Shown: piece by piece, positions 1 to 64,000 of the stretch
Position numbering within the stretch: the first letter of the stretch is position 1
How the letters are laid out: every line of letters starts with the position of its first letter
Source of the DNA: Patescibacteria group bacterium
GTDB lineage: Bacteria > Patescibacteriota > Patescibacteriia > Patescibacteriales > XYC2-FULL-47-12
Direction: 5' to 3'
Assembly: GCA_041652935.1 (NCBI GenBank)
Contig: JBAZGH010000001.1
Span: 7,393 to 71,392, forward strand
DNA length: 64,000 bases
Made by a program: the position numbers and the translations under genes
Notes under the pieces: model-generated
What the model was told of the DNA's origin: nothing
Databases searched by the model: none
What the model saw: the letters and a program-made list of their open reading frames with translations, nothing else

Positions 1-192
1 TCGTTTATTTCATACTTTTGCTTTAAAAGTACTGCCATTTCTTGTCCGATATAGGCAAAGCGTCGTTGAAGTAAAAAACAAATTTTCATATTATTCATTA
101 AGTGTTCAAATTTATATAATTATTGTTAATTTATCATTAATTATGAGGAAGGTCAAGGAAAATAGGGCATTTTAGGGAATTATTGATACTCA

Positions 193-221
193 TTGACACC
201 TTTTGATACTTCTGTTAAAAT
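193..221 (+). promoter_or_regulatory. sigma-70-like promoter with -35 TTGACA (193-198), 17-nt spacer and -10 TAAAAT (216-221). It is flanked by a direct repeat TTGATACT (183-190 and 203-210).
   Basis: Read directly. The hexamers and spacing are near consensus. The ATG at 228 lies about 7 nt after the -10, which suggests a leaderless transcript. Confidence 0.5.
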
Positions 222-227
222 ATTAAC

Positions 228-476
228 ATGAATACAGAAATAAAACCAGACAATGTTTATACTACAGCCGAAACTCAAAAACTATTGAAAATAAGCAATA
301 GTACTATTAAACGCATGCTAAAAAAGGGGTTAATAAGAGCTAATAAAGTCGGCGGACAATATCGTATTTTAGGTAAAGAAATTTTGCGTCTACTTTCTCC
401 TGAAGTTGAAAAACAAGCAGTTAGATCTTATTTAAGATTAAAAGATAGGGTTGTGAATAAAATTAATAAATGGTAA
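228..476 (+). CDS. Small helix-turn-helix DNA-binding protein of the excisionase/MerR-like HTH_17 family
   Basis: 82 aa. The motif TTAETQKLLKISNSTIKRMLKKGLIRANKVGGQYRI matches the excisionase-family HTH pattern. Confidence 0.6.
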   Translation: MNTEIKPDNVYTTAETQKLLKISNSTIKRMLKKGLIRANKVGGQYRILGKEILRLLSPEVEKQAVRSYLRLKDRVVNKINKW

Positions 477-492
477 TAATTAAAAAATTAGT

Positions 493-1506
493 ATGTTTAA
501 GAAAAATTCAACTTTCATAATTGCCGAGGTCGGAATTAATCATAATGGCAATTTAAAAATTGCTAAAAAATTAATAACTGCTGCTAAAAAATGCGGCGCA
601 GACGCAGTAAAGTTTCAAAGCTTTAAAACCGAAGAATTAATCATAAAAGAATCAAAAAAAGCTGAGCACGTTAAAGGCAAGCAAAGTTTTTTTGAAATGA
701 TAAAAAGCTGGGAGCTTTCTGATAGTGATTATATAAAGTTGGCTGATTTTGCAAAAAAAGAAGGAATTATCTTTTTTGCTTCAATTTTTGGTAAACAATC
801 TTTAAATATAATGGAAAAAATTAAAGCGCCGCTTTATAAAATAGCATCTTGTGATTTAAATAATCATTATTTGTTAAAAAAAGTTGCTAAAACAAAAAAG
901 CCCATTATTATTTCAGTCGGCATGGGTGATATCAATGAAATAAACCAAGCAGTTAAGATTTTAGAAAAAAATAATAATGAATTAGGAATTTTGCATTGTG
1001 TTTCACTTTATCCGCCACAAGCGCAAGAATTGAATTTACAGCGTATCGCTTTATTAAAGAAAAAATTCCCCAAGCACATAGTTGGTTATTCTGACCATAC
1101 TTTAGATATTTTTACTCCAGCATCAACCATTCTCTTGGGAGCGGAAATCATTGAAAAGCATTTTACACTTGATAAGAATATGCCAGGTCCCGATCAGCCC
1201 AGTTCAGCCAATCCGGCAGAATTTAAGAAAATGGTTGAAGAAATCAGATTTTTAGAAAAGGCAATCAATCATCAGGAAAAAAAGATTACCCCATCAGCCC
1301 GAGAAAAAAAGATGAGTAAGGTTTTTAGGCGCAGTTTGGTTGCTGAAATTAATATTCCCAAAAATACAGTTATTACCGAGGCTATGTTGGGCGTTAAACG
1401 GCCGGGAACAGGCATTCCTTCTTCAGTGATGGATAAAGTAATAGGTAAAAAAGCAAAAATTAATTTAATAAAAAATGCGATGATAAAATACTCTAATTTA
1501 AAGTGA
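493..1506 (+). CDS. N-acetylneuraminate (nonulosonic acid) synthase of the NeuB/PseI/LegI family
   Basis: 337 aa. The N-terminus IAEVGINHNGNLKIAKKLI..GADAVKFQSF is a NeuB TIM-barrel signature. A C-terminal SAF-like region is present. Confidence 0.8.
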   Translation: MFKKNSTFIIAEVGINHNGNLKIAKKLITAAKKCGADAVKFQSFKTEELIIKESKKAEHVKGKQSFFEMIKSWELSDSDYIKLADFAKKEGIIFFASIFGKQSLNIMEKIKAPLYKIASCDLNNHYLLKKVAKTKKPIIISVGMGDINEINQAVKILEKNNNELGILHCVSLYPPQAQELNLQRIALLKKKFPKHIVGYSDHTLDIFTPASTILLGAEIIEKHFTLDKNMPGPDQPSSANPAEFKKMVEEIRFLEKAINHQEKKITPSAREKKMSKVFRRSLVAEINIPKNTVITEAMLGVKRPGTGIPSSVMDKVIGKKAKINLIKNAMIKYSNLK

Positions 1507-2480
1507 TGAAGAAGATAAATATTTTAGGTAAAATAAATAAAGATAATTATCAGGAATTCAACGATTCTGACTTTTTAGGTTATGAAGTTTATTTAAAATC
1601 TCAGGATGATTTTGAGCATTTACCGAAGATGACGCAACGATTAAATATTATATCAGTTCATCAGCCCAGCCGAAATTTTAATCTATGTTCAAATGATGAA
1701 GTTGGGAAAGAATCTTTTAATACAGTATTAAAAATGTTGGAATCACTTAACGCTGGCGGTTATCGAAAAATTGTAGTAGTTCATGGCGCTTTTTTCGATG
1801 AAGATGCTTCCAGTAAGCCAGATCATTTAAAAATTTTAGCAGAAAGAATAGATGAATTAGCGCAATTGTTTCCCAAGATTAAAATTACCCTAGAAAATGA
1901 TGTTTGGTTTTTTAATCAAAGTAAAAACAAGCGGGCATTATTAGTTGAAGCAGATGATTTTTTAGAATTAAAAAAATATTTAAAAACCAATCTTTATATT
2001 ACTTTAGATTTTGAACATATTTGGATATCGTCTGTCTTCAAAAATTTTATTGATAATAGCCCGCAATTTTATTTTGAAATTAAAAATTTAGCAGATTTAG
2101 ACAAACCAGAAGCAGCGGCTGTTAAAAAAGTATGGCTGGAATATTTGCAGAAAAATAAAAATAAAATGGATGATATGGCTTTAAAATTTTTAAAAGAATA
2201 TGAAAAATTAAAATCATCAATAATTAATTTTCATCTAAACGGTTCTAATATGCTTAAATATTGGTTTGATTCAAAAACATTTATTCCGCTTATAGGCGAG
2301 CATCTATGCATTAAAGATGTTGATGATATTTTAAATCACCAGCTTATTAAAAATAATATTAAAAATTTAACAGAACAAAGTGAAGCTAATTTAGTTTTAG
2401 AGATATGGCCTAGAAATACTAAACAATATGTTGTTGAATTAAAAAAATCAGGCCAGATAGCTAAAAAAATATATGCTTAA
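1503..2480 (+). CDS. Hypothetical protein, possibly a xylose-isomerase-like TIM-barrel sugar isomerase/epimerase
   Basis: 325 aa. Scattered His/Glu/Asp motifs (ISVHQP, LENDVWFF, DFEHIW, NFHLNGS, LEIWP) resemble the metal-binding residues of AP-endonuclease-2/xylose-isomerase-like barrels. Homology is weak. Confidence 0.3.
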   Translation: MMKKINILGKINKDNYQEFNDSDFLGYEVYLKSQDDFEHLPKMTQRLNIISVHQPSRNFNLCSNDEVGKESFNTVLKMLESLNAGGYRKIVVVHGAFFDEDASSKPDHLKILAERIDELAQLFPKIKITLENDVWFFNQSKNKRALLVEADDFLELKKYLKTNLYITLDFEHIWISSVFKNFIDNSPQFYFEIKNLADLDKPEAAAVKKVWLEYLQKNKNKMDDMALKFLKEYEKLKSSIINFHLNGSNMLKYWFDSKTFIPLIGEHLCIKDVDDILNHQLIKNNIKNLTEQSEANLVLEIWPRNTKQYVVELKKSGQIAKKIYA

Positions 2481-3114
2481 AAATAAAAAAAATATTATTA
2501 TTATCGGCGCGGGTGAAAATGGGGAAGTAGCTTTAAATTGTTTGCTGCAGTACAAAAAAGAATGGAAATTCATTGGTTTTTTAGATGATACTTTTAGCAA
2601 GAATAAAGAGCAAAAAATAATTGGAAAAGTAAATGATTATAAAAAGTATAAAAATAGTTATTTTTATATTGCAATCGGCGATAATTCGGCTCGCCGAAAG
2701 GTATTTGAAAGTTTAAAAAAAGCCAATTGTTTTTTTATTAATTTAATTCATCCCAAAGCTTTTATTGAAAAAAATGTTTGTTTGGGAGAAAGCGTTTTCG
2801 TAGGAGCAAACGTTTATGTTAATATTAAGTGCGCTATTGGCGATAATACTATTATAAACAACGGTTGTATTATTGAACATCATAATACCATCGGGCAACA
2901 TTGCCATTTAGCGCCCGGCGTAATTACCGGCGGAGGCGTGAAAATTAATAATAATGTTTTTATCGGACTAAACAGCGTAATTAGAGACCATGTTGAAATT
3001 AAAAATAATGTTTCTATTGGAATGGGATCTGTGATTACAAAAGACATTTCTTCAGGATTATTAGTTCATAATAATTTACGAATAAAAAGTAAAAAATATG
3101 GGCAAGGAAATTAA
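2473..3114 (+). CDS. Hexapeptide-repeat sugar O/N-acyltransferase (NeuD/PglD/PseH-like)
   Basis: 213 aa. The N-terminal Rossmann-like stretch IIIGAGENGEVALNCL is followed by left-handed beta-helix hexapeptide repeats (IG.N..I...C.I). Confidence 0.7.
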   Translation: MLKNKKNIIIIGAGENGEVALNCLLQYKKEWKFIGFLDDTFSKNKEQKIIGKVNDYKKYKNSYFYIAIGDNSARRKVFESLKKANCFFINLIHPKAFIEKNVCLGESVFVGANVYVNIKCAIGDNTIINNGCIIEHHNTIGQHCHLAPGVITGGGVKINNNVFIGLNSVIRDHVEIKNNVSIGMGSVITKDISSGLLVHNNLRIKSKKYGQGN

Positions 3115-3799
3115 AAAAGCAAAAAATATTTGTTTAATCCCGGCTCGAGGGGGGTCTAAAAGAATTCCTAAAAAAAATATTATTGATTTTTGCGGCAAGC
3201 CTTTAATAGCGCGCACAATTGAGGTTGCCATAAAATCAAAATTATTTAAAGAAATATATATTAGTTCTGATTCGGAAGAAATTTTAAAAATAGCTAGTCG
3301 TTATAAAGTCAAACAAATAAGACGACCAGTCAAACTCGCCAGCAGTAGTGCATTATTGGAAAATGTCACCCTGCATTTATTAAATAATATTTCGGATAAT
3401 TTTGATTATTTATGTCTGTTGATGCCCAATTGCCCCCTGCGCCTTTCGGAAGATATAAAAAAATCATATAAAAAATTAATAAAATCAAAAGCGAATTGTT
3501 TAATGAGCGTGGTTGATTATCATTGGTTAAATCCTTTCTGGGTCATGCAGGAAAAAAATAATCATCTAAAAATGCTTTTTGGCAATAAATATTTTGTTAA
3601 TAATTTTCAAAAATTGCCGCAAGATGTTTATTGCCCGACCGGCGTAGTACGCTGGGTCAAAATTAATAATTTTTTAAAAGAAAAAAAATATTATGGAAAA
3701 GATTTAATAAAATATGAAGTGCCTTTTGAAAGAGGGGTTGACATTGATACTTATCAGGATTTAGAGCTAGCTAAGAAGTTTTATAAAATATTAAAATAA
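3098..3799 (+). CDS. Acylneuraminate cytidylyltransferase (CMP-nonulosonic acid synthetase, NeuA/LegF-like)
   Basis: 233 aa. The N-terminal ICLIPARGGSKRIPKKNI is the CTP_transf_3 motif. Confidence 0.8.
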   Translation: MGKEIKKAKNICLIPARGGSKRIPKKNIIDFCGKPLIARTIEVAIKSKLFKEIYISSDSEEILKIASRYKVKQIRRPVKLASSSALLENVTLHLLNNISDNFDYLCLLMPNCPLRLSEDIKKSYKKLIKSKANCLMSVVDYHWLNPFWVMQEKNNHLKMLFGNKYFVNNFQKLPQDVYCPTGVVRWVKINNFLKEKKYYGKDLIKYEVPFERGVDIDTYQDLELAKKFYKILK

Positions 3800-3817
3800 T
3801 CCATTTAATTAAGAAGT

Positions 3818-4600
3818 ATGCCAAAAAAAATTAATGACGATAATTGGAAAATATGGGATGAATTTAATGTTTACGGTGATATTCTATATAAAAGAGCGAT
3901 TGGCAAAATAGAAGAGATGCAGTCAGCTAAAAGTATCTGTAAATTATTGCCGTCGTTTTATAAAAAGGGGATGAGTCTTTTGGATGTAGGGTGTGGAGCC
4001 GGGCATTATTTGCGGAGTTTGCAGTTAAGATTAGATAAAAATATAAAATATACGGGTGTTGACGCTACCAAGAATTATATTAAGTTGGCCAAAAAAGCAT
4101 TTGGTTCAAAAGCGAATTTTTTAACAGGCGACATTTTCAATTTGCCATTTAATGATAAAGCTTTTGATATTGTAATGTGTAATAATGTTATATTGCATTT
4201 ACCGCCGCCGCCGACAAAAGCAATTTCAGAATTAATTCGAGTAGCTAAAAAATATATAGTTATTCGTACTGTTATTGGTGAAAGAAATTATATAATTAAA
4301 GAGGTCAGAAATTTTAATGAAGGGGCAAAGCTTAAAGTTAAAGATGAAGATTTAATCGGCAAAAATGGATATCCGCTTTCTTATAATTTTTTTAATATGT
4401 ATACCACTGAATATTTAAAAGGTATCATTAATAGAATCGACAAAAATTTAGAGGTTAAGATTGTTTCTGATAATGAGTGGAAATCATTTAATAACAGAAA
4501 GATAGCCGGCGCTTTAGCTACTAAAGTTATTGACGGCAGGCAAGTTTCCGGAAATTTAATGCTTGACTGGAGATATATAATTGTAAAGAAAAAAATATAA
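3818..4600 (+). CDS. Class I SAM-dependent methyltransferase
   Basis: 260 aa. Motif I is LLDVGCGAGHY. Confidence 0.7.
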   Translation: MPKKINDDNWKIWDEFNVYGDILYKRAIGKIEEMQSAKSICKLLPSFYKKGMSLLDVGCGAGHYLRSLQLRLDKNIKYTGVDATKNYIKLAKKAFGSKANFLTGDIFNLPFNDKAFDIVMCNNVILHLPPPPTKAISELIRVAKKYIVIRTVIGERNYIIKEVRNFNEGAKLKVKDEDLIGKNGYPLSYNFFNMYTTEYLKGIINRIDKNLEVKIVSDNEWKSFNNRKIAGALATKVIDGRQVSGNLMLDWRYIIVKKKI

Positions 4601-4616
4601 AATTTATTTATCGTTT

Positions 4617-5747
4617 ATGAAGTTAAAAGAGTATCCCATAGCCAGACCGTTTATTGGCAAGAAAGAGGAGGGGTATGTTTTGGAAGTTTTACGCTCCGGT
4701 GTTTTAAGCATGGGAAAAAAGATTGAAGAATTTGAAAAATTATTTGCCAAGCATATTAGAACTAAATATGCCTGCGCGGTATCCAGTGGAACTGCTGGTC
4801 TTCATCTAATTATGATTGCAACGGATATTAAATCCGGAGATGAAGTAATTACCACTCCTTTTTCCTTTATAGCTTCAGCCAATTCTATTTTGTACGTTGG
4901 CGCTAAGCCGGTGTTTGTTGATATTAATCCTAATACATACAATATAGATGTTAATAAAATAGAAGAAAAAATTACCAAAAAAACTAAAGCTATTTTGGTG
5001 GTGCATATTTTTGGGCAAACAGCTGACATGAAGCCAATAAAAGCTATTGCCAAAAAATATAAGCTCAAAATTATTGAAGATGCCTGCGAGTCAATCAGCG
5101 CTTCTTATGATGGCCAACAGGCCGGAACCTTCGGCGAGTCAGCGGTATTTGCTTTTTATCCCAACAAGCAATTAACTACCGGAGAAGGCGGTATGATAGT
5201 TACAAATAAAAAGAAAATTTACGATTTATGCGTAAGCTTGCGCAACCAAGGGCGGGCAAAAAATATGCAATGGCTTGACCATGAATATTTAGGTTATAAT
5301 TATCGCATGGATGAAATGAGCGCGGCAGTAGGATTGGCTCAACTGGAAAAAATAAATTGGATGATTGCCGAACGTCGTAAAATCGCAAAATGGTATAATA
5401 AATATTTATCTTCTTATACTGATTTAGTACAGTTGCCGATAACCGCTAAGGGAAATAAACATAGCTGGTTCGTATATGTGATCAAATTAGTGCCAAAAAA
5501 TATTAATCGGAATAAAATTATAAATCAATTGAAACTTAAAAAAATTTATACTAAGCTCTATTTACCAGCAATTCATTTATTTGATTTTTATAGAAAGTTG
5601 CATGGTTATAAAAGGGGGGATTTTCCACAAACCGAAAAAGCCGCTGATGTATGCCTAGCCTTGCCTTTTTATATCGGCTTAAAGGAAAAAGATGTAAAAT
5701 ATATCGTTGATCAGTTATTAATCATTATAAAAAAATATGAAAAATAA
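4617..5747 (+). CDS. DegT/DnrJ/EryC1/StrS-family PLP-dependent sugar aminotransferase (PseC/LegC-like)
   Basis: 376 aa. It has the typical DegT layout, with AVSSGTAGLHL and a lysine-containing region. Confidence 0.8.
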   Translation: MKLKEYPIARPFIGKKEEGYVLEVLRSGVLSMGKKIEEFEKLFAKHIRTKYACAVSSGTAGLHLIMIATDIKSGDEVITTPFSFIASANSILYVGAKPVFVDINPNTYNIDVNKIEEKITKKTKAILVVHIFGQTADMKPIKAIAKKYKLKIIEDACESISASYDGQQAGTFGESAVFAFYPNKQLTTGEGGMIVTNKKKIYDLCVSLRNQGRAKNMQWLDHEYLGYNYRMDEMSAAVGLAQLEKINWMIAERRKIAKWYNKYLSSYTDLVQLPITAKGNKHSWFVYVIKLVPKNINRNKIINQLKLKKIYTKLYLPAIHLFDFYRKLHGYKRGDFPQTEKAADVCLALPFYIGLKEKDVKYIVDQLLIIIKKYEK

Positions 5748-6789
5748 ATTATTAAATGAATTTAAAGGTAAGCGAATTTTAGTGACTGGTGGAACAGGCT
5801 CTATCGGATCAACAATTGTTAAAGAGCTTTTAAAGTACCGACCGCGCCAAATTCGTATTTTTAGTCGTGATGAAACCAAGCAATTTGAATTAATGCATCA
5901 AATTAGTTCCTCAGTCCCAGTTAATTTTTTAATTGGTGATGTGCGGGATAAAGACCGTTTAAGCATGGCGATGGAAAATATTGATATTGTTTTTCACGCG
6001 GCAGCGCTTAAGCACGTAACGGCTTGCGAAAGAAATCCCTTCGAAGCGATGAAAACTAATGTTCAAGGGACGCAGAATATGATTGATTGCGCCTTTGCCA
6101 ATAAGGTTGATAAAGTGATCGTGATTTCCACTGATAAAGCAACCGACCCGGCTAATGTGATGGGGTGCACCAAACTTTTAGCTGAAAAAATGGTTTTAGC
6201 CAGCTTCTTTTATAAAGGGAACAAAAATACTAAAATTTGCTGTGTTCGGTTCGGCAATGTTTTAGGTTCTCGTGGTTCAGTAGTCCCTTTATTTATTAAT
6301 CAAATAAAACGTAATCAGCCAGTTACCATTACTGACCCCAACATGACCAGATTTTTCATGTCTATTGAACAAGCGGTTCAATTGGTATTTAAATCCGCTG
6401 TTATGACAAAAAATTGTGAAATTTTTGTATTAAAAATGCCGGTAATAGCCATTAAAGATCTAGCTAAAGCTGTTATTGAAATTTTTCAAGAAAAAAATAA
6501 AATTAAGTTAAATATCCCCATTAAAATTATTGGAAAAAGGGGAGGTGAACGGATTTACGAAAAGCTTTTAACCGCAGAGGAATCGTTGGGAGCGCTAGAG
6601 ACAGATGAGATGTTTATCGCTCTCCCAAGTTTAATAGATCCAAAACCGGGATATGAATTTTTAAAAGACAATTATTATCCTGGCGCCAAGAAAGCCAAAA
6701 TAGGGGAATACTTATCAAAAGATATTAAAAAAATGCCAATTAAAAAAATTAAGGAATTATTATTATCTAATAAAGATTTAGATTTTTAA
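5737..6789 (+). CDS. UDP-N-acetylglucosamine 4,6-dehydratase (PseB/CapD/LegB-like short-chain dehydratase)
   Basis: 350 aa. The N-terminal ILVTGGTGSIGS is an NAD(P)-binding motif, and the polysaccharide-dehydratase core is present. Confidence 0.8.
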   Translation: MKNKLLNEFKGKRILVTGGTGSIGSTIVKELLKYRPRQIRIFSRDETKQFELMHQISSSVPVNFLIGDVRDKDRLSMAMENIDIVFHAAALKHVTACERNPFEAMKTNVQGTQNMIDCAFANKVDKVIVISTDKATDPANVMGCTKLLAEKMVLASFFYKGNKNTKICCVRFGNVLGSRGSVVPLFINQIKRNQPVTITDPNMTRFFMSIEQAVQLVFKSAVMTKNCEIFVLKMPVIAIKDLAKAVIEIFQEKNKIKLNIPIKIIGKRGGERIYEKLLTAEESLGALETDEMFIALPSLIDPKPGYEFLKDNYYPGAKKAKIGEYLSKDIKKMPIKKIKELLLSNKDLDF

Positions 6790-6805
6790 AATATTAAAAA
6801 TTACT

Positions 6806-8599
6806 ATGTTTAGTATGTTCAAAAAATTATTTAATGCAGCCAAAATTTTTAAGCGCGCTTTCGGCCAACATAAGAAAGTTTTAGTGCTATTATTTTTCTT
6901 AAGTTTTTTAAACAGTATTTTAGAAGGAGTCGGAATTAGCGCCTTAATACCTTTCTTTTCTTTTATTGGGCATAATCAGTTTGGCAACACTGATTTAATT
7001 TCGCGATCAATAGAGAATTTTTTTATTTATTTACATATCCCATTTACTCTAAAATTTTTATTAATTTTTGTCTTATCCCTCTTTATATTGAAAGCAATTG
7101 TATTATTTTTTACTAATTTTATAGCTGCTTTAGTTACTACTAGTTATGAAAAAAATTTACGCAGCAATTTATTTAAGCTGACCCTATATGATTCATGGCC
7201 GCATTTAATCAAACAAAAAGTCGGGCATTTGGATCAATTGCTAGTTACTGACATAAACTGCAGCTCTAGTTTAATTTCCAGTATAGTTACCGGAGCGTTG
7301 ATGTTTACTAAATTAGTCGTCTATGTTTTAGTGGCTATAAATTTATCAATACCAATAACGCTTTTTGCTTTAATTTTAGGTCTGCTCACTTTTTTTATTT
7401 TTAAGCCGTTTTTTTATAAAAATCAAATTATGTCGCGTCGGGCATCTAATATGTATAAAGATTTAGCCCATTTTGTGAATGAGAATATAATTGGCATGAA
7501 AACCGTTAAATCAATGTTTGTGGAAAAATCAGTTATTGAGCGAGGGAAAAAATATTTTGAAGAACTTAGAAGTGTTAATCTTAAAGTAGCCGTCAGTCGG
7601 CATATTACCCACGCCTTAATGCAGCCGATTGGTTTTATTTTTATTATAGCGATATTCTCTTTTTCCTATAAAACTAATATTTTTAATTTTGCTTCTTTCG
7701 TTGTTATAGTATATGCTATTAATCAGATTTTTACTCAAATCCAGTCCGGTCAGGCGCATTTACATGGCATGATTTCATCAGCTCCATATCTAATGAATAT
7801 AATAAACTATCAAGAAATTGCTCGACAAAATATTGAAGAAGACAAAGGGAATAAAAAGTTTGTTTTTAATAATAATTTAGAACTCGCAGATGTTAATTTT
7901 AGTTACAATTCCAACCAAGAGACCTTAAGACATATAAATTTATTAATCAAAAAAGGAGATATGATTGGTTTAGTCGGCCATTCGGGTGCTGGCAAAACAA
8001 CAATGGTTGACTTGCTGTTGAGACTTTTTCAACCTGATAGTGGAAATATTTTGTTAGATGGAAGTAATATTAATGATTTTAGCTTAAGAGAATGGCGAAC
8101 AAATGTCGGCTATGTGTCTCAAGATATTTTTTTATTAAATGATACGATTGAAAATAATATTAAATTTTATAACAATAGTTTAACTAAAAAAGAAGTAGAA
8201 AAATTTGCTAAAATTGCTAATATTTTTGATTTTGTTTCAAGTTTGCCAGATAAATTTTCGGCAGTTATTGGTGAAAGAGGAATATTGTTGTCCGGAGGGC
8301 AAAGACAGCGCATTATTTTAGCTAGAATTCTAGCGAAAAATCCTAAAATTTTAATTTTAGATGAAGCAACCAGCGCTTTAGATAATGAATCAGAAATTCA
8401 GATTCAGAAAGCGATAGAAAATTTAAAGGGAAAAATTACAGTTTTAGCCATTGCTCATAGATTGACAACAGTTAAAAATTGCGATCGAATTATTGTTTTA
8501 AAAGATGGAGAAATAATTGAAAATGGAGAGCCGAAAGAATTACTCAATAACAAAAATTCTGCTTTTTATGAGATGTATAATATAAAAAATAATAGTTGA
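6806..8599 (+). CDS. ABC transporter with fused permease and ATPase (MsbA-like exporter)
   Basis: 597 aa. There is an N-terminal six-helix transmembrane domain. Walker A is GHSGAGKTT, the signature is LSGGQRQR and Walker B is ILILDEAT. Confidence 0.8.
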   Translation: MFSMFKKLFNAAKIFKRAFGQHKKVLVLLFFLSFLNSILEGVGISALIPFFSFIGHNQFGNTDLISRSIENFFIYLHIPFTLKFLLIFVLSLFILKAIVLFFTNFIAALVTTSYEKNLRSNLFKLTLYDSWPHLIKQKVGHLDQLLVTDINCSSSLISSIVTGALMFTKLVVYVLVAINLSIPITLFALILGLLTFFIFKPFFYKNQIMSRRASNMYKDLAHFVNENIIGMKTVKSMFVEKSVIERGKKYFEELRSVNLKVAVSRHITHALMQPIGFIFIIAIFSFSYKTNIFNFASFVVIVYAINQIFTQIQSGQAHLHGMISSAPYLMNIINYQEIARQNIEEDKGNKKFVFNNNLELADVNFSYNSNQETLRHINLLIKKGDMIGLVGHSGAGKTTMVDLLLRLFQPDSGNILLDGSNINDFSLREWRTNVGYVSQDIFLLNDTIENNIKFYNNSLTKKEVEKFAKIANIFDFVSSLPDKFSAVIGERGILLSGGQRQRIILARILAKNPKILILDEATSALDNESEIQIQKAIENLKGKITVLAIAHRLTTVKNCDRIIVLKDGEIIENGEPKELLNNKNSAFYEMYNIKNNS

Positions 8600-10044
8600 T
8601 TTATATGAAGATATTTGTAATTTGGCCATTTAAAGAATCGGAAATATCCATTTTATTTTCAGAACTAGAAAAAAATGGTCATGAAGTTGTGTATTGGGTG
8701 GGTCTTAAAGAGGGCGAGAAATATAAACCTACCGGAGCTGTTTTTCATGATCATAATGACGCCTGGGTTGGATTGCCGTCCAAAGAAGTGGATGCTTCTT
8801 CTTTTGTGCCGCCGGACGAGGAATTATTAAAAAAGCTTCATAAGACTGAGTCGTATCTTTTAACTATGATGAATAAGCGATATTATTATATGTCAGTAGA
8901 TGAACGTAAACATTTTTATTATAATATGTTGCAGTACTGGAAAGGTGTAATTGACAAATACAAACCTGATTTAATTATTTTTCCAACCATACCCCATACT
9001 GTCTATAATTATTTAATTTATGAATTAGCCATACTGTTTAATATTAAGACAGTCATGTTTGAGGATATCCAGGTAGGAGAAAGAATATTATTATATAATA
9101 TTTGGGAAGAGGGTTGTTTGGATTTGAAAAAAAAATTAATTATGAATAAAGATAAAATATTTTTATTAACAGATTTAAGTAGTGATTTACAAGAATATTT
9201 TAATTTACAGACTAAAGACGGAAGAGGCGATGCCACTCCTCCTTATATGTCGCATTATAAAAAGGTTTATACCGGCGTTAATTTTTTTAGGCATAAATTC
9301 AAGATTATTATTAATGCCATTAAAAATGGATCAATTTTAAAAAGAGTTTTAGATTTTATAGTCAAAATTAAAAAAAATCCACAAAAAGAATACAATAAAT
9401 TACAAATAAAGCCTGACTACAGCAAGAGCTTTGTTTATATTGCTCTTTGTTATCAACCTGAGCGCACTACTAGTCCACAAGGAGGAGTATTTGTGGATCA
9501 AATACTAATGATAGAAACACTATCTGCTGCGTTACCAGAGGGTTGGGTATTATATGTAAAAGAACATCCATCGCAAATGTGGCTTAATGGCTTGAACTAT
9601 TCTAGTTGTCGCTATGAAGGATATTACAAGAGGATTGCGCAGTTAAAAAATACTCATATTATTCCTGTGGAAACTAATTCATTTGAATTAATAAAAAAAT
9701 CTCAAGCAGTAGCGACAGTTACTGGGACAGTTGGCTGGGAAGCGGCTCTTCGGATGAAGCCAGCAATTATTTTCGGTTATGCGTGGTACCATGATTGTCC
9801 GGGAATATTTAGAGTTAATAGCGCCCAGACTTGCCGCCAAGTTTTTTCGGATATAACTAATGGATTTTCTATTAGAAAGCAAGATATTATAAATTACCTT
9901 AAGAGCATAGATAATGTTGCGGTCAATAGCCAAATAGATAGAATTTCAGGTTCGATATTACGGCCATCAAAATTATCGAATTCAGAAATGATGACTAATA
10001 TTACAAAAGCAATTATTAAAAATATAAAAAAAATTATTAATTAA
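8596..10044 (+). CDS. Putative GT-B-type transferase, either TagF/TagB-like CDP-alcohol phosphotransferase or sialyltransferase-like
   Basis: 482 aa. CYQPERT resembles the LYAPTWR motif and VKEHPSQ resembles the K-x-HP motif of TagF-family and GT-B sialyltransferases. The assignment rests on motifs only. Confidence 0.35.
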   Translation: MIYMKIFVIWPFKESEISILFSELEKNGHEVVYWVGLKEGEKYKPTGAVFHDHNDAWVGLPSKEVDASSFVPPDEELLKKLHKTESYLLTMMNKRYYYMSVDERKHFYYNMLQYWKGVIDKYKPDLIIFPTIPHTVYNYLIYELAILFNIKTVMFEDIQVGERILLYNIWEEGCLDLKKKLIMNKDKIFLLTDLSSDLQEYFNLQTKDGRGDATPPYMSHYKKVYTGVNFFRHKFKIIINAIKNGSILKRVLDFIVKIKKNPQKEYNKLQIKPDYSKSFVYIALCYQPERTTSPQGGVFVDQILMIETLSAALPEGWVLYVKEHPSQMWLNGLNYSSCRYEGYYKRIAQLKNTHIIPVETNSFELIKKSQAVATVTGTVGWEAALRMKPAIIFGYAWYHDCPGIFRVNSAQTCRQVFSDITNGFSIRKQDIINYLKSIDNVAVNSQIDRISGSILRPSKLSNSEMMTNITKAIIKNIKKIIN

Positions 10045-10052
10045 AATTTTAT

Positions 10053-11048
10053 ATGTTAGATTTTTTAAAAGATAAAACTATTTTAGTAACCGGAGGAACT
10101 GGCTCTTTTGGCAAAAATTTTGTTAAGTATTTATTAAAAAATTCTGAGGTAAAAAAAATTATTATTTTTAGTCGTGATGAATTAAAACAATCACAAATGC
10201 AGGCGGAATTAAATAGAGATGATATATTGCGTTTTTTTGTTGGTGATGTGCGTGATTTAGGGCGTTTACAAAGAGCGTTCCGTGGCGTGGATATTATCAT
10301 CCATGCCGCCGCGCTTAAACAAGTGCCGACTTTAGAATATAATCCATTTGAAGCTGTTAAAACAAATATTCTTGGAAGTCAAAATGTTATTGATGCCGCC
10401 ATAGATCAAAAAGTGGAAAAAGTAATATTAATATCCACAGATAAGGCGGCCCAGCCAGCTAATTTATATGGATCCACCAAGCATTGCGCGGAAAGGCTAT
10501 TCGTTAGTGGTAATTCTTATGCCAACAGACAAACTAAATTTTCCTGCGTGCGTTATGGCAACGTAATCGGTAGCCGCGGAAGTATTATTGAAACTTTATT
10601 AAAAAAGGCTTCGCAAGAAAAAATATCAATTACCGATGAGCGGATGACTAGATTTTGGATTACGCTTGAGCAGAGTTTTGAATTAGTAATATTTGCCTTA
10701 GCTAATATGGGGGGTGGAGAAATTTTTATTCCCAAAATACCAAGTATGAAATTAGTAGATATTTTTGACTCCATTGCGCCGAATGCGAGAAGAGAAATTA
10801 TTGGTATTCGACCGGGGGAAAAATTACATGAAGTTTTACTGACATTAGAAGAAGCCAGGCATGCGGTCGATTTTGGGGAGGTTTTTATTATTTTACCTGA
10901 ATATAATTTTTTTAATGTTGGCATGTTTGATAAATACTTTAAAACAGGAAAAGAATTAGATTTAAACTTTATTTATGCCAGTGACAATAATAATAATTGG
11001 TTGACTAAGGATGAATTAATAAAAATTATTAATAATCAATCTAAATGA
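10053..11048 (+). CDS. pseB: UDP-GlcNAc 4,6-dehydratase (PseB/FlaA1-type)
   Basis: 331 aa. ILVTGGTGSFGKNFVKYLL is the canonical PseB N-terminus. It is a paralogue of the 5737 gene. Confidence 0.8.
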   Translation: MLDFLKDKTILVTGGTGSFGKNFVKYLLKNSEVKKIIIFSRDELKQSQMQAELNRDDILRFFVGDVRDLGRLQRAFRGVDIIIHAAALKQVPTLEYNPFEAVKTNILGSQNVIDAAIDQKVEKVILISTDKAAQPANLYGSTKHCAERLFVSGNSYANRQTKFSCVRYGNVIGSRGSIIETLLKKASQEKISITDERMTRFWITLEQSFELVIFALANMGGGEIFIPKIPSMKLVDIFDSIAPNARREIIGIRPGEKLHEVLLTLEEARHAVDFGEVFIILPEYNFFNVGMFDKYFKTGKELDLNFIYASDNNNNWLTKDELIKIINNQSK

Positions 11049-12157
11049 TACCCTATGGACGCCAAAATTTAAATAAAGATGATATTGATTTAGTAGTTAA
11101 AGCATTAAAATCAGATTGGCTTACACAAGGCCCGAAAATTTTAGAATTTGAGAAAGCGCTAGCTAAATATTGCGGAGCTAAATACGCAGCAACTGTTTCT
11201 AGCGGGACAGCCGCACTACACCTAGCTTATTTAACAGCTGATTTTAAAAAGGGAGATGAAGTAATAACTACACCAAATACTTTTGTAGCTACATCAAATA
11301 TGCTGTTAGCCGTTCATGTTAAGCCGGTATTTTGTGATATTAGAGAAGATACTTATAATATTGATGAAAGTAAAATAGAAAAATTAATTACTAGTAAGAC
11401 AAAAGCGATTGTTCCAGTTCATTTTGCTGGACATTCTTGCGAGATGAGAAAAATAAAAAAAATTGCTAAAAAATATAATTTAATAATTATCGAGGACGCC
11501 TGTCATGCGTTAGGTGGAAAATATAAAAATATAAAAATTGGTAGTTGCAAATTTTCTGATATGGCGGTTTTTAGTTTTCATGCTGTAAAACCCATTACCA
11601 CGGGAGAGGGCGGAGCAATCTTAACTAATAACAAGAAATATTATGAAAAATTAATTTCTTTGCGCAGCCATGGAATTCATAAAGATAAAAATGGTAAAAA
11701 TATCATGACAGCGTTAGGATATAATTATCGAATTACCGATTTTCAAGCCGCCCTAGGTATAAATCAACTAAAAAAATTAGATTTTTTTATAAAAAAAAGA
11801 AAAGAAGTTGCGGCATGGTACAAAAAAGAATTAAGTGTATTAAAAGAAATTATTTTGCCGCAAGAAAAAAAAGATTGTTATAGCGGTTGGCATATTTATG
11901 TCATTAGAGTAAAAAATAAAAAAAATAAAGATGGCTTAATGAAATATTTAAGACAAAATGGCATAGGGGTTAATTTTCATTATCCGGCGGTTTACACCCA
12001 CCCCTATTACCAAAAAATAGGCTATCAAAATCTGCGTTTAAAATGCGTGGAAGAATATAACAATACCTGCGTCACCTTGCCTTGCCATACTCTATTGTCA
12101 AGAAAAGATATAGGGTACATAGGGGAATTAGTTAAAAATTATTTTAAAATTAAATAA
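11045..12157 (+). CDS. pseC: DegT-family aminotransferase (PseC-type UDP-4-amino-4,6-dideoxy-sugar aminotransferase)
   Basis: 370 aa. It is a paralogue of the 4617 gene and has the same DegT motifs. Confidence 0.8.
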   Translation: MIPYGRQNLNKDDIDLVVKALKSDWLTQGPKILEFEKALAKYCGAKYAATVSSGTAALHLAYLTADFKKGDEVITTPNTFVATSNMLLAVHVKPVFCDIREDTYNIDESKIEKLITSKTKAIVPVHFAGHSCEMRKIKKIAKKYNLIIIEDACHALGGKYKNIKIGSCKFSDMAVFSFHAVKPITTGEGGAILTNNKKYYEKLISLRSHGIHKDKNGKNIMTALGYNYRITDFQAALGINQLKKLDFFIKKRKEVAAWYKKELSVLKEIILPQEKKDCYSGWHIYVIRVKNKKNKDGLMKYLRQNGIGVNFHYPAVYTHPYYQKIGYQNLRLKCVEEYNNTCVTLPCHTLLSRKDIGYIGELVKNYFKIK

Positions 12158-12164
12158 ATTTATT

Positions 12165-13166
12165 ATGGATTATAATATTAAAAAAGAAATAAATCAATTT
12201 ATTTATAAATACCAAAAAGAAGATGTTAATGAGAAGTTGGGAAAAATTTTAGGGGATGATTTTAAAAAATATCGGAATGATTTTAATAAAACTCAGAATT
12301 ACCATGAAACAAAATTTATACCTGATTTTCCCATAACGATTTCATTAGAATTGGTCAATAGATGTAATTTGGATTGCATAATGTGTCTAGAAAATCAACA
12401 TACTCAGCCAAAATCACAACTAAGTTTAGATGATATAAAAAGGATTTTAGATGAAAGCCAGAAAAATAATATGCCATCTATTGAACTAGGACTAGGGTCG
12501 GAGGTGATGATGTATAAAGATATTCAGGAAGTAGTTATGCTTGTTAAAAAAGCTGGTATTTTAGATGTATTTTTTAGCACTAACGGCATATTATTAAATG
12601 ACGAAATAATTCGAGCAATTATTGATAATAAAATTACCCGAATAAAAATATCATTAGACGCCGCTACTGAAGAAACTTATAAAAAAATAAGGCGTAGAGC
12701 CCCCTCATTAAAAATAACTGAAGACAATATTAAAAAAATAATCGCTTGGAAAAAGAAGAAAAATAGTCCGATTCCTGTAATTCGCCTTAGTTTTATAATA
12801 ATGGATATTAATAAGCATGAAATAAAACAGTTTATAGATAAATGGAAAGACGAAGTTGATTATATAGATTTCCAAAAACTCATTGATTTTTCACATGTTG
12901 GTAAAACGGTGTTACTTGATGAAGTTAAACAAGAAGTAATTAAAGATTCTTTTTGCGCCTATCCTTTCTATAGCTTAAATATTTGGGCTAATGGAGATGT
13001 AAGCCCGTGTTGCACTTTTTATGGAAAGGACTTGATTATGGGGAATATTCATCAGCAAACCCTGAAAGAAATATGGAATAGTAAAAAAATGAAATTAATT
13101 CGTGAACAGCTTTATTCTAAAAAATTCAATCCAATTTGTCAAAAATGTTTATATTTTAGAGATTAA
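12165..13166 (+). CDS. Radical SAM protein with a C-terminal SPASM/twitch cysteine cluster
   Basis: 333 aa. CNLDCIMC is a CX3CX2C motif. The C-terminus carries C...CC...CQKC. Confidence 0.7.
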   Translation: MDYNIKKEINQFIYKYQKEDVNEKLGKILGDDFKKYRNDFNKTQNYHETKFIPDFPITISLELVNRCNLDCIMCLENQHTQPKSQLSLDDIKRILDESQKNNMPSIELGLGSEVMMYKDIQEVVMLVKKAGILDVFFSTNGILLNDEIIRAIIDNKITRIKISLDAATEETYKKIRRRAPSLKITEDNIKKIIAWKKKKNSPIPVIRLSFIIMDINKHEIKQFIDKWKDEVDYIDFQKLIDFSHVGKTVLLDEVKQEVIKDSFCAYPFYSLNIWANGDVSPCCTFYGKDLIMGNIHQQTLKEIWNSKKMKLIREQLYSKKFNPICQKCLYFRD

Positions 13167-13218
13167 AATTAATAGATGGTAGTTTTTAAACTAAAAATTT
13201 AATTGTAAAATAAGCACT

Positions 13219-14160
13219 ATGAATATATTAATAGTTGGTTTTGGCTCAATTGGACAAAGGCATTATAAAAATTTATTAATGCTGGGTTTTAAAGATATCT
13301 ATATTTACGACACCGATAGCGCAAAAATTAATAATAAAAATTTCAAAGTAATAAAGAAATTTGATAAAAAAAGTTTAGAAATATTTGACATAGCCTTTAT
13401 CTGTAACCCCAATAATAAGCACATTAATTCAGCGATTAAATGCGCGGAAGCAGGCTGTCATTTATTTATTGAAAAACCTCTTTCGCATACTTTGCAAGAT
13501 ATTGATAAACTACAAAAAATTTGTCAGAGTAAAAAACTAATAACTATGATTGGTTGTAATATGCGTTTTCATCCGTGTTTAAAATTTATCAAAAATTATT
13601 TAAATAAAAATAAATTGGGTAAAATATACAGCGTCCATCATGAATTCGGCCATTATTTGCCATATTGGCGAGTTGGGCAGGATTATCGTAAAAATTATGC
13701 CGTTAAAAAATCTACCGGTGGCGGAATTATTTTAGACGATATACACGAATTTGATTTATTATTTTGGTTTAACGATTTTAAAAAAATAAAAAATTCAAAA
13801 TTTATTTATAATAAATTAAGTAATCTAGAAATTAAAACAGAGGATTTCTGTTTAGCTGTTTTTCAATTTACTAATAAAATTATTGGCTCTGTACAATGTG
13901 ATTATTTACAACAAAATTATACTAGAAATTGTAAAATTATAGGCGTTAAGGGAAATTTAGAGTGGGACTTCAATGAAAATGTTGTTTGGTTAAAAAACAA
14001 ACAAAATGAGAAAAAATTATTTGCGGTTGATAATTTTAATTTTAATAAAGTTTATTTAGAAGAAATAAAATATTTTTTTAGTTGTATTTCTAAGAAAAAA
14101 GAAACTTTTAATGATACAAAAATTGCTTATGGAGTCTTGAAGTATTGTATAAATAGATAA
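13219..14160 (+). CDS. Gfo/Idh/MocA-family NAD(P)-dependent oxidoreductase
   Basis: 313 aa. The N-terminal ILIVGFGSIGQRH is a Rossmann motif, followed by an EKP motif. Confidence 0.7.
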   Translation: MNILIVGFGSIGQRHYKNLLMLGFKDIYIYDTDSAKINNKNFKVIKKFDKKSLEIFDIAFICNPNNKHINSAIKCAEAGCHLFIEKPLSHTLQDIDKLQKICQSKKLITMIGCNMRFHPCLKFIKNYLNKNKLGKIYSVHHEFGHYLPYWRVGQDYRKNYAVKKSTGGGIILDDIHEFDLLFWFNDFKKIKNSKFIYNKLSNLEIKTEDFCLAVFQFTNKIIGSVQCDYLQQNYTRNCKIIGVKGNLEWDFNENVVWLKNKQNEKKLFAVDNFNFNKVYLEEIKYFFSCISKKKETFNDTKIAYGVLKYCINR

Positions 14161-14163
14161 AAT

Positions 14164-14955
14164 ATGAAAAAAAATAAACAAAAAAACCTATGCATAATCC
14201 AAGCCCGTTATGGATCGACTCGTTTACCGGGCAAAGTTTTAAAGAAGGTTGATGGGCTTACTTTACTTGAATATGAAATAATTAGAGTTAAGCAGGCGAA
14301 AAAAATTGATAAAATTGTCATAGCAACCACTAAAAATAAATCCGACAAGAAAATTGAAGAATTATGCCAAAGAATAAAAATAGATTGTTTTTGCGGTTCA
14401 GAAAATGACGTATTAGATCGTTACTATCAATGTTCCTTGGAATACCCCGAATATAAAAATGTTATTCGGATTACTGGAGATTGTCCATTAATTGATCCGG
14501 TGATAATTGATAAAGTCATTAGTTTTTTTACCAAGAGAAAGCTTGATTATACTAGTAATATTGAGTTAGATACTTTTCCTGACGGTATGGATGTAGAAAT
14601 TTTTAAAAAAGACATTTTAATTGAAACTGCTAAAAGAGCTAAATTACCCTCAGAACGAGAACATGTTACTTATTATATCCGAAAAAATAAAAAATATAAA
14701 AAAGGAAATTTAACCGCGTGTAATAACTGGTCTCATTTTCGCTTAACAGTCGATGAACCAATTGATTTTGAGGTTATAAAATTTTTAATTAAAAATAGTA
14801 AAATTACTGATGGATACTTAGATTATATCTCGCTTTTAACTAAGAATCCAAAAGTAATGCTTAGTAATATTAATATTATTAGAAATGAGTGGAAATTAAA
14901 AGCTTTAAAAGAAGACGGAGAATTTAAAAAACAATATGCCAAAAAAATTCACTAA
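14164..14955 (+). CDS. CMP-sugar cytidylyltransferase (SpsF/PseF-like)
   Basis: 263 aa. CIIQARYGSTRLPGKVL is the SpsF/PseF-type motif. Confidence 0.75.
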   Translation: MKKNKQKNLCIIQARYGSTRLPGKVLKKVDGLTLLEYEIIRVKQAKKIDKIVIATTKNKSDKKIEELCQRIKIDCFCGSENDVLDRYYQCSLEYPEYKNVIRITGDCPLIDPVIIDKVISFFTKRKLDYTSNIELDTFPDGMDVEIFKKDILIETAKRAKLPSEREHVTYYIRKNKKYKKGNLTACNNWSHFRLTVDEPIDFEVIKFLIKNSKITDGYLDYISLLTKNPKVMLSNINIIRNEWKLKALKEDGEFKKQYAKKIH

Positions 14956-16225
14956 AAGTCAACAATTATTTAATAAAACTAGCAAAAGTATACCTCTTGC
15001 TTCGCAAACTTTTTCCAAAAGTTATTTGCAATATGTGAGAGGGCAGGCACCTTTATTTATCACACATGGCAGTGGTTCTCACGTTTGGGATGTTGACGGC
15101 AACAAATATGTGGATATGATAAACGGCTTATTGCCAGTAATTTTAGGATATCAATATAAAGCAGTTGATGATGCGATAAAAAATCAGCTAAATAAAGGAA
15201 TAATTTTTTCTCTGCCGTCCCCATTAGAATGTGAATTAGCTAGAATTTTGATTAAGCATATCCCTTGCGCTGAGATGGTCCGTTTTGGCAAAAACGGCTC
15301 CGATGTTACTTCTGGCGCAGTAAGGTTGGCACGGGCAATAACAGGTCGCAGTCATATTGCTTGTTGCGGTTATCATGGTTGGCATGATTGGTATATAGGG
15401 ACTACTGTTAGAAATTTAGGTGTGCCGAAAGAAACACAAAAATTGACCCATAGTTTTAAATATAATGATGTGGATTCTTTAAAAGAAGTTTTTAGAAAAA
15501 ATAAGAATAGAATTGCAGCTGTAATTATGGAACCGATGAACTATGTTGATTTACGGCCTGGATTTTTACAGCAGGTAAAGAAAATAACGCACGACAAAGG
15601 CGCCTTATTGATTTTTGATGAAATTATAACCGGTTTCAGGTATGATTTGGGGGGAGCGCAAAAATTATTCAGAATAACTCCAGATTTAGCAACTTTTGGG
15701 AAGGCAATGGCAAATGGCATGCCAATTGCCGCATTGGTCGGCAAAAAAAAATATATGAAACACGCTGAAGATATCTTTTACTCGTTTACTATGGGGGGCG
15801 AGGCATTATCTTTGGCAGCGGCAATAGCAACTATTAAAGAACTTGAACAGAAAAAAGTTATAAAGTATATTTGGAAACTTGGGAAATATTTGCAGGATAA
15901 TACCAATAATTTTTTGAAAGAAAATAAATTAGATGAGATTATAAAGGTGCGGGGAAAACCTTGTTGGCAGGTATTTATTATCAAGCCATCAGGAAAATTT
16001 AGCGATCTGGAAATAAAAAGCTACTTGCAGCAGGAAATACTACAGGCAGGATTTTTATGGTATGGACAGCATAATATGAGTTTCAGCCATACAAAAAAAG
16101 ATATGGACAGATTATTAGGAGTTTATAAAAAAGTATTTAAAAATTTAAAGGGGTTAATTGATAGTGGAAGATTAAGGGGGGAATTGAGAGGGCAACCGAT
16201 AACTAATATTTTTAAGGTTAGGTAA
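14936..16225 (+). CDS. Class-III PLP aminotransferase (glutamate-1-semialdehyde aminomutase-like)
   Basis: 429 aa. It has the AT-III fold motifs, including FDEIITGFR and a lysine region. Confidence 0.7.
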   Translation: MPKKFTKSQQLFNKTSKSIPLASQTFSKSYLQYVRGQAPLFITHGSGSHVWDVDGNKYVDMINGLLPVILGYQYKAVDDAIKNQLNKGIIFSLPSPLECELARILIKHIPCAEMVRFGKNGSDVTSGAVRLARAITGRSHIACCGYHGWHDWYIGTTVRNLGVPKETQKLTHSFKYNDVDSLKEVFRKNKNRIAAVIMEPMNYVDLRPGFLQQVKKITHDKGALLIFDEIITGFRYDLGGAQKLFRITPDLATFGKAMANGMPIAALVGKKKYMKHAEDIFYSFTMGGEALSLAAAIATIKELEQKKVIKYIWKLGKYLQDNTNNFLKENKLDEIIKVRGKPCWQVFIIKPSGKFSDLEIKSYLQQEILQAGFLWYGQHNMSFSHTKKDMDRLLGVYKKVFKNLKGLIDSGRLRGELRGQPITNIFKVR

Positions 16226-16226
16226 T

Positions 16227-16838
16227 ATGAATTCAACTAAGGTGTTATTTATTTTAGGTGGTGGATTAGTAAAAAAAGATAATAAATGGAGAACTACCAA
16301 TTTCAAGGAAGGAGATAAATTTGGCGCTTCAGGCGATAGGTTAAGGGTGGTGGCTGGAAGCTGTTTATATAAAAATAATTCAGAATATTTAATAATAACA
16401 TCAGGCGGCAAGGGGCAATATAAAAACGTTCCAAATTCTCTAACTGTAGCCGAGGTAATGAGACGAGAATTATTAGAGCTAGGCGTATTAGAGGAGACAA
16501 TAATAAAGGAAGAGGAATCTAGCAATACTTGGGAGCAATTACAACAGTTAAAAAAGATTATTCAAAAAGAAAATTTTATTAAAATAAAAATTCTTTCCAG
16601 TAGATATCATTTACCACGTGTGCGGGCGATGATTGAAGTTGATGGCAGATTAAATGAAATATTTAAAAAAGAAGTATTAGAATTAGTTTCTGCTGAAGAA
16701 ATTTTAATTAAACACAATGAAAATAAGTGGAAGAATTTTATTGAAAAAGCATATTCAAGCGAGGCTATGAAAAAAAGAATTACTTTAGAAAAACAGGGGA
16801 TTAAACAAATTAAAAACGGTACTTATAGTTTAAAATAA
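16227..16838 (+). CDS. DUF218 (YdcF/SanA/ElyC-like) domain protein
   Basis: 203 aa. The stretch ILGGG...ITSGGKG...SRYHLPR is typical of DUF218. Confidence 0.55.
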   Translation: MNSTKVLFILGGGLVKKDNKWRTTNFKEGDKFGASGDRLRVVAGSCLYKNNSEYLIITSGGKGQYKNVPNSLTVAEVMRRELLELGVLEETIIKEEESSNTWEQLQQLKKIIQKENFIKIKILSSRYHLPRVRAMIEVDGRLNEIFKKEVLELVSAEEILIKHNENKWKNFIEKAYSSEAMKKRITLEKQGIKQIKNGTYSLK

Positions 16839-16840
16839 TT

Positions 16841-17905
16841 ATGAAATATATTGAAATTAAAACTCCTAAAGGAAAAAGAAAAATTGGTCCAGGCCAGCCA
16901 GTATTTATAATCGCTGAAATGTCCGGTAATCACAACCAATCTTTTGCGCGCGCCAAGAAAATAATTGATGCCGCGGTTGACGCTGGAGTTGATGCAATAA
17001 AGCTGCAAACTTATACCGCCGATACAATGACGATAGATTGCGATAAAAAATATTTCCAAGTAAAAGTTAATGACGCGTGGAAAGGGCAAAGTTTATATCA
17101 ATTATATAAAAAAGCTTACACGCCATGGAAGTGGCAACCAAAATTAAAAAAATATGCGGAAAGTAAGGGTTTAGTTTGTTTTTCTACTCCTTTTGATGAA
17201 ACTGCAGTTGATTTTTTGGAAAAGATGAACGTACAACTTTATAAAATTGCCTCATTTGAAGTAGTTGATATTCCATTACTTAAAAAAATTGGAAAAACTA
17301 GAAAGCCAGTAATTATGTCACGTGGCATGGCTTCAATTGAAGAAATTAAGCTGGCGGTTAAGACGCTGAAAGATAATGGCGCGCCACATGTCGCAGTTCT
17401 CCATTGTGTAAGTTCATATCCAGCTAAATCGGAACAAATGAACTTAGCTACTATTCCAGATATTACTAAAAAGTTTAAAGTAATATCCGGTTTATCTGAT
17501 CATACCTTAGGAATCGTTGCATCCTTAATTTCCGTAGCTTTAGGCGCCTGCATCATTGAAAAACATTTTACTTTACGTAGGTCTGACGGAGGTCCAGACG
17601 CTAATTTTTCTTTAGAGCCGAATGAATTAAAAGAATTAGTTAAAAATGTGAGAGAATCAGAAAAAGCTATTGGTAAGCCAAATTATGTAATCAAAGGATC
17701 AGATGAGCAAAAAATGAGAAATTATCGAAGATCTCTCTTTGTTGTTAAGGAAATTAAGAAAGGAAATTTAATAACTTATGAAAATGTCAAATCAATTCGT
17801 CCTAGTTATGGACTGCCACCTAAGTATTTAGACAAAGTTATTAAGAAAAGAGCTAGCAAGGATTTAAGTATTGGCACCCCCTTATCTTTTAATTTAATAA
17901 AATAA
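16841..17905 (+). CDS. Pseudaminic/N-acetylneuraminic acid synthase family (NeuB/PseI-like)
   Basis: 354 aa. IIAEMSGNHNQSFARAKKIIDAAVDAGVDAIKLQTY is a NeuB signature. This is the second copy in the locus. Confidence 0.8.
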   Translation: MKYIEIKTPKGKRKIGPGQPVFIIAEMSGNHNQSFARAKKIIDAAVDAGVDAIKLQTYTADTMTIDCDKKYFQVKVNDAWKGQSLYQLYKKAYTPWKWQPKLKKYAESKGLVCFSTPFDETAVDFLEKMNVQLYKIASFEVVDIPLLKKIGKTRKPVIMSRGMASIEEIKLAVKTLKDNGAPHVAVLHCVSSYPAKSEQMNLATIPDITKKFKVISGLSDHTLGIVASLISVALGACIIEKHFTLRRSDGGPDANFSLEPNELKELVKNVRESEKAIGKPNYVIKGSDEQKMRNYRRSLFVVKEIKKGNLITYENVKSIRPSYGLPPKYLDKVIKKRASKDLSIGTPLSFNLIK

Positions 17906-17911
17906 AATTAA

Positions 17912-18700
17912 ATGTCAGAAAAAAAAGTAAAAAAAATTCATAATTTTTGGAATGAACGCGCCAAAGAGCATAAAACAAGTTATTTAGCTACAGTACCAGA
18001 TAAATTCTTAAAAGAATTAGAGATTAAAAATATTTTGAAATATATTCCTAAGAAAAAAATTAAAGTCGTTGATATTGGTTGTGGTAATGGATTTTCTACT
18101 ATTGCTTTTGCCAAAGAAAGACAAGCTGATTTTTTAGGAGTTGATTATTCAGAAAATATGATTGAGCAGGCTCAAAAAATATTACTTCAACGCAAAAAAA
18201 AAATCAAAGGAAAGGTACGATTTATATCGGGTAATATTTTAAATTTAAATTTTTTATCGCCAGCTACTCATGATATTGTATCAACCGATCGTTGTTTAAT
18301 AAATTTAGTCTCTTTATCAGATCAAAAAAAAGCAATTAAGGAAATATCAAGAGTATTAAAAAAGGGCGGTAAGTATATAATGTGCGAAGATACCAAGGAA
18401 GGATTAAGGAAACTTAATGAATTACGTATTTTGGCTGGTCTTGAAGCTATTCCTAATCATTGGCATAATTTATACTTAAATGAAAAAGAATTGCTACCAT
18501 ATATAGAAAGATATTTTAAAATTATTAAAATTGATAATTTTTCCAGCTTATATTATATTGCTTCCCGTATTTTCAATGCCGTATCAGCAATAGATATAAA
18601 AACCCCCAATTATTTAAGCGTTATTAATAAAACAGCTACTAAACTGCCTTCAATTGGAGATTATTCACCTTTAAAAATATTTTATTTAGAGAAAAAATAA
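17912..18700 (+). CDS. Class I SAM-dependent methyltransferase
   Basis: 262 aa. Motif I is VVDIGCGNGFST. Confidence 0.7.
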   Translation: MSEKKVKKIHNFWNERAKEHKTSYLATVPDKFLKELEIKNILKYIPKKKIKVVDIGCGNGFSTIAFAKERQADFLGVDYSENMIEQAQKILLQRKKKIKGKVRFISGNILNLNFLSPATHDIVSTDRCLINLVSLSDQKKAIKEISRVLKKGGKYIMCEDTKEGLRKLNELRILAGLEAIPNHWHNLYLNEKELLPYIERYFKIIKIDNFSSLYYIASRIFNAVSAIDIKTPNYLSVINKTATKLPSIGDYSPLKIFYLEKK

Positions 18701-18703
18701 TAC

Positions 18704-19375
18704 ATGAATTATGTTATTGCCAGTATAAAATCATGGAATGAAGATAATTATAAAATTTTTTTTGATAAGAGTAAAAATTTTTATTTGATAACTAATAAAA
18801 AAGATTTAACATTTGCTAAATTAAAAAAAATAAATCCTAAATATATTTTTATTCCACATTGGTCTTGGATAATACCGGAAAGTATCTGGAGTAATTTTAA
18901 TTGCGTAGTTTTTCATATGACTGATTTGCCATATGGGCGCGGTGGCACTCCCTTGCAAAATTTAATTTTGCGTGGTCATAAAACCACAAAAATATCAGCT
19001 ATTAAAGTTAACAGAGGGATTGACACGGGAAATATTTATTTGAAAGAAAGTTTAAGCTTAAATGGAAGCGCTGAAGAGATTTATCAACGTGCATCAAAGA
19101 TTATTTTTAATAAAATGATTCCTAAAATTATAAAAAATAATCCAATTCCAAAGAAACAATGCGGAAAAATTGTAAAATTTAATCGCAGAAAACCAGGACA
19201 AAGCGAGATTTCCTCAGGCATGAATTTAAAAAAAGTTTATGATCAAATTAGGATGTTGGATGCGGAAGATTACCCCAGAGCATATTTAAAGACTAAAAAA
19301 TTGAAATTTAATTTTTCTAAAGCTCAATTAAAAAATAAAAAATTAATTGCTAATGTTGAAATATATGAAGAATAA
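18704..19375 (+). CDS. Formyltransferase-family protein (sugar N-formyltransferase-like, Fmt N-domain)
   Basis: 223 aa. FHMTDLPYGRGGTPLQNLIL resembles the H-x-S-L-L-P-x-x-R-G catalytic motif of formyl transferases. Confidence 0.6.
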   Translation: MNYVIASIKSWNEDNYKIFFDKSKNFYLITNKKDLTFAKLKKINPKYIFIPHWSWIIPESIWSNFNCVVFHMTDLPYGRGGTPLQNLILRGHKTTKISAIKVNRGIDTGNIYLKESLSLNGSAEEIYQRASKIIFNKMIPKIIKNNPIPKKQCGKIVKFNRRKPGQSEISSGMNLKKVYDQIRMLDAEDYPRAYLKTKKLKFNFSKAQLKNKKLIANVEIYEE

Positions 19376-20042
19376 TATTTTAGTAATAGCTGCCCATCCT
19401 GATGACGAAATATTAGGCATAGGCGGTACAATTTTAAAGCATATTAAAAACGGTGATCAAGTTAGCATCTTAATCCTAGGGGATGGTGAAAGTTCAAGAA
19501 TGAGTGCGACTGCGGTTGATATTGCAAAAAGAAAAGAACAAGTTAAAGAAGTAGCTAAAAAATTAAAAATTAAAAATATTTTTATTGATGAATTACCTGA
19601 TAATAAATTTGATTCAGTAAGTTTGCTAGAAATAATTAAAAAAATAGAAACTATAATAAATAAGATAAAACCAAATATTATTTATACACATCATGCGCAT
19701 GATTTAAACATTGATCATTGTTTGACTTTTCAAGCAGTGTTAACTGTTTGTCGACCTCAGCCAGATTTTTTTGTGAAAAAAATATTAACCTTTGAAACTT
19801 TATCTTCAACCGAATGGCAAATTAAAAATGGACAAAATAATTTTTGTCCAAACGAATATGTTAATATTGAAAAATTTATTAATAAAAAAATTGAAATTTT
19901 AGAGATATACAAAGATGAATTGAGAGATTGCCCTCATCCTCGTTCGATTGAAGGTGTAAAAGTTTTAGCCAAATATAGAGGAATGGAAGTCGGTTATAAA
20001 TACGCTGAAGCTTTTCAAGTAATTAGAAACTTAAATGATTAA
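19347..20042 (+). CDS. PIG-L/LmbE-family N-acetylglucosaminyl deacetylase
   Basis: 231 aa. AAHPDDEILGIGGT is the LmbE zinc-site motif. Confidence 0.75.
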   Translation: MLMLKYMKNNILVIAAHPDDEILGIGGTILKHIKNGDQVSILILGDGESSRMSATAVDIAKRKEQVKEVAKKLKIKNIFIDELPDNKFDSVSLLEIIKKIETIINKIKPNIIYTHHAHDLNIDHCLTFQAVLTVCRPQPDFFVKKILTFETLSSTEWQIKNGQNNFCPNEYVNIEKFINKKIEILEIYKDELRDCPHPRSIEGVKVLAKYRGMEVGYKYAEAFQVIRNLND

Positions 20043-20050
20043 ACAATAAA

Positions 20051-21433
20051 TTACCCCCCGCTCGCATCCCGCCCCAACAACACAGTCCGAATAGTTTTGA
20101 GCATAATAACCAGGTCTAAAAATAAGGACCTGTTTTTTATATAGTATAAATCGTACTGCAGTTTTTTTACCGTGTCCTCTACCGTCGGAGAGTGGTATTC
20201 GCCGCAGACCTGGTCCCAACCGGAAATTCCCGGCTTAACCAGGGTGCGCTCGTTGTAAAAAGGAATTTGTTCTTGCAGTTGGCTTGCCAGATTAGGCCGC
20301 TCCGGACGGGGCCCGATTAAACTCATTTCACCTTTTAAAATATTTATCACTTGCGGTATTTCATCAATTCTAGTATTGCGTAAGAAGTAACCAAACTTAG
20401 TAATGCGGGCATCGTTAGGAACGGTTGGCCGCCCAGTATTTCCCTCCTCGCGCATTGTCCGGAATTTTATTAAGTTAATCGGCCTATTATTTTTTCCGGC
20501 CCGTTCTTGCCTATAAAATATTGTACCGCGGCTTTCTATTTTTATAATGGCTGCGATAATTGGCCAAAACGGCAGGGTGATTAGAAAAATAAAAAGGGCG
20601 ATAATTATATCATAGACCCTTTTTATTTTATCAAACCATGATTTTCCGCCCTCCTGCAGATTTTCTAAAAACCACATTTGGTTAATTGATTCTACTGGAA
20701 TTTTGCCGGTTATTTTTTCATAGAAGTTCGGCAGGCTGGAAAAATTTATTCCCAAGTGCAGGCAGTCAAATAAATTTGATCGGATTTCATTTGAGGTTTG
20801 GGCATCATCAGTCAAAATGACCGAGGAAATTTTATGTTCCAGCAGGTATTTTTTAATATTGGCAATGTCTTTATAATGTTTTACTTCATATAATCCCCGC
20901 TCATAGATATCGCCCTTATATAATACGAAAGATATCCTTAGCCCTAAATGCGGATTATCATTAAAATATTTTATCAATTCTTTTGTTTTTTCGTTATATC
21001 CGATAATCGCTATTTTATTTTTCGGCAAATAAGACTTCAGCGTTTTATTATAAATCTGCCGCCAGATTAAAAATAAAGCCGCGGTAATGACAATATCAAT
21101 CAAAAGATTCCTTTTCGGCGCGATGTTTAAATTAGGCATTAAATAGAAGAAAGCGGAGCCGAGCAGGAAGGAAAAAAACAAAGCCAGCGCGGTATGGGTA
21201 TAAAATTTAGCGTTATTAATCGCGATGGTAAGGTCGTATAAATTGCTGATATAAAAAATCAGCAGCCATAAAATAAAAACGGCTGTAAACGGGCCGATAT
21301 GGTCGGGCCATTGGCGCGGCATGGTTTCGTTCCCATATCTAACCAGCAGAGTTAAATACAATGAAACATATAGTATGCCGATATCGCCCAGCAGAAGAAG
21401 GTATTTTTTAAATTGGAGTGAGTAGTACTTCAT
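20051..21433 (-). CDS. Undecaprenyl-phosphate sugar phosphotransferase (WbaP/PglC-type initiating 'bacterial sugar transferase')
   Basis: 460 aa. The N-terminal half has multiple transmembrane segments. The C-terminal catalytic domain carries the hallmark SLIGPRPERP. GC looks higher than its neighbours. Confidence 0.8.
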   Translation of the reverse strand: MKYYSLQFKKYLLLLGDIGILYVSLYLTLLVRYGNETMPRQWPDHIGPFTAVFILWLLIFYISNLYDLTIAINNAKFYTHTALALFFSFLLGSAFFYLMPNLNIAPKRNLLIDIVITAALFLIWRQIYNKTLKSYLPKNKIAIIGYNEKTKELIKYFNDNPHLGLRISFVLYKGDIYERGLYEVKHYKDIANIKKYLLEHKISSVILTDDAQTSNEIRSNLFDCLHLGINFSSLPNFYEKITGKIPVESINQMWFLENLQEGGKSWFDKIKRVYDIIIALFIFLITLPFWPIIAAIIKIESRGTIFYRQERAGKNNRPINLIKFRTMREEGNTGRPTVPNDARITKFGYFLRNTRIDEIPQVINILKGEMSLIGPRPERPNLASQLQEQIPFYNERTLVKPGISGWDQVCGEYHSPTVEDTVKKLQYDLYYIKNRSLFLDLVIMLKTIRTVLLGRDASGG

Positions 21434-21626
21434 GGGTAGGATTATAGTATATTTTTAAGATAAAAGCAAGTTTAGTTTATCTGAGCGCCAAGAGTTTTTG
21501 GCGCTGGATTTATTTACATTTTTTATTTTTTATGTTATCATATTCGGAACGCTGCTTTAGTTTTAAAAAGCAGTTTTTAGATAGGTCTTTGTAAAAAAAC
21601 GAAAAAAACGAATAGGAGACGGTGCT

Positions 21627-23297
21627 ATGACAAAAAAAATGTTAGCAGAGCTGTTTGTCAGAGCTATCGACCCACAATTTGGAGAAGACAACATCTATCG
21701 GAATCCAGCCCAAATAACCATTTCCTTGGGACCGGTAATGATCGCGACTGTTGTCCAGGAGCGCGTAGCAGGTGTAGAAGCTGAAGTTGTGTCGGAAAAC
21801 AATTTCCGGCCATTTCTAAGAAAAGCTCCCTTGGACGGGAGGGGAATGCCCGACCATCTGGCTTTGCAAAAAGAGCGACCGGCAGAATTCATTTTTATCT
21901 CGGCGAGCATCAGCAACGCGGTCCCACGGGCGCTGGAACTCATCGGCATTTACCGCAACATGCCCGAGGAGCTAAGACCGAAATGGATTGTGGTCGGCGG
22001 CTGGCATGCCGGAGACAGCCCCAAGGAATTTCTGCTTGCCGGGGCCGATATCGTCGTCCATGGCGAAGGCGAGCCCGTCGTTAAGTCAATTATTGACGCG
22101 CTAAAAGGCGATTTGCCGCTGGAAAAAGTGCCTGGGATTTCCTATTGGTCGGCGGACGGGCAGATAAAAAGGAATCCGGTTTTTGACAAGCGCTATGAAG
22201 GGGAAGAGGGGTTTATTATCGTTCCGCCCGAAGAGATGGACCTTTTGCCTTACCCGAATTTCGGACTGGTGCGCTGGGCAAAAATAGAGATAATACCCAT
22301 AAGCAGAACAAGGGGTTGCGGCGGGAAGTGCCGTTTCTGCCGAGTTAAGGGAGAAGCGAGAGTTATTTCCCCAAAACGCCTTGCGGAACAGATAGAATCT
22401 CTGTGCAGCCAGGGGTATAGGCGATTTTTCCTAGTCGACGATCGCTCGGAAGAGGATATGGAAGGATTCATCGCTTGGTTGCAAGAAATAGTGAAATTGC
22501 GAAGGGAGAGGAAAATCCGGTGGATCTACATTACGGTCCAAAGCCGGTTATCCGCCGCCAATGACGAAGAACTGCTGCGGCTGATGCACGAGGCGGGAAT
22601 ACAGACAGTGGCAATCGGGGTTGAATCGGTTATTCCTGAAGAGTTGAGGGCCATGAAGAAGCCTATGAGCCAAGACCTTAATGAAATCGTCAGATTGATC
22701 AAGGTTTGGAAAAAACATGGCTTTTTCACGCATGCGATGCTCATCTTCGGCTATCCAATGCCATCCAAATCCAATCCGTTCCGCATGGATATTAAAGAGC
22801 GCGTCGCCAGATTCTGGTATTTTATCAAGGAGGCAAATCCGGACACGTTGCAGGTTTTAGCCTTAACGCCGATTCTGGGTACAGAGGACTGGCGAGATCT
22901 TGAAAGTCAAAACAGGATCTTCAGGGACTTGGGATGGCAGAATTGGGACGGCCTGCATGTGGTTTTCAGGCCGGATGAGCCCTTAACCGCCCCGCAGGTG
23001 CAGAGGGCTATTATTTATCTGCAGGACAGGTTTTATTCTTTTCTGTGGCTTAACATTCACGGAATTGCTTCTGTGGCGTTGAGAGCTTGCTATATCGGAT
23101 TGCTTGCGTTGGCTATGCCCTTTGTCTGGGCGCTTCTAATGCCTTTTAAGGGATTGGTTCCTAAATTAGCTTTTCGGCCCTGGCACAGGGTATGGCGCAA
23201 CACTATTCGCCGTCTTGGAGCCCAACTGATAGTTTTACGGGTTAAGGAAAAGCTTATTCCCTTCCTGCAAAAACTTGAAGAGCGTGAAGAACGTTAA
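21627..23297 (+). CDS. B12-binding-domain radical SAM protein with a C-terminal hydrophobic membrane anchor
   Basis: 556 aa. There is an N-terminal Rossmann-like B12-binding region. CGGKCRFC is a CX3CX2C motif. The C-terminal about 60 aa are hydrophobic. The gene is markedly GC-rich. Confidence 0.65.
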   Translation: MTKKMLAELFVRAIDPQFGEDNIYRNPAQITISLGPVMIATVVQERVAGVEAEVVSENNFRPFLRKAPLDGRGMPDHLALQKERPAEFIFISASISNAVPRALELIGIYRNMPEELRPKWIVVGGWHAGDSPKEFLLAGADIVVHGEGEPVVKSIIDALKGDLPLEKVPGISYWSADGQIKRNPVFDKRYEGEEGFIIVPPEEMDLLPYPNFGLVRWAKIEIIPISRTRGCGGKCRFCRVKGEARVISPKRLAEQIESLCSQGYRRFFLVDDRSEEDMEGFIAWLQEIVKLRRERKIRWIYITVQSRLSAANDEELLRLMHEAGIQTVAIGVESVIPEELRAMKKPMSQDLNEIVRLIKVWKKHGFFTHAMLIFGYPMPSKSNPFRMDIKERVARFWYFIKEANPDTLQVLALTPILGTEDWRDLESQNRIFRDLGWQNWDGLHVVFRPDEPLTAPQVQRAIIYLQDRFYSFLWLNIHGIASVALRACYIGLLALAMPFVWALLMPFKGLVPKLAFRPWHRVWRNTIRRLGAQLIVLRVKEKLIPFLQKLEEREER

Positions 23298-23308
23298 ATT
23301 TCTAATAA

Positions 23309-23345
23309 CCCCGTTTGAGTTAACACCTCAGCGGGTTTTTATTTT
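23309..23345 (+). terminator. Rho-independent terminator after the radical SAM gene
   Basis: An interrupted GC stem CCCG..TGAG / CTCA.CGGG is followed by TTTTTATTTT. Confidence 0.5.
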
Positions 23346-23383
23346 AAGTTGAATAACTATAAATAATCTGCTATATTAAATAC

Positions 23384-24403
23384 ATGAATAACGACAAAAA
23401 ATATGAATTTAACTGGCCGTTTTTCGGCAACCAGCACATCATCGATTTTTTACAGACCGGGATAAGCAATAACAGCCTGTCGCACTTTTATATTTTTTCC
23501 GGACCGCGGGATTTGGGGAAGTCAACGCTGGCTAATTTTTTTTCCCGTTCAATTTTGTGCGAAAATTTTAATGCCAAAAGAGGAAAACTGCCCTGTGGCG
23601 AATGCGTAAATTGCCGGCAGAAAAAGCACAGCGATATTACTGTGGTTGAAAAAGAAGCGGATAAAAAAAATATATCAATCGAGCAAATCAGGGAATTCAT
23701 AAAAATGATGAATATGGGTTCGTTTGGCAATTCCTATAAAATAGGAATTATCAGGGAAGCTGAAAATTTAAGCATTGAAGCGGCCAACGCGCTTTTAAAA
23801 ACACTGGAAGAACCAAAAAATAAAGTTTTAATAATAGCCCTTACTTCTTGGCTGGATAAATTGCCGCTGACGGTTAAATCCCGCGGCCAGACGCTTCTTT
23901 TTAAGCCCACAAGCCATGCCGGCATTTATGATTATTTAATAAAAGAGCATAAAGCGTCGCGCGACTTTGCCCTGAAACTTTCAAAAATATCAGTCGGCCG
24001 GCCGGCTTTGGCTGCCAAGTTGTTTCAGGAGGAAGAATTATTTAAACAGAGAAAACAAACCGCTGAATCGCTGATTAATGTTATAAGGGGGGATTTAAAT
24101 TTAAAATTTAAAGAAATAGATAGTTTATTGGGCGCGGGAAAAAATACTCAAGAGCAGAGGGAAAACGCCTTATTTATCTTAGAAATTTGGCAGACTATCG
24201 CCAGGGATCTTTTAATGATTCAGTCCGGATTGAGCGAATTTTCTATAAATGGATTTTCCTCTTCAGAATTAAATAGATTAAATTTAAACAGCCATGGTCT
24301 GATAATGCTGAATGACAATATTAAAAAAGGAAGGGGATATTTAGCCGCTAATGTTAATCCTAAATTAGTTTTGGAAAATATCTGCCTACAAATTACGAAT
24401 TAG
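23384..24403 (+). CDS. holB: DNA polymerase III delta' subunit
   Basis: 339 aa. FSGPRDLGKSTLANFF is an AAA+ Walker A-like motif. A C-x-x-C zinc module and a T.SW motif are present. Confidence 0.7.
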   Translation: MNNDKKYEFNWPFFGNQHIIDFLQTGISNNSLSHFYIFSGPRDLGKSTLANFFSRSILCENFNAKRGKLPCGECVNCRQKKHSDITVVEKEADKKNISIEQIREFIKMMNMGSFGNSYKIGIIREAENLSIEAANALLKTLEEPKNKVLIIALTSWLDKLPLTVKSRGQTLLFKPTSHAGIYDYLIKEHKASRDFALKLSKISVGRPALAAKLFQEEELFKQRKQTAESLINVIRGDLNLKFKEIDSLLGAGKNTQEQRENALFILEIWQTIARDLLMIQSGLSEFSINGFSSSELNRLNLNSHGLIMLNDNIKKGRGYLAANVNPKLVLENICLQITN

Positions 24404-24406
24404 TTT

Positions 24407-24483
24407 ATAAAGTTTAAAAGTTGAAAGTTAAAAAGTTCTTGTAAATAAAATACTTTTTAACTTTTAACTTTCTAACTTTTAAT
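24407..24483. repeat. Imperfect palindrome built from AAAGTTN and AACTTTN heptamers around a conserved loop TGTAAATAAAATACTTT (copy A of a family)
   Basis: Read directly. The left arm is aaagtttaaaagttgaaagttaaaaagt and the right arm is actttttaacttttaactttctaacttt. Confidence 0.7.
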
Positions 24484-24496
24484 TAATAATTATTAT

Positions 24497-25612
24497 ATGT
24501 TTAAACAACACAAAAAAGTTATATCACTTATTTTATTATTATTTGTCGCTTTGGGTTTGAGCGGCTGCAGCATTACCTTCGGGACTTCAAGCAATTCTTC
24601 AATGATTGACGGAGGGGTTTATAAGAGTTTTAACCGGGGTGTTGTTTGGAAGCAAAATTCCCTGGTCGCCTCAACCGGCAGCAAGGCAGTAAGTTTTAAT
24701 TCCGCCAACGTGGTCGCGTTAGCGATTGATCCGCAGGATGAGAACGCGATTTACGCCGGCACAGACAACGGTGGAATGCTTTATTCATACGACGGCGGAG
24801 CCAGCTGGAGCGTTGCCCGCGACTTAGGAAAAAGGTATGTGAAAGACATAAAAATAAGCCCGGTTGATAAATGCACAATTTATATTGCTTCCGAGAATAA
24901 AGTATTTAAGTCCGACGACTGCAGCCGGACATGGGATGATGTGTATTATGATAATAATACCGGCGTAATGATAAGAAGTTTAGCAATAGACCCCAGAAAT
25001 GAAAATATAATTTATGCCGGAACTTCGCGGGGAGATGTCATCACATCCTCAGATGCCGGAAAATCATGGAGCGCGCTGAAAAGATTCAGCGAAGATAAAT
25101 TATTCCGCGGCAAGAGCGAGATGAATATTATAAAAATTATTGTCAACCCAAAAAACAGTAATAATTTATGGATAGCCACCGAAGCCAACGGAGTCTTTAA
25201 AAGTATGGATAGGGGGGCGACTTGGCAGAGTTTTGAAGAAGAGTTTAAAGAAATTAACACTTCTAATTCAATATTAGTCAGTGATTTTGATCTTTTTGCC
25301 GGAGACGGGAAAACTATTATAGTTGCTACTAAAGCTGGATTATTAAGAAGTTTTGACGCCGGCGCGCATTGGCAGGTAGTTGATTTAGTCCCTCCATCAG
25401 ACAGCACCGCCATTAACGCGGTTAGGATGCATCCAACCGACGCCAGCATTATCTATTACGCTACAAACACCTCGTTTGGCAGCACAGACGACGGCGGGCA
25501 GGAATGGACCTCAAAGAAACTGCCAAGCACCCGGGCTGGCGCAGTTTTAATATCTGATCCAAGTGATTCTGACGTAGTTTATTTAGGAGTCAAATCAATA
25601 GTTCAGAAATAA
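24497..25612 (+). CDS. Lipoprotein with five BNR/Asp-box repeats (beta-propeller)
   Basis: 371 aa. The lipobox is LSGCS. Five S-x-D-x-G-x-x-W boxes are present: SYDGGASW, SSDAGKSW, SMDRGATW, SFDAGAHW, STDDGGQEW. Confidence 0.65.
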   Translation: MFKQHKKVISLILLLFVALGLSGCSITFGTSSNSSMIDGGVYKSFNRGVVWKQNSLVASTGSKAVSFNSANVVALAIDPQDENAIYAGTDNGGMLYSYDGGASWSVARDLGKRYVKDIKISPVDKCTIYIASENKVFKSDDCSRTWDDVYYDNNTGVMIRSLAIDPRNENIIYAGTSRGDVITSSDAGKSWSALKRFSEDKLFRGKSEMNIIKIIVNPKNSNNLWIATEANGVFKSMDRGATWQSFEEEFKEINTSNSILVSDFDLFAGDGKTIIVATKAGLLRSFDAGAHWQVVDLVPPSDSTAINAVRMHPTDASIIYYATNTSFGSTDDGGQEWTSKKLPSTRAGAVLISDPSDSDVVYLGVKSIVQK

Positions 25613-25630
25613 TTAAATAAATTTATAAAT

Positions 25631-26185
25631 ATGAACCAATACATTCAACAATATCAAGGAGAATTAACGCAGGCGATTGAGCATTTTAAAAAAGAAATTG
25701 CCAGCATCCGCACCGGGCGGGCAAACCCGGCCATATTGGACGCCGTACAAGTTGAATCTTACGGCGTTAAAGTCCCGTTACAGCAAGTGGGCAATATTTC
25801 AGTAGTTGACGCGCATTGCATGACCATAACTCCCTGGGATAAAAATATATTAAAAGAGGTTGAAAAAGGAATTGTAGAGGCAGACCTGGGAATTTCACCG
25901 GTTAACGAGGGTGATAAAATAAGAATTACTATTCCCCAGCCGACCGAAGAAGACCGCAAAAGCAGGGTAAAGAAACTAAATGAAAAATTGGAAGTTTCCC
26001 GCGTGCAAATAAGGCAAGCCAGAGATAAGATAAAAGACGCCATAGAAAAAGCGGAAGACGATAAAGATATTTCCGAGGATGATAAATTCAGGTTTTTGAA
26101 GGAAATGGAAGAAATAGTAAAGAACAACAATGATAAATTGCAAGAAATAAGAGACGGCAAGGAGAAGGAGATAATGACCATCTAA
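25631..26185 (+). CDS. frr: Ribosome recycling factor
   Basis: 184 aa. IASIRTGRANPAILD is the RRF signature. Confidence 0.85.
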   Translation: MNQYIQQYQGELTQAIEHFKKEIASIRTGRANPAILDAVQVESYGVKVPLQQVGNISVVDAHCMTITPWDKNILKEVEKGIVEADLGISPVNEGDKIRITIPQPTEEDRKSRVKKLNEKLEVSRVQIRQARDKIKDAIEKAEDDKDISEDDKFRFLKEMEEIVKNNNDKLQEIRDGKEKEIMTI

Positions 26186-26187
26186 GT

Positions 26188-26266
26188 TAGAAAGTTGAAA
26201 GTCAAAAGTTATAAAGTGCCTGTAAACAAAATACTTTCTAACTTTCAACTTTTAAACTTTTAACTT
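26188..26266. repeat. Copy B of the AAAGTT/AACTTT palindromic element, sharing the loop TGTAAACAAAATACTTT
   Basis: agaaagttgaaagtcaaaagtt ... actttctaactttcaacttttaaactttt. It is about 75% identical to copy A. Confidence 0.7.
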
Positions 26267-26271
26267 ACACT

Positions 26272-27420
26272 ATGTTCACAACAATTATTATATTTTTAGT
26301 TATTTTATCTATTCTAGTTTTTGCCCACGAACTGGGACATTTTTGGACTGCCAAGAAACTGGGCTTAACGCCCAAAGAGTTTGGCTTTGGTTTTCCTCCC
26401 AGAATTGGAGGGTTTTATAAAACTAAGCAAGGCAAATGGCGTTGGAAATGGGGGGGCGGTAAAATAGAAAATATAACGGGAACAATTTACTCAATAAATT
26501 ATCTGCCATTGGGAGGATTTGTTAATGTCGGCGAAGATGATGACATTGGAGGAGACGAAGAGTTAAAAAATGACCCAAAACATTTTAAAAACCAAAAGCC
26601 ATGGAAGCGAGGTGTGATTTTAACCGCCGGGGTGGTGATGAATTTAATACTGGCGGCCGTATTTTTTTCTATCGGCTATATGATTGGTTTGCCTAAAGTT
26701 GTGGATGAGGTTGGTCCGGGAGCGCGGTTTTCGGAAAAAAATATCCAAGTTGTCCAGATTCTTAGCAATACTCCGGCCGAGGAAGCGGGAGTTAAGGTGG
26801 GGGATATAATCATATCGATAAATGGGCAGGAATTTGCAAATTACAAAGATTTAAGCGATTTTGCCGCTTCTAAAAATAATGAACAGCTTGATTATAAAAT
26901 TAAGCGCGGCAAAGAAGAGCTGGATTTAATGATTGTTCCAGAGCCGATTTTTGAAAATGACAATATACCGGGAATTGGAATCGCGATTGCCGAAACCGGC
27001 TTAGTTAGTTATCCATGGTATCTGGCGATTTGGGAAGGTATAAAAACAACCATATTTTTAACCTGGTATATCATAGTTGCTTTTGCAGTTCTGATTAAAA
27101 GTTTAATAATGGGTCATGGAGCCGGGGTGGAAATAGCCGGACCGGTTGGAATCGCCAATATGACGGGGCAGATGGCGCAGCTGGGCTTTGTTTATATTCT
27201 GCAGTTTTCCGCTATTTTATCGATTAACCTGGCGATTATAAATTATTTGCCGTTTCCGGCGCTGGATGGCGGGCGGGTGTTATTTTTAATTATAGAAAAA
27301 TTCCGCGGCAAGCCGGTTTCGGAAAAAGTAGAAGCCTTTATGCATAATTTGGGCTTTATATTATTAATGCTCGCGGTTGCGGTTGTAACTCTTAGGGATG
27401 TGTTAAAATTGTTTAATTAA
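26272..27420 (+). CDS. rseP: RIP zinc metalloprotease (site-2 protease, RseP-like) with a PDZ domain
   Basis: 382 aa. It has HELGHF (HExxH), a PDZ domain in the middle and the C-terminal LDGG motif. Confidence 0.8.
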   Translation: MFTTIIIFLVILSILVFAHELGHFWTAKKLGLTPKEFGFGFPPRIGGFYKTKQGKWRWKWGGGKIENITGTIYSINYLPLGGFVNVGEDDDIGGDEELKNDPKHFKNQKPWKRGVILTAGVVMNLILAAVFFSIGYMIGLPKVVDEVGPGARFSEKNIQVVQILSNTPAEEAGVKVGDIIISINGQEFANYKDLSDFAASKNNEQLDYKIKRGKEELDLMIVPEPIFENDNIPGIGIAIAETGLVSYPWYLAIWEGIKTTIFLTWYIIVAFAVLIKSLIMGHGAGVEIAGPVGIANMTGQMAQLGFVYILQFSAILSINLAIINYLPFPALDGGRVLFLIIEKFRGKPVSEKVEAFMHNLGFILLMLAVAVVTLRDVLKLFN

Positions 27421-27424
27421 ATAA

Positions 27425-29077
27425 ATGATTAAAAAATTATTCACCTCTAAAATAAATTCAATTACTTCAGCAGCAATAATTGTCGCGGCGGCGTCGGTAG
27501 CCAGCCGCTTTTTAGGTATTTTCCGCGATAGGATTTTAGCCGGTGAATTCGGCGCCGGCGATACGCTTGATATCTATTATGCCGCTTTTCGCGTTCCTGA
27601 TTTAGTTTTTAATTTGCTTGTTTTAGGCGCGCTGTCAGCCGGTTTTATCCCGGTATTTGCCGGCTTATGCGAGAAAAAATCCGTTTTTAAATTTTTATGC
27701 CGCGGTAAAGAGAAGTGCGGCCAAGAGGCCTGGTATGTCGCCAACGCGGTAGTGAACTTAATCGGCATTTCTTTGATTATTATTTCAGCAATTTTAGTTA
27801 TTTTTACTCCCCAACTAATGCGTTTAATTACTCCAGGATTTGACGGGGAAAAGTTAAGCATGACAATAGCAATGACCCGCATTATGTTTTTATCTCCATT
27901 CTTTTTGGGTTTAAGTTCGGTTATGGGCGGAATTTTACAGTCATTTAAAAGATTTTTTGTCTATTCAGTCGCGCCGATAATGTATAATATCGGGATTATA
28001 ATCGGCGCTTTGTATTTTGTTCCGATTTGGGGAATTTACGGCTTGGCCTATGGAGTCGTTTTCGGCGCCCTGCTGCATTTTTTAATTCAGGTTCCGACTG
28101 CTTTCCATCTTGGCTACCGTTGGCAGCCGGTGCTTAATTTAAAAAATAAAAATGTCAGGGAAATAATAAAGATGATGGTTCCCCGGACAATGAGTTTGGC
28201 GATTTCCCAGATAAATTTAGTTGTAATTACTATTATCGCCTCTACTCTAGCGGCCGGCAGTTTGGCGATTTTTAATTTTGCCAATAATTTACAGTCATTT
28301 CCCATAGGCATATTCGGCATTTCTTTCGCGATAGCGGCTTTTCCAACCCTATCGTCTTTAGCGGATAGAAAGGAAGAACTAATCCGCAATTTTTCCAAAG
28401 TATTGCGCCAAATTATTTTTTTCATTCTGCCGGCAACAGTTTTCATACTGACTTTGCGCGTGCAAATTATCCGCGTTGTTCTCGGAAGCGGCCAGTTTGA
28501 CTGGGAAGACACTATTTTAACCATGGATACTTTGACTTTTTTTAGTTTAAGTTTATTCGCGCAAGCAACCATCCCGCTTTTAATCCGCATGTTTTACGCC
28601 CAGAAAGACAGCAAGACTCCATTCATTGTCGGCTTAATTTCAGCCATAGCTAATATATTTTTAAGTTTGTGGCTTGCCTCCCGCATGGGCATAGCCGGTT
28701 TGGCGCTGGCTTTTTCCATCGCCATGATAATAAATTTTGCCCTGCTTTGGCTTTTATTAAAAGCAAGGTTGGGCGAATTGGATGAAGTAAATATACTCTA
28801 CTCAACTTTAAAAATTTCTTTAGCCAGTATTTGCGCAGGTCTGGGCGTACAGGCCATGAAATTAATCGTCGGCTCTTCTGCGGTTATTGACATGACCCGT
28901 TTTTGGGGTATATTTACCCAAAGTGCTGTTGCTGGAATTTTCGGCTTGTTTATTTTTATTCTGCTTTGCTGGATGCTGCATGTGGAAGAGCTTTATAATT
29001 TTGTCCGCAGCATCCGCGCCAGAGCCAAGCGGGAAAAAGTTGAAACCGAGGGGCATGGCGAAGCGCGAGGCATTTAA
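27425..29077 (+). CDS. murJ: Lipid II flippase MurJ (MviN family)
   Basis: 550 aa with about 14 transmembrane helices. The N-terminal SRFLGIFRDRILAGEFGAG is typical of MurJ. Confidence 0.8.
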   Translation: MIKKLFTSKINSITSAAIIVAAASVASRFLGIFRDRILAGEFGAGDTLDIYYAAFRVPDLVFNLLVLGALSAGFIPVFAGLCEKKSVFKFLCRGKEKCGQEAWYVANAVVNLIGISLIIISAILVIFTPQLMRLITPGFDGEKLSMTIAMTRIMFLSPFFLGLSSVMGGILQSFKRFFVYSVAPIMYNIGIIIGALYFVPIWGIYGLAYGVVFGALLHFLIQVPTAFHLGYRWQPVLNLKNKNVREIIKMMVPRTMSLAISQINLVVITIIASTLAAGSLAIFNFANNLQSFPIGIFGISFAIAAFPTLSSLADRKEELIRNFSKVLRQIIFFILPATVFILTLRVQIIRVVLGSGQFDWEDTILTMDTLTFFSLSLFAQATIPLLIRMFYAQKDSKTPFIVGLISAIANIFLSLWLASRMGIAGLALAFSIAMIINFALLWLLLKARLGELDEVNILYSTLKISLASICAGLGVQAMKLIVGSSAVIDMTRFWGIFTQSAVAGIFGLFIFILLCWMLHVEELYNFVRSIRARAKREKVETEGHGEARGI

Positions 29078-29107
29078 CACTTAATAAATAACAATTAATA
29101 TTTAATT

Positions 29108-29416
29108 ATGAACAAAATTAATAATTTCCACAAAACAACCATCTTTACTTTTACGCTCGCTTTATTATTTATTTTTTCCGCTATTTTAGTGCAGATAAAA
29201 GGGCAAAGCGAGTTGAGTATGAATTGCAGTTATCTTGACCCCATCACCATAGATATTTTTGCTTTTATATTCGCCCTATTTTTAGTTATTGAAGGAATGT
29301 ATAAAATATATCAGGATAAAGATGCGGCATTGACGAAACAAATGACGAGGAGCATTAGAGTTTCCGTTGGCATGGCTATTTTAACTCTCCATATTCTGCA
29401 GTTTTTTTATAAGTAG
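29108..29416 (+). CDS. Small hypothetical membrane protein
   Basis: 102 aa with three predicted transmembrane segments. No recognisable family. Confidence 0.35.
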   Translation: MNKINNFHKTTIFTFTLALLFIFSAILVQIKGQSELSMNCSYLDPITIDIFAFIFALFLVIEGMYKIYQDKDAALTKQMTRSIRVSVGMAILTLHILQFFYK

Positions 29417-29467
29417 CAGCGGAATCTGTAAATAAAAAACGTAAATTATTAATATATAATTTATTTT

Positions 29468-31348
29468 ATGAATCACATACGTAACTTCTGTATAATCGCG
29501 CACATAGATCACGGCAAGTCCACATTGGCAGACAGGATGCTTGAAATAACGGGAACGGTGGAAAAAAGGAAAATGAAAGAGCAATTGCTGGACAGGATGG
29601 ACTTGGAAAGAGAGCGGGGGATAACCATTAAACTGCAGCCCGTTAATATGGAGTACGAAGGATACCATTTGAATTTAATCGATACTCCCGGGCACGTGGA
29701 TTTTTCCTATGAAGTTTCAAGAAGTTTAGCGGCTGTTGAGGGCGCTGTTTTGTTAGTGGACGCAACTCAAGGAATACAGGCGCAGACGCTGGCGAACCTT
29801 TATTTAGCGCTTGACCAAAATTTAGAGATAGTACCGGTTGTAAATAAAATTGATTTGCCCGCGGCGGATGTAAAAGGAACAAAAGAAAGCATTGTTAAAT
29901 TGCTTGGATGCAAACAAGAAGAAATTTTAGAGGCCAGCGGAAAGACCGGCGCAGGAGTGAAGGAAATTTTACAGGCAGTTATTGATTGTGTGCCGCCGCC
30001 CAAGACAACCGCGGAAAATAAATTGCGCGCTTTAATTTTTGACTCTGTTTACGACGAATATAAGGGCGTAGTCGCCTATGTCCGGCTGGTTGACGGAGAA
30101 GTTAAGAAAGGGGATGAGATAAAAATGGTTACGACTAAATATGAAAGCGACGCCCTTGATGTCGGCGTCTTCAAGCCGGATTATAAATCGACCGGAGAGC
30201 TGAGAACAGGAGAAATCGGCTATATTGTGACTGGCCTTAAATCAGTTGAAGAGTGCAAAGTCGGAGATACCATAACATTATCGAACGCTTTAATAGCGTC
30301 CCCCTCCTTAAGCGAGGGGACAGGGGTGGTGATGAAAAATAAAAATCACACCCCCCCAACCCCCCCCTCGTCCAAGGGGGGGCGCGTTCGCGCAATGGTT
30401 GTCGCACTTCCCGGCTATAAAGAAGTAAAGCCGATGGTTTTTGCGGGGATATTCTGCAAAGAGGGAAATGAGTATGAAGAGCTGCGCGAGGGCATTGGAA
30501 AATTAAAATTAACTGATTCAGCCCTGGTTTATGAACCGGAGCATTCACAGGCGCTGGGCTTCGGGTTCCGATGCGGATTTTTAGGCCTGCTTCACCTGGA
30601 AATATTCCAAGAGCGCTTGCGCCGGGAGTATGGCTTGGGGCTGGTAGTTACAACGCCTTCAGTTGCTTATCAGCTTAAAAAAACCGGCGGGGAAGAGATG
30701 ATAGTGCGCTCGGCCCTGGATATGCCTGACCCCGCGCATATCGCTTCCATAAAAGAGCCGTGGGTAACCTTAGATGTAATTTCCCCCAAAGATTATATGG
30801 GAGGAATTATGTCTTTAGTGCAGGAAAAGCGGGGAACATATAAAAATACTGAGTACATTGACGATAACCGAGTAATTTTGCATTACGAAATGCCGATGTC
30901 GACTATCCTAACTGATTTTTATGACAAAGTAAAAAGCGCAACATCTGGTTACGCTTCTATTAATTATGAATTTTTAGATTACCGGAATTGCGAGGTGCAG
31001 CGATTGGACATTTTAGTCGCAGAAGAGCAGGTTGAATCTTTGGCAACTATTGTTTATAAGGACGAGGCGTTTAAGCGCGGCAAAGAAATTGTGAACTCGC
31101 TGAAAAATACATTGCCGCGCCAGCAGTTTGTTTTAAAAATACAGGCAGCTATTGGCGGTAAAGTAATCGCGGCTGAAAGAGTGTCCGCCTTGCGGAAAGA
31201 TGTAACTGCTAAATTATACGGCGGCGATGTTTCCCGCAAGCGCAAACTTTTAGAAAAGCAGAAAAAAGGGAAGAAGAAAATGATGTCTATGGGCAAGGGC
31301 AAGGTTGATATTCCGCCGGAGGCGTTCCTTGCGGTGTTAAAGAAATAA
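29468..31348 (+). CDS. lepA: Elongation factor 4 (LepA), carrying a roughly 34-aa in-frame insertion
   Basis: 626 aa. The G-domain motif NFCIIAHIDHGKSTLADR and the LepA C-terminal domain are present. The insertion lies between TITLSNA and ALPGYKEVKP. Confidence 0.85.
   Translation: MNHIRNFCIIAHIDHGKSTLADRMLEITGTVEKRKMKEQLLDRMDLERERGITIKLQPVNMEYEGYHLNLIDTPGHVDFSYEVSRSLAAVEGAVLLVDATQGIQAQTLANLYLALDQNLEIVPVVNKIDLPAADVKGTKESIVKLLGCKQEEILEASGKTGAGVKEILQAVIDCVPPPKTTAENKLRALIFDSVYDEYKGVVAYVRLVDGEVKKGDEIKMVTTKYESDALDVGVFKPDYKSTGELRTGEIGYIVTGLKSVEECKVGDTITLSNALIASPSLSEGTGVVMKNKNHTPPTPPSSKGGRVRAMVVALPGYKEVKPMVFAGIFCKEGNEYEELREGIGKLKLTDSALVYEPEHSQALGFGFRCGFLGLLHLEIFQERLRREYGLGLVVTTPSVAYQLKKTGGEEMIVRSALDMPDPAHIASIKEPWVTLDVISPKDYMGGIMSLVQEKRGTYKNTEYIDDNRVILHYEMPMSTILTDFYDKVKSATSGYASINYEFLDYRNCEVQRLDILVAEEQVESLATIVYKDEAFKRGKEIVNSLKNTLPRQQFVLKIQAAIGGKVIAAERVSALRKDVTAKLYGGDVSRKRKLLEKQKKGKKKMMSMGKGKVDIPPEAFLAVLKK
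30296..30398. mobile_element. GC-rich palindromic miniature element inserted in frame within lepA
   Basis: Hairpin 1 is GTCCCCCTC-CTTAAGC-GAGGGGAC. AGGGGTGGTG and CACACCCCCC are complementary. Hairpin 2 is CCCCCCC-TCGTCCAA-GGGGGGG. The element is about 60-70% GC in an AT-rich gene and resembles the element at 42711-42872. Confidence 0.55.
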
Positions 31349-31468
31349 CACAACACGTATTACATAACGCAAACATATGAAAAGAAAAACAATTAAAAAA
31401 GTTATCGGCACCAGCATAATAATCATAATGATTATCGCTATGCTGTTATTTACTTTAATGCCGTTGTT

Positions 31469-31509
31469 TTATTAAAAAATAAAAAGCCGTTTCCAATTCT
31501 GAAAACGGC
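31469..31509 (-). terminator. Rho-independent terminator for the minus-strand small gene
   Basis: On the minus strand the stem GCCGTTT / AAACGGC is followed by TTTTTATTTTTT. Confidence 0.6.
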
Positions 31510-31513
31510 AGTG

Positions 31514-31708
31514 TCATCTAGAACTCCAAAGATAATAGACCGTAATAAAACAGAGAGCGGCCAGGAACCATCTCACCACCTTATAGATTAGAAATCCGAC
31601 TGTATCCCGTATTTCTCGTCTATAAAAATAATCTTCGCCCGCTCCGATAACAATAAATCCAACGACGAATAAGATAAAGCCTAGTATAGTTTTCATTGCG
31701 GGGTCCAT
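31514..31708 (-). CDS. Small two-helix membrane protein
   Basis: 64 aa. A strong SD AGGAGG lies 8 nt upstream, and its own terminator follows. Confidence 0.5.
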   Translation of the reverse strand: MDPAMKTILGFILFVVGFIVIGAGEDYFYRREIRDTVGFLIYKVVRWFLAALCFITVYYLWSSR

Positions 31709-31761
31709 TTCCGCCTCCTTTTTTGAAATAGATGTAAAGATATTAGCATTATTTTAAAGTT

Positions 31762-33573
31762 TTGTCAATTTTTATGGATAAAAAGTGGATTATAAAGGAA
31801 AAACAGGAATACACTAAAAACAATCCGGGATTGCACCCGGTTATTTTTCGATTACTGGCAAATCGCGGTTTTAGCGTTGATGAAATAGAGAAATTTTTAA
31901 AGCTGGATTACAAGGAAAATTTACATGATCCATTCTTATTTAAAAATATGAAAGCAGCGGTAGAATTGATTTTTAAGCACATGAAGAATGGAAGCAGAAT
32001 TATAATATACGGAGATTATGACGCTGACGGTGTTACAGCCACGGCGGTTATGCAGAAGACATTGGAATTTTTAGGATGCAAGAATTTAGATATTTACATT
32101 CCCCACCGCGAAAGCGAGGGATACGGCATAAATAAAAGCGCGGTAGAGGAAATTGCCAAAAGCGGCGCTAGTTTAATTATCACAGTTGATACCGGCATTA
32201 GAAGCATCGGCGAGGTTGCGCTAGCTAAAGAAAAGGGAATGGACGTTGTTTTAACCGACCATCATGAATGCGGCGAACAGGTTCCCGATTGCTTGATTAT
32301 TAATCCAAAAGTTAACGGCGAAAAATATCCATTCAGGGATTTGGCCGGAGTTGGCGTGGCGTTTAAAGTGTCGCAGGCGTTGTTGTACGCACGCGAAAAC
32401 CATGCGCAACATAACGCAAAACAACGCGAAAAAGAGGGATTTGAAAAGTGGCTATTGGATTTAGTAGCCATAGGCACCATTGCTGATTTAATGCCATTAG
32501 TTAATGAGAATAGAGTTTTGGTGAATTATGGATTAGTCGTATTGAATAAGACGCAGAGAATCGGCATTAAAAAATTAATGGAAACCGCGCAAAGCGATAC
32601 TGATAAAAATGGAAATAAGCGGGAAGTTGACGCTTGGCAAATTGGTTATCAATTAGCCCCTCGCTTAAATGCGGCTGGTCGGCTTGGGCGCGCAAATACG
32701 GCCTACGAATTACTTATTACTGAAGATAAACAAGAAGCAACAGAAATAGCCCATAAATTAGACAATACGAATAAAGAACGCCAAAATATTACACAAGAAA
32801 TTTTTGAGCAGGCAGAGCAAGAGATTAATAAGAAAAACAAAATTTTATTTGCTGTTTATAATGGAGAGCAAAAGAACGCCTGGTCTTCAGGAGTGATGGG
32901 TTTGGTGGCTGGAAAATTAACAGAAAAATATTACCGGCCATCGTTGGCGATTACAAGCAAAATTGGCAATGATGGGTTGGAAATTGTCGGGAGCGCCAGA
33001 AGTATTGCTGAATTTAACATTACATCCATGCTGGAGGAATGCGGTGAATTATTATCGCATTACGGCGGGCACAAACAGGCGGCCGGATTCACCATAAAGC
33101 CGGGAAAATTAGATGAGTTTTTAGCCAAAGCAAAAAAAATTACTGAACATGAATTAAAAGATGTTGAATTAATCCCCGCCCTAGAAATTGATTTAGAGAT
33201 AAATTTTAATGACGTGTCTGAAGATTTATATGAAGCATTGCAAAAATTAAGGCCCTTCGGAGTTAAAAATGCCCAACCAAAATTTGTTAGCAAAAATTTA
33301 AAAGTGATAAATGCAGTTAAGATGGGGAATGAACAACAACATCTCAAGTTACAAGTTACAAGTTACAAGTCACAAAAATTAAGCGCAGTTGGTTTTAGCG
33401 TATTGGAAGAATGGAAAAAAATAAAAATTGGAGACGAAATTGATTTAGTGTATTATATAGATATGAACGAATGGAACGGGAGGAGGGAAGTTCAGTTGAA
33501 GATTATAGACCTAAAAAATAATTCAAATATTCAAATGAATTCAAATACCTCAAATACAAATAATTCGAATTAA
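31762..33573 (+). CDS. recJ: Single-stranded-DNA-specific exonuclease RecJ
   Basis: 603 aa. DHH motifs (IIIYGDYDADGVTA, DHH) and DHHA1 are present. The C-terminal tail is N/S-rich low-complexity sequence encoded by TTCAAAT repeats. Confidence 0.8.
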   Translation: MSIFMDKKWIIKEKQEYTKNNPGLHPVIFRLLANRGFSVDEIEKFLKLDYKENLHDPFLFKNMKAAVELIFKHMKNGSRIIIYGDYDADGVTATAVMQKTLEFLGCKNLDIYIPHRESEGYGINKSAVEEIAKSGASLIITVDTGIRSIGEVALAKEKGMDVVLTDHHECGEQVPDCLIINPKVNGEKYPFRDLAGVGVAFKVSQALLYARENHAQHNAKQREKEGFEKWLLDLVAIGTIADLMPLVNENRVLVNYGLVVLNKTQRIGIKKLMETAQSDTDKNGNKREVDAWQIGYQLAPRLNAAGRLGRANTAYELLITEDKQEATEIAHKLDNTNKERQNITQEIFEQAEQEINKKNKILFAVYNGEQKNAWSSGVMGLVAGKLTEKYYRPSLAITSKIGNDGLEIVGSARSIAEFNITSMLEECGELLSHYGGHKQAAGFTIKPGKLDEFLAKAKKITEHELKDVELIPALEIDLEINFNDVSEDLYEALQKLRPFGVKNAQPKFVSKNLKVINAVKMGNEQQHLKLQVTSYKSQKLSAVGFSVLEEWKKIKIGDEIDLVYYIDMNEWNGRREVQLKIIDLKNNSNIQMNSNTSNTNNSN

Positions 33574-33576
33574 TTT

Positions 33577-33975
33577 ATGCAAGATAAAGTGGTTCATAGA
33601 GAATTATCATATAAAATTACAGGTTTATTATTTAAAGTTCATACTGAGTTGGGGCATTATCGCAATGAAAAACAGTACGCTGATTATTTTGAAAAATTAT
33701 TGCAATTATATAATATTGAATATGTTAGAGAATATAGATTTTTAGATCAACAATATGGAAAGGAACAAGTAAGATGTGTTGCGGATTTCATTATTAATGA
33801 TAAGGTGCTTTTAGAGTTTAAATCTAGAAATTTTTTAACTAAAGACGATTATTACCAGGTTAGAAGATATTTAATAACTCTGAATTTACAATTAGGTATT
33901 TTGATAAATTTTAAACAATATAGGCTATCACCAAAACGTATTTTAAATAGTGATTTTTTGAGAAATAAATTTTAA
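33577..33975 (+). CDS. GxxExxY-family protein (PD-(D/E)XK-like)
   Basis: 132 aa. The G..E..Y pattern appears in ELGHYRNEKQYADY, with a D..E.K-like core. Confidence 0.5.
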   Translation: MQDKVVHRELSYKITGLLFKVHTELGHYRNEKQYADYFEKLLQLYNIEYVREYRFLDQQYGKEQVRCVADFIINDKVLLEFKSRNFLTKDDYYQVRRYLITLNLQLGILINFKQYRLSPKRILNSDFLRNKF

Positions 33976-34037
33976 TTTAATTTTTTATTTGAATTATTTG
34001 ATTTGAATAATTTGAATTTAAGTTCGTAATTCGAATT

Positions 34038-34445
34038 ATGAGTTATGCGAAATTAACAATCTACACCGACGGCGGAGCGCGCAACAATCCGGGCCCGGCA
34101 GGCATAGGGTGCGTTTTTTATGATGACAAAAAAAATATAGTTAAGGAAATTTCCGAATACATCGGCGAGGCGACAAATAACCAAGCAGAATACAAAGCTT
34201 GTTTGCGGGCGATGGAAGAAGCAAAAAAATTCGGAGCCGAGGAGTTGGATTTTTATTTGGATAGCGAATTAGTAGTTAAACAGCTCAAGCGCGAGTATAA
34301 GGTAAAAAATAAAGAGCTGGCGCCGTTGTTTATGAAGATTTATAATTTATCCCAGCAGTTTAAAAAGGTAACATTTAAGCATGTGCGGCGCGAGTTCAAT
34401 AGGGAAGCGGATAGATTGGTAAATGAGGCGATTGATAATAGATAA
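34038..34445 (+). CDS. rnhA: Ribonuclease HI
   Basis: 135 aa. IYTDGGARNNPGPAGIG and TNNQAEY are RNase H catalytic motifs. Confidence 0.85.
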   Translation: MSYAKLTIYTDGGARNNPGPAGIGCVFYDDKKNIVKEISEYIGEATNNQAEYKACLRAMEEAKKFGAEELDFYLDSELVVKQLKREYKVKNKELAPLFMKIYNLSQQFKKVTFKHVRREFNREADRLVNEAIDNR

Positions 34446-34470
34446 CCATGAAAATAATTCAACCATTATT

Positions 34471-34527
34471 TAACGATAATTGTACAATAATTAATTATCG
34501 TTAAATTATTGTACAATTATCGTTAAA
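34471..34527. promoter_or_regulatory. Composite perfect palindrome TTAACGATAATTGTACAATAAT / ATTATTGTACAATTATCGTTAA, with an additional direct repeat AATTATCGTTAA
   Basis: Read directly. The arms are 22 bp and perfect, separated by 13 bp. The element lies between rnhA and the ftsB-like gene. Confidence 0.6.
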
Positions 34528-34544
34528 TATTTTATAATAAACCC

Positions 34545-34985
34545 ATGCGCCAGAGGTTTGCTCAACAAGATAATATTTTTAAACGGACAATTTTAAACTC
34601 CAAATTTTTTACTTTGGTTGTTATTGTAATTATAGTATTAATTTCCCAGCCGCTGATAAAAAAGATAAACCAACGGCGCGATTTAAACAGGGAGATTAGC
34701 GCGTTGGAGCAAGAGGTGGATCGAATTGAAAATAAGAATGACGATTTGCGCGGGTTGATAGATTATTTAGACAGCGACGGCTTTACTGAAAAAGAGGCGC
34801 GATTAAATCTTGATTTGCGCAAGCCGGGCGAGAAAGTTGCCATAATAAAAGGAACTGAAAATAATTTTTCAGAACAGGAAGAAGTAAAGACTATTTTTAA
34901 TGTGCCCGGCCTGGATAAAGAGCAGCCGGAATCGCCAAAAAATAACTTGAAAAAATGGCGGGATTATTTTTTTGCCGTCAGATAG
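34545..34985 (+). CDS. Septum formation initiator (FtsB/DivIC-like)
   Basis: 146 aa. It has an N-terminal transmembrane segment and a coiled coil. ARLNLDLRKPGEKV matches the FtsB C-terminal motif. Confidence 0.6.
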   Translation: MRQRFAQQDNIFKRTILNSKFFTLVVIVIIVLISQPLIKKINQRRDLNREISALEQEVDRIENKNDDLRGLIDYLDSDGFTEKEARLNLDLRKPGEKVAIIKGTENNFSEQEEVKTIFNVPGLDKEQPESPKNNLKKWRDYFFAVR

Positions 34986-35026
34986 CTTATTTACATATAA
35001 ATTAAGGAACCAATAAATTTAACCGA

Positions 35027-36580
35027 ATGCCCAAATATATTGACGGGGTAAAAAAAGTTAACGCAAAAAAGGTTAAAGAAGACAATCCACTGCCAATTTT
35101 CTCAAATAAAAATAAGAATGTAGAAAAATCAGCCAGCGGAATTTTTTATGTTGCCGCTAAAAGCGCCGAGAAGAAGCAAGACATAAAAAAGCCGGGCAGT
35201 TACGCGAAGCCGGAGGAAAAATCAGCTGAAAGCAAAGTAGAAGAAAATAATTTATTTAAAAATATTTTTGGCAAAGCGGAATTCATGGGCGGAAAAAAAA
35301 TTAATTTAAAAAACAAATTTTTTAAGATTAGCGAAATGGCGGAAAAGAGAATGGCTAGGCAAAGGGATAAAATTGAATTGAAAAATAAAGAATTAGCCGC
35401 AAGAAAAGAACAAAAAACAGGGGAGGAAAAAGCGCGGTTGGAAAAGATAGCGGCTGAAAAAAAAGCCAGGGAAGAAAAGCATTTAAAAATGCAAAAAGAA
35501 AACAAAAGGCAAAAAAATGAAATTAAAAAAAGGAAGGGAATGGCGAAAAAAGCCAAGGCAAAGCTAAGAGCGGAAAAATTTGCTTTAAAGTTAGAAAGGA
35601 AAGAAGAATGGAAGAAGAAGGCGGAAGAAACAAAAAAGAAGAAAAAGAAAGCAATAAAAATAATTATTTTAAAAATAAAACAACAGTCAAGAAAACTGTT
35701 AATGTCGCTGGCTGTCGGCGCTATAATTACAATAGCGGTTCTTGCGGGGCTGTCTTATTCGGTTTATCAACATCCCGTTACTAATGATTTGAACCAGGTA
35801 CTAATAAGGAAGCTGCCGTTCCCGGCGATTTTTGTGAATTACCGCATGGTAAGGTATTCGCAATATTTTGACGATTTGCGCTTATTAGGAGATTATTATT
35901 TAACAGAAGCAGAGTCTAGCTTGCCCGAAGGAAAAACTTTAGGGAAAAATAAAGATCAACTAGTGCTGGAAAAAATTATAGAAAAAAGATTATTGGAAAA
36001 CTTAGCGAATAAATATAATGTAAAAGTTGGAGAGAATGAAGTTAATGAATATTTTAATAAATTATCCGCCGCGGAAGGCGAAGAGAATTTTACAGATAAG
36101 ATTTATAACCAATATGGCTTAACTAAGAAGCTTTTTAATGAAAAAATAATCTATTATTTTGTTTTGAAAGATAAAATAAAAGAATATTTCATTAAAGATG
36201 AAAAAGCGCATCAAGGAGCAAATTTAAGAATTAAGAAAGTAGAGGAATTGTTAAAAAAGAATCCGGATGATTTTGGAAAATTAGCCGAGAAATACAGTGA
36301 AGATGTCCACGCTTTAAATGGCGGGGATATTGGATATATAAAATATGGCAGCATGGAAGAGAATTTGAAACAATCTATTACCGGTCTTAATATGGGCGAT
36401 ACAAGTGAAATTATAAAAGAAGAGGACGAGTATTACATATTAAAAGTACGCGACATAAAAGAGGGCCGGGACGGCCAGGATGTTTGGCTGGAAAAAATAA
36501 CTATTTTTACCAACTATACTTTTGATAAGTATTTAGAGGATTTAAGAAATGAAGCTAAGATTTGGAATTTAATTAAATGA
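35027..36580 (+). CDS. Lys/Glu-rich coiled-coil protein with a C-terminal PpiC-type (parvulin) peptidyl-prolyl isomerase domain
   Basis: 517 aa. The C-terminal HALNGGDIGYI...GDTSEIIKEEDEYYILKV is a rotamase domain. A mid-protein transmembrane segment is present. Confidence 0.65.
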   Translation: MPKYIDGVKKVNAKKVKEDNPLPIFSNKNKNVEKSASGIFYVAAKSAEKKQDIKKPGSYAKPEEKSAESKVEENNLFKNIFGKAEFMGGKKINLKNKFFKISEMAEKRMARQRDKIELKNKELAARKEQKTGEEKARLEKIAAEKKAREEKHLKMQKENKRQKNEIKKRKGMAKKAKAKLRAEKFALKLERKEEWKKKAEETKKKKKKAIKIIILKIKQQSRKLLMSLAVGAIITIAVLAGLSYSVYQHPVTNDLNQVLIRKLPFPAIFVNYRMVRYSQYFDDLRLLGDYYLTEAESSLPEGKTLGKNKDQLVLEKIIEKRLLENLANKYNVKVGENEVNEYFNKLSAAEGEENFTDKIYNQYGLTKKLFNEKIIYYFVLKDKIKEYFIKDEKAHQGANLRIKKVEELLKKNPDDFGKLAEKYSEDVHALNGGDIGYIKYGSMEENLKQSITGLNMGDTSEIIKEEDEYYILKVRDIKEGRDGQDVWLEKITIFTNYTFDKYLEDLRNEAKIWNLIK

Positions 36581-36609
36581 GCTGAAGTGGGGTTAAATTT
36601 TATTTTTTG

Positions 36610-36682
36610 AGCCACCTGTCGGGTTTGAACCGACGACCTACGGTTTACGATACCGCCGCTCTGCCAACTGAGCTAAGGTGGC
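36610..36682 (-). tRNA. tRNA-Thr (anticodon CGU)
   Basis: Folded by hand into a cloverleaf: acceptor GCCACCT/AGGTGGC, anticodon loop AUCGUAA, T-loop TTCAAAC. Confidence 0.8.
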
Positions 36683-36764
36683 CTTTCTTGGAGCAGGTAA
36701 CGGGAACCCGCCCACGTCCCGAATTTTCGGGACTACAGTGGGTAAGTTGAACCCACGATTTCTG

Positions 36765-36835
36765 AGCGGGATACGAGAATCGAACTCGCGTCTCCTGCTT
36801 GGGAAGCAGATGTACTACCATTGTACTAATCCCGC
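36765..36835 (-). tRNA. tRNA-Gly (anticodon CCC)
   Basis: Folded by hand into a cloverleaf: acceptor GCGGGAT/ATCCCGC, anticodon loop UUCCCAA, T-loop TTCGATT. Confidence 0.8.
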
Positions 36836-36889
36836 AAATAAACTATTCAACTAAAGTGGCTAAGCAACTAGTTAACTAATTCATATACT

Positions 36890-38491
36890 ATGCCAAAAAA
36901 TCGATTAAATCAAGTTGCAAAAATAACAATACTGACAATAATAGCCAGTTTTTTTATATTATTCAATAATGCCCGGGCGCAAGCGGATGAAAAAGAAGTT
37001 TTGCAAACAAAACAATATTTTATTAATTTAGATAAAGCGACTATAGCTAGGGGCTACACGGTAGCTGCCTATGAAAACCAGATAAAATTATCTTTAATAC
37101 CGGGAATATTGAATGAATCAACCGGCGTGGATGTTTGGGAATTGCACGAGCCCTTAAATGAGCCATGGCAGTTTAATAGGATAAGCGAAGTTTATCAGTT
37201 TGAATTCCGCAATAAAGCCGCCTACGACAACGAGAAACCATTTATTATCCAGCTAAAATATAATAGCGAGGACAATAATTTAAAGCAGGTTTACTATTTT
37301 GATAAAAACTATAATTCTTGGCGGCCGCTACCGACGCAAGATTATTTTGGCGAACAAATGGCTCGAGCTTATATCCATTTGCCATTTGCCAGAGTGGCGG
37401 TTTTTTCCAATCCGGACGTAATGGCTGTCGGTAATGCCAGTTGGTACGTTTATAAAAATGGGGATTTTGCGGCCTCGCCTGATTTTCCCAAAGGTTCAAT
37501 TTTAAAAGTAACTAATTTGGAGAATAATAAAACCATTGAGGTGGAAATAAACGATTGGGGTCCTGATAGGGCTATCCATCCCGACCGAGTAATTGATTTA
37601 GATAAACTGGCTTTTAAAAAAATAGCTAGTTTAGGAGATGGAATCGTAAGAGTTGGCGTTGAGCCGATTTACATACCGGAAGAAAACGGAAGTGTGCTTG
37701 GAATAAAAATAGACAGGATTAATGAAAATTTAGATATTAATTCCAAGGCTTTTATAGTCCAGGATATAAATTCGGGCGAGGTTATAATCGCCGGCAACGC
37801 GACTACAACTTTGCCCTTGGCCAGCTTGACTAAAATAGTAACCGCCAGCGTTTTTTTAGACACTAATCCTGATTTTAACAAAGTAATAACATATTCAGTC
37901 AAGGATGAAGAAAACAATTGGCCGTATTTGGAAAATAAATATGAATCAATGCGTCTGCAGATAGAGGACGGCGACCAGTTTACCGTTAAAGATGCATTTT
38001 TTTCCACACTGGTTAAATCAACTAATAATACGGCTGAAACTTTAGCGCGGATAAGCGGAATTCCGCGTGAAGATTTTATTAAGAAAATGAACGAAAAAGT
38101 CCATGAATGGGGCGCAACCAGCACTGTTTTTGTTGAGCCGTCCGGGCTGTCGCCGGAGAATGTGTCAACTGTCTCGGATTATGCTATAATAAGTAAAAAT
38201 GCGCTTAAGCATCCAAAGCTTCTTGAAGCAACTACTTTAAAGCGGTACGAATTTACAACCCTGAAGGATAAAAAGAAAGTTATACAAAGCAATACTAATG
38301 AGTTGCTTTATGACAGTTTTTATGTAACTGGGGGGAAGACAGGATATATAGATGAGGTGGGATATTGTTTGATGACTAAAATAAAAACAGGTAACTCTGA
38401 AATAATCGGAGTTTTATTAGGGGCTGATACCCGCGAACAAAGTTTTAATGAAATGAGGGATTTACTTAAGTATGCAAGTCGTAAAAAGTAA
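36890..38491 (+). CDS. Fusion protein: RlpA-like double-psi beta-barrel domain plus serine-type D-Ala-D-Ala carboxypeptidase (peptidase S11, PBP5/6-like)
   Basis: 533 aa. SWYVYKNGDFAASPDF...VEINDWGPD is an RlpA/DPBB domain. LASLTKIV is the SxxK motif and the KTG motif is KTGYIDEVG. Confidence 0.7.
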   Translation: MPKNRLNQVAKITILTIIASFFILFNNARAQADEKEVLQTKQYFINLDKATIARGYTVAAYENQIKLSLIPGILNESTGVDVWELHEPLNEPWQFNRISEVYQFEFRNKAAYDNEKPFIIQLKYNSEDNNLKQVYYFDKNYNSWRPLPTQDYFGEQMARAYIHLPFARVAVFSNPDVMAVGNASWYVYKNGDFAASPDFPKGSILKVTNLENNKTIEVEINDWGPDRAIHPDRVIDLDKLAFKKIASLGDGIVRVGVEPIYIPEENGSVLGIKIDRINENLDINSKAFIVQDINSGEVIIAGNATTTLPLASLTKIVTASVFLDTNPDFNKVITYSVKDEENNWPYLENKYESMRLQIEDGDQFTVKDAFFSTLVKSTNNTAETLARISGIPREDFIKKMNEKVHEWGATSTVFVEPSGLSPENVSTVSDYAIISKNALKHPKLLEATTLKRYEFTTLKDKKKVIQSNTNELLYDSFYVTGGKTGYIDEVGYCLMTKIKTGNSEIIGVLLGADTREQSFNEMRDLLKYASRKK

Positions 38492-38647
38492 CACGAAACT
38501 GCGAAAATATGCGAATATAACGAAAAAAAATTTTCACGAAAAATTTTTGTGGCATTCGCATTAATCTATAGAAATTTTAATCCGTATAATGAATTCGTGT
38601 TAATGGTTCGTTAACCTTTTTAAATAGCGCTAAGATAATTAAACATT

Positions 38648-39328
38648 ATGATAAGTTTTGAAAACGTCAGCAAGCATTACCCACCCAGCACAAAGGCGCT
38701 GGATGGCTTTAGCTTGGAAATTAAGCCGGGGGAATTCGTATCCATAGTCGGCCAGTCGGGAACCGGAAAAACCACTATGGTAAAATTATTAATCGGAGAA
38801 GAAAGGGCTACCAAAGGAAGAATCGCCATAGGCGATTGGGATATTACCAGAATCAAGCAGCGCGAGGTGCCTTATTTGCGCCGCCAAATAGGAGTTATTT
38901 TCCAGGATTTTAAATTGTTGCCGCAAAAAACCCTATTGGAAAATGTTGCGTTTGCCATGCAAGTTTGCGGGCATCCGCCAAGCGAAATAAGCGCTAAGGT
39001 GCCGCAAATTTTAAAATTAGTCGGGCTCGAGAGAAAGGGGCACCGCTATCCCCATGAAGTTTCCGGCGGAGAGCAGCAGCGGGTCGTTATCGCCCGTTCG
39101 CTGATACACCATCCGAAAATATTATTGGCTGATGAGCCGACTGGAAATTTAGATTCAATTAACGCGGCTGATATTATAAATTTACTGGAAAAAATAAATA
39201 AATTCGGCACTACGGTTATTTTAGTCACCCATAACAAAGAAATAGTAAACAGCTTGCGCCGCCGGGTAGTTACAATAGATGGCGGCCGAGTTATAAGTGA
39301 TCAAAAAGTAGGGAAGTATATCCTTTAA
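38648..39328 (+). CDS. ftsE: Cell division ATP-binding protein FtsE
   Basis: 226 aa. Walker A is GQSGTGKTT and the signature is VSGGEQQR. Confidence 0.8.
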   Translation: MISFENVSKHYPPSTKALDGFSLEIKPGEFVSIVGQSGTGKTTMVKLLIGEERATKGRIAIGDWDITRIKQREVPYLRRQIGVIFQDFKLLPQKTLLENVAFAMQVCGHPPSEISAKVPQILKLVGLERKGHRYPHEVSGGEQQRVVIARSLIHHPKILLADEPTGNLDSINAADIINLLEKINKFGTTVILVTHNKEIVNSLRRRVVTIDGGRVISDQKVGKYIL

Positions 39329-39467
39329 AAAATAATTCAAATCTATAAATTATATGCAAATACTACAATTAAATTATTTGCATCCATTTGTATACATATA
39401 AATTCGTGCAACATATTTGAATTAACGGTTTGACCTCCATGTAAATAAGTATAACTTAATTTGAACT

Positions 39468-40385
39468 ATGATTTTAATATCATTATCAAGAATTTTAAAA
39501 TTTGCCGTCCAGGACTTTATCCGCAATTTTTGGATTTCCATTGTGACGGTTACTATTTTAATTTTGTCCTTGTTTTCAATAAATTTTTTAATTGTAGCCG
39601 GAGTTATCAGCGAAGCCGCTATTAAAACTGTTGAACAGAAAATTGATTTAAGTTTGTATTTATCTCCAGCAGCGGCCGAGGAAGACATTAGCGCGCTAAA
39701 GAAGGAATTGGAAAATTTAGACGGAGTTGCCGAGGTTGAATACATATCAAAAACGCAGGCGCTGGAAGCTTTCCAGCAGAAGCATAAAGACAATGCCGAA
39801 GTGCAGGATGCATTAAGGGAAATAGGGGATAATCCGCTGAACCCAAGTTTTGTTGTGCAGGCAAAACTTTTATCTGATTATGAGGCAATAATTAATTCGC
39901 TTGATAAATTAAGCAAGCACACGATAATAGAAAGCAGGAATTTTGACAACCATAAAATTCTGCTAGAGAGCATGAGCAATATTACCGTTAAAACCAGGCA
40001 GGCGGGGATGCTTATCAGTTTTATTTTTGTAGTAATTACCATACTAGTCGTTTTTAACGCCATTAGAATCGCCATCTATACCCATAAAAAAGAAATTAGG
40101 ATAATGAAACTGGTTGGGGCAAGCGATTGGTTTATACGCGCCCCATTTTTGGTTGAGGGCATAATATATGCTTTTATCGGAGTTATTTGCATAATTGCAT
40201 TGTTTTACCCATTTATCCATCTGTTGCAGCCGTATTTAACTACTTTCTTTAACGCCAACGATTTAAATTTATTGGATTATTTTAATAGTAATTTTATCTT
40301 AATTTTTGGCTCTCAATTTTTAGTTGCTGGATTAATTAATATAATCGCCAGCTTATGGGCGATGAGAAATCATTTAAGAGTTTAA
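39468..40385 (+). CDS. ftsX: Cell division permease FtsX
   Basis: 305 aa. It has a transmembrane segment, a periplasmic domain and three transmembrane helices. It follows ftsE. Confidence 0.75.
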   Translation: MILISLSRILKFAVQDFIRNFWISIVTVTILILSLFSINFLIVAGVISEAAIKTVEQKIDLSLYLSPAAAEEDISALKKELENLDGVAEVEYISKTQALEAFQQKHKDNAEVQDALREIGDNPLNPSFVVQAKLLSDYEAIINSLDKLSKHTIIESRNFDNHKILLESMSNITVKTRQAGMLISFIFVVITILVVFNAIRIAIYTHKKEIRIMKLVGASDWFIRAPFLVEGIIYAFIGVICIIALFYPFIHLLQPYLTTFFNANDLNLLDYFNSNFILIFGSQFLVAGLINIIASLWAMRNHLRV

Positions 40386-40402
40386 TAATAAAATATTATT
40401 TT

Positions 40403-41383
40403 ATGAAATACGATTTAGTTTCAATTGGAGGCGCGGTAGAAGATATAACTTTTTATCCTGATAACGCTATTTTAGTTGATAATAAGCAGGATATCCTAAG
40501 GCAGAAACTGCTTGCTTTTGAATATGGGGCAAAGATAAGGGTTAAAGAGGCGCATTCAACCTTCGGCGGCGGCGCGGCTAATGTTTCAGTTTCAGCCAGA
40601 AGTTTAGGGCTTAAGTCCGCCTGCGTTTGCGCGGTCGGAGATGATTATCGGGGAAAATCAATAATAAAAAATTTAAAAGAGAAGAAAGTTGATGTTAAAT
40701 TTATCCAAAGAATAAAAGGCGATATGAGCGGTTTTTCTTTTTTATTAGTTGGTCCGGGAAATGAACACGTAATTTTTTCCCATCGGGCGGCTAATTCAAA
40801 AATGGAAGTTTCTAATAATATTTTAAAAAAAATCAACAGCCGATGGCTTTACATAACATCACTGTCTGGAGAATGGCATCCGATTCTAAATAATATATTC
40901 AAGCACCACAACCGGTTTAAAATCGCCTGGAATCCCGGCTACATCCAGCTGACCGAAGGCATCGGTTTAATGAAAAAGTTTTTAAAATATACCGAAGTCA
41001 TAAATTTAAACGAAGATGAGGCAATTGAATTCGTGGCGTCCTGCCGCAAAGCCATGAAGGGGCGGGACCAAAGCCGGAAATTTTTAAGCAACGTTAAGAA
41101 TTTATTGGAAGTGATAAAAAGCTATGGGCCGAGTATTGTAATGATAACTAGGGGGAGAAAGGGAGCGGATGCTTATGACGGAAAAAATTTCTATCACATA
41201 AATATAAAAAAAGAAGCCAGGCGGGTTGATACTACTGGAGTCGGAGACGCTTTTGGCTCAGCTTTTGTGTCCGGGCTGGAAATTTATGGGGAAGACATAG
41301 AAAGAGCGATGGATCTTGGAATAAGAAATTCCGCCTCGGTTATAGCGGAAAAGGGGGCGCAGAATGGATTGTTAAAGTTGTAA
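40403..41383 (+). CDS. PfkB-family carbohydrate/ribokinase-like kinase
   Basis: MKYDLVSIGGAVEDI matches the N-terminal GG motif, and DTTGVGDAF the C-terminal motif. The start is moved from 40355 to 40403 to avoid overlap with ftsX. Confidence 0.65.
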   Translation: MKYDLVSIGGAVEDITFYPDNAILVDNKQDILRQKLLAFEYGAKIRVKEAHSTFGGGAANVSVSARSLGLKSACVCAVGDDYRGKSIIKNLKEKKVDVKFIQRIKGDMSGFSFLLVGPGNEHVIFSHRAANSKMEVSNNILKKINSRWLYITSLSGEWHPILNNIFKHHNRFKIAWNPGYIQLTEGIGLMKKFLKYTEVINLNEDEAIEFVASCRKAMKGRDQSRKFLSNVKNLLEVIKSYGPSIVMITRGRKGADAYDGKNFYHINIKKEARRVDTTGVGDAFGSAFVSGLEIYGEDIERAMDLGIRNSASVIAEKGAQNGLLKL

Positions 41384-41385
41384 AT

Positions 41386-41955
41386 ATGAAAATAAAAATA
41401 GAAGTATCAGGGAGGCATATTCATTTATCAAGCAATGATTTAAATAAGTTATTTGGCAGTGATTATGAATTACAAAAATTGCGTGATTTATCACAGCCAG
41501 GAGAATTTGCCTGTGAAGAAAAAGTTTTATTGCGTAACGGCAATAATGAAATAGCGGTTAGAATTATTGGTCCGGCGCGAGGCATTACTCAAATTGAAAT
41601 TTCGCAAAAAGACGCTGCAGAATTAAATATAAATCCACCCCGCAGAATGTCGGGGGATTTACGCGGCAGCGCGGGTATAAAAATTATTGGACCAAAAGAT
41701 GGGGTTGATTTAATAAAGGGCGTAATTTTATCCCAAAGGCATATTCATTTAGATAAGGGATCAGCTAAAAAATTAAATTTAAGTGATAACCAAAAAGTTG
41801 ATGTGCGAGTTGATAATCAAAAAAGTTATGTATTTAAGGATGTTTTAGTGCGGGTGGGAGAAAAATATAAGCCAGCCCTGCATATTGATACCGATGATGC
41901 CGTAGAAGCTGATATAAAAAGAGGAGAAGTAACGGGGGGCACAATATTGCAATAA
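41386..41955 (+). CDS. PduL-type phosphate acyltransferase (phosphotransacetylase-like)
   Basis: 189 aa. Two PduL repeats each carry an RHIHL motif (VSGRHIHLS and SQRHIHLD). Confidence 0.55.
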   Translation: MKIKIEVSGRHIHLSSNDLNKLFGSDYELQKLRDLSQPGEFACEEKVLLRNGNNEIAVRIIGPARGITQIEISQKDAAELNINPPRRMSGDLRGSAGIKIIGPKDGVDLIKGVILSQRHIHLDKGSAKKLNLSDNQKVDVRVDNQKSYVFKDVLVRVGEKYKPALHIDTDDAVEADIKRGEVTGGTILQ

Positions 41956-41987
41956 TCAATTTTTTATGTTAAATTATATTACTAATT

Positions 41988-42014
41988 AAGCTGGTTTATT
42001 TACCAGCTTTTTTA
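41988..42014 (+). terminator. Rho-independent terminator
   Basis: The stem AAGCTGGT/ACCAGCTT with loop TTATTT is followed by TTTTT. Confidence 0.7.
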
Positions 42015-42038
42015 CTCCTACAAACCTACAAATACAAC

Positions 42039-42710
42039 ATGACTGTTTATATAATAATTCCAACATATAATGAAGAGAAAAGCATCAGAGCGGTTATTAA
42101 AGACATAAAAAATAGTTTCAATGAAGCCAGGATTATTATCGTTGATGATGCATCTGATGACCAGACGGTTGCCTTTGCACAAAATTTACCTATTGCCATA
42201 ATTTTACAACACGCTGTAAACAGGGGGCAGGGAGCGGCTTTAAAAACCGGTACCGAATGCGCTATAATAGAGGGAGCGGATATTATTGTACATTTTGACG
42301 CTGACGGGCAGTTTTTGGCTGATGAAATTAAAGATATGACAGCGCCCATAGTTAATGGGCAAGCAGATATTGTTTTTGGCTCGCGTTTCCTAGATAAAAA
42401 ATCAAGCATGCCATGGTTGAAAAAAAATATAATAATGCCCTTAGCGCGCTTAATTAATAAAATATTTTTTAATGTTCAATTATCTGATCCGCAGGCCGGC
42501 TTCCGCGCTTTTTCGCGAGAAGCTTATAAAAAAATAGAATGGCAACAGGATAGGATGGCGCACTGTTCGGAAATTATGCGCAATGCTTTCAAAAATAAAT
42601 TACGAATAAAAGAAGTTCCAATAACTGTGATCTATAAAGATTTCGGCCAAAAATTTTCCGGAGGATTTAGAATTTTAAAAGATATGTTTATTGGGAGGTT
42701 TACACGATAA
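42039..42710 (+). CDS. Family 2 glycosyltransferase (polyprenyl-phosphate sugar synthase-like)
   Basis: 223 aa. It has VYIIIPTYNEEKSI and a D.D motif. Confidence 0.75.
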   Translation: MTVYIIIPTYNEEKSIRAVIKDIKNSFNEARIIIVDDASDDQTVAFAQNLPIAIILQHAVNRGQGAALKTGTECAIIEGADIIVHFDADGQFLADEIKDMTAPIVNGQADIVFGSRFLDKKSSMPWLKKNIIMPLARLINKIFFNVQLSDPQAGFRAFSREAYKKIEWQQDRMAHCSEIMRNAFKNKLRIKEVPITVIYKDFGQKFSGGFRILKDMFIGRFTR

Positions 42711-42872
42711 CGCCCTCACCCCTAACCCCTCTCCCAAAGGGAGAGGGGGAAAATGTCAATTTAACTTTATTTATAATTTTATTAAATAATATAAAATAAA
42801 TAAACTCCAAAATTATTTCTGTTATGACGAGAGGGAACTCCCTCTCCTCGTGGGAGAGGGTTGGGGTGAGGG
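42711..42872. mobile_element. MITE-like element of 162 bp with imperfect GC-rich terminal inverted repeats and an AT-rich core
   Basis: The left end CCCTCACCCCTAACCCCTCTCCC-AAA-GGGAGAGGGGG and the right end CCCTCTCC-TCGTG-GGAGAGGG-TTGGGGTGAGGG are reverse complements of each other. Each contains a local hairpin. Confidence 0.6.
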
Positions 42873-42877
42873 AATAT

Positions 42878-43213
42878 ATGTTCACTCAACAAATCATCGG
42901 TCTGATAATTATCGCTTATTTTTTAATCAGACTTTACTTACAGAAAAAACAAAAACAAATTAACGCTAATGAATTTTATTTTTGGTTAATTTTTTGGATA
43001 ATAGCCGGAGCGGCTGTTTTGCTTTTAAAGCAGATTGATTTGTTGGTTCGTAATTTAGGATTTACCGCTTCCGGAATTGACGTATTATTATATTTAGCGG
43101 TGGTCACGCTATTTTATTTTGTATTCCGCTTGCGCATTCGAATGGCGAGAATAGAACATAATATTACAAGGGTTGTGAGGGAAATGGCTATTAAAAACAA
43201 GAATTATGAATAA
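42878..43213 (+). CDS. Small membrane protein (DUF2304-like) located between two GT2 genes
   Basis: The ORF track starts at 42824, inside the repeat. An internal ATG at 42878 (MFTQQIIGL...) gives a 111-aa protein with three transmembrane segments. Confidence 0.5.
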   Translation: MFTQQIIGLIIIAYFLIRLYLQKKQKQINANEFYFWLIFWIIAGAAVLLLKQIDLLVRNLGFTASGIDVLLYLAVVTLFYFVFRLRIRMARIEHNITRVVREMAIKNKNYE

Positions 43214-43219
43214 GGAATT

Positions 43220-44281
43220 ATGAATCAGGCATTGAAAATAGGAATAATAATTGTTAACTATAAGGATTATGCCCAGCGGTTCTTATATGATTGCATAGAG
43301 ACCTTACGCAAACAGGAAGGAGAAAATTTAGATTGTCAATTATATATAATTGACAATTCTTCATCTGAAGAAACAAGAGAATATTTAAAAAAACAGGCGC
43401 CGGAGGCAAAGATTATTCCGCGCTCGGACGGAAATTATAGCGCGGCTAATGGGGCGGGAATTGAACAAGCGGGGCAGAATGGCTGTGAATATTTTGTTAT
43501 AGTCAATATGGATGTTGTTTTTAATAAAAATTGGCTAAGTGAATTAGTAAAAGCAGTTAACAGCGATGAACAAGTTGGGATAGCACAATCAAAAGTGATG
43601 CTATGGCCGGAAAAAGATAAAATAAATAGCGTTGGCAATGTTATTAATTTTTTAGGATTTGGGTTTACTCAAGGATATAGAGAAAAAAATAAAGAAATTG
43701 AAGAAATTGAAGAAATTAAGGGTTATGCATCTGGCTGTTCAATGATAATTAAGCTAGAGGTGATAGAGAAAATAGGTAATTATGACTCAGAGTATTATAT
43801 GTATCATGATGATGTAGAATTGGGCTGGCGGACTAAATTAGCTGGTTACAAAATTGTTTTAGCGCCAAAATCAGTTGTTTATCATAAATATGAATTTAGT
43901 CGCTCAGTTCGTATGCTGTACTATATGGAGCGTAACCGCTATATAGCTATTCTCTCTTTTTATAAATTGCCAACAATTTTATTAGTTTTGCCACCGTTAG
44001 TTATTATGGATTTAGGCATGTTGGCCTATTCAATAATTAACGGCTGGTTTGGCACAAAATTAAAAGTTTATTTATATTTTTTACAGCCAAAAAATTGGCA
44101 GCATATTTTTCAGGTGCGTCAGCAAGTTAAAAAATTTCGACAAGTTTCTGATCGTGTTATAATTAAAAATATTGCCGGTATAATTGATCATCAGGAAATA
44201 ATGAATCCAGTGTTGAAATATATAGTTAATCCAGTATTTAATTTATATTGGAAATTTATAAGGGTGTTTATTGTTTGGTAA
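43220..44281 (+). CDS. Family 2 glycosyltransferase
   Basis: 353 aa. It has IGIIIVNYKD, a DXD-like motif (HDDVE) and a C-terminal transmembrane region. Confidence 0.75.
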   Translation: MNQALKIGIIIVNYKDYAQRFLYDCIETLRKQEGENLDCQLYIIDNSSSEETREYLKKQAPEAKIIPRSDGNYSAANGAGIEQAGQNGCEYFVIVNMDVVFNKNWLSELVKAVNSDEQVGIAQSKVMLWPEKDKINSVGNVINFLGFGFTQGYREKNKEIEEIEEIKGYASGCSMIIKLEVIEKIGNYDSEYYMYHDDVELGWRTKLAGYKIVLAPKSVVYHKYEFSRSVRMLYYMERNRYIAILSFYKLPTILLVLPPLVIMDLGMLAYSIINGWFGTKLKVYLYFLQPKNWQHIFQVRQQVKKFRQVSDRVIIKNIAGIIDHQEIMNPVLKYIVNPVFNLYWKFIRVFIVW

Positions 44282-44284
44282 ATC

Positions 44285-44393
44285 ATCATTTGTCATTCTG
44301 AGCGAAGCGAAGAATCTGTTTGCGTGAATAAGAAAATATTATAAATCCTTCGTCGTTTCGCTAACACTCCACTTCTCAGGATGACAAAAAGAG
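44285..44393. repeat. Imperfect inverted repeat of about 110 nt (TTTGTCATTCTGAGCGAAGCGAAG ... CTTCGTCGTTTCGC..CTCAGGATGACAAA) that embeds the start codon of the next gene
   Basis: Read directly. It shares the GTCATT(C/T)TGAG motif with the hairpin at 63772-63810. Confidence 0.5.
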
Positions 44394-44809
44394 ACATTAT
44401 GCTTAAATTTTTAAAACTATTATTAATATTTTCCTGGATGCTGATGATATTTATTAGTTCGCATATTTCTGCTCCGCCGGAAGATTTAACATATCAAAAA
44501 AAACTAATTGATTATACTTATGATAAAAGCATGCACTTGATTTTATACGGCATGCTGGCTTGGCTAATTGTTTATTTTTTGCGCGAGTTTAAAATAAAAT
44601 ACCGCTATATTTTCTATATCGCGGTTATTACAGCTTATTTATATGGTATTACCGACGAATGGCATCAAAGTTTTGTGCCGGGCAGGGGAGTGAGCTATTG
44701 GGATCTTGTTTTTAATGTTATCGGCGCAATGTTCGGCTTTATTGTTTATCGCCTATGGCACGTAGTTAAATATAAGCGTGGTTGGCATGCTAAGCATTTA
44801 CATGAATGA
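44381..44809 (+). CDS. VanZ-like family membrane protein
   Basis: 142 aa. YDKSMHLILYGMLAWL and ITDEWHQSFVPGRGVSYWDLVFNVIGA match the conserved VanZ motifs. Confidence 0.55.
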   Translation: MTKRDIMLKFLKLLLIFSWMLMIFISSHISAPPEDLTYQKKLIDYTYDKSMHLILYGMLAWLIVYFLREFKIKYRYIFYIAVITAYLYGITDEWHQSFVPGRGVSYWDLVFNVIGAMFGFIVYRLWHVVKYKRGWHAKHLHE

Positions 44810-44894
44810 AATTTTTTTGAGATTTTGTCAATATGTGGCTAAAAATAGTCAATATGATATACTAAAAATGACTATAATTTTAAATTAATTTTTT

Positions 44895-45938
44895 ATGAAT
44901 ATAGAACAATATTTCAAAATAGCCATTGAAAAAGGAGCGGCTGACCTGCATTTGGTCGGCGGGTCGGTTTCAACATTAAGAATAGGCGAACAATTAATTC
45001 CCATTAGCGAGGAACCGTTAGACAATAAAGAACTTCAGGGGGCGGCTTTGGGGTTATTAGATGAAAATCAAAAAAATCATTTTTTAGAAAAAAAAGAGTT
45101 GGATTTCGGCAAAGAAATTTTAGGCCAGCGCTTCAGGATAAATTTGCATTTTCAGGAAAGTAAAATTGGTTTAACGGCCAGAGTAATAGCAAAAAAGATT
45201 CCGGCCCCGGATAAGCTTGGTTTTACAGACATATTATACGGCCTAACGCATTTGCGCGACGGGCTTATTTTAGTTGTGGGGACTTCCGGTAGCGGAAAAA
45301 GCTCGACTTTAGCGGCTATGATAGATATTATAAACACCGAGCGCAAGGCGCACATTATAACAATTGAAGACCCGATTGAATATATGTTCCGGGAAAAGCA
45401 GAGCATTATTGAGCAGCGGGAGCTGGGAGTAGACACGAAATCTTTTGCTGACGCTTTAAAATCAGCTTTGCGGCAGGACCCGAATGTTATTATGGTGGGT
45501 GAAATGCGGGATCAGGAAACAATCGCCGGCGCTTTAACAGCGGCCGAAACAGGACATTTGGTTATATCCACCCTACACACCTCAAACGCTCCGGAAACAA
45601 TCCAGCGCATAGTTGACTCTTATCCGGCTGATAAAAGAAACCAAATTTTAAATCAGCTGGCATCTAATTTGCGGGCGGTTATTGCTCAAGAATTACTACC
45701 AACCAAAGAAGGCGGGCGAGTGGCGGTTCGTGAAATAATGATAAATAATTCCGCAATTGCCAATTTAATAAAAAATAATGATATGGCGCAGATATTATCC
45801 GCTATCCAGACCGGCGGGGGAGACGGCATGACAACCATGAACCAGTCAATTGATAAGTTATTAGCCGCTGGTATTATTGACCAAAAGGTAGCTGAAAACA
45901 GAAAAAGGGATTTAGAGACAAAGTCAGTTTACTATTAA
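44895..45938 (+). CDS. pilT: Type IV pilus retraction ATPase PilT
   Basis: 347 aa. Walker A is GTSGSGKSS, followed by Asp-box and His-box motifs. The length is typical of PilT. Confidence 0.75.
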   Translation: MNIEQYFKIAIEKGAADLHLVGGSVSTLRIGEQLIPISEEPLDNKELQGAALGLLDENQKNHFLEKKELDFGKEILGQRFRINLHFQESKIGLTARVIAKKIPAPDKLGFTDILYGLTHLRDGLILVVGTSGSGKSSTLAAMIDIINTERKAHIITIEDPIEYMFREKQSIIEQRELGVDTKSFADALKSALRQDPNVIMVGEMRDQETIAGALTAAETGHLVISTLHTSNAPETIQRIVDSYPADKRNQILNQLASNLRAVIAQELLPTKEGGRVAVREIMINNSAIANLIKNNDMAQILSAIQTGGGDGMTTMNQSIDKLLAAGIIDQKVAENRKRDLETKSVYY

Positions 45939-46040
45939 AAATATAATGCAAATCCTCAAATTTATTCAAATGCTTCAAATGATTTTTATGCGAATATTAT
46001 ATTTGTGGCTATTTGGGGCATTTGCATTTAATTTGTAGAT

Positions 46041-46391
46041 TTGAATTATATTATGCAAATAGAAAAATGGGAAAACATCAAAGGAATGATAAAAGACCAG
46101 TTTGAAGTTGAAGACGAGGGCAAGGAGGAATTGGAGGACGCTCCGAATAGTACCATGGAATTTATTATTTTTAATGGGCCGCTAGGCAAAATAAAGCTGG
46201 AATACATCGTTAAACCGGTGGTGCTGGATAAAAAAACAATCGGTTCTCGTCGAATCGGTTCGGAAACCACAGTGGAGTATATTTACAGCGATGATGAATT
46301 TTCCAATACTTTCAAAGCTTATAAATGGGATGATGACCGAGATGATTGGGTGGAAATGGAAAGGGAGAGGGCAAGCGCGTTTATGGCGTAA
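46041..46391 (+). CDS. Hypothetical acidic protein
   Basis: 116 aa. No recognisable family. Confidence 0.35.
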   Translation: MNYIMQIEKWENIKGMIKDQFEVEDEGKEELEDAPNSTMEFIIFNGPLGKIKLEYIVKPVVLDKKTIGSRRIGSETTVEYIYSDDEFSNTFKAYKWDDDRDDWVEMERERASAFMA

Positions 46392-46441
46392 TTCATAAAA
46401 AATTAAACAGAAATTTAACAATAATTAAACAATAATTTTTT

Positions 46442-46885
46442 ATGAGAGCAGTAGTACAAAGGGTAAAAGAATCCAGAGCTAAAATAGACGAGGAAATTAT
46501 TGGAGAAATTAATCAAGGGTTGCTAGTCCTGTTAGCAGTCCATAAAGACGACACGGAAAAAGATATAGTGTGGATGGCGAAAAAGATAGCGCAGTTGCGG
46601 ATATTTGGTGATGAAGATTGTAAAATGAATAAATCCGTAAAAGACACTGGCGGAGAGATTCTTATTGTTTCACAGTTTACATTATACGGCGACTGTGGAA
46701 GAGGAAATAGGCCAAGTTTCATTACCAGCGCCCGGCCGGAAAAGGCAAAAGAGTTTTATGAAAAATTTTTGGAACAAATCCGTTCTGCCGGCATCAAAGT
46801 TGCCACCGGAAAATTTCAGGAACATATGGAATTGGAATTAATAAATGACGGACCGACCACGATAATTATTGACAGCCATCAGTAG
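46442..46885 (+). CDS. dtd: D-aminoacyl-tRNA deacylase
   Basis: 147 aa. It has MRAVVQRV...GLLVLL...SQFTLYGD...GNRPSF. Confidence 0.85.
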
Positions 46886-46908
46886 AGACGTGGCACTGCC
46901 ACGTCTCT
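46884..46908 (+). terminator. Perfect 10-bp stem-loop overlapping the dtd stop codon. No T-tract follows.
   Basis: AGAGACGTGG-cactg-CCACGTCTCT. Confidence 0.35.
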
Positions 46909-46946
46909 GTAGTTAGATAATATAATAAAAAAGACACCAAATTTTT

Positions 46947-47384
46947 ATGTTTAAAGTCGGAGCATTTGCTATTATTTTTGACAAAGATGGGAAGGTGCTA
47001 TTATGCCACCGTCTCGATTACGATCTATGGAATTTGCCCGGAGGCGGTCTGAATGATAAAGAATCTCCGTGGGAGGCGGTAATTAGGGAAACAAAAGAAG
47101 AGACAGGGCTGGATGTTGAAATTGAAAAGTTAGTTGGTATTTATAGCAAGAATAACAAAAATGACATAGTTTTTTCTTTTAAGTGCAAAGTTATCGGGGG
47201 AGAAATCGCATTATCGGATGAGGCGGATGAAATTGAATATTTTGATATTAACAGTCTGCCTAAAAATACAGTCCCCAAACAGGTTGTTAGAATAAAAGAT
47301 GCCTTTGCGGATAAAAAAGAAGTAATTCTAAAAATACAGGGCGGACCGGAGGCCATTGAATTAGTAAAGCAAGGAAAATTATAA
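46947..47384 (+). CDS. NUDIX hydrolase
   Basis: 145 aa. The Nudix box is GGGLNDKESPWEAVIRETKEETG. Confidence 0.8.
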   Translation: MFKVGAFAIIFDKDGKVLLCHRLDYDLWNLPGGGLNDKESPWEAVIRETKEETGLDVEIEKLVGIYSKNNKNDIVFSFKCKVIGGEIALSDEADEIEYFDINSLPKNTVPKQVVRIKDAFADKKEVILKIQGGPEAIELVKQGKL

Positions 47385-47464
47385 TTTAATTCATTAAGGA
47401 GGATAAAAAGTTGCGGGTTGCAGGTCTTAGAACCTAAGTCTTACAACTTACAACCTATAAACGT

Positions 47465-48214
47465 ATGGACATTTTATCAATCGCTATCGCAGTCATTATT
47501 ATTGCGATTATCGTTTTGCGCCAGGTTAACCAGTACGAGCGGGGTGTTATGTTTACTTTGGGAAAATTTACCGGCGTTGCCGAGCCGGGCTGGCGCGTTG
47601 TTATACCTATTTTTCAGTTTATGAAAAAAGTAGATATGCGCGTTAAGGCGGTTGACGTGCCGGACCAAAAAGCAATCACTCGCGACAATATTTCCGTAAC
47701 TGTTAACGCGGTAATTTATTATAAAGTAGCTGATGCATCAAAAGCGGTAATCGCTGTGGAAGATTTCCGTTACGCAATTTCACAATTGGCGCAGACTACG
47801 ATGCGCAATATTGTCGGCGAGATTAGTTTGGATGAGTTATTGGCGGAAAGGGAAAAAACATCAGAACGCATCCGCGATATTGTTGATAAAGTTTCCGACG
47901 CCTGGGGCATTAAAGTGGAAAACGTGGAATTGAAAGATGTCAGCTTGCCGGCGGACATGGAGCGCACGATTGCCAAACAGGCCGAGGCTGAACGGGAAAA
48001 AAGAGCGGTTATAATTAAAGCCGAAGGCGAGGTGGCGGCGGCGGAAAATATGGCAAAAGCAGCCGGTATTTTATCAGGATCAACGGGCGCCCTGCATTTG
48101 CGCACCCTGCAATCAATTAATGACTTAAGCTCCGATCAATCTAACACGGTAATTTTCGCTTTACCGGTAGAAATACTGCGCGCGTTTGAATCATTCACTA
48201 AGAAAAATACTTAA
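47465..48214 (+). CDS. SPFH/band-7 (stomatin/prohibitin-like) membrane protein
   Basis: 249 aa. It has an N-terminal transmembrane segment, an SPFH core and the EAEREK coiled coil. Confidence 0.75.
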   Translation: MDILSIAIAVIIIAIIVLRQVNQYERGVMFTLGKFTGVAEPGWRVVIPIFQFMKKVDMRVKAVDVPDQKAITRDNISVTVNAVIYYKVADASKAVIAVEDFRYAISQLAQTTMRNIVGEISLDELLAEREKTSERIRDIVDKVSDAWGIKVENVELKDVSLPADMERTIAKQAEAEREKRAVIIKAEGEVAAAENMAKAAGILSGSTGALHLRTLQSINDLSSDQSNTVIFALPVEILRAFESFTKKNT

Positions 48215-48223
48215 ATAAAATTT

Positions 48224-48616
48224 ATGCTTAATAAAAAAGGAGGAACAATTTTTTATCTGCTTTTTATAATCGCAGCCATTTTAATTGTTGGTTTGATAAT
48301 TTTTTATTATAGCCAAAAAGACGATGTCGGTGATAATATGGCGGAAACGCAAGTTGATTTAACCCAGTTAGCTGAAAATTACAAGAACAAGGTCAAAGAT
48401 ATTATGCCGGCGTATAAAGAGGCGATAGAGGGTATTAATCAGGAAAAATTAGAAGAACTGCGCGTCCAGTTGCTCTCATTGAAAATGCCGTCAGAATTCA
48501 AAGATTTGCACGTTGAACTTATTTTGCTTTTGGACAAGCTAGAGCAAAATTATTCATCCGAAGAAGCGCAAAAAAAGTTAGAAGAAATAATATCCCAATA
48601 TAATTGGCTTAAATAA
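48224..48616 (+). CDS. Hypothetical membrane-anchored protein
   Basis: 130 aa with an N-terminal transmembrane segment. Confidence 0.35.
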   Translation: MLNKKGGTIFYLLFIIAAILIVGLIIFYYSQKDDVGDNMAETQVDLTQLAENYKNKVKDIMPAYKEAIEGINQEKLEELRVQLLSLKMPSEFKDLHVELILLLDKLEQNYSSEEAQKKLEEIISQYNWLK

Positions 48617-48626
48617 ACGCAGCAAT

Positions 48627-49385
48627 ATGCTTAACCGCCACACACCATTAATTATCTCGATTATATTATTTTTCGGCTGGGAAATAATTGTTTTTTTTCC
48701 AAAAAATTTTTTAATTGCCGCAGCGGTTGTTATAATTTTGCCAACCATTTTATTATTAAGATTAAATAAATTTAATTTTAAGAGCGGTGATTTTTGGCTG
48801 CTGGCATCTCCCTGCCTGTTTTTAATATTATCGGCCAGTTTGTTTTTTCTTTTTCTTAACTATCCAGCGGTAAAGCATTCTGTGATTATAATTTTAACCG
48901 TAATCAGTTATTATTTCATATCTTATCTTTATTATTTTTTATGCCGGATAACAAAGTACACACCCCTTAGCTTGGAAAGCTCTTCCTCTTATTTTAATAT
49001 AATCAGTTTTTTATTTCTAAGCACCTCTTTCTATGGCTTTATAAATTTACTGAATTTAAAGATGTGGTACTTGGCGGTAATTTTAACAGCGGCGGTTTTT
49101 ATCTTAACTTACCAGTTTTTTTGGATTAATAAGGTCGGCGAGCGTAATAATTTATTAATTTCAACATTAGTTTCCATTTTGATGGCTGAATTTTTTTGGT
49201 CAATTTCCTTTCTGCCGATTTCCCACTTTATCAGCGGTCTGTCCCTTGCTATAATATACTATGTGTTAATAAATATACTGCTTTTGCATTTTTTAGAAAA
49301 ATTTGATAAAAAGACTGTAATAAAGTATTTTATCATCGGGCTATCCTGCATTTTTATTATATTATTGTCAGCTCGCTGGCTATAG
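48627..49385 (+). CDS. Hypothetical polytopic membrane protein
   Basis: 252 aa with 6-7 hydrophobic helices. Confidence 0.4.
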   Translation: MLNRHTPLIISIILFFGWEIIVFFPKNFLIAAAVVIILPTILLLRLNKFNFKSGDFWLLASPCLFLILSASLFFLFLNYPAVKHSVIIILTVISYYFISYLYYFLCRITKYTPLSLESSSSYFNIISFLFLSTSFYGFINLLNLKMWYLAVILTAAVFILTYQFFWINKVGERNNLLISTLVSILMAEFFWSISFLPISHFISGLSLAIIYYVLINILLLHFLEKFDKKTVIKYFIIGLSCIFIILLSARWL

Positions 49386-49426
49386 TTCAAAATCTTTATA
49401 CGTACTAAATACTACGTCAAACCATT

Positions 49427-49565
49427 AATTCGAATGCTTTGTACGGATTTATGCGGACACAGATGAATGCGAATGCTGCGAATTCAGTACAAACATTATT
49501 TTATTAATATTTGAGGCATTCGCATTCATCTGGGTCGTTTGAGATAAGTACAACGAATTCGAATT
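49427..49565. repeat. Nested inverted repeat. The inner 17-bp perfect inverted repeat is CAGATGAATGCGAATGC (49460-49476) / GCATTCGCATTCATCTG (49516-49532). The outer arms are AATTCGAATGCTTTGTAC / GTACAACGAATTCGAATT.
   Basis: Read directly. The core is AT-rich. Confidence 0.65.
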
Positions 49566-49610
49566 AAGGGATTGTAGAACATTTTAGTCCGCACTAATAA
49601 ACTTCTATAT

Positions 49611-50723
49611 ATGTCTAGAAATTACAAAATTACAATTTTAATAATAACAATAATAGTAAGCTTGGCAGGCGGCGTGATAGGCGGAATTATCTTCCGTTCC
49701 TATTTAATTAACTCTTCTTTCGGGATACCTCTCTGGGGAGATATTAATTTAAGCGATAATTATCAGCAAGGACAAATTGTTATCAGCCAGCCGAAAAAAG
49801 TGATTGTCGAGCAAAATGACAGGATTGCCGAAGTCGCTTCCGGAGCAATAAGGAATAAAGTAAGTTTTTACATAAAAAAACAGCCGGTTTTAAGCAACCA
49901 AGGCGGCGTTTTTAATATTAAAGAGTATTATCTTCCTGGAGATAAGGCGGGGGAGGGGTTAGTGCTTACGAATGACGGATGGGCGGTAACAGCGGTAAAA
50001 GTCAGCAAGCCCTTAAGTTATATCGCGGTTGACAGTGAAAAAGATATTATCGCCATAGAGCGGAGTTATTTTGACGAAGTAAGCGGATATTATTTCGTTA
50101 AATTAAACGCCTCTGATTTATCGGTAGCTCAGTTTACGGAGCCGGAAAGCATGAGGATAGGCCAGTTGGCAGTTGCTTTTTCAGAGGGGGGGATAAAAAC
50201 AGCTTATATTGAAAAAATAAATTATTATCCTGATTACAACTTGGTAAAATCAAGTGAAAATGATTTTAGTTATCTTAAAATAAGCGAAGAAAATTTAGCG
50301 TTGGGCGATATTTGTTTCGGCCTTGACGGCTCCGCGGTCGGCTTATACGCAAAAGAAGAGGCATTAATGCCCATAAATTATTTTAAGAAATTATTGCCCA
50401 ATTTATTAAATAAGGGTGAAATAACACGTTCTTATTTGGGAATAAATTATATTTTATTAGACGAATTAACGGGAGAAGAAAAATTAAGCGGTGCAATAAT
50501 TGCCAAAGATTCTATAGGAGTTTCCATAGAAAAGAAAAGCCCGGCAGAAGCTGCCGGATTGCTTGAGGGAGATATAATTTTGGAGATTGAAGGCAGAAAA
50601 ATCAGCGAAACAAATAATTTAAGCGATATAATACTGGGATATAAAACGGGAGAAGAAATTGAGATAAAAATTGAGCGCAGGGGAGAAGAGCGGCAAATTA
50701 AGGTGGTTTTAGGGGGGCAATAG
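49611..50723 (+). CDS. Membrane-anchored PDZ-domain protein (HtrA-like, with no visible catalytic serine motif)
   Basis: 370 aa. It has an N-terminal transmembrane segment and a C-terminal PDZ domain (GAIIAKDSIGVSIEKKSPAEAAGLLEGDIILEI). No GDSGGP motif is present. Confidence 0.5.
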   Translation: MSRNYKITILIITIIVSLAGGVIGGIIFRSYLINSSFGIPLWGDINLSDNYQQGQIVISQPKKVIVEQNDRIAEVASGAIRNKVSFYIKKQPVLSNQGGVFNIKEYYLPGDKAGEGLVLTNDGWAVTAVKVSKPLSYIAVDSEKDIIAIERSYFDEVSGYYFVKLNASDLSVAQFTEPESMRIGQLAVAFSEGGIKTAYIEKINYYPDYNLVKSSENDFSYLKISEENLALGDICFGLDGSAVGLYAKEEALMPINYFKKLLPNLLNKGEITRSYLGINYILLDELTGEEKLSGAIIAKDSIGVSIEKKSPAEAAGLLEGDIILEIEGRKISETNNLSDIILGYKTGEEIEIKIERRGEERQIKVVLGGQ

Positions 50724-50808
50724 GCGGTATAAGTAATTTTGCATAAACAGCGAGATATTTACTCTCGTTTTTTTATTACTTAAATTATGTTATAATATAC
50801 ACAAGATT

Positions 50809-52002
50809 ATGAAAATAAAAACAATTAAAAATATTAAGAATTTGCGAGGCAAAAGAGTTCTTGTTCGTTGTGATTTTAATGTTGCAATCAAAGACCATAA
50901 AATAATTGACGATTTTAAAATTATCCAAACTTTGCCCACTATTAGATATTTAACAAATAAGGGAGCGAAAGTTATTATTATTACTCATTTAGGCAGGCCT
51001 ACGACAAGCAACAAGCCACAAGCAACAAGTAATCAAAAATATACCATCAAACCGATTATAATTCGGTTGAATAAACTTTTAGGAAAAAAAGTTAAATATT
51101 TAGAAAATTTTTTAGATGACGGTGCTAAAGATGCGGTTAATGATTTAAAAAACGGGCAAATATTAATGTTGGAAAATATTAGGTTTTATCAAGGAGAAAA
51201 GAAAAATGACAAAAAATTCGGCAAAGAATTAGCCGGCTTGGCTGATATTTATGTAAATGACGCGTTGGCGGTTTCACATCGGGCGCACGCTTCAGTCAGC
51301 GCCATCCAAAATTTTTTGCCGTCTTACTCCGGATTATTGCTGGAAAAAGAAATATTGAATTTAAATAAAATTATCCATCCGCAAAAGCCGTTGGCGGTAA
51401 TTATGGGAGGCGCTAAAATAGAAACCAAGGTGCCGGTCATAAAAAAACTCGCGAAAAAAGCCAGTGTAATTTTTATCGGCGGAATGATAAGCTATGATTT
51501 TTTAGCAGCTTTGAAATTAAGTACCGGCAAATACAAAGTTAACGTAAAAAATAAAAAGCTGGCAAGAAAGTTATTGGGCAAAAAAATAATTTTGCCGATA
51601 GATTTTGTGGCCAGTAGTTCTAAAAATGGGCGGGGAAAAATACGGGTTGTGGCTGCCGATGAAATTCCTAAAAATAGCTGGCAACTAGACATCGGGCCGG
51701 AAACAATCCGTTTTTATTCTCAGCATCTTAAACAGGCAAAAACGATAATCTGGAACGGGCCAATGGGCATGTTTGAAAATGATAAATTTAAAAACGGAAC
51801 ATTATCTATTGCCCGGGTAGTTGCTTCCGTGTCGCAAGGCAGGGCTTTTGGCATTGCCGGCGGAGGAGAAACCGTTGTTGCTTTAAAAAAAACAAAAATG
51901 CTTGAGCATGTTGACTGGGTATCAACCGGAGGCGGAGCAATGCTGGCGTATCTGGCTGGAGAGAAGATGCCGGGACTAACTAAGTTAAAAGTTGGAAAGT
52001 AA
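50809..52002 (+). CDS. pgk: Phosphoglycerate kinase
   Basis: 397 aa. It has VLVRCDFNV, HLGRP and GGGA motifs. Confidence 0.85.
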   Translation: MKIKTIKNIKNLRGKRVLVRCDFNVAIKDHKIIDDFKIIQTLPTIRYLTNKGAKVIIITHLGRPTTSNKPQATSNQKYTIKPIIIRLNKLLGKKVKYLENFLDDGAKDAVNDLKNGQILMLENIRFYQGEKKNDKKFGKELAGLADIYVNDALAVSHRAHASVSAIQNFLPSYSGLLLEKEILNLNKIIHPQKPLAVIMGGAKIETKVPVIKKLAKKASVIFIGGMISYDFLAALKLSTGKYKVNVKNKKLARKLLGKKIILPIDFVASSSKNGRGKIRVVAADEIPKNSWQLDIGPETIRFYSQHLKQAKTIIWNGPMGMFENDKFKNGTLSIARVVASVSQGRAFGIAGGGETVVALKKTKMLEHVDWVSTGGGAMLAYLAGEKMPGLTKLKVGK

Positions 52003-52098
52003 AAAATAGAAAGTGCGATGAACGACGAACAAAATTGAGAAATTGGAAGCTAGAAAATTAATAAAAAATATCTAAATTATAAATTTAATTAAAAAAAT

Positions 52099-52863
52099 AT
52101 GCAGAAGCAAAATAATCAAATTTTATTAATTTTAGCCGGCATTTTGACTTTAGTAATTGTAATTTGGATTGGGGTTTTGACGCGCAATAGTCTGAAAGAA
52201 TACCGCTATATAGGGCAGAGCGCCGAGCAGAAGCATTCTATTTATATGAACGGCGAGGGAAAAATTACCGCCGTGCCTGATATCGCTAAAATCCAGCTTG
52301 GCCATTCGGTAGAAAAAAAGAAAGTGGCTGACGCGCAGAAAGAAAATACGGAAAAAATGAACGCGGTTATAAAGAAATTAAAAGAAGAGTTTGATATAGA
52401 GGCTAAAGATATCCAAACCGCCAATTACAATATTTACCCGCAGTATAATTGGACCGACGGGCGGCAAGTGTTGGGCGGATATGAGGTTTCCCAGAATATA
52501 AGCGTAAAAATAAGGGACTTGAATAATATCAGTGATATTTTAGATATGGCCGGGGCAGAAGGATTGAACCAAGTCGGCGGATTAAGTTTTGAGGTTGACG
52601 ATCCGCAGGAACTAAAACAGCAGGCGCGAGAGCTTGCTATACAGCATGCCAAAGAAAAAGCAGAGAGCCTGGCTAAAGTCGCCGGCGTAAAGCTTGGCAA
52701 CATAATCAGTTTTTCTGAATATTCAACCGAACCTCAGTACAGCACTAATAACTTTTTAGCCAAAGAAGCGTACGGCCTGGGCGGAGCTGACAGTTCCCCC
52801 GATGTGGAGGTTGGCAGTACGGAAGTTATCGTAACGGCAACAGTGGAATATGAGATATATTAG
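52099..52863 (+). CDS. SIMPL-domain (DUF541/YggE-like) protein
   Basis: 254 aa. It has an N-terminal transmembrane segment and SIMPL-domain features. Confidence 0.55.
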   Translation: MQKQNNQILLILAGILTLVIVIWIGVLTRNSLKEYRYIGQSAEQKHSIYMNGEGKITAVPDIAKIQLGHSVEKKKVADAQKENTEKMNAVIKKLKEEFDIEAKDIQTANYNIYPQYNWTDGRQVLGGYEVSQNISVKIRDLNNISDILDMAGAEGLNQVGGLSFEVDDPQELKQQARELAIQHAKEKAESLAKVAGVKLGNIISFSEYSTEPQYSTNNFLAKEAYGLGGADSSPDVEVGSTEVIVTATVEYEIY

Positions 52864-52952
52864 TAAAAAGTTGAAAGTTATAAAATTAAAAGCCTGCCTG
52901 TTGGCAGACGGGCTAATATACAAATATAAAATATATAAATAAAGGAGGACAT

Positions 52953-54223
52953 ATGCTTAAAATTAGAAATATAACAGCTCGTGAAATTTTAGATTCTCGG
53001 GGAAATCCGACCGTGGAGGCGCAAGTGGAGCTTGAAAACGGAATTAAAGCCAAAGCATCAGTACCGTCAGGCGCATCCACTGGCGACCACGAAGCGCATG
53101 AATTGCGCGACGGCGATAAAGATCGCTATAGCGGGTTGGGCGTGCTTAAGGCTGTAAAAAATGTAGAAAGTAAAATTGCGCCGGAATTACGGGGAACTGA
53201 TTGTACCAAGCAGGAAAAAATTGATCAAACAATGATTAAGCTGGACGGCACTAAAAATAAAAAGAAATTGGGCGCGAATGCTATTTTGGCAGTATCACTA
53301 GCCTGTGCGCGAGCTGCATCTGTATCTGAAAAGCAGGAATTATATGAATACATTCGTCAATCTTACAACTCACAACTTACAACCTACAATTTACCTGTGC
53401 CGAGTTTTAATATATTTAACGGCGGCAAGCATGCTGATACGAATTTGGATTTTCAGGAATTTATGGTTATTCAATGGCAAAAAATTATAAGAAGGGGCAG
53501 TTTGCCGAACAGATTAAAATGGGAGCTGAAATATTCCATGAATTGGGAAAAGTTTTGCTTGAATCGGGGTTTGATACTGACGTTGGCAGTGAAGGCGGAT
53601 ACGCGCCCGATATTTATTCTTCCGTGCAGGCGATGGAATTTATTATGGCGGCCGGAGTTAGAACCGGCTACCAAATAGGGAAAGATTTCGGGCTGGGGAT
53701 TGACGTCGGTTCTTCCGAACTTTATGACTTGCGGACAAAAAAATATATTTTTAAGCTAGATCAGGCCATTTTCGCCAATTCCACCCTAGTTGATTTATAC
53801 CACGAATGGCTGAAAAAATTTAATGTTATCTCAATTGAGGATGGTCTGGCCCAGGATGACTGGGAAGGATGGGAGGAACTTACCAGAATGCTAAAAAAAG
53901 AAGTAATGATAGTGGGTGATGATTTGTTTGTCACAAATATTGAGCGCTTAAAAAAGGGGATAAAGAAAAAAGTTGCCAATACGATTTTAATAAAGCCCAA
54001 TCAGGTCGGAACTTTGACCGAAACCATAGAATGTGTTAAATTAGCAAAAAAGAATAAATATAAAATATTTGTTTCGCACCGCAGCGGAGAGACAACGGAT
54101 GATTTTATTGCCGACTTGGCGGTAGCGGTTGGGGCTGATTATGTTAAATTCGGGTCGCTAAGCAGGGGAGAGAGAGTTTGCAAATACAATAGATTAATGG
54201 AGATTGAAAATTTAGTTAATTAG
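52953..54223 (+). pseudogene. eno: Enolase, with the reading frame broken by a -1 shift near 53466-53476
   Basis: ORF 52953-53678 matches the enolase N-terminal half up to [11 protein letters not shown] 53474-54223, in another frame, continues with [15 protein letters not shown] through the C-terminal SHRSGETTDDFIADLAVA. Confidence 0.7.
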
Positions 54224-54231
54224 TTACACAA

Positions 54232-55821
54232 ATGAAAAATTTTAATAATATCAAAACTAAACCGCTTATTCTTATTATTCTTGATGGTTGGGGCATCGCT
54301 CCGCCAAACAAAGGCAACGCGGTAACCTTAGGAAAAACTCCGACTATGGATAAGCTTGCGAAAAATTATCCGTACACTGAATTATTCGCGCACGGGAAAA
54401 ATGTCGGCCTGCCCAGCTACCAGGACGGAAACAGCGAGGCCGGGCATATGAATATCGGCGCCGGGAGAATCGTCAACCAGGATGTTATTAAAATAAGCAA
54501 AAGCATTAAAGATAAAACTTTTTTTAAGAATGCTGCTTTCTTGCAAGCGATAAAACATGCTAAAGATAATCGATCCCACCTTCATTTAATGGGTCTGCTT
54601 TCAAACGGAATGAGCGCGCACAGCGATCCATTCCACATTGAAGCTCTTTTAAAATTGGCGCGCGAGCATGGGATAAAAAATACTTATTTGCATCTATTTA
54701 CCGACGGTCGGGACTCTCCCCAGCATGCCGCCCTAAAATTAGTGCAGGATTTAGAAAGAAAGCTTTTGCCCAATGAGTATATCGCTACCGTAATGGGCCG
54801 TTATTATGGCATGGACCGTAAGAAAAATTGGAAAGTTACCCAGCAGGCTTATGATGTGTTAACTTGCAAAAAATGCCGTTGGCACAGCTCAAAAGATACT
54901 GCCAGTGCGATTACGCAAAGCTATAACCGCAATAATACGGATGAATTTTTAGAACCGTATGTTATTTTGCGGAAAAATAAAATATTGCCTCGCATAGAAA
55001 ATAATGACAGTATTATTTTTTTTAATTTGCGTTCTGACCGCGCCCGCCAAATAGCAAAGGCTTTTACTCAAGATGATTTTGAGATTAAAAATAAGGGTTC
55101 ATTTAAACGGAAGGAAAAGTTAAAACATTTATGTTTTGTAGCGATGACGGATTTCGGGCCTGACCTAGAATCTATTTTAACGGCTTTTCCCAGTACTGAC
55201 ATGGAAAATACTCTGCCGATGCAATTAAAAGATTGCAGGCAAATTTATATGGCGGAGACGGAAAAATACGCCCATGTAACTTATTTTTTTAACGGCGGTT
55301 ATGCCGATCCGGTGGCGGGAGAGCAAAGGATCCACGTGCCGTCTCCAGACGTAAAATCATATGACCAAAAACCGGAAATGAGTTCGCGGGAGCTGACTGA
55401 TAATATTTTAAAATTTATAAAAAATAAAAATTTTGATTTTCTTACAGTAAATTATGCCTGTCCCGATATGATAGGCCACACAGGAAATTTAGGGGCCGGA
55501 ATCTTGGCAGTTGAAGCCGTTGATAATTATCTTAGTAAAATTATAGCTGAAGCTGAAAAAAATAGAATTAGAATCATAATTACCGCCGACCACGGGAATA
55601 TTGAAGAAATGATCAAGCTTGATACCGGCGAGGTTAACACTGAACACACAACCAATAAAGTGCCGTTTATTTTCTTTGACAATGAGTTCAAAAAAGCAGA
55701 ATTAAGCCAAAAGGGAATTTTAGGCGATATTGCTCCATTTATATTAATGCTGTTGCAAAAGGAAAAACCGAAGACAATGAATAGGGGGATAATGATAAAC
55801 AAAAAGAAATGGAAGCTTTAA
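54232..55821 (+). CDS. gpmI: 2,3-bisphosphoglycerate-independent phosphoglycerate mutase
   Basis: 529 aa. DGWG, NSEAGH, TDGRDS, TADHGN and EHTTN are all present. Confidence 0.8.
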   Translation: MKNFNNIKTKPLILIILDGWGIAPPNKGNAVTLGKTPTMDKLAKNYPYTELFAHGKNVGLPSYQDGNSEAGHMNIGAGRIVNQDVIKISKSIKDKTFFKNAAFLQAIKHAKDNRSHLHLMGLLSNGMSAHSDPFHIEALLKLAREHGIKNTYLHLFTDGRDSPQHAALKLVQDLERKLLPNEYIATVMGRYYGMDRKKNWKVTQQAYDVLTCKKCRWHSSKDTASAITQSYNRNNTDEFLEPYVILRKNKILPRIENNDSIIFFNLRSDRARQIAKAFTQDDFEIKNKGSFKRKEKLKHLCFVAMTDFGPDLESILTAFPSTDMENTLPMQLKDCRQIYMAETEKYAHVTYFFNGGYADPVAGEQRIHVPSPDVKSYDQKPEMSSRELTDNILKFIKNKNFDFLTVNYACPDMIGHTGNLGAGILAVEAVDNYLSKIIAEAEKNRIRIIITADHGNIEEMIKLDTGEVNTEHTTNKVPFIFFDNEFKKAELSQKGILGDIAPFILMLLQKEKPKTMNRGIMINKKKWKL

Positions 55822-57395
55822 TGACAAATAATAAATTAACGGTTTTATGCATCATTGACGGCTGGGGTGTTGCCGCGCCTTACAACGGCAATGCAGTTAC
55901 TGAAGCTGATTTGCCCAATATAAATAAGATAATTTCCCAATATCCGGTTACAACCCTAGAAGCCGGCGGGGAAGCGGTGGGGCTGGAAGAAGGATTGGCC
56001 GGCAATAGCCGCCAGGGCCATTTTGTTATTGGAACCGGGCAAAGAGCCGACTCTGATTTACTTAGGATAAACAACGCAATCAGGGATAAAACTTTTTTTA
56101 AAAATAAAATTTTGAAAGAAGCGGTTAGACACGCCGAGAAAAACAATTCAAGCATACACATATTAGGATTAGTTTCCGAAGATAAAATTCACTCATCCTT
56201 TAGCCACTTGTTGTCCTTGATGGATTTTTTTAAAAAACGTAAAGAGCAGAAAATTTATTTAGACCTTATTATTTCAGAAGAAGAGTCATCTCTGAATTTA
56301 TTAAGGGAAATCCAGCAAAAGGCGGATAAATATGAGAATATCGAGATAGCAACGATTTCCGGAAGTTTTTACGCAATGGATGGATATGGCAATTGGGACC
56401 GTACTATTAAATTTTATCAGGCGCTGGCGGAGGGGGAGTGTAAAAATAAATTTGACAGCATTTCAAAGGCCGTTGAATTTTATAATAATAATAAAAAAAT
56501 TGCCGCCAGCGGGATTATTCCGACAGTTTTAATAAAAAATAGCCGTCCAGTCGCCACAGTTAAAGAAAAAGACGTTTTAATATTCTTCAATTTTAACCCC
56601 AGAGGAATGGGGCAGATAGTTCAAGCATTTTCTCTGCCCAGCCTAGCTAAGTTCCCGGAGCGCAAAAAATATTTTCCTGATTTATTTATCGCCTGCATGA
56701 CAGAGTATGAAAAGTATCTGCCGGTTAAAGTTATTTTTGATCATCCGGAAATTAACGCCACTTTAAATAAAATTTTAGCGGAAAACAGCAAAAAACAGCT
56801 ATTTATAACCGAAACCGAAAAATATCCTTATTTAAATTATTTTTTTAATGGATTCCAGTATTTTTTTAATGGGGGCGATAATCGGATATTGATTTCGGCC
56901 GAGCCGACAAAGGATGTTTATGGCAGCCAGGAAATATCAGCCGAAAAGATTACCGCCGTAGCGATAAAAGAAATAAAAAAAGGCGCCTATGATTTTATCG
57001 CCCTTAATTATGGAAGCGCCGATATTTTAGCAGATTCCGGCAAACTGGAAGCCGTTATTGCCGGATTGAAAGCAATAGATAAAAATATAGGAAATCTGCG
57101 AAAAGTGGTTTTGTCTGTCGGCGGAACGCTTATCATAACATCAAGCCATGGAAATTGCGAAGAGATGGTAAGCCGCCACAGTGAAGAGATGAATGAAAAA
57201 AATACAAACAACCCAGTTCCTTTTATACTTGCAAACAATAACTTGGAGGGGATTAGCTTGAATAAAGCGGACGCCGCCGGCATTGATTTAAGCGATTTAA
57301 AACCAACAGGAAGCTTACTTGATATTGCTCCGACTATTTTAAAAATTATGGGGATTAAAAAGCCGGATGAAATGGAGGGAAAAAGTTTACTTTAG
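55809..57395 (+). CDS. Divergent iPGM paralogue, likely catalytically impaired
   Basis: 528 aa. DGWG and NSRQGH are kept. The TDGRD position reads SEEES, ADHGN reads SSHGN, and the downstream H reads N (NTNNPVPF). Confidence 0.65.
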   Translation: MEALMTNNKLTVLCIIDGWGVAAPYNGNAVTEADLPNINKIISQYPVTTLEAGGEAVGLEEGLAGNSRQGHFVIGTGQRADSDLLRINNAIRDKTFFKNKILKEAVRHAEKNNSSIHILGLVSEDKIHSSFSHLLSLMDFFKKRKEQKIYLDLIISEEESSLNLLREIQQKADKYENIEIATISGSFYAMDGYGNWDRTIKFYQALAEGECKNKFDSISKAVEFYNNNKKIAASGIIPTVLIKNSRPVATVKEKDVLIFFNFNPRGMGQIVQAFSLPSLAKFPERKKYFPDLFIACMTEYEKYLPVKVIFDHPEINATLNKILAENSKKQLFITETEKYPYLNYFFNGFQYFFNGGDNRILISAEPTKDVYGSQEISAEKITAVAIKEIKKGAYDFIALNYGSADILADSGKLEAVIAGLKAIDKNIGNLRKVVLSVGGTLIITSSHGNCEEMVSRHSEEMNEKNTNNPVPFILANNNLEGISLNKADAAGIDLSDLKPTGSLLDIAPTILKIMGIKKPDEMEGKSLL

Positions 57396-57823
57396 AAAAA
57401 ATAATATCCAATTGCGCTGACAGCGATTCCTATAAGGCACCCCGTTAAAACCTGCAATGGAGTATGCCCTATTTTTTCCAATAATTTGGGATAATGCTCT
57501 TCCAATACTTTATCATCCTTTAAATCTTTTACCAAGATATTTAAAATTTTTCCATGCTGGCCGAGATAACGCCTCAAACCGATCGCGTCTCGAATGACCA
57601 CAACGGCAAAAATAAAAGATAAGGCGAAAACAGGAGAGCCCCACCCTTCAATTAGGACGATGATTAAAGCCAGAGATGACACTGCCGCGGAGTGCGAAGA
57701 GGGCATCCCCGAATAGGCTAATAAATTTTTAAAATTAAATTTTAGCTTGTTGCTTGAAACAAAAAATTTGATAATTTGGGCGACAGCGCCGGCAATAATC
57801 GGCAATAAGATAATTTTTATCAT
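57392..57823 (-). CDS. Divergent PAP2 / DUF212 membrane phosphatase-like protein
   Basis: 143 aa. SGMPSSHSA and the RD motif are present. Confidence 0.55.
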   Translation of the reverse strand: MIKIILLPIIAGAVAQIIKFFVSSNKLKFNFKNLLAYSGMPSSHSAAVSSLALIIVLIEGWGSPVFALSFIFAVVVIRDAIGLRRYLGQHGKILNILVKDLKDDKVLEEHYPKLLEKIGHTPLQVLTGCLIGIAVSAIGYYFF

Positions 57824-57845
57824 ATTATTAAATTAAAATTACTAT

Positions 57846-58658
57846 ATGTTAGAGCATTATTTTTCCGTTGTTATTTTATCAATCATTCAGGGAATTACTG
57901 AGTTTGTGCCGATATCCTCATCCGGCCATTTAATTATTTTACACAACATTTTGCCTGAACTAAAAATAAATGAATTGGCTTTTGATGTTTTTTTACATGC
58001 CGGTACGTTATTAGCCGTTATAGTATTTTTTTGGCCCGATTTGGTCAAAATTTTTATTAATTGGTTAAAAAATTCTTTAAAAATGAATTTTAGAGCATCA
58101 GAGGCAAAGCTAGGATGGCTTTTGATTATTGCCACCATTCCAGCCGGTTTATTCGGCTATTTTTTTGAAGATTTAATTGAAAATTTTTTAAGATCTAATT
58201 TAGTTGTAGCCGCAATGCTAATTATAGTGGGCCTGCTGTTTTTATTGGCAGAGCATTATTTTAAGCGGCAGCAAATGATAACACAATTAAATTGGAAAAA
58301 CGCTTTATTCATTGGAATTGCCCAGGCAATCGCTTTAATTCCGGGAACCTCGCGTTCAGGCATTACTATTATAGCAGGCATGGCCTCTAAATTAAAGAGG
58401 GAAGAGGCAGTGAGATTTTCATTCCTAATATCAGTGCCTGTTATACTGGGGGCGACAATAAAAAAAATCCCGGCTATTTCAGCCGCGATTTTTGACGGAA
58501 ATTTATTAAATTTTTCAATGAGCGCTGTTATTAGTTTTGTCACTGCATATTTTATTATTAAATATTTATTAATTTATGTAAAAAATCATTCACTGAATAT
58601 TTTTGCTTATTATCGTTTTTTTCTGGCGGCTGTAATTATTCTTTTATACTTTATTTAA
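57846..58658 (+). CDS. uppP: Undecaprenyl-diphosphatase
   Basis: 270 aa. It has ITEFVPISSSGHL and SRSG.T. Confidence 0.8.
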   Translation: MLEHYFSVVILSIIQGITEFVPISSSGHLIILHNILPELKINELAFDVFLHAGTLLAVIVFFWPDLVKIFINWLKNSLKMNFRASEAKLGWLLIIATIPAGLFGYFFEDLIENFLRSNLVVAAMLIIVGLLFLLAEHYFKRQQMITQLNWKNALFIGIAQAIALIPGTSRSGITIIAGMASKLKREEAVRFSFLISVPVILGATIKKIPAISAAIFDGNLLNFSMSAVISFVTAYFIIKYLLIYVKNHSLNIFAYYRFFLAAVIILLYFI

Positions 58659-59507
58659 TAATTTAAGCTTTTTGCCGAAGTTGTTTATATAGTTAATATA
58701 GAAATAAAACAGGACTGCAGTGCACATCGCTAATATATATATTGACATCAATTTAATTATAATTAAAAAATAGCTCACAACCGATTTCATATCCGGCGTT
58801 TTAAATAAAGCGCCGGATTTATTTTCGTAATTTTCAATATCCAGCATTTTAGCATTATAAGCCATAGGATTATTTTTTGAATTTATATTATTTAAATAAT
58901 ACTCCGATAAATCAGAAGCTATAAAATAGGGGGAGCTGTTTTGTGATTTTAAAAAAGATTGATCAGTATTAGTATTGAGAACTAATTGTTCCGAGGATAT
59001 TTTCGGCGCGCCAAAAAGTTCTACCGCTATTATGGTTTCCTCGCCAAACCATTCTCCGCTTAAAACAGCAACACCCGCTTCTTGGTAATTTTCATGCAAT
59101 ACATTTTTTCTATGCGAAGGGGACGCCAGCCAAGCGTTGAACATGGGTTCGCTTTCAGTGAAATTAACCGCCAGATTTTCACCGACGATTGAATATTCAT
59201 ATCCCTCCTCTTTTATCCAGTCGGAAAATTTTTTATCGGAAAAATTATGGGAAAAATTTTGCTGGCTGATAATAGCGCTGGCTTTCGCTATGGCCGCTTT
59301 AGTTAATGATTCATTTTCAACTAATTCATTAAGCCCATATTTAACTCTTTCCAAATTCGTTAATTCCATTATTTTTTCAGCCGTAACTTCAGAGGCCAGG
59401 GCGTTGCCGGCGATTAAATTTGAGAATAAAAAAATCCCTATTATCCACAGTAATAGAGAATTTCTAAAATTAAAAAATATATAGTTCCCCCTCTTTTTTG
59501 TTTTCAT
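58644..59507 (-). CDS. CAP/SCP (YkwD-like) domain protein with an N-terminal signal/transmembrane segment and a C-terminal transmembrane segment
   Basis: 287 aa. The CAP motifs are LTNLERVKYGLNEL, GENLA and HRKNVL. Confidence 0.6.
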   Translation of the reverse strand: MKTKKRGNYIFFNFRNSLLLWIIGIFLFSNLIAGNALASEVTAEKIMELTNLERVKYGLNELVENESLTKAAIAKASAIISQQNFSHNFSDKKFSDWIKEEGYEYSIVGENLAVNFTESEPMFNAWLASPSHRKNVLHENYQEAGVAVLSGEWFGEETIIAVELFGAPKISSEQLVLNTNTDQSFLKSQNSSPYFIASDLSEYYLNNINSKNNPMAYNAKMLDIENYENKSGALFKTPDMKSVVSYFLIIIKLMSIYILAMCTAVLFYFYINYINNFGKKLKLLNKV

Positions 59508-60134
59508 TTTTGTTTTTTATACCTTTGTTTTTGCTTATACCTTTGTTTTTGCTTGTTCGCCTATTTTGGGCGGAGTAAAAGATTATTTTTGATCTTTCAC
59601 TATATATATTATATCATAGTTTGCGGTAAAAATCAAGAGGCGTTTTAGTTGTAAGTTATAAGTCTTAAGTTCTAAAGTTCTAAGCTTCAAAATTTTTAGA
59701 GTCCTAACTGGAACTATATAGTTTTAAGTTCTAGAGTTCTAATTTATATAGTTTTAGAGTTGCAAAGCTCTAGGTTATGGGCATGACAAATATTTACTTG
59801 TTGAGATCTTTTTTTATACGGTAAATAAAATTTTTTAATTTAATAATATTATAAATAAATTTTAAATTTTAATTAGTATCTGCCGGCAAAAAAATTTAAA
59901 TATATAATTTTATATTGATAATATTATTTAAAAATTAAAAATTAGATATTATTTAAAAATTAAAAAATTATAAAATTTAAAATTTTAACCATAGAACCAA
60001 TTAGCCCAAGTTATTTTAAGGTAAAAATTACATAAATTTTTTCAACTTGCAACACGGTACGATTAGTGCTATTGTAACATAATATTATAAATCAAACTTT
60101 ACGACTTTTGACTTTTAAACTTTGCAACTAAAGT
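59508..60134. repeat. AT-rich intergenic region of 627 bp packed with short tandem and inverted repeats
   Basis: TACCTTTGTTTTTGCT occurs twice in tandem (59517-59548). There are AAGTTCTAA arrays, a doubled ATTATTTAAAAATTAAAAA, and an ACTTTTGACTTTTAAACTTT arm immediately before the manC ATG. Confidence 0.6.
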
Positions 60135-61208
60135 ATGAAAATAGTTATTCTCGCCGGAGGATCCGGCAGCCGGCTTTGGCCGGTTTCTAGAAAAAATAAT
60201 CCAAAACAGGTGCAGCCGTTTTTAGACGACGATACTATGCTGCAAAAAACTTATAAGCGCCTGCGCCGCGGGTTCAATGTTGATGATATTTTTATTGCCA
60301 CAGCCGAAAGTTATATTGCGATTACCAAAAAACAGCTTCCGGAGCTTCCGCAAAAAAATATTATTAGCGAACCTTATAAGCGGGACACAGCGGCGGCCAT
60401 CGGGCTGGCGGCCATCTTTTTTTATTTCCGCAACCCGAACGAAATAATCATTACCGTGCACGCTGATCATTACATAGACGATGAAGAAGAATATATAAAA
60501 ACTTTAAAGTTGGCCGGGAAGCTAGCGGAAATTAATCCAGGAAGGGGAGTCTTGATAGGAGTAAGGCCGGCTTATCCTGAAACCGGTTTCGGCTACATAA
60601 AAATAAACGGACAATTTTTTTCCTTAAATGATAGAAAAATATTTACAGTAGAAGAATTTATTGAAAAGCCCAATTCGGAAAAAGCAAAAAATTATATCAG
60701 CAAATGGGAGTACCTTTGGAACCCCGGTTATTTTATTTGGCGGGTTGACACCCTGCTCGCTCAGTACAAAAAACATCTGCCGGAAATGTATAAAAGTTTA
60801 GTTGAGATTAATCGCGCGCTGGAAACTAAAAATGAGAAAAAAGTAATAGATAGCGAATTTAAAAAAATAACGCCAAAGGCGTTTGATTACGGCATACTGG
60901 AAAAGGCGGATAACTTATTGGTCGTGCCGACCGATTTCGTTTTTACTGACATTGGAAACTGGCGGACGGCTAAAAGAGTTTTAAGCGGCAATAAAAAAAA
61001 TGCCATAAAAGGCAAGGTTATTGAATTAGACAGTTCTAATAATTTAATTTATAATTTTACCAATAGGCCGTTAACCTGCGCCGGCTTAAAAGATATGATA
61101 ATAGTTGCGGTTGAGGACGCTACCTTGGTTTGCCACCAAGACAGCGCTCAGGATGTTAAAAAAATAGTGGAAAAATTAAAAGAGGCGGGGCTGGAAAAAT
61201 ATTTATAA
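60135..61208 (+). CDS. Mannose-1-phosphate guanylyltransferase-like nucleotidyltransferase
   Basis: 357 aa. ILAGGSGSRLWP is the NTP-transferase motif. No C-terminal isomerase domain is present. Confidence 0.7.
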   Translation: MKIVILAGGSGSRLWPVSRKNNPKQVQPFLDDDTMLQKTYKRLRRGFNVDDIFIATAESYIAITKKQLPELPQKNIISEPYKRDTAAAIGLAAIFFYFRNPNEIIITVHADHYIDDEEEYIKTLKLAGKLAEINPGRGVLIGVRPAYPETGFGYIKINGQFFSLNDRKIFTVEEFIEKPNSEKAKNYISKWEYLWNPGYFIWRVDTLLAQYKKHLPEMYKSLVEINRALETKNEKKVIDSEFKKITPKAFDYGILEKADNLLVVPTDFVFTDIGNWRTAKRVLSGNKKNAIKGKVIELDSSNNLIYNFTNRPLTCAGLKDMIIVAVEDATLVCHQDSAQDVKKIVEKLKEAGLEKYL

Positions 61209-61213
61209 ATTTT

Positions 61214-62257
61214 ATGCTACGAAAGTTAACTACAACATTAGGAATAATTATTTCTTTAATTATACTAGTCGGCGCGACTATGTATATTTCTTTTTGGCGG
61301 GCGGTTAATTCACCGGTTCAAGATGAAAGCGAACAGATTATTTTTAGTGTTGAAGAAGGAAATAAAACGCGTGAAATAAGCAATAAATTAAAAGAAGAGG
61401 GAATAATAAGCAGCCCTTTTTATTTTGATTGGTATGCCGCTTTTAGGGATATAGATACTAAAATACAGGCCGGCGAATATGCGCTAGATAAAAATATGAA
61501 TATTAAAGAAATAGCGGCTATTTTATCTGTTGGAAATTCGCAGAGTAGAGAAAAAACCATAAAGATTATTGAGGGATGGGATATTAATAATATTGCTCAA
61601 TATCTGGAAGAACAACATGGATTTAGCGCCAAAGAATTCATTAAATTAACAGAGCCGGGAGAAGGAACATGTTTTTCCCGCGATATATGCCAATTTTCCA
61701 ATATAGAATCAATACCAGCGGGAAAAAGTTTAGAGGGCTATCTATTTCCGGATACATATCGCATATTCTCTGATGCCACCACAGAAGATGTTATCGCAAA
61801 AATGTTAAGCAATTTTGGAACTAAAATCAGCGGCCAAATGCTGGCCGACATAGAGAATCAGGGCAAAAATTTATACCAGATAATAACCATGGCCTCCTTA
61901 GTAGAAAAAGAAGTGAGAAAAACAGAGGACATGAAAATTGTTTCCGGAATTTTTTGGAATAGGATAAAGCGAGGGCAGCCGCTTGAATCATGCGCCACCC
62001 TAGCTTATGTTTTAGGCGAGAATAAGTCACAGTACAGCATAGAGGATACGAAAGTTGATTCGCCATATAATACTTATAAAAATTACGGTTTGCCGCCAGG
62101 ACCAATAGCAAATCCCGGGCTTAACGCGATTAACGCCGCTATTTATCCGGCCGAAACTGATTATTTGTATTTTTTAAATGAGCTGGGGAGCGGAAAAACC
62201 CATTTTGCCGAAACTTTTGAGGAGCACGCTAGAAATAAAGCGCTTTATTTAAAATAG
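61214..62257 (+). CDS. mltG: Endolytic murein transglycosylase MltG (YceG-like)
   Basis: 347 aa. An N-terminal transmembrane segment is present and the YceG core is recognisable. Confidence 0.7.
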   Translation: MLRKLTTTLGIIISLIILVGATMYISFWRAVNSPVQDESEQIIFSVEEGNKTREISNKLKEEGIISSPFYFDWYAAFRDIDTKIQAGEYALDKNMNIKEIAAILSVGNSQSREKTIKIIEGWDINNIAQYLEEQHGFSAKEFIKLTEPGEGTCFSRDICQFSNIESIPAGKSLEGYLFPDTYRIFSDATTEDVIAKMLSNFGTKISGQMLADIENQGKNLYQIITMASLVEKEVRKTEDMKIVSGIFWNRIKRGQPLESCATLAYVLGENKSQYSIEDTKVDSPYNTYKNYGLPPGPIANPGLNAINAAIYPAETDYLYFLNELGSGKTHFAETFEEHARNKALYLK

Positions 62258-62324
62258 TCATTAAAGACATAAGTCGTAAGTCATAATAACCTTACGGCTT
62301 GGGGCTTATGGCTTACGATTTAAC

Positions 62325-63002
62325 ATGACTTACATAATTTCATTAGGTGGTTCTTTAATCGCGCCGAAAAAAGGAATTGACTGGAAATTTTTAAAAAAAA
62401 TTCGGACATTAATAATGGAGCGAATTCAGCAAGGAAATAGATTCATCATTATAGCCGGCGGAGGAACTACCTGCCGCGATTACATCGACGCAGCCAGCAG
62501 AGTGATTAATATTGCCGATGAAGATAAAGATTGGCTCGGTATACATGCCTCCCGCTTGAATGCCCATTTATTGCGCACTATCTTTTTTGATATTGCCCAT
62601 CCGGTCATTATTGATAATCCAGCTAAGAAAATAAAAACAAACTGCCCCCTAATCATAGGAGCCGGCTGGCGCCCGGGTAACTCTACCGACTATGTAGCGG
62701 TCTATTTGGCAAAAACATACAAAGTTAAAACAGTCATTAATTTATCAAACATAGACTACGCCTATGATAAGGACCCTAATAAATACAAAGACGCTGAAAA
62801 AATTAAAGATATAAAATGGGCTGATTTCAGAGGGATAATAGGCAATAAATGGATTCCGGGCTTAAACACACCCTTTGACCCGATTGCCTCTAGATTAGCC
62901 GAAGAGCTGAAATTGCGGGTAATTATTATGAACGGAAAAAAGTTAAAAAATTTAGAAAATTGTTTGAATAATAACAAATTTCAAGGAACAGTTATTAAAT
63001 AA
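62325..63002 (+). CDS. Amino-acid-kinase-family protein, most similar to archaeal-type UMP kinase
   Basis: 225 aa. LGGSLI, AGGGTTCRDYIDAA, RPGNSTDYVA and YDKDP are present. The length and motifs fit short PyrH proteins. Confidence 0.5.
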   Translation: MTYIISLGGSLIAPKKGIDWKFLKKIRTLIMERIQQGNRFIIIAGGGTTCRDYIDAASRVINIADEDKDWLGIHASRLNAHLLRTIFFDIAHPVIIDNPAKKIKTNCPLIIGAGWRPGNSTDYVAVYLAKTYKVKTVINLSNIDYAYDKDPNKYKDAEKIKDIKWADFRGIIGNKWIPGLNTPFDPIASRLAEELKLRVIIMNGKKLKNLENCLNNNKFQGTVIK

Positions 63003-63059
63003 TTTGACATATTTTACAGTTGTGTTATTATATTGACAATTAAATAATAACCGTAGAAA

Positions 63060-63197
63060 ACAAGGGATTTTATTGGGAAAATCTTGAAAATCTTGTCGAG
63101 GTGCATATCGCATAATGTAGAACGCATAAAGCGTAACATTATGCGGATATTTTCTGCGGTTAAAAACGGCAGTTTTTTATTTTTTTAAATACAATAT
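63060..63197 (+). promoter_or_regulatory. Structured leader upstream of rplJ (L10-leader-like)
   Basis: The inverted repeat is CGCATAATGT / ACATTATGCG, with an inner ACGCATAAAGCGT. CTGCGGTTAAAAACGGCAG followed by TTTTTTATTTTTTT gives an attenuator-like terminator. Confidence 0.45.
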
Positions 63198-63722
63198 ATG
63201 GCTATAAATAAGCAAAAAAAACAGGAAATAGTAAAAGAATTACGAGAAAAGATTGGTAGAGCCAAATCAGTTGTGTTTACTAAGTTTTTTGGGGTTGGCG
63301 CGAATGAAATCAATGATTTGCGAGGTAAGATAAAAGACAGCGGCAGCGAATACATGGTTGCTAAAAAAACTTTAGTTGATGTAGCTTTTGCCGACCAAAA
63401 AATTGAAGGATTGAAGGTTAGGGACATAGAGGGCGAGGTTGCGGCTGTTTTTGGCTATGAAGATGAAGTTGCGCCGGCAAAAATTATTGATGAATTTAAA
63501 AAGAGCCATGAAAGCGTAGAGTTAATGGGTGGAGTTTTAGAAAATAAGTTTATTGATGCCGCGCAGGTTCAGGCGCTGGCCAAGATGCCTTCTAAACCGG
63601 AACTATACGCGAAAATTGTCGGCTCTATCAAAGCCCCCATTTCCGGATTTGTTAATGTATTGTCCGGGAATTTAAGAGGGTTGGTAACCGTGTTGAAGGC
63701 GATTGAAGAAAAAAAACAATAA
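63198..63722 (+). CDS. rplJ: 50S ribosomal protein L10
   Basis: 174 aa. The L10 N-terminal signature is recognisable. Confidence 0.85.
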   Translation: MAINKQKKQEIVKELREKIGRAKSVVFTKFFGVGANEINDLRGKIKDSGSEYMVAKKTLVDVAFADQKIEGLKVRDIEGEVAAVFGYEDEVAPAKIIDEFKKSHESVELMGGVLENKFIDAAQVQALAKMPSKPELYAKIVGSIKAPISGFVNVLSGNLRGLVTVLKAIEEKKQ

Positions 63723-63823
63723 TTAAATAGAAATTAATCAATAATTTAACAATAATTAATTAATAAATAAACATTTTGTCATTTTGAGGAGCGCCTGCCC
63801 GCAAAATGATAAATAGAAAAAAT

Positions 63824-64000
63824 ATGACAGACGAACAAAAAAACAATGCTCCAGTAGAAGCTGCGGCAGAAGAAAAAAAGGATGTAGTAGTTCCTGAAAA
63901 ATTCAAATCTCTAGTTGGGGAGATTGAAAAAATGTCAGTTTTAGATTTAGCTGAATTAGTTAAAATTTTAGAGGAAAAATTCGGCGTATCAGCTGCCGCT
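63824..64000 (+). CDS. rplL: 50S ribosomal protein L7/L12 (N-terminal part; truncated by the window end)
   Basis: The translation is MTDEQKNNAPVEAAAEEKK...FKSLVGEIEKMSVLDLAELVKILEEKFGV. No stop codon appears before position 64000. Confidence 0.8.
   Translation, partial: MTDEQKNNAPVEAAAEEKKDVVVPEKFKSLVGEIEKMSVLDLAELVKILEEKFGVSAAA

Follow-up and report, generated by a model that had tools for sequence, protein, structure and literature searches.

We show that the ATGCRAAT/ATTYGCAT dyads recurring between genes of the window (the whole 64,000-nt stretch of a Patescibacteria group genome that was analysed) are the innermost conserved block of both arms of long, imperfect, AT-rich palindromic intergenic repeats, which are apparently mobile. 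Four spacers of the window are copies of one repeat superfamily, with long and short forms. It is quite likely that the dyads are the inner parts of MITE/REPIN-like palindromic repeats related to GxxExxY cassettes. The earlier note had offered two readings, the operator of a regulon under one DNA-binding protein or a small family of miniature inverted repeats. The second survives, as a palindromic superfamily that is patchily distributed and GxxExxY-linked, and the first gives way to it.

Half-sites in the intergenic spacers

Every string quoted in the earlier note is present, at its place or within 1-2 nt of it. Upstream of ftsE, ATGCGAAT (38509-38516) and ATTCGCAT (38554-38561) are separated by 37 nt; upstream of ftsX, TATATGCAAATA (39351-39362) is followed after a 12-nt gap by TATTTGCAT (39375-39383). 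Three strings lie 3' of a PilT-like gene (ATGCAAAT at 45946, ATGCGAAT at 45988 and GCATTTGCAT at 46018-46027), and the perfect 17-bp inverted repeat upstream of the PDZ-protein gene (49460-49476 / 49516-49532) contains ATGCGAAT at 49467 and ATTCGCAT at 49518. The assignments of ftsE, ftsX and the PDZ protein are correct. The gene after the PilT-like gene does not begin at the TTG at 46041 but at the ATG at 46053, and the ATGCAAAT found there, previously counted as a site, is its start codon plus codons 2-3 (MQIEKW, conserved in relatives). Indeed, the N-terminus MQ[IL]EKW of this 112-aa gene is also conserved in relatives without the upstream element.

ATGCRAAT occurs 13 times in the window against 14.65 ± 3.9 expected, and is therefore not enriched window-wide. 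Nine of the 13 matches are wholly intergenic, in DNA that makes up 4,575 nt or 7.1% of the window (binomial P = 2.7e-8); per-spacer shuffling yields 0.45 ± 0.67 matches, and none of 2000 shuffles reaches nine. The intergenic copies form inverted pairs in four spacers, with both orientations in 4/4, and TGCGAAT/ATTCGCA is the top intergenic-enriched 7-mer of the window (6 copies spread over 3 spacers versus 2 across all coding DNA). These instances are not independent, because they are palindrome arms and copies of one repeat family.

That a dimeric regulator binds the dyads in front of ftsE, ftsX, the PDZ-protein gene and the gene at 46053, making these an envelope/division regulon, seems very improbable to us. 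The roughly 20-fold over-representation of ATGCRAAT in spacers, always as inverted pairs, would suit such a protein, as would the related functions of ftsEX, the PDZ protein and a neighbouring D-Ala-D-Ala carboxypeptidase. Additionally, where a long right arm is present (three copies), the right half-site is similarly placed, the end of ATTYGCAT lying ~78-87 nt and the arm's inner end ~100 nt upstream of the ATG. However, this distance is constant because the homology spans 100-150 nt, rather than one site, and the spacing between half-sites, whose conservation had been proposed as a check, varies (14, 24, 37 and 43 nt).

Anatomy of the four copies

The similarity among the four spacers (Table 1) runs up to the start codons, with local alignment z = 8-14 against shuffles, and the copies occupy the space from one gene's stop codon to the next gene's start codon. 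All arms recovered by a profile search were intergenic: 5 from the window and 18 from relatives, with E values of 1e-8 to 1e-27. Long-form arms measure ~106 nt and read, from the centre outward, ATTyG-GGCATTCGCATTCATCT..TTTAAATCCGTACAA..ATTCGAATTAATGGTTTGAC..TTTAAATCCGTACAA..TTGAAC. Short-form arms measure about 36-45 nt and are built on the unit TAATTCRAATCCTCAAATkTATTCAAATrCTwCAAA. The two forms have inner and terminal blocks in common and are fused in the ftsX-upstream copy.

Table 1. Positions of the repeat copies and associated features in the window.
Feature	Position	Strand	Remarks
GxxExxY (PDDEXK_3) gene cassette of this genome	33518..34037	+	Pfam PDDEXK_3 E 2.5e-20; TIGR04256
ftsE-upstream copy	38492..38647		nhmmer 38546-38651, E 5.5e-18
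ftsE-ftsX spacer copy, chimera	39329..39467		nhmmer 39376-39471, E 6.8e-16
Short-form palindrome	45939..46052		occupies spacer from PilT-like gene (stop 45936-45938) to next gene (ATG 46053)
ATGCAAAT outside element	46053..46060	+	start codon + codons 2-3 (M-Q-I), 112-aa gene
Full long-form palindromic element	49386..49610		occupies entire DUF5656-to-PDZ gene spacer
Innermost perfect 17-bp inverted repeat	49460..49532		CAGATGAATGCGAATGC / GCATTCGCATTCATCTG; contains half-sites

The PDZ-upstream element consists of a left arm (49386-49483), a loop (49484-49508) and a right arm (49509-49610), beginning right after the stop codon TAG (49383-49385) and ending at the ATG (49611); nhmmer places its arms at 49483-49378 on the minus strand (E 3e-24) and 49509-49617 on the plus strand (E 7e-23). 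An enclosing palindrome had been described here and does exist, but the extent given to it (49427-49565) was too small: the arms are 83 nt long (49401-49483 / 49509-49591), with a complementarity of 72%, and the palindrome has a folding energy of -70.1 kcal/mol for RNA (z -8.1) and -43.6 kcal/mol for DNA (z -8.9). The ftsE-upstream copy aligns with this spacer over ~150 nt down to the ATG (z 12.9). It retains an intact long right arm (38546-38647) reaching the ftsE ATG (38648), next to a degenerate left part (38492-38545) made of CGAAA/CGAAT words, and the spacer as a whole has no significantly stable hairpin (fold z -0.2). The ftsX-upstream chimera joins a short-form left arm (39329-39366, with the terminal 22-mer at 39330-39351 and ATGCAAAT at 39354) to a long-form right arm (39367-39467, with ATTTGCAT at 39376) that ends at the ftsX ATG (39468). 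It aligns with the reverse complement of the PDZ-upstream spacer (z 14.5), and its positions 39332-39361 match the reverse complement of 46020-46049 at 28/30. In the short-form palindrome the outer arms (45940-45962 / 46030-46052) are 87% complementary; its 36-nt family unit (45944-45979, E 3.9e-8) is 33/36 identical to an L122 repeat flanking a GxxExxY gene, and an exact 17-mer, ATTCAAATGCTTCAAAT, is held in common with the GxxExxY flank of L124.

That AT-rich, low-complexity spacers came to resemble each other by replication slippage, ATGCRAAT being a 7-8-nt word that arose independently four times, is barely credible. Significant 7-8-nt periodicity in 33 of 54 hairpin arms of related loci (versus 2% of coding controls) would fit such an origin, as would the word classes CAAAT, AAAGT and TTGTT, each in 11-13 of 321 spacers against ~1 expected, and the change of words from spacer to spacer. 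Nonetheless, word convergence cannot yield alignable arms of 90-106 nt (E 1e-16 to 1e-27), nor identities of 33/36 and 28/30 between unrelated loci, and both the shuffled spacers and the profile searches contradict it.

In the five full elements 88.6% of cells are paired, and changes on both sides affect 11 pairs, whereas shuffling gives 5.8 ± 1.6 such pairs (0/500) and slid controls 0-2. The palindromy of full elements is maintained and their arms co-vary. Mismatches of the G.U and A.C types in the long stems (36 versus 34; 12 versus 7 cells) do not clearly point to selection at the RNA level. As the window copies upstream of ftsE and ftsX, two of the four, lack significantly stable hairpins, any hairpin function is not general.

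Distribution among relatives

In ~1 Mb of related sequence, where genes were called by a simple ORF rule, Falkowbacteria-like genomes carry copies at shared and at different gene junctions, and at orthologous junctions of close relatives a copy may be present, absent, one-armed or replaced. Whichever gene is compared, the closest relative is L104, which is fully syntenic (identities: Dac 82%, FtsX 85%, PilT 92%, PDZ 68%). Its spacers measure 6 nt at Dac-ftsE, -4 nt at ftsE-ftsX (ATGA overlap) and 6 nt between PilT and the next gene, and upstream of PDZ it has a 77-nt hairpin unrelated to the window element; the same junctions in the window measure 156, 139, 114 and 225 nt. L104, L107 and L005 have an empty site of 6-8 nt after PilT, and sites were not found in the ftsE and ftsX upstream regions of L002 and L003. 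In L109 and L110 (PilT 78%) the Dac-ftsE junction and the region upstream of pilT hold copies, ftsE-ftsX has just a right arm and ftsX-pfkB just a left arm; L001 keeps a left arm alone upstream of PDZ. L107 has a copy upstream of pilT and a 12-nt remnant (CTTGAACATT) at Dac-ftsE, which shows that copy loss does happen.

These empty sites in the closest syntenic genome largely refute an operator. Conserved blocks are kept in old copies and could reflect protein binding, but the same arms adjoin unrelated genes' stop codons and, in relatives, are also found 5' of pilT, pfkB and others. Moreover, the block reads ATTTGGAT or ATTCGGAT in other genomes; the 8-mer itself is therefore not conserved.

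The two L110 elements flanking pilT have right arms that are 93% identical, against a family average of 63%, which points to recent copying; L109 encodes an identical PilT protein, yet is without the pilT-downstream copy, a strain-level polymorphism. Arms at orthologous junctions (identity 0.55-0.75) are no closer than paralogous ones (mean 0.63), so that turnover, gene conversion or selection on conserved blocks is needed. No target-site duplication was definable for the elements and no insertion event was directly seen in the ~1 Mb of related sequence; much of the distribution pattern could also come from old insertions and subsequent differential loss.

The covariation of arms in full elements would also be expected of non-mobile, host-functional RNA hairpins (terminators, RNase III sites, 3'-end stabilisers or coupling devices) that evolve in place between co-directional genes, with similarity due to common constraints and local duplication. 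In 292 related-locus spacers strong hairpins (z >= 3) occur in 39% of co-directional, 50% of convergent and 18% of divergent spacers, being commoner where the spacer includes a gene 3' end. They typically reach across the spacer between stop and start codon, with a median occupancy of 73%, and one upstream of Band7 is retained in four genomes with G.U/A-U exchanges. We nevertheless consider evolution in place unlikely. Convergent spacers mostly hold classical GC-stem/T-tract terminators, which are not these elements, and the four window copies are all without a T-tract and without a terminator-like call. Sequence similarity stays high even in one-armed copies, which form no hairpin, near-identical copies stand at different loci, the same 22-36-nt sequences recur at non-orthologous junctions of distant genomes, and the closest relatives manage without the elements.

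GxxExxY cassettes and known repeat families

Inverted repeats of the palindrome vocabulary bracket 8/8 GxxExxY genes examined, one of them in the window. There, a left repeat (33518-33573), which doubles as the C-terminal tail of ORF 31762-33573, and a right inverted repeat (33979-34034) enclose the gene (33577-33975), with the word vocabulary TTCAAAT/TTCGAAT as in the dyad spacers. Flank inverted-repeat scores are 21.0 in the window and 25.5 in L109, whereas 142 small control genes average 8.2 and reach at most 20.5. Cassettes are also bracketed in L113, L117 (42 nt, 95%), L122, L124, L126 (39 nt, 90%) and L128 (71 nt, 86%), the last with ATGCGAAT in its left repeat and ATTCGCAT in its right. 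An iterated profile from a GxxExxY flank matched GxxExxY flanks, the gene-less window copy (E 4e-8) and L006, and nothing else. At the pilT-downstream junction, L109 has a GxxExxY gene between repeats containing AATGCGAA, L001 a left repeat but no gene, and the window a gene-less palindrome. The long-form arm profile gave no match at the four further GxxExxY loci searched with it (L113, L117, L122, L124), and the link between long form and cassette therefore rests on shared blocks, the ftsX-upstream chimera and the L109 and L128 repeats. The association is based on n = 8, and the gene could be a passenger homing into pre-existing palindromes.

The GxxExxY protein looks like an active nuclease, as predicted from D70, E80 and K82, invariant in 34 homologues, and from an AlphaFold model (pLDDT 90.4) whose nearest solved folds are Cas4 SSO0001, lambda exonuclease and AddB-type nuclease domains. 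It would be the best candidate enzyme for mobilising or maintaining the palindromes. We infer that the gene-less palindromes are non-autonomous relatives of the cassettes, comparable to MITEs or REPINs, which may spread into the very short intervals between genes of these compact genomes and disappear from them again. Full copies, if co-transcribed, would form long hairpins with the upstream stop and downstream start codon at one stem base, probably affecting mRNA processing or stability, or translational coupling.

REPIN-RAYT systems reportedly combine REP doublets forming hairpins with a gene for a REP-associated tyrosine transposase, which is single-copy and has REPs of its own on either side. 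Our elements are likewise short palindromic intergenic repeats at many junctions, patchy among relatives, with inverted copies bracketing a small enzyme gene and gene-less copies far outnumbering gene-carrying ones. However, the candidate enzyme here is a PD-(D/E)xK GxxExxY protein with a predicted Cas4-like fold rather than an HUH/Y1 transposase, and the arms are 36-106 nt, AT-rich and without a GTAG/CGTC head, rather than 20-40 nt and GC-rich. The cyanobacterial STRR are intergenic tandem heptamer repeats. TAACTGA intergenic tandem heptamers occur in Beggiatoaceae, Cyanobacteria and Bacteroidetes (PMC4679880), and REP superfamilies have been described (PMC3733652). Like STRR and TAACTGA arrays, our spacers consist of tandem 7-8-nt words a few nucleotides from start codons, with no function common to the downstream genes; unlike those direct arrays of one fixed heptamer, the words vary and make up two inverted arms with alignable units of 40-106 nt. 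Palindromic 'microsatellite' or hairpin elements in AT-rich mitochondrial genomes of Fusarium and Lobosphaera (PMC7218506, PMC4524435) are also AT-rich, intergenic, optional between close relatives and indel-associated, but they are organellar, without an associated nuclease gene and unrelated in sequence.

ERIC (IRU) elements of enterobacteria are ~127-bp imperfect palindromes (PMC10969869, PMC2229807, PMC3184786). They are comparable in whole-length imperfect palindromy, location in transcribed intergenic DNA, also within operons, differing copy number and occupancy between strains, long and short variants, and, by analogy, an RNA hairpin expected to affect mRNA fate. They differ in host phylum and have no sequence relationship to our elements, which occupy precisely the stop-to-start interval in very compact operons. 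For the Correia repeat-enclosed elements (CREE) of Neisseria, promoters directed outward from the ends and cleavage of the hairpin by RNase III are documented (PMC2649163, PMC10969869). They too are MITE-like, 100-150 bp long, with inverted ends, beside genes, with length variants and strain polymorphism, although their defining TA target duplication and IHF site were not found in our elements. The promoter-like TTGAC..TAyAAT-like strings near our arms' outer ends, at an atypical spacing of 14 nt, may be counterparts of the CREE promoters. The mode of action of the palindromes would resemble that of ERIC or Correia elements, and not that of a transcription-factor operator.

The ATGCRAAT dyads as parts of longer palindromic repeats

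The half-sites ATGCRAAT and ATTYGCAT, paired as dyads upstream of ftsE, ftsX, a PDZ-protein gene and the gene starting at 46053, had been proposed in an earlier note as the operator of one regulon. The observation itself is confirmed. All the quoted strings occur in the window, exactly in place or displaced by 1-2 nt, and the assignments of ftsE, ftsX and the PDZ protein are correct; genes for a D-Ala-D-Ala carboxypeptidase (Dac) and a PilT-like ATPase lie close to these three. One string falls away as a motif site, since the gene downstream has its true start codon in ATGCAAAT at 46053. The larger palindrome described upstream of the PDZ gene does exist, and its arms reach further than reported (Table): it occupies the entire spacer and folds well beyond shuffled sequences, both as RNA (-70.1 kcal/mol, z -8.1) and as DNA (-43.6 kcal/mol, z -8.9). 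For the ftsE-upstream spacer as a whole, hairpin stability is not significant (z -0.2). Over the whole window ATGCRAAT is not enriched (13 matches vs 14.65 expected). The contrast between coding and intergenic placement, which the note had offered as a way to refute its claim, is the only significant one: 9 of the 13 matches are intergenic, in 7.1% of the window (binomial P 2.7e-8), and shuffling within spacers yields 0.45 matches and never nine or more in 2000 shuffles. TGCGAAT is also the 7-mer with the strongest intergenic bias in the window.

The half-site ATTYGCAT forms the inner block of an arm of ~106 nt, which reads from the centre outward ATTyG-GGCATTCG-AT, TTTAAATCCGTACAA (twice), ATTCG-ATTAATGGTTTG and a terminal TTGAAC. 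A profile of this arm matches the window spacers (Table) and 18 arms in relatives (L001, L014, L107/L108 and L109/L110; L numbers denote related loci or contigs from other genomes or metagenomes), with 23 arm hits in window and relatives together and none within genes of the window or the related loci. Other genomes have ATTTGGAT or ATTCGGAT as the inner block, which makes the exact 8-mer a local variant. Full elements measure 213-290 nt and are dispersed, as expected of miniature inverted-repeat elements (MITEs; 100-400 bp), and no ORF lies inside any copy. Their outer ends, (G)TTCAA...TTGAAC, are placed 0-1 nt from the upstream stop codon and 1-4 nt from the downstream ATG. A short form, with arms of ~40 nt made of the inner block and a terminal block AATTTGTAGATTTGAATTATAT, constitutes the palindrome upstream of 46053 and, in the ftsX-upstream copy, the left arm (39332-39361 is identical to the reverse complement of 46020-46049 at 28 of 30 positions). 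With up to 3 mismatches, it recurs elsewhere in spacers only, those of L001, L006, L060, L062, L063 and L068. These repeats make up a palindromic superfamily with copies at stop/start junctions, and the four window spacers are most probably copies of it.

Positions and matches of the repeat arms, half-sites, nuclease-gene flanks and dispersed hairpins (window coordinates unless a locus is named)
Feature	Position	Sequence or length	Match or remark
ftsE-upstream half-sites	38509; 38554	ATGCGAAT; ATTCGCAT	gap 37 nt
ftsE-upstream right arm			arm profile, E 5.5e-18
ftsX-upstream half-sites	39354; 39376	ATGCAAAT; ATTTGCAT	
ftsX-upstream right arm			arm profile, E 6.8e-16
46053-upstream half-sites	45946; 45988; 46020	ATGCAAAT; ATGCGAAT; ATTTGCAT	
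PDZ-upstream perfect inverted repeat	49460-49476 / 49516-49532	17 bp	
PDZ-upstream palindrome arms	49401-49483 / 49509-49591	83 nt	72% complementary
PDZ-upstream left arm			arm profile, E 3e-24
PDZ-upstream right arm			arm profile, E 7e-23
Window GxxExxY flanks	33518-33573; 33979-34034		inverted repeats of TTCAAAT/TTCGAAT words
L113 GxxExxY flanks		37 nt	81% complementary
L117 GxxExxY flanks		42 nt	95%
L122 GxxExxY flanks		19 nt	95%
L124 GxxExxY flanks		17 nt	100%; exact 17-mer also in window 45964-45980
L126 GxxExxY flanks		39 nt	90%
L128 GxxExxY flanks		71 nt	86%; left arm with TATGCGAATACCACGAAT, right arm with ATTCGTGGTATTCGCATA
Second hairpin family	44290-44380	TTGTCATTCTGAGCGAAGCGAAGAATCT...CTTCTCAGGATGAC	upstream of VanZ gene
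Second hairpin family	L004 ~1765-1835		downstream of pilT
Second hairpin family	63770-63810; L001 14400-14430; L107 2400-2540		
Second hairpin family	L013 1491-1686; L020 2856-3055; L073 6589-6739		
AAAGTTn-word hairpins	24404-24496; 26186-26271		z -6.0; z -4.2
AAAGTTn-word hairpin	52864-52890		

An operator bound by one regulator would account for half-sites gathered upstream of genes, and in three cases the right half-site is indeed about equidistant from the ATG. This regularity follows from extended homology of the spacers: the similarity spans 100-150 nt (z 8-14), beyond any single site. Alignment of the ftsE-upstream spacer with the PDZ-upstream one covers ~150 nt and reaches the ATG (score z 12.9), and the ftsX-upstream spacer aligns with the reverse complement of the PDZ-upstream one over ~130 nt (z 14.5) and with that of the 46053-upstream one (z 8.2). 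The spacing, which the note had suggested checking for conservation, is not fixed, with gaps of 37, 14, 24 and 43 nt between half-sites in the four spacers. Nor is the motif conserved at orthologous junctions. In L104, only 6 nt separate Dac from ftsE, and likewise PilT from the next gene, ftsE runs into ftsX (-4 nt, ATGA), and the fourth spacer, between the DUF5656 and PDZ genes, is a 77-nt hairpin that is built of TTAGAA-type words and has no relation to the window element. L107 and L005 likewise have spacers of 8-12 nt at two of these four junctions, the motif is absent upstream of ftsE and ftsX in L002 and L003, and no candidate for a cognate DNA-binding protein turned up. Because the supposed operators are absent from the sister genome and consist of alignable blocks of 100-200 nt, they do not define a regulon, and we regard the operator interpretation as highly improbable. 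The note's own alternative, miniature inverted repeats, is borne out by dispersed, alignable copies that are polymorphic in presence and absence.

Turnover and folding of the repeats

The window lies on an 85-kb contig of a Patescibacteria MAG whose closest named relatives belong to Candidatus Falkowbacteria. We compared ~1 Mb of related loci, gathered by scanning genomes for FtsX (L001-L003) and metagenomes for PilT (L004-L083), and through exact-protein look-ups (L104-L129); extension of the source contig via its end genes returned short Logan fragments only. L104 is the nearest for each protein compared (Dac 82%, FtsE 94%, FtsX 85%, PilT 92%, DUF5656 76%, PDZ 68%), with L107 and L005 next, L001 after them and L109/L110 after that, all syntenic with window 33-52 kb.

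Occupancy is patchy and does not track this order, with presence/absence differences and copies at non-orthologous sites as in MITEs. At the Dac-ftsE junction, the window and L109 have a copy, L107 keeps a remnant of 12 terminal nt (CTTGAACATT), L001 has a related hairpin and L104 has nothing. Between ftsE and ftsX, a copy is found in the window and in L109 (right arm only), between ftsX and pfkB in L109 only (left arm only), and upstream of pilT in L107 and L109. Downstream of pilT, L110 has the long form, the window and L006 have the short form, L109 has a nuclease-gene (GxxExxY) cassette, L001 has only the left repeat of this cassette and L004 has a different element ('GTCATTCTGAGCGAAGCGAAGAATC'), and the junction is empty in L104, L107, L005 and many others. 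Upstream of the PDZ gene, the window has the full element, L001 its left arm only, and L104 and L005 other hairpins. Window and L004 coding DNA is ~85-88% identical, and all three spacers that they share are unrelated. In L110, two elements flank pilT and their right arms are 93% identical (family mean 63%); L109 encodes an identical PilT protein, yet lacks the pilT-downstream copy. At least one recent copying event has therefore taken place in the family. The L107 remnant indicates that elements are lost as well, and orthologous arms are not more similar than paralogous ones; part of the pattern thus reflects old insertion with differential loss, or homogenisation. Junction flanks (TA|G..., ...C|AT(T)ATG) reveal no consistent target-site duplication between filled and empty sites.

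In a consensus fold of five aligned full elements, 44 pairs are formed and 88.6% of cells are paired. Both-sided changes affect 11 pairs, against 5.8 +/- 1.6 in shuffles (none of 500 reaches 11) and 0-2 in slid registers, mostly in the inner helix that holds the ATGCRAAT/ATTYGCAT motif. The excess over shuffles indicates that the two arms of an element co-evolve, which could reflect selection on a hairpin or cruciform, or else the mode of copying. Over their full length, arms of the same element are 0.62 identical on average and arms of different elements 0.63. Folding is impossible for one-armed copies, and of the four window copies two lack a stable hairpin. G.T mismatches exceed A.C mismatches slightly overall (101 vs 65, a weak asymmetry), and stand at 36 vs 34 in long stems and 12 vs 7 cells within the family, such that mismatch types do not separate RNA-level from DNA-level selection.

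Known classes of element were considered too. Intrinsic terminators were rejected, as the four sites give no terminator-like call, have loops of 25-40 nt and lack a T-tract. Rfam reports only two tRNAs at the gathering threshold and, at E <= 1 over 38400-49700, a sole sub-threshold chance snoRNA. Scans for sigma-70 promoters and terminators are too noisy in AT-rich DNA and were given no weight; promoter-like strings of the outer arm have a 14-nt spacing. Fur boxes and CodY boxes (for some of the word palindromes), TIGR-Tas arrays and DNA uptake sequences were dropped on sequence alone, because the words vary among spacers and there is no fixed unit. In viral contigs, GGCATTCGCATTNATCT gives 20 hits, about the chance expectation, and the arm profile fits none of them.

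The ATGCRAAT family belongs to a broader population of palindromes with fast turnover. Across 321 spacers of related loci, hairpins of tandem 7-8-nt words are common: 33 of 54 hairpin arms are significantly periodic (coding control 2%), identity at lags of 7 and 8 nt is 0.50 and 0.46, compared with 0.36 in shuffles, and the word classes are diverse (CAAAT, AAAGT, TTGTT, GAAAATT and others). Strong hairpins occur in 18% of divergent spacers and more often in co-directional (39%) and convergent (50%) ones, the last being mainly ordinary GC-stem terminators. A second dispersed hairpin family (Table) occupies non-orthologous sites in the window and in L004, whose PilT is 95% identical. Strings similar to GTCATTyyGAGsg..GCG..GnATC are present in many loci. 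Two nearly alike AAAGTTn-word hairpins bracket a gene pair (24497-26185; a BNR/sortilin-like protein and a 184-aa ORF), and this word class occurs also in L004, L005, L011, L014, L016 and L020. The GC-rich repeat TTATCCAG[CT]ACCGTGCCCGAATACCCTGCGGTC, found in two different spacers of a Falkowbacteria MAG (L001 9200-9250 and 12740-12800), is a small dispersed element. Upstream of a DivIC-like gene (34545-34985), window 34467-34529 contains a 26-bp perfect palindrome (TATTTAACGATAATTGTACAATAATT and its complement; spacer z -8.3), where the L104 spacer is only 23 nt.

Other features of the window deserve mention. Upstream of the Band7/SPFH gene, a hairpin (47410-47454) separates a perfect Shine-Dalgarno sequence (AAGGAGGA, 47396-47403) from the ATG at 47465, an arrangement conserved in four genomes (window, L005, L001, L007), among which the 5' arm shows G.U/A-U exchanges; the arrangement may represent a split ribosome-binding site, or else a very short upstream ORF. 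A structured leader (63003-63197, z -4.2), whose GC stem and T-tract resemble a terminator, precedes the genes of ribosomal proteins L10 (63198-63722) and L7/L12, and is probably an autoregulatory element of the L10-leader type, with no Rfam call at the gathering threshold. After the minus-strand gene 58644-59507, a non-coding region of 627 nt (59508-60134) contains two copies of the direct repeat TTATACCTTTGTTTTTGCTT, several hairpins made of GTTnTAA words and, at 59800-60000, a stretch that is very AT-rich. Enolase appears as two overlapping ORFs (52953-53678, N domain; 53474-54223, C domain), where L104 has a single 422-aa gene; the split reflects a frameshift, a pseudogene or misassembly. 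Finally, window 1-20000 has a G+C of 27-33% (35-46% elsewhere), no ATGCRAAT and hardly any spacers; it encodes sialic-acid or nonulosonate-type sugar functions (NeuB, a CMP-transferase and others, as in the gene table of L111) and may be an acquired glycosylation island.

GxxExxY nuclease genes between inverted repeats

The window gene 33577-33975 encodes a GxxExxY protein (Pfam PDDEXK_3, E 2.5e-20, 73.4 bits with a cut-off of 22; TIGR04256, 67.3 bits with a cut-off of 35) flanked by inverted repeats (Table), the left of which agrees with a 36-nt family unit in 30 of its 36 positions (our own count). In L109, a GxxExxY gene at the pilT-downstream junction sits between 38-nt inverted repeats (AATGCGAAACTGCAAATTTTAATGCGAACTTACGAACT, 33/38 matched) that are flush with the pilT stop codon and the following ATG. 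Flank inverted-repeat scores are 21.0 for the window and 25.5 for L109; 142 control small genes average 8.2 (sd 2.1, maximum 20.5). Six more GxxExxY genes (54-73% identical), whose contigs and neighbouring genes are unrelated, are all bracketed likewise, making eight of eight, and the L128 flanks carry the same dyad as the window spacers. An iterated profile seeded with the L117 flank recovers GxxExxY flanks and just two gene-less copies, one in L006 and one at window 45944-45979 (E 3.9e-8), the latter identical to the L122 flank at 33 of 36 positions. Additionally, the last 45 nt before the ATG can be aligned between gene-less and gene-carrying elements. The association of the repeats with the GxxExxY gene is therefore well supported. 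Some repeat units are read as coding sequence: they supply the final ~15 codons of the GxxExxY gene in L117 (L117 1884-1928) and, at 33518-33573, the C-terminal tail of window ORF 31762-33573. In L003 (Buchananbacteria), a small gene in the ftsE-ftsX spacer (1768-2142), by eye resembling the four-helix-bundle '23S rRNA intervening sequence protein', is flanked by a GC hairpin and TCTAATAT tandem words, which makes it a further small gene within a junction palindrome.

Residues D70, E80 and K82, of the conserved D..ExK nuclease motif, are invariant across 34 GxxExxY homologues. The structures nearest to the AlphaFold model (pLDDT 90.4) are Cas4 SSO0001, the closest, along with the Cas4-family ACE1, lambda exonuclease and the AddB/AdnA nuclease domains; a sequence search of the PDB found no relative, and PADLOC and PHROGs gave marginal hits only. 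A 2012 survey of the PD-(D/E)xK superfamily listed PF13366 as of unknown function, with multiple transfers (PMC3424549). No IS transposase was seen in the related loci. GxxExxY is, to our knowledge, not a known transposase.

The consistent bracketing offers a testable hypothesis for the role of the GxxExxY/PDDEXK_3 family. The gene-less palindromes would be non-autonomous relatives of the GxxExxY cassettes, which the nuclease might mobilise or maintain in the fashion of REPIN-RAYT. That the nuclease drives the repeats is conceivable, if doubtful. Alternatively, the gene could home into pre-existing palindromes, which would likewise place it between inverted repeats.

Expected consequences and likeness to known systems

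Under co-transcription, a full copy would fold into a long hairpin whose base holds the stop and start codons. In operons with abutting or overlapping genes, perhaps only flush insertions are tolerated. Since the repeats split genes that otherwise overlap (ftsE/ftsX), operon expression is probably altered, and the parallel with ERIC and Correia elements would lead one to expect changes in the processing or stability of the mRNA, or in translational coupling (PMC10969869, PMC2649163). For annotation, recurring intergenic 'motifs' of this sort in Patescibacteria (CPR) genomes should not be taken for regulons; the palindromes come and go among close relatives, and assembly breaks result.

We propose only tentatively that GxxExxY proteins (TIGR04256 / PF13366), a widespread PD-(D/E)xK family, are the mobilising or maintaining nucleases of REPIN-like, word-built palindromes at Patescibacteria operon junctions. 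If true, this would be a class of mobile element run by a minimal Cas4-like nuclease and no transposase, and the flush stop/start geometry would be the arrangement that compact, translationally coupled operons tolerate. A full-text search of one literature collection found no paper tying MITE-like or palindromic repeats to Patescibacteria, and a 2024 review of prokaryotic MITEs does not mention the phylum. The kind of element is already known (MITE, ERIC, REPIN); new are the family, the host lineage, the stop/start placement and, above all, the link to a PD-(D/E)xK gene. REP/BIME sequences with their RAYT partner are GC-rich palindromes of 20-40 nt with a GTAG/CGTC head and an HUH Y1 transposase, and the window family fits none of these: its arms are 36-106 nt at a GC of ~30%, the GTAG/CGTC head is missing and the partner gene is a PD-(D/E)xK nuclease. 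It could thus represent a second case of a repeat-enzyme partnership of the REPIN-RAYT type, with another enzyme.

Follow-up and report, generated by a model that had tools for sequence, protein, structure and literature searches.

Between a GT2 glycosyltransferase gene and a gene of the DUF2304 family, the window (by which we mean the whole 64-kb stretch of Patescibacteria DNA analysed here) carries a short G/C-rich insert with inverted ends, which raises the question of what kind of element it is and how it came to lie there. The initial annotation described it as a 162-bp MITE-like element located directly after the GT2 stop codon. It does adjoin the stop codon (TAA at 42708-42710), but the dinucleotide CG intervenes and the element proper occupies 42713-42872, i.e. 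160 nt, followed by AATAT and the ATG at 42878. Within these limits two G/C-rich arms in inverted orientation enclose a 91-nt AT-rich core, at a genomic G+C content of 35% (0.27-0.46 in 2-kb windows along the window). The features of the locus are as follows:

42039-42710, plus strand: upstream GT2 glycosyltransferase gene (Pfam PF00535, E = 4.8e-27; named by NCBI as a Patescibacteria GT2)
42713-42748, minus strand: left arm, one TMECO/BoxC-type unit, whose parts are given here in plus-strand coordinates: C-tail 42713-42722, loop TAA 42723-42725, C-stem 42726-42735, loop AAA 42736-42738, G-stem 42739-42748
42749-42839, no strand assigned: AT-rich core, 91 nt; the spurious ATG lies at 42824, and an extra G-block GAGAGGGA towards the right end, at 42829-42836
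42840-42872, plus strand: right arm, a TMECO/BoxC-type unit; C-stem 42840-42847, loop 42848-42852, G-stem 42853-42860, TT, G-tail 42863-42872
42824-42877, plus strand: spurious, element-encoded 18-codon 5' extension of the DUF2304 call (MTRGNSLSSWERVGVRGIY); the call on record has 129 aa, with the Pfam match from residue 22
42878-43213, plus strand: DUF2304 gene (PF10066), with its real start at ATGTTCACTCAACAA (MFTQQ), judging from the sequence and from a survey of the junction in about 85 loci

On the plus strand the left arm reads CCCTCACCCC-TAA-CCCCTCTCCC-AAA-GGGAGAGGGG and the right arm CCCTCTCC-TCGTG-GGAGAGGG-TT-GGGGTGAGGG; the local hairpin that had been noted in each end is correct in both cases, as is the AT-rich character of the core (42749-42839). 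The ends had also been taken as reverse complements of each other. They are indeed inverted repeats, but inexact ones: a gapped alignment of the whole arms (33-36 nt) gives 30 identities among 33 aligned bases, with 3 mismatches and three 1-nt gaps, while the ungapped comparison reaches 74% complementarity over 31 nt. The reverse complement of the left end, GGGAGAGGGGTTAGGGGTGAGGG, has 23 nt versus 21 nt on the right, and because of this unequal length an ungapped search allowing 3 mismatches returns one copy only. As far as base pairing can be read from the letters, one unit can, as a single strand, adopt a hairpin or a purine-motif triplex, pairing between the two arms can give a stem or cruciform of about 33 bp, and the G-block GAGAGGGA in the core can pair with the right C-stem in an alternative hairpin. 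The words of the motif are far more frequent than chance predicts: the window has 2 copies of GGGTGAGGG, where 0.08 would be expected, and 6 of GGAGAGGG, where 0.66 would be, 4 of the 6 being within this element. Compared with dinucleotide shuffles, the fold of the 176-nt region has a z-score of -6.8 as DNA and -7.4 as RNA, and the RNA fold of the element amounts to -71.9 kcal/mol.

Whether this DNA is an insertion or an ancestral spacer is answered by the relatives. The comparison covered about 85 loci, comprising four close ones found via their GT2 proteins and 80 named Patescibacteria loci from GTDB; a single-protein search of metagenome contigs with GT2 returned 7 loci. The closest LepA relatives of the window are Candidatus Falkowbacteria, and the gene order lepA ... 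recJ ... ftsEX-pfkB-PTAC-GT2-DUF2304-GT2-vanZ-pilT is conserved in the relatives. In most of the Patescibacteria loci the GT2 stop and the DUF2304 start are separated by -4 to +15 nt, versus 167 nt in the window (CG, 160 nt and AATAT). The junction was therefore tight ancestrally, with the two genes probably translationally coupled, so that the 160 nt represent an insertion and the 91-nt core is not an ancestral spacer. On this point the earlier description, i.e. repeat DNA with inverted G/C-rich ends inserted into a gene junction, is borne out by the comparison of GT2-DUF2304-GT2 loci that it had called for. Most of these loci lack the spacer, and the nearest has a single arm: in L002/L003, whose GT2 is 79% identical to that of the window (the two being mutually nearest), one arm in the same orientation lies 2 nt past the stop, TAATA-CCCCACCCTAACCCTCCCCCGTGGGGAGAGGG-AATTAAAAATTAAAA, and is followed by ATTTTAATTT, which constitutes the entire spacer of L004. 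L009 reads TAACGCC as in the window and has no arm. The relatives hold zero, one or two arms at this junction.

The junction evidently tolerates inserts, since in a minority of Patescibacteria it is occupied by unrelated inverted-repeat elements (155 nt in L006, 163 in L133, 120 in L137, 232 in L167, 192 in L188 and 66 in L196). Unrelated inverted-repeat inserts are likewise found there in L154 and L218 (84-232 nt over these two and the loci just named other than L196), and in L164, L179, L185, L199, L201 and L212 the junction holds an insert of 550-690 nt, apparently an opposite-strand gene. Many GTDB loci titled "uncultured Gammaproteobacteria bacterium" (among them L141, L148, L153, L157 and L158) exhibit a GT2-DUF2304 locus of the Patescibacteria type with 54-63% identity, and their titles look mislabelled.

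The insertion has a consequence for the downstream gene. It had been suspected that the first ATG of the DUF2304 call, at 42824, lies inside the element and extends the reading frame spuriously, and that the real start is 42878; both suspicions hold. The 18 extra codons are made up of core and right arm, together with the AATAT flank before 42878. Since the homologues in relatives begin with MF(T/V)QQ at the equivalent position, and the Pfam DUF2304 match begins only at residue 22 of the 129-aa call, the true start on the sequence evidence is 42878, which is where it should be annotated; gene callers are led astray by the insertion. Located 5 nt upstream of 42878, the GAGGG in the right arm could serve as a ribosome-binding site for DUF2304.

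The identity of the arms is provided by a motif that is already known in other bacteria. Holder et al. (2015, PMC4666352) described under the name TMECO the pattern 5'-CCCTCNCCC N3-6 GGGNGAGGG N3 GGGNGAGGG, which is the same as the BoxC repeat of the 1990s (Bachellier et al.) and the PIT element of Hoyne and Maher (2000), and counted 3610 copies in 262 proteobacterial genomes. E. coli MG1655 has 23 copies, all intergenic, including five inverted pairs; the triplex is stable in vitro and was not detectable in vivo, and the sites show raised local variability between strains, being hot spots of local instability in E. coli (PMC4666352). The motif has also been described as a switch between G-quadruplex, hairpin and duplex (Kaplan et al. 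2016, PMC5100583). Our literature search on TMECO/BoxC returned nothing newer than Holder et al. 2015, and a search on palindromic repeats in Patescibacteria returned nothing relevant.

On the evidence of its sequence, each arm is such a BoxC/PIT/TMECO "intrastrand triplex motif", comprising a C-stem, a loop, a G-stem, a 3-nt loop and a mirror G-tail. The right arm fits CCCTCNCCC N3-6 GGGNGAGGG N3 GGGNGAGGG with one mismatch in the C-stem (one being allowed). The left arm is a version in the 10-nt-stem register, CCCCTCTCCC-TTT-GGGAGAGGGG-TTA-GGGGTGAGGG, with the E. coli type-A loops TTT and TTA, and it misses the strict 9-nt regular expression solely through this register; against complete E. 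coli genomes the 37-nt left arm finds a match in 4315 of 5426, the best with 94.4% identity over 36 nt. When the G-tail is laid antiparallel to its own G-stem, only G·G, A·A or T·A triplets arise (8 of 8 in the right arm, 10 of 10 in the left). The same relation holds for diverged Patescibacteria variants of the unit, among them AAGAGGAGGG / GGGTGGAGTA: the G-tail changes in step with the G-stem as a mirror repeat (G-stems GGGAGAGGG, GAGGAGGGG, AAGAGGAGGG and AGGGGGGG), with a second loop of about 3 nt, and the mean triplex fit is 0.98 with the own tail versus 0.66 with the tails of other families. This mirror covariation is the strongest hint of what is conserved in the unit. The assignment thus draws on the pattern, on the mirror G block, on the similarity to E. 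coli copies and on an occurrence that is intergenic, single or paired, and variable.

The units are widespread outside the Patescibacteria as well. The arms match 292 plasmids of PLSDB (from Klebsiella, Aeromonas, Citrobacter, Enterobacter, Pseudanabaena and others) and are 83-94% identical to copies in Proteobacteria and on cyanobacterial plasmids. The plasmid matches contrast with the report of Holder et al., who did not find the motif on plasmids, phages or transposons (PMC4666352). The hairpin-plus-tail pattern of the right arm (CCCTCTCC N3-8 GGAGAGGG N1-5 GGGTGAGGG) is present in at least 120 IMG/VR contigs with a G+C content of 0.44-0.73. Among the matches listed, units are single, in tandem and in both inverted orders, and the (-)...(+) pairs have 27-121 nt between arms that are common to them, while their cores differ; seven such pairs have a spacing of 54-121 nt (two in L060 and one each in L066, L103, L121, L117 and L061).

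It had been further claimed that the element is related to an insertion in lepA and that a dispersed family exists. The lepA insert has the following structure:

30298-30382, plus strand: element in lepA (29468-31348), in frame; unit(+) 30298-30329, core TGATGAAAAATAAAAATCA 30330-30348 and unit(-) 30349-30382, arranged tail-to-tail

Its unit(+) reads GTCCCCCTCC-TTAAGC-GAGGGGAC-A-GGGGTGG and its unit(-) CACCCCCCC-AA-CCCCCCCC-TCGTCCAA-GGGGGGG. LepA has 626 aa here versus 591-593 aa in its closest relatives, which are without the insert, with the additional residues placed between GDTITL and LPGYKEVKPMVFAG; unrelated, G/C-palindrome-like inserts occupy the same site in the LepA of several other Falkowbacteria. 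In recJ of another Patescibacteria genome (L133, positions 389-478) the lepA element recurs in frame, with about 80% identity over 87 nt and an alignment score of 39 versus -21.5 +/- 6 for shuffles. The two share the identical core TGAAAAATAAAAATCA and encode similar peptides (GVVMKNKNHTPPTPP and GVVLKNKNQTPPSP). Single units also lie in frame in recJ of L006/L136 (1823-1859, with 15 extra residues in L006, e.g. TSPPAPLLSKERVAE relative to the RecJ of the window) and of L140 (1862-1901), so that RecJ insertions are found at three different sites, all in frame. The tail-to-tail architecture of about 90 nt is intergenic in L169, in L178 and three times in L189, where intergenic spacers immediately behind stop codons are taken up by related pairs. 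A HMMER search with the lepA-insert peptide against 1.84 billion representatives returned one eukaryotic thrombospondin-repeat protein, which is spurious, and a concatenated 66-aa query of the insert peptide returned no match.

The part of the claim concerning a family therefore stands, as the recJ copy demonstrates, while the relationship proposed for this particular element does not go far: the arms of the lepA element are only 50-65% identical to those at the GT2 junction, and their arrangement is the opposite one, with the tail-to-tail order of the BoxC pair between hrpB and mrcB of E. coli (16-nt core). Judged by sequence, the GT2 element is linked to the lepA insert at the level of architecture only, and what is dispersed in the lineage is the unit and the tail-to-tail pair of about 90 nt, not the 162-bp composite.

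Taken together, we consider it probable (about 0.75) that the insert is an inverted pair of BoxC/PIT/TMECO repeats, in which each arm is one unit, and that it is selfish or driven by its structure, with no dedicated function required. The arms were probably placed in two steps, the left one in the common ancestor with L002/L003, and the core with the right one later, although the left arm shared with L002 could also reflect two independent hits at a hot spot. The most likely route would be structure-specific and would leave no target duplication, either by recognition of a single-stranded hairpin or triplex in the manner of REP/REPIN sequences, or by template switching at a stalled replication fork. 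The triplex may, however, be irrelevant in cells, since no stable triplex was found in vivo (Holder et al., PMC4666352). DUF2304, once uncoupled from GT2, would obtain the GAGGG ribosome-binding site from the right end of the element, and the element would be tolerated and persist because it is harmless and supplies that site.

A broader form of this reading, which we hold only tentatively and regard as rather doubtful, is that BoxC/TMECO-type units are a pan-bacterial mobile repeat that spreads by recognition of its structure, with no element-specific transposase, and is active even in Patescibacteria genomes of about 1 Mb. Candidates for the machinery would be a conserved host enzyme that acts on hairpin or triplex single-stranded DNA, or an unrecognised trans-acting gene; the mirror covariation of G-stem and G-tail would be the signature of its recognition, and the units would also land in frame in essential genes, as suggested by lepA and by the three sites in recJ.

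None of the competing explanations fits as well as the inverted BoxC/PIT/TMECO pair. That the insert is a selected cis-acting element, i.e. a stabiliser or terminator at the 3' end of the GT2 mRNA combined with a translation-initiation cassette for DUF2304, kept for uncoupling the expression of the two genes, appears unlikely. The very stable RNA fold would suit such a role, as would the placement of the left arm 2 nt past the stop and of the GAGGG-bearing right arm 5 nt before the start, the related pairs behind stop codons in L189, and the possible persistence of the left arm since the split from L002. On the other hand, the hairpins of the element are not followed by a U-tract and were not flagged by the terminator scan; the promoter and terminator scan of the element gave nothing above chance, with promoter-like hexamers in the core at chance level; in E. 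coli, PIT/BoxC acted neither as promoter nor as terminator (PMC4666352); the spacer is absent from most relatives; and the in-frame units in lepA and recJ are located where a role of this kind is impossible.

Quite unlikely, too, is a fuller form of the MITE-like reading of the initial annotation, according to which the insert is a true MITE, i.e. a single 160-bp non-autonomous transposon that was inserted in one step and whose ends are bound by a transposase encoded elsewhere. The element has imperfect terminal inverted repeats, is small, has no ORF and interrupts a junction that is tight in relatives; its (-)...(+) geometry with 54-121 nt between the arms recurs in unrelated contigs, and different inverted-repeat elements occupy the same junction in L006, L133, L137, L167, L188 and L196. 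However, a search for target-site duplications, which had been suggested as a check, found none, the flanks (...TAACG on the left, AATATATG on the right, i.e. CG and AATAT next to the element) containing no direct repeat. A second copy of the composite or of the 91-nt core was not found in the 64-kb window, in 2.5 Mb of fetched loci, in PLSDB plasmids or in phage records; the PLSDB matches cover arms only, with no plasmid covering 80% or more of the 162-nt query. The nearest relative has a lone arm in this position, single arms, tandem arms and inverted pairs of either order all occur, and pairs that share arms differ in their cores. No transposase was seen among the annotated neighbours or the 20 window proteins scanned. 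The repeated entity is therefore the arm of about 35 nt, not the 160-bp composite, and the "162-bp MITE" is a unique composite at best, although other copies of it may exist in the genome outside the 64-kb window. The tight ancestral junction means that the core must have had some source, which leaves room for insertion of the composite in one step.

Two candidate matches of the core were discarded. A 22-nt match at 59838-59859 of the window is low-complexity promoter-region DNA, and the alignment of the core with a spacer in L142 is no better than AT-rich background. That spacer (12707-12860) is a 154-nt intergenic region with a hairpin, 90 nt of AT-rich DNA and a hairpin with tail, which resembles the window element in geometry with no detectable homology of the core; both ORFs flanking it carry in-frame units (11613-11663 and 13597-13644).

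A purely local origin, in which the insert was generated with nothing imported, by slippage together with fold-back or template-switch synthesis at a G/C tract prone to form structures, is very improbable. Fold-back copying does yield mirror and inverted symmetry, and the TMECO sites of E. coli are hot spots of local instability (PMC4666352), but the genome has 35% G+C and the junction of the relatives offers no G/C seed; moreover, such an origin cannot explain the 83-94% identity of the arms to copies in Proteobacteria and on cyanobacterial plasmids, nor the 87-nt copy of the lepA element, about 80% identical, that another genome carries in another gene. That the contig was misassembled here or had contaminating DNA joined into it, as the close resemblance of the G/C-rich arms to enterobacterial sequence might suggest, is hardly credible, since the same 2972 bases are identical in an independent Logan assembly of SRR18595300, so that the element is not a slip of one assembly pipeline, the core is AT-rich like the host, the genes on either side are intact and keep the order seen in relatives, and related units are found in many other Patescibacteria assemblies.

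The window contains other repeats as well. A second, AT-rich palindromic family with (AAAGTT)n / (AACTTT)n arms around a conserved loop (TCTTGTAAATAAAAT and GCCTGTAAACAAAAT) is present at 24409-24479, 26184-26268 and 60096-60137, in each case intergenic and just upstream of a start codon, and a similar hairpin fills the GT2-DUF2304 junction of L196 (10663-10730). At 49401-49591 an imperfect inverted repeat with 83-nt arms, 72% complementary and 25 nt apart, fills the spacer 49385-49611 and is a candidate palindromic insert. A perfect 26-nt inverted repeat, TATTTAACGATAATTGTACAATAATT, lies at 34452-34533 (arms 34467-34492 and 34504-34529), after a gene ending at 34445; direct repeats of the AACAATAATTAA type, related to it, follow two other genes at 46389-46439 and 63709-63777. 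The G+C content of the window steps up at about 20 kb, from 0.27-0.33 (1-20000) to 0.39-0.46 (20001-32000), which marks the boundary between a block of sugar and polysaccharide genes and housekeeping genes (holB-like, frr, rseP, murJ, lepA).

For about 30 years BoxC/PIT/TMECO has counted as an orphan, a repeat without known function or route of spreading, and the present locus extends the family to a very distant, AT-rich lineage with tiny genomes. Near-identical units in a 35% G+C CPR genome, their presence or absence at a junction that is otherwise invariant and tight, and the 87-nt pair of about 80% identity that two genomes carry in different genes jointly speak for real movement of the units. 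As Patescibacteria genomes are small and simple, a mobilising factor could be sought there by phylogenetic profiling. Short G/C-rich extensions or inserts of the "PSP...GRG" type in Patescibacteria proteins can be repeat-encoded, which annotators should keep in mind. The motif family itself is already known. Four points appear to be new with respect to the literature searched: that it occurs in Patescibacteria, that two units are paired with their tails outward around a long AT-rich core, that copies lie in frame within lepA and recJ, and that G-stem and G-tail covary as mirror repeats.

Several known systems invite comparison. The Rickettsia palindromic elements (RPE) of Ogata et al. (2000) are reportedly palindromic repeats located in frame in genes of conserved proteins. 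They resemble the lepA and recJ inserts in that one open frame is reportedly always read and a short peptide is placed at a tolerated site, but they differ in having unrelated sequence and a host from another phylum, whereas the inserts described here have about 85-90 nt and consist of two triplex-motif units.

Among RNA families, the whalefall-1 model (RF01762) is similar in that its consensus has a CUCUCC/GGAGAG hairpin followed by GGGUGAGG and both arms match the full length of the model, but the 24-nt second hairpin of the model is missing in the arms, and with 16.5 and 14.9 bits versus a gathering score of 37 they are not members. At gathering thresholds Rfam finds two tRNAs only in the whole window; at permissive E-values sub-threshold plant miRNA hairpins appear beside whalefall-1, none of which represents membership.

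Like MITEs such as Nezha, Correia and RUP, the element is small, has terminal inverted repeats, codes for nothing and was inserted between genes; it differs from them in the absence of a target-site duplication, in the unrepeated composite, in arms that act independently and in that no cognate IS was found. REP/BIME/REPIN sequences, which are mobilised by RAYT, i.e. Y1 transposases of the IS200/IS605 type, are also similar, being short, G/C-rich, non-autonomous hairpins that occur as singlets and inverted doublets just downstream of genes, without target-site duplication. In REP/REPIN sequences a conserved GTAG or CGTC tetranucleotide stands at one end of the palindrome (PMC3733652), whereas the arms in the window begin with CCCTCACC and end with GGTGAGGG, with CG and AA as flanks, and thus have no such head; furthermore, their spacer is long and unconserved, the mirror third block is absent from REPs, and no RAYT (Y1 transposase) gene was found among the proteins scanned in the 64-kb window.

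The closest likeness is to BoxC/PIT/TMECO itself, in spite of some differences. The host here is a Falkowbacteria-like Patescibacteria MAG with 35% G+C, whereas the known hosts are proteobacteria or cyanobacteria; the pair in the window is arranged (-)..91 nt..(+), with G-tails pointing outward, versus (+)..16 nt..(-) for the hrpB-mrcB pair of E. coli; and both arms in the window have the TT-type second loop, while each pair of E. coli K-12 combines one type A arm with one type B arm. In both cases, however, the repeat is intergenic, single or in inverted pairs, variable between relatives and without a known function or mobilising enzyme, and its unit has the same three blocks and an almost identical sequence (GGGAGAGGG / GGGTGAGGG, with loops TTT and TTA).

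Follow-up and report, generated by a model that had tools for sequence, protein, structure and literature searches.

Organization of the eno locus

The window (the whole 64-kb stretch of DNA analysed here) contains two overlapping ORFs on the + strand, 52953-53678 (241 aa) and 53474-54223 (249 aa), which are the halves of one enolase. In Pfam searches the 241-aa ORF matched Enolase_N and positions 2-30 of the Enolase_C profile, and the 249-aa ORF matched positions 36-279 of Enolase_C, the two Enolase_C matches thus meeting at profile positions 30 and 36. The initial annotation had read the two ORFs as a full-length enolase whose continuity required one extra nucleotide, and both statements hold, as the Enolase_N and Enolase_C domains are split across ORFs whose halves join, and one added nucleotide produces a single 423-codon eno gene. 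The 3' ORF lies in the -1 frame relative to the 5' ORF (52953 mod 3 = 0; 53474 mod 3 = 2). This -1 frame is open from position 53438, and frame 0 continues to a TAG at 53676-53678, with similarity to enolase being lost in the frame-0 translation after ...FMVI. The features of the locus are the following:

52943..52948, + strand: Shine-Dalgarno sequence AGGAGG, 4 nt upstream of the eno start codon (direct sequence reading)
52953..53471, + strand: eno codons 1-173 in frame 0, encoding the Enolase_N domain and the first barrel strands and ending in ...LDFQEFMVI (Pfam Enolase_N, E = 8.5e-58)
53472..53473, + strand: 'CA' left of the Pro174 codon CCA, a single C being missing (1-nt gap in alignments with L001, L002 and L166)
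53474..54223, + strand: eno codons 175-423 and stop in the -1 frame, encoding the remaining Enolase_C TIM barrel (Pfam Enolase_C, E = 4e-79)
53472..53678, + strand: out-of-frame tail of the first ORF, 68 junk codons followed by TAG (frame-0 translation), made only if the deletion is real
53479..53484, + strand: A6 run, earlier proposed as the shift site and not the site (free of gaps in every alignment)

The clustering of eno with pgk and two gpmI genes, pointed out in the initial annotation, was borne out by Pfam:

50809-52002, + strand: pgk (Pfam PGK, E = 6e-125; same gene order in L001-L005)
52099-52863: SIMPL-domain gene (DUF541; Pfam)
54232-55821 and 55809-57395, + strand: two tandem paralogues of cofactor-independent phosphoglycerate mutase of the gpmI type (Pfam iPGM_N and Metalloenzyme in both)

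The order PDZ-pgk-(SIMPL)-eno-iPGM-iPGM-DUF212-BacA-CAP-... is kept in the relatives L001-L005, all of which carry an intact eno at the same position and neighbouring genes whose lengths match those of the window, the agreement with the syntenic relative L002 included. The tandem iPGM genes overlap by 13 nt, and the second one is more divergent (iPGM_N scores of 150 versus 220 bits); as the pair is also found in L001 and L002, it would represent an old duplication. The SIMPL gene between pgk and eno is present in the window and in L001 (23-1252) and absent in L002 (9965-10001), and the L001 spacer additionally contains a 79-aa PDDEXK_3 fragment. Judging from these gene contents, the pgk-eno spacer appears to be a variable insertion spot.

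Among the approximately 66 genes of the window, eno is the only broken one, with Pfam domain coverage of the remaining ORFs being complete and of a single family. Four further pairs of overlapping or adjacent ORFs (18704/19347, 39468/40355, 14164/14936 and 46442/46947) were considered as possible split genes, which would have pointed to an error-prone assembly, and rejected, their members belonging to different families. The window contains over 150 homopolymers reaching 7 nt or more, among them many A7-A10 and T7-T8, and none of them breaks another gene. A second eno was not found by tblastn within the 64-kb window. When the enolases of related loci were inspected, the frame was broken at this site in none of the 164 relatives. 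Only one other frame-broken enolase was present among the 165 related loci (L142, 204-1324), with the break elsewhere in the gene, around residues 63-81; it lies on a metagenome contig of just 1,326 bp and is probably another assembly error.

The missing base lies in the codon for proline 174

DNA alignments with L001, L002 and the same-strain contig described below (L166) placed a gap of 1 nt in the codon for Pro174. The window reads ATT-CA-ATG at 53469-53476, whereas the relatives read ATT-CCN-ATG (window GTT ATT C-A ATG GCA AAA AAT TAT; relatives ATT CCG ATG GCA or ATG CCA ATG GCA), and in the same alignments the register is kept without any gap from ATG GCA AAA onward. The strings ATTCCAATG and ATTCAATG, spanning positions 53,469-53,476, distinguish the two alleles. 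Full-length homologues come closest in Falkowbacteria-like Patescibacteria, whose enolases of 421-422 aa (86-88% identity) have FQEFMIIPMAEYYKKGQF and FQEFMIMPMAKKYKQGQL at the junction, and the IPMA found in the nearest relatives is the IPMA of the repaired window gene. Codons 1-173 of the window likewise encode a peptide 86-88% identical to intact Falkowbacteria-like enolases.

Because the gap falls in the proline codon, and a proline occupies this position in 162 of the 164 related enolases retrieved from collections of genomes and metagenomes, the alignments indicate that the lesion is a change from CC to C at 53472/53473 and not a shortened A-run. The initial annotation had located the missing base in the A-rich run, with coordinates 53466-53480 for CAATGGCAAAAAATT, and this has to be revised: the string actually lies at 53472-53486, and the A6 run (53479-53484) is aligned without gaps. 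A 7-A run, earlier proposed as the restoring change, would yield ...VIQWQKNY... and lose the proline, and it is a C that restores the gene; in L002, an in-frame A7 even takes the place of the A6 of the window. Comparison with orthologous eno genes, suggested at the same time as a check, found all the relatives intact at this site and exposed the Pro174 codon as the lesion.

An independent assembly of the same organism carries an intact eno gene

Proteins encoded in the window are present in the NCBI MAG 'Patescibacteria group bacterium' on an 85,364-bp contig that is also found in JGI/IMG. The NCBI accessions run from MFA5317905.1 (PDZ) through 906.1 (PGK), 907.1 (SIMPL) and 908.1 (iPGM-1) to 909.1 (iPGM-2), and no eno protein record exists in NCBI between MFA5317907.1 and MFA5317908.1. 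JGI/IMG calls two 'enolase' fragments at the locus, of 241 and 196 aa, and the frameshifted 241-aa product has been recorded only from this single contig.

The independent Logan assembly of run SRR18595300, which may or may not be the read set behind the window's contig, shares several proteins with the window. Five Logan contigs could be aligned to the window:

49995-55302: L166
55284-59961: L167
15669-26731: L168
44291-46486: L169
3979-11086: L170

Over the 30,354 bp compared there were 0 mismatches and exactly one gap, of 1 nt, which corresponds to an extra C in L166 (ATTCCAATGG in L166, ATTCAATGG in the window). As a result, the enolase encoded at 2959-4230 of L166 is an unbroken protein of 423 aa, and it matches exactly the repair that had been predicted beforehand from the homologues. 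The pattern expected of an assembly error, i.e. an otherwise identical independent assembly free of the lesion, is what L166-L170 provide. It is not credible that an error in the Logan assembly restored by chance both the reading frame and the conserved proline, and therefore the population that was sequenced does contain an intact allele. The initial annotation had named reads restoring a single ORF as the observation that would settle the matter against a real frameshift; such a restoration is there in substance, at the assembly level (SRR18595300), although the restoring base is a C in CC and not the seventh A that had been anticipated.

The intact protein had not surfaced by other routes. 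Look-ups of the exact products of the two eno fragments and of iPGM-1 gave no hit, and only those of neighbouring proteins led to the source. Scans of genome_contigs and metagenome_contigs with exact DNA patterns spanning the site, with either 0 or 1 base added, gave no match, and protein-guided locus searches in the same two collections returned only relatives with at most 88% identity. The homology search topped out at this value because the intact 423-aa Logan enolase is clustered under the 196-aa JGI fragment as representative. Fragment representatives can thus conceal intact proteins, a blind spot of homology search that affects fragmented genes. In the literature, nothing was found on Falkowbacteria enolase or on run SRR18595300.

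The eno sequence shows strong constraint and no decay

The 423-aa enolase of L166 contains both Enolase_N and Enolase_C and has the length typical of the family (~420-430 aa). It can be aligned over its full length with more than 50 solved enolases, end to end (residues 4-420), the best match being 4a3r (E = 7e-130). In comparison with bacterial enolases (PF03952 Enolase_N and PF00113 Enolase_C; B. subtilis 4a3r, E. coli 1e9i), the SGASTG loop, GGKHA, FQEFM, DVGSSE, IEDG, GDDL, KPNQ.GT and SHRSGET are all visible in the intact allele, and the contig of the window differs by the loss of one C from the codon for Pro174. Relative to the B. subtilis and E. coli enzymes, the loop that follows FQEFMVIP has ~4-5 additional residues, and it varies within the clade.

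With the C restored, the window enolase retains the catalytic motifs and 192 of the 193 columns that are invariant in 16 relatives; the single deviation is a conservative K5R change, as few as in any intact relative. Pairwise dN/dS values against the nearest relatives ranged from 0.02 to 0.09, similar to those of intact control pairs. The part 3' of the shift, which a real and old shift would have left untranslated, was the most constrained, with a pN of 0.038 against the nearest relative and a dN/dS (omega) of 0.023. Since dS is saturated (at least 1.6), these ratios cannot date the lesion finely, and the absence of stop codons was used as a bound instead: the 249 downstream codons include 116 positions one step away from a stop and contain 0 stop codons, which limits neutral drift since the lesion to less than ~0.08 substitutions per site. 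No further stop codon or indel was found in eno. The lesion, whatever its nature, is evolutionarily instantaneous.

Origin of the lesion

We infer, with a probability of roughly 0.7, that the C was lost locally when the deposited contig was assembled or its consensus called, the deleted version being an artefact rather than a real minor allele, and that the organism has a normal enolase. An artefact is favoured because the independent assembly of the same organism has the C and an intact gene. According to this explanation, the real gene of the Falkowbacteria-like Patescibacteria MAG would carry CCA at Pro174 where the deposited contig reads CA, and the lost C would split the gene call into the 241-aa and 249-aa ORFs. 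Among the possibilities initially listed (pseudogene, sequencing error or recoding), it is sequencing or assembly error that the evidence sustains, at the expense of recoding and of an authentic evolved loss of eno. Assembly artefacts account for many of the frameshift 'pseudogenes' of bacterial assemblies (Cooley & Wright 2024, PMC11017572), and the present case resembles them in that a single-base indel splits a conserved gene and another assembly lacks the indel. It differs from them in that there is only one event in 64 kb, the ~66 other genes being intact. The gene itself belongs to the enolase family as an ordinary member and sits in a conserved glycolytic cluster; its frameshift is of a known kind, the 'spurious frameshift pseudogene', with nothing novel about it.

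The deletion affects a run of 2 nt and not a long homopolymer, and the long runs of the window break no other gene; the case therefore does not fit the homopolymer errors classically seen in long-read or 454-type data. Were the data of the Illumina type, several reads would normally have to back a consensus deletion, and there would be some scope for a real minor variant. The strongest alternative, although in our opinion an unlikely one, is a genuine and very young eno-null allele segregating beside the intact one, with each of the two assemblers having picked a different one. The cells with the null allele would produce the first 173 residues of enolase followed by 68 junk residues and would lack the active enzyme. 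Heterogeneity among the reads would explain why the assemblies differ at one base alone in 30.3 kb, a site outside long homopolymers offers no obvious cause for a systematic platform error, and the absence of decay fits a very recent mutation. Against this, the Logan contig carries the intact allele through without a break, and the 0 SNPs between the assemblies in 30 kb give no sign of a separate sub-lineage. Strong counter-selection would also be expected, given the low dN/dS (0.02-0.09) and an eno that is intact in all the syntenic relatives, and the 241-aa product is known from one contig only. That the single-C allele is a recent enolase-null variant coexisting with the wild type in a clonal episymbiotic CPR population is, in this form, slightly more doubtful still; if true, some cells would manage without lower glycolysis, drawing on their host or neighbours.

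The remaining explanations (programmed recoding, an evolved loss of eno and a functional split enolase) are very improbable even when taken jointly. Under recoding, the full-length enolase would be restored either by a -1 ribosomal frameshift or by slippage of transcription in the A6 run (53479-53484), with one A being added. The locus shares with programmed -1 frameshifting and realignment systems (dnaX A_AAA_AAG, IS transposases; Antonov et al. 2013, PMC3711429) the 0/-1 overlapping ORFs and a nearby A-run. Perfect single-codon re-pairing in the -1 frame is possible only at TTT 53451, where a shift would destroy FQEFM, and at AAA 53481 (53481-53483), where it would give a protein of normal length (...VIQWQKNYKK...) devoid of the near-universal proline found in 162 of the 164 relatives. 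The published criteria for programmed frameshifting demand that homologues share a slippery sequence of 7 nt or more where the shift occurs, and transcriptional realignment is linked to A or T runs longer than ~7-8 nt (PMC3711429). None of this applies to the window eno. No X XXY YYZ heptamer was present in frame 0 between 53438 and 53530; the only frame-0 heptamer, G GGT TTG at 53567, lies 31 codons past the loss of enolase similarity, too far downstream to yield an enolase. As for a stimulatory structure, the 127 nt from 53474 to 53600 folded no better than shuffled sequences (MFE of -23.2 kcal/mol versus a shuffle mean of -23.6, z = 0.13). The A-run, of only 6 nt, is shorter than the A>7 tracts tied to realignment (PMC3711429) and lies outside the gap, so that the shift point defined by homology is not within it. 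Finally, 0 of 164 relatives are broken at this site and an in-frame allele exists in the same strain, all of which makes recoding extremely improbable.

CPR bacteria have reduced genomes with a patchy central metabolism. This would be compatible with a fixed, authentic loss of enolase (an evolved pseudogene), and the ATG located exactly at the start of the second half with a functional two-piece enzyme made from both ORFs, yet either outcome is extremely improbable in view of an intact allele within this clonal population, the lack of a second lesion, of relaxed constraint and of fixation, the position of the only SD-like AGGA 15 nt upstream of ATG 53474 (4 nt for the true start), a TIM barrel that would be cut after its second strand, and the absence of any relative with a gene split at this site.

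With the missing C read as an assembly error, the biological weight of the frameshift is small: the organism would have a normal enolase in a conserved pgk-eno-gpmI-gpmI cluster, and therefore nothing here shows that glycolysis has been lost or that eno is recoded. The deposited MAG contig calls for a correction, namely an additional C after 53472, and scoring this MAG as lacking eno in metabolic reconstructions would be wrong.

Other features of the window

A large sugar-modification cluster with many of its parts in duplicate extends from 493 to 20042. The duplicated parts are:

493-1506 and 16841-17905: two NeuB-type synthases
5737-6789 and 10053-11048: two PseB/Polysacc_synt_2 dehydratases
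4617-5747 and 11045-12157: two DegT aminotransferases
3098-3799 and 14164-14955: two CMP-sugar cytidylyltransferases

The cluster also includes a PglD-like acetyltransferase, radical SAM/SPASM, methyltransferases and an ABC exporter, and looks like two nonulosonic-acid pathways (of the pseudaminic or legionaminic type) in a CPR genome. A short ORF of 223 aa at 18704-19375 is formyltransferase-like, its match to Formyl_trans_N beginning only at profile position 72; because it sits inside the sugar cluster, it may encode a sugar N-formyltransferase and not a Met-tRNA formyltransferase.

The intergenic regions 59508-60134 (627 nt) and 31349-31761 (413 nt) contained no ORF of at least 100 aa, no tRNA and no Rfam match at the gathering threshold. 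The only RNA genes found in the window were those for tRNA-Thr(CGT) and tRNA-Gly(CCC), at 36609-36835 on the - strand, opposite to almost all the protein genes.

Follow-up and report, generated by a model that had tools for sequence, protein, structure and literature searches.

Within the 64,000-nucleotide stretch of DNA that was analyzed (hereafter the window), two adjoining forward-strand genes encode homologs of the cofactor-independent phosphoglycerate mutase iPGM (GpmI, EC 5.4.2.12). We consider it likely that the protein from the second gene is a pseudoenzyme, which has kept the iPGM fold under purifying selection and has lost its mutase capacity. The upstream gene (copy 1, 54232..55821, 529 aa) is a canonical "up-type" iPGM gene (gpmI), with all 15 catalytic positions intact, whereas the downstream gene (copy 2, 55809..57395, 528 aa) is a degenerate "dn-type" homolog that keeps seven. 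A preliminary description of this DNA had reported the two overlapping ORFs, which are present as described, and had proposed that copy 2 is a "pseudo-enzyme or neofunctionalised protein." That proposal is supported by the analyses below, in which the lost residues are not restored by alignment and the gene is intact in relatives.

Gene arrangement, fold, and annotation

The pair lies in a conserved glycolytic gene string that opens with pgk (50809..52002, forward strand; PF00162 in syntenic loci). The enolase gene directly 5′ of copy 1 (52953..54223, forward strand) is split into two ORFs by an apparent single-nucleotide deletion near 53473. Copy 1, whose TAA stop codon lies at 55819-55821, overlaps the start of copy 2 by 13 nt (55809..55821, forward strand), and an alternative in-frame ATG for copy 2 at 55821 gives an overlap of 1 nt (TAATG). 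Both starts are represented among the database entries for copy 2, with P0001 (524 aa) starting at 55821 and P0307 (528 aa, NCBI MFA5317909.1) at 55809. In relatives, the spacing between the up and dn genes ranges from -4 to +126 nt. Judged from this sequence arrangement, the overlap is consistent with co-transcription, and translational coupling is possible. Promoter and terminator scans returned no more sites than were found in shuffled sequence, and therefore these scans are uninformative on operon boundaries. At its 3′ end, copy 2 overlaps by 4 nt a convergent DUF212 (divergent PAP2) gene (57392..57823, reverse strand), which is a conserved neighbor.

The two proteins share 31% identity over their full length (E = 5e-82), and both are matched by PF06415 and PF01676. 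In copy 2, PF01676 is split by PF06415, which yields a complete two-domain iPGM architecture (Pfam E values of 6e-44 and 4e-43). The AF2 model of copy 2 has a pLDDT of 92.4, and the best 22 Foldseek matches to this model are iPGM structures throughout (TM up to 0.88), whereas phosphopentomutase structures reach a TM of only 0.36-0.39. Pfam and NCBIfam searches with copy 2 matched only iPGM models and no other family of the alkaline-phosphatase superfamily (phosphopentomutase, NPP, or sulfatase). Compared with GpmI of Geobacillus stearothermophilus (PDB 1EJJ/1O98), copy 2 is homologous over its full length (E = 1e-93), has the same phosphatase/transferase two-domain fold and an equal length, and occupies the same position in a pgk-eno-gpmI string. 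Unlike GpmI, it carries an additional 13-residue loop ahead of the C-terminal helix and lacks equivalents of Arg153, Asp154, Arg185, Arg191, Arg261, Arg264, His407, Asp444, and His462; furthermore, some of its orthologs lack the nucleophile.

Catalytic residues, orthologs, and selection

Residue roles follow the 1EJJ structure and are supported by invariance among homologs. Seven residues coordinate the two Mn2+ ions, namely Asp12, Ser62, Asp444, and His445 together with Asp403, His407, and His462, and the phosphoglycerate-binding residues are His123, Arg153, Asp154, Arg185, Arg191, Arg261, Arg264, and Lys336. All 15 catalytic positions are identical in 96 of 155 aligned sequences and in nearly all of the 120 closest homologs.

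With 1EJJ as the reference, the seven positions kept in copy 2 are D17 (Asp12), S67 (Ser62), H71 (His66), H128 (His123), K338 (Lys336), D405 (Asp403), and H447 (His445). Two of these, S67 and H71, lie in the retained nucleophile motif GNSRQGH (56007..56021, forward strand, as for all features in this paragraph). On the substrate side, SEEES replaces (T)DGRD at 56274..56288 and is followed by a 4-residue alignment gap, such that Arg153 becomes E158 and Asp154 falls in the gap. Arg185 and Arg191 are replaced by S186 and G192 (56364..56384), and Arg261 and Arg264 by N263 and G266 (56595..56606). From the phosphoglycerate-binding set, the equivalents of His123 and Lys336 thus remain, and the other six positions are Glu, gap, Ser, Gly, Asn, and Gly. 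Three of the seven Mn2+ ligands are also lost. D409 stands in place of His407, close to the retained D405 (57021..57035), S446 precedes H447 where Asp444 precedes His445 (57144..57149; SSHGN versus ADHGN), and N465 replaces His462 (57201..57203). The His407 equivalent is retained in the orthologs P0002-P0004.

The motifs listed in the preliminary description were all found, both in copy 1 (DGWG, GNSEAGH, TDGRD, ADHGN, and EHTTN) and in copy 2 (DGWG, GNSRQGH, SEEES with its gap, SSHGN, and EKNTNN). BLASTP, HMMER against 1EJJ, and MAFFT give the same residue map for copy 2. Because these three independent aligners agree, the residues cannot be restored by gaps, and an alignment artifact is ruled out as the source of the losses. 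With proper gaps, the losses claimed earlier stand, and they extend to four substrate arginines and His407, which had gone unmentioned. Sequencing error is likewise ruled out since the same substitutions occur in orthologs.

NCBI names copy 2 as an iPGM, and one rival reading is that it is a working phosphoglycerate mutase in which other residues compensate for those that were lost. Copy 2 scores 395.6 bits against the TIGR01307 equivalog model (564.8 bits for copy 1), which is above the cutoff of 330.65. Moreover, Ser67, His71, His128, and Lys338 are kept, and an Arg is found one to two residues away from position 261/264 (NPRG). However, family members that keep 3 of the 15 catalytic residues pass the same cutoff, and so the score is uninformative on activity. 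The changes also affect eight of the 15 widely invariant positions, among them all of the arginines that bind substrate and three of the residues that bind metal, and a fully canonical copy lies directly upstream. We regard a working mutase as very improbable.

Intact orthologs of copy 2 were found in the pgk-eno-iPGM-iPGM′ order in four other metagenomic lineages (loci L001, L004, L007, and L009) at 37-68% identity, and the L009 ortholog also has the loop insertion. The gene is present and intact at the same position in each, rather than absent or a pseudogene, which answers the question raised previously of whether the tandem arrangement is conserved in relatives. A scan of GTDB genomes with the copy 2 sequence as the sole query yielded no relative, and a GTDB scan with the copy 2 alignment yielded relatives that are all at or below 42% identity and no close ortholog. 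A metagenome scan returned nothing new except a duplicate of L004.

Also as suggested in the preliminary description, we computed dN/dS on orthologs. The values were obtained with NG86, as YN00 was unusable for most pairs owing to saturation. For the same genome pairs, dN/dS is 0.11-0.22 for copy 2, well below 1, versus 0.045-0.10 for copy 1, and these values are rough because dS is saturated (>1). The dN of copy 2 is approximately 1.2-3 times that of copy 1, with the largest difference in the closest genome pair. Both domains of copy 2 evolve at similar rates, and thus there is no domain-specific relaxation.

The higher dN, the presence of a redundant canonical copy, and a decay of catalytic residues that differs between lineages are features that might be expected if copy 2 were a decaying pseudogene or a redundant duplicate that is functionless and heading for loss. 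Nevertheless, all of the lineages that were examined have full-length, intact ORFs, even where identity is as low as 31-37%, and the low dN/dS values (with dS saturated) point in the same direction. The probability that a 528-codon frame of this composition would be free of stops by chance is 6e-18, and the remaining two forward frames across copy 2 contain 40 and 53 stops. The AF2 model is of high confidence, and motifs outside the active site are strongly conserved. In addition, reduced genomes seldom retain useless genes of 1.6 kb. A functionless copy 2 is hence highly unlikely in our assessment.

Clade membership and the degenerate dn radiation

Copy 1 and copy 2 are members of two old clades, which we call "up" and "dn." Bootstrap values are 100% for the up clade and 69% for the dn clade, and within the latter, the subclade (L019_dn, (L009_dn, window clade)) is recovered at 91% and 77%; these values come from a tree built by neighbor-joining only, in which the monophyly of the degenerate radiation could partly reflect long-branch attraction. 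A recent in situ duplication of copy 1 is ruled out because copy 2 has none of the copy-1-specific indels and groups in the other clade.

Tandem pairs in which both copies are canonical occur in several Patescibacteria (Falkowbacteria, Buchananbacteria, and Magasanikbacteria; loci L013-L015, L018, L020, L021, and L024). Copy 2 resembles the canonical dn-type iPGMs (L013-L024, from Falkowbacteria, Buchananbacteria, and Magasanikiibacteriota MAGs) in its clade, in its DLS loop, and in its place behind an up-type iPGM. It differs from them in keeping 7 of the 15 catalytic residues, whereas the canonical proteins keep all 15 except for the dn copy of L019, in which R153W is the sole departure.

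The loss of residues extends far beyond this locus. Copy 2 belongs to a degenerate dn sub-radiation that carries the insertion and comprises, when clustered at 50% identity, at least 25 clusters. The 27 family members compared keep between 3 and 11 of the 15 catalytic residues in differing combinations, with no alternative active-site constellation common to them. The nucleophile position is occupied by Ser in 10 of the 27 and by Cys in 7; Ser is found at the Asp444 position in 13 members and Asn at the His462 position in 11. A profile search of a word-indexed database with these 27 sequences added no further members, since most of the hits were canonical iPGMs.

Among the orthologs, Ser is present as the nucleophile in the window copy 2, P0002, and P0003, and is replaced by Asn in P0004, Ile in P0054, and Leu in P0158. 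The four sequences of the window clade all have D17, D405, and H447 as well as the replacements S446, N465, N263, and G266, and Ser67 is present in three of the four. This invariance could mean that the site has been remodeled rather than abandoned.

Such a pattern would suit a neofunctionalized enzyme with a reduced metal site (D17, S67, H447, and D405) that acts on some other substrate, one that is not anionic. Such an enzyme might, for instance, be a phosphatase or a phosphotransferase whose metal preference has changed. The recurrence of Ser for Asp444 and of Asn for His462 across the family is in keeping with this reading, and the Cys found in place of the nucleophile could hint at altered chemistry in some members. 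Against it stand the orthologs in which the nucleophile is gone (P0004, P0054, and P0158), the varied combinations of retained residues, and the concentration of conservation loss in active-site segments, as detailed below. Furthermore, other families of the alkaline-phosphatase superfamily are weakly matched by copy 1 in Pfam, and copy 2 has lost even these matches. We consider a new enzyme unlikely. A pseudoenzyme fits copy 2 better because its orthologs have lost differing residues, the Ser nucleophile among them, and share no other conserved constellation in their place. Given its own losses and the orthologs that lack a nucleophile, copy 2 is not expected to catalyze the mutase reaction.

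Some members (P0054/L009, P0158, P0133, and P0121) keep the four arginines, His123, and Lys336 and have lost the nucleophile and metal ligands. This combination would be compatible with a dead copy that serves as a metabolite sensor, which would signal the state of glycolysis by binding 3PG, 2PG, or a similar ligand. Yet exactly those arginines are lost in the window clade, and therefore sensing is neither a family-wide function nor the role of the window protein. A sensor is, overall, a most doubtful explanation.

Of the 11 genomic contexts that were informative, 10 have a degenerate dn copy directly 3′ of a canonical up copy, and this pairing extends to L093, L094, and L096-L098, with different flanking genes at L098. 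At L095, the degenerate dn copy directly follows enolase and that locus has no canonical copy, which shows that a degenerate copy does not need an active partner beside it.

Conserved surfaces and a possible non-catalytic role

Copy 2 and all dn members share a loop insertion of 13-14 residues (EG...DLS...P.G) before the C-terminal helix, which is missing from copy 1, the up members, and Bacillus iPGM. In copy 2, this dn-specific loop spans residues 480-499 (EGISLNKADAAGIDLSDLKP; 57246..57305, forward strand), has near-invariant G481 and D493-L494-S495, and is of low pLDDT in the AF2 model. Conservation in the degenerate family is gone from active-site segments and kept in the fold core, the dn loop (G481 and DLS at 493-495), and the C-terminal helix. 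For degenerate versus canonical dn proteins, it amounts to 0.43 versus 0.88 at residues 61-70, 0.51 versus 0.92 at 331-340, and 0.43 versus 0.89 at 401-410, whereas at residues 491-520 the values are 0.63-0.80 versus 0.56-0.78.

Cyanobacterial iPGAM (Synechocystis Slr1945) has a 17-residue loop close to its C-terminus that modulates how the enzyme binds the regulator PirC (PMC12077085). The dn loop is similar in length, likewise starts with EG, and is also near the C-terminus. In addition, an insertion in Trichodesmium iPGM aligns where the dn loop sits, apparently at the site of the PirC-affecting loop. Cyanobacterial iPGAM is catalytically active, and homology of the loops is not demonstrable; the parallel therefore serves only as a lead.

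We infer that copy 2 is most likely a non-catalytic binding or regulatory paralog. Once the up copy had taken over catalysis, the dn copy may have been retained only for an earlier non-catalytic role, which would most plausibly be the binding of a protein partner through the dn loop and the C-terminal surface. Candidate partners are the active iPGM, which would be co-expressed, a different enzyme of lower glycolysis, or a regulator. By analogy, the dn copy might act as a regulatory or scaffolding subunit like the dead paralogs known as "prozymes," examples of which are the trypanosomatid AdoMetDC prozyme and bacterial HisZ. As with prozymes, a probably inactive paralog is kept by selection beside an active enzyme with which it would be co-expressed. 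A point of difference is that the dead copy of L095 has no active one adjacent. As a tentative and more far-reaching proposal, Patescibacteria that have the tandem genes might carry a large family of iPGM pseudoenzymes whose members could be obligatory non-catalytic partners (prozyme or scaffold, via the DLS loop) of active iPGM or lower-glycolysis enzymes, with new chemistry perhaps arising in the Cys subset.

Our literature search turned up no account of inactive iPGMs or iPGM pseudoenzymes, nor of PGM duplication in CPR. Paralogs of iPGM have been reported to be rare among bacteria and to occur largely in those with bigger genomes (PMC2964296), a pattern with which an old tandem iPGM pair in reduced genomes is at odds. 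Databases probably misname copy 2 as an active iPGM. Because TIGR01307 accepts members with 3 of the 15 catalytic residues, metabolic reconstructions can count a dead protein as a phosphoglycerate mutase, and in cases such as L095, the annotation might mask a true gap in glycolysis. The dn family also offers a natural series from fully canonical proteins, through one that differs only by R153W, to those that keep 3 of 15 residues, which could be used to study the transition from enzyme to pseudoenzyme. Finally, the ultra-small genomes of CPR/Patescibacteria are thought to shed dispensable genes, and the conservation of a dead 1.6-kb glycolytic paralog in such genomes would imply a non-catalytic role in central carbon metabolism.

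Loss of catalytic residues in the second iPGM copy

Two iPGM-like genes (iPGM, cofactor-independent phosphoglycerate mutase, GpmI) complete a gene string identified from open reading frames (ORFs) and Pfam matches, all on one strand: pgk (50809-52002), a SIMPL/DUF541 gene (52099-52863), enolase (52953-54223), copy 1 (54232-55821, 529 aa), and copy 2 (55809-57395, 528 aa). Next come a DUF212 gene in convergent orientation and then BacA. The ORFs of the two copies overlap by 13 nt when copy 2 starts at the ATG at 55809, or by 1 nt (TAATG) when it starts at the in-frame ATG at 55821. Public entries differ on this start, with the protein P0001 given as 524 aa (55821) and P0307 (NCBI MFA5317909.1, "Patescibacteria group bacterium") as 528 aa (55809).

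Several features of this locus are of separate interest. The SIMPL/DUF541 gene also lies between pgk and eno in the contig L097, immediately precedes eno in L004 and L096, and is missing at L001, L009, and L095; the glycolytic string thus carries it as a variable insertion. Enolase is split by a frameshift, leaving overlapping ORFs at 52953..53678 and 53474..54223. One base of a Pro codon is deleted within 53448-53480 (ATT-CA-ATGGCA versus ATT/ATG-CCG/CCA-ATGGCA in L004 and L001), which reflects an error of sequencing or assembly, or else a truly broken enolase in the source genome. GC content in the window rises from 0.27-0.33 (1-20000) to 0.39-0.46 (20001-32000), a step at ~20 kb, and housekeeping genes (sugar transferase, radical SAM, DNA pol III delta', M50 protease, MurJ, LepA, RecJ) lie to its right.

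The two copies share 31% identity over their full length (BLASTP, E 5e-82), and each matches PF06415 and PF01676. Residues 9-528 of copy 2 align to residues 4-509 of the Geobacillus stearothermophilus iPGM structure 1EJJ (HMMER, E 1e-93), and by such homology copy 2 belongs to the iPGM family. In its AlphaFold2 model (pLDDT 92.4, pTM 0.90), copy 2 shows the iPGM fold, and the structures it matches best (TM up to 0.88) are without exception iPGMs.

We compared 15 catalytic positions (1EJJ numbering), which we take to be the nucleophile, the two-Mn site, and the phosphoglycerate-binding residues of the 1EJJ and 1O98 structures. All 15 are present in copy 1, and 96 of 155 aligned sequences carry the identical signature, as does nearly every one of the 120 closest homologues. 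Maps from HMMER (against 1EJJ), BLASTP (against copy 1), and MAFFT (with 120 homologues) were concordant. Copy 2 retains D17 (Asp12), S67 (Ser62), H71 (His66), H128 (His123), K338 (Lys336), D405 (Asp403), and H447 (His445). Arg153 is replaced by E158 and Asp154 falls in a gap; four further arginines are lost (Arg185 to S186, Arg191 to G192, Arg261 to N263, Arg264 to G266), as are His407 (D409), Asp444 (S446), and His462 (N465). The preliminary description had proposed a loss of catalytic residues, which these maps bear out; the losses it listed are real, but it understated their extent by missing the four arginines and His407.

Judged from these alignments, residues needed for the mutase reaction have been lost, and a working mutase is unlikely. 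Copy 2 passes the TIGR01307 model (395.6 bits versus a cutoff of 330.65), as does P0184, a homologue with 3 of 15 catalytic residues. However, copy 2 lacks the defining features of the enzyme in metal ligation and substrate binding, and annotating it as a functional GpmI is therefore unwarranted.

The reading frame itself is maintained. A stop-free frame of 528 codons has a chance of 6e-18 at copy 2 composition, and the other two forward frames contain 40 and 53 stops. In a 90%-clustered protein database, the degenerate pattern recurs in three more relatives, P0002 (68%), P0003 (58%), and P0004 (55%), whose contigs have the order (pgk-)eno-canonical iPGM-degenerate iPGM seen in the window; DUF212(-), BacA, and CAP come next in L001 and L004, the contigs that reach further. 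Estimates by NG86, which are rough because dS exceeds 1 (saturated), gave dN of 0.21-0.37 and dN/dS of 0.11-0.22 for copy 2, compared to 0.07-0.23 and 0.045-0.10 for copy 1 in the same genome pairs. Thus, the paralogue is neither absent nor a pseudogene in these relatives. Even with saturated dS, the ratios indicate purifying selection on copy 2, and a decaying pseudogene is unlikely.

Up and dn clades and the decay of the degenerate family

Copy 2 has none of the indels typical of copy 1 and its orthologues; ahead of its C-terminal helix it carries a separate insertion of 13 residues. This insertion is shared by P0054 (locus L009, NCBI assembly GCA_023659515.1; 36-37% identity to copy 2), which is encoded in the order PDZ-pgk-eno-canonical iPGM-P0054-DUF212(-). 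Its degeneration differs from that of copy 2: P0054 carries Ser62 to Ile, His66 to Tyr, His407 to Thr, Asp444 to Pro, His445 to Phe, and His462 to Asn, and retains all four arginines. A phosphoglycerate sensor could fit such Arg-retaining members, but does not fit copy 2 itself.

A scan of GTDB species genomes revealed no close copy 2 orthologue. It did reveal tandem iPGM genes at eight Patescibacteria loci (L013, Falkowbacteria; L019, Buchananbacteria; L024, Magasanikiibacteriota; and L014, L015, L018, L020, and L021), where both copies are canonical save for R153W in the downstream copy of L019. GTDB records L014, L018, L020, L021, L035, and L073 are titled "uncultured Gammaproteobacteria bacterium". 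The tandem pairs of the first four, the ones included in the tree below, group tightly with the Patescibacteria up and dn clades, and the titles look like taxonomic mislabels.

In a neighbor-joining tree (100 bootstraps; distance-based, such that long branches may group artificially), copy 1 and every upstream copy form an "up" clade (100% bootstrap). Copy 2, every downstream copy, and some single-copy Patescibacteria iPGMs form a "dn" clade (69%), with the subgrouping (L019_dn, (L009_dn, window clade)) supported at 91%, 77%, and 100%. The insertion occurs in all dn members and no up members. Tree and insertion thus make the tandem pair ancient, with catalysis disappearing afterwards from part of the dn clade.

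When 1.84 billion representatives clustered at 50% identity were searched exhaustively, the narrow window clade formed one cluster (1008 bits versus 449 for the next match). Among the best 150 matches, ~55 depart from the canonical signature and ~25 are heavily degenerate; on the tree, the latter nest inside the dn clade beside L019_dn, and all carry the insertion. Retention ranges from 3 to 11 of the 15 positions across 27 aligned degenerate members. Arg153 is retained in none, Ser62 in 10 (Cys in 7), Asp444 in 9 (Ser in 13), and His462 in 6 (Asn in 11), a heterogeneous decay. The Buchananbacteria dn copy (L019:1477-3057), which the tree places as the sister of the degenerate radiation, has Arg153 to Trp as its sole catalytic change. 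Given that Arg153 is absent from all 27 degenerate members, its loss may have been the first step.

Two substitution patterns were also observed. The seven proteins with Cys at the Ser62 nucleophile position (P0121, P0125, P0134, P0144, P0153, P0180, and P0240), several with metal ligands otherwise intact (e.g., P0121, DCHHIRRRYKDNDHH), might be a chemically distinct subgroup. In otherwise canonical Patescibacteria iPGMs (P0030, P0040, P0067, P0087, P0090, P0119, and others), Arg153 to Lys recurrently covaries with Arg264 to Ser (or Asn), which may be a tolerated alternative mode of substrate binding.

A proposed role for the dn loop, and the pairing of the genes

Windowed conservation in degenerate versus canonical dn proteins collapses at active-site segments: 0.43 versus 0.88 (residues 61-70), 0.51 versus 0.92 (331-340), 0.43 versus 0.89 (401-410), and 0.59 versus 0.87 (441-450). 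No collapse occurs at residues 491-520 (0.63-0.80 versus 0.56-0.78). Near-invariant in the degenerate family are fold Gly/Pro residues, G481, D493-L494-S495 of the insertion, and the helix after it. These profiles show continued constraint on the dn-specific loop and the C-terminal helix.

A remodelled enzyme in the narrow window clade is possible, since neither D17, D405, and H447 nor the replacement residues vary there. However, orthologues have lost the nucleophile, and this explanation is therefore disfavored. We favor a scheme in which the up copy supplied catalysis and the dn copy was retained for a second, non-catalytic role, one that may already have been present in canonical dn proteins. 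The most plausible such role would be binding of a protein partner via the loop region. Cyanobacterial iPGAM has a 17-residue loop near its C-terminus that starts with EGE and influences how the regulator PirC binds; a beta-strand joins this loop to the catalytic His (PMC12077085). In our alignment, a cyanobacterial (Trichodesmium) insertion sits where the dn loop sits, a parallel that lends plausibility to partner binding.

Of the 11 contexts with enough upstream sequence, mostly short metagenomic contigs, 10 have a canonical up copy immediately before the degenerate one (the window, L001, L004, L007, L009, L093 [fragment], L094 [Magasanikbacteria], L096, L097, and L098), at a spacing of -13 to +126 nt. 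The L098 pair (2417-5539) has other neighbors, with no pgk/eno upstream and HD, isochorismatase, and Fpg genes downstream, which suggests that the two iPGM genes move as a unit. Foster et al. (PMC2964296) reported that paralogues of iPGM are rare in bacteria and that PGM paralogues occur mainly in larger genomes, which makes the conserved pair seen in reduced Patescibacteria genomes unusual. Full-text searches, whose coverage takes in only a minority of subscription journals, turned up neither a described iPGM pseudoenzyme nor tandem iPGMs in CPR.

The exception to pairing is L095, where a degenerate dn-type copy (P0158, 4001-5584; DLYHVRRRRKDDSIY) directly follows enolase and no other iPGM homologue was found on the 9.6-kb stretch examined of this 14.7-kb contig. 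Should the L095 genome lack any other PGM, glycolysis there would be interrupted, contrary to its annotation. We rate the degenerate dn members as a probable pseudoenzyme clade inside a well-known enzyme family.
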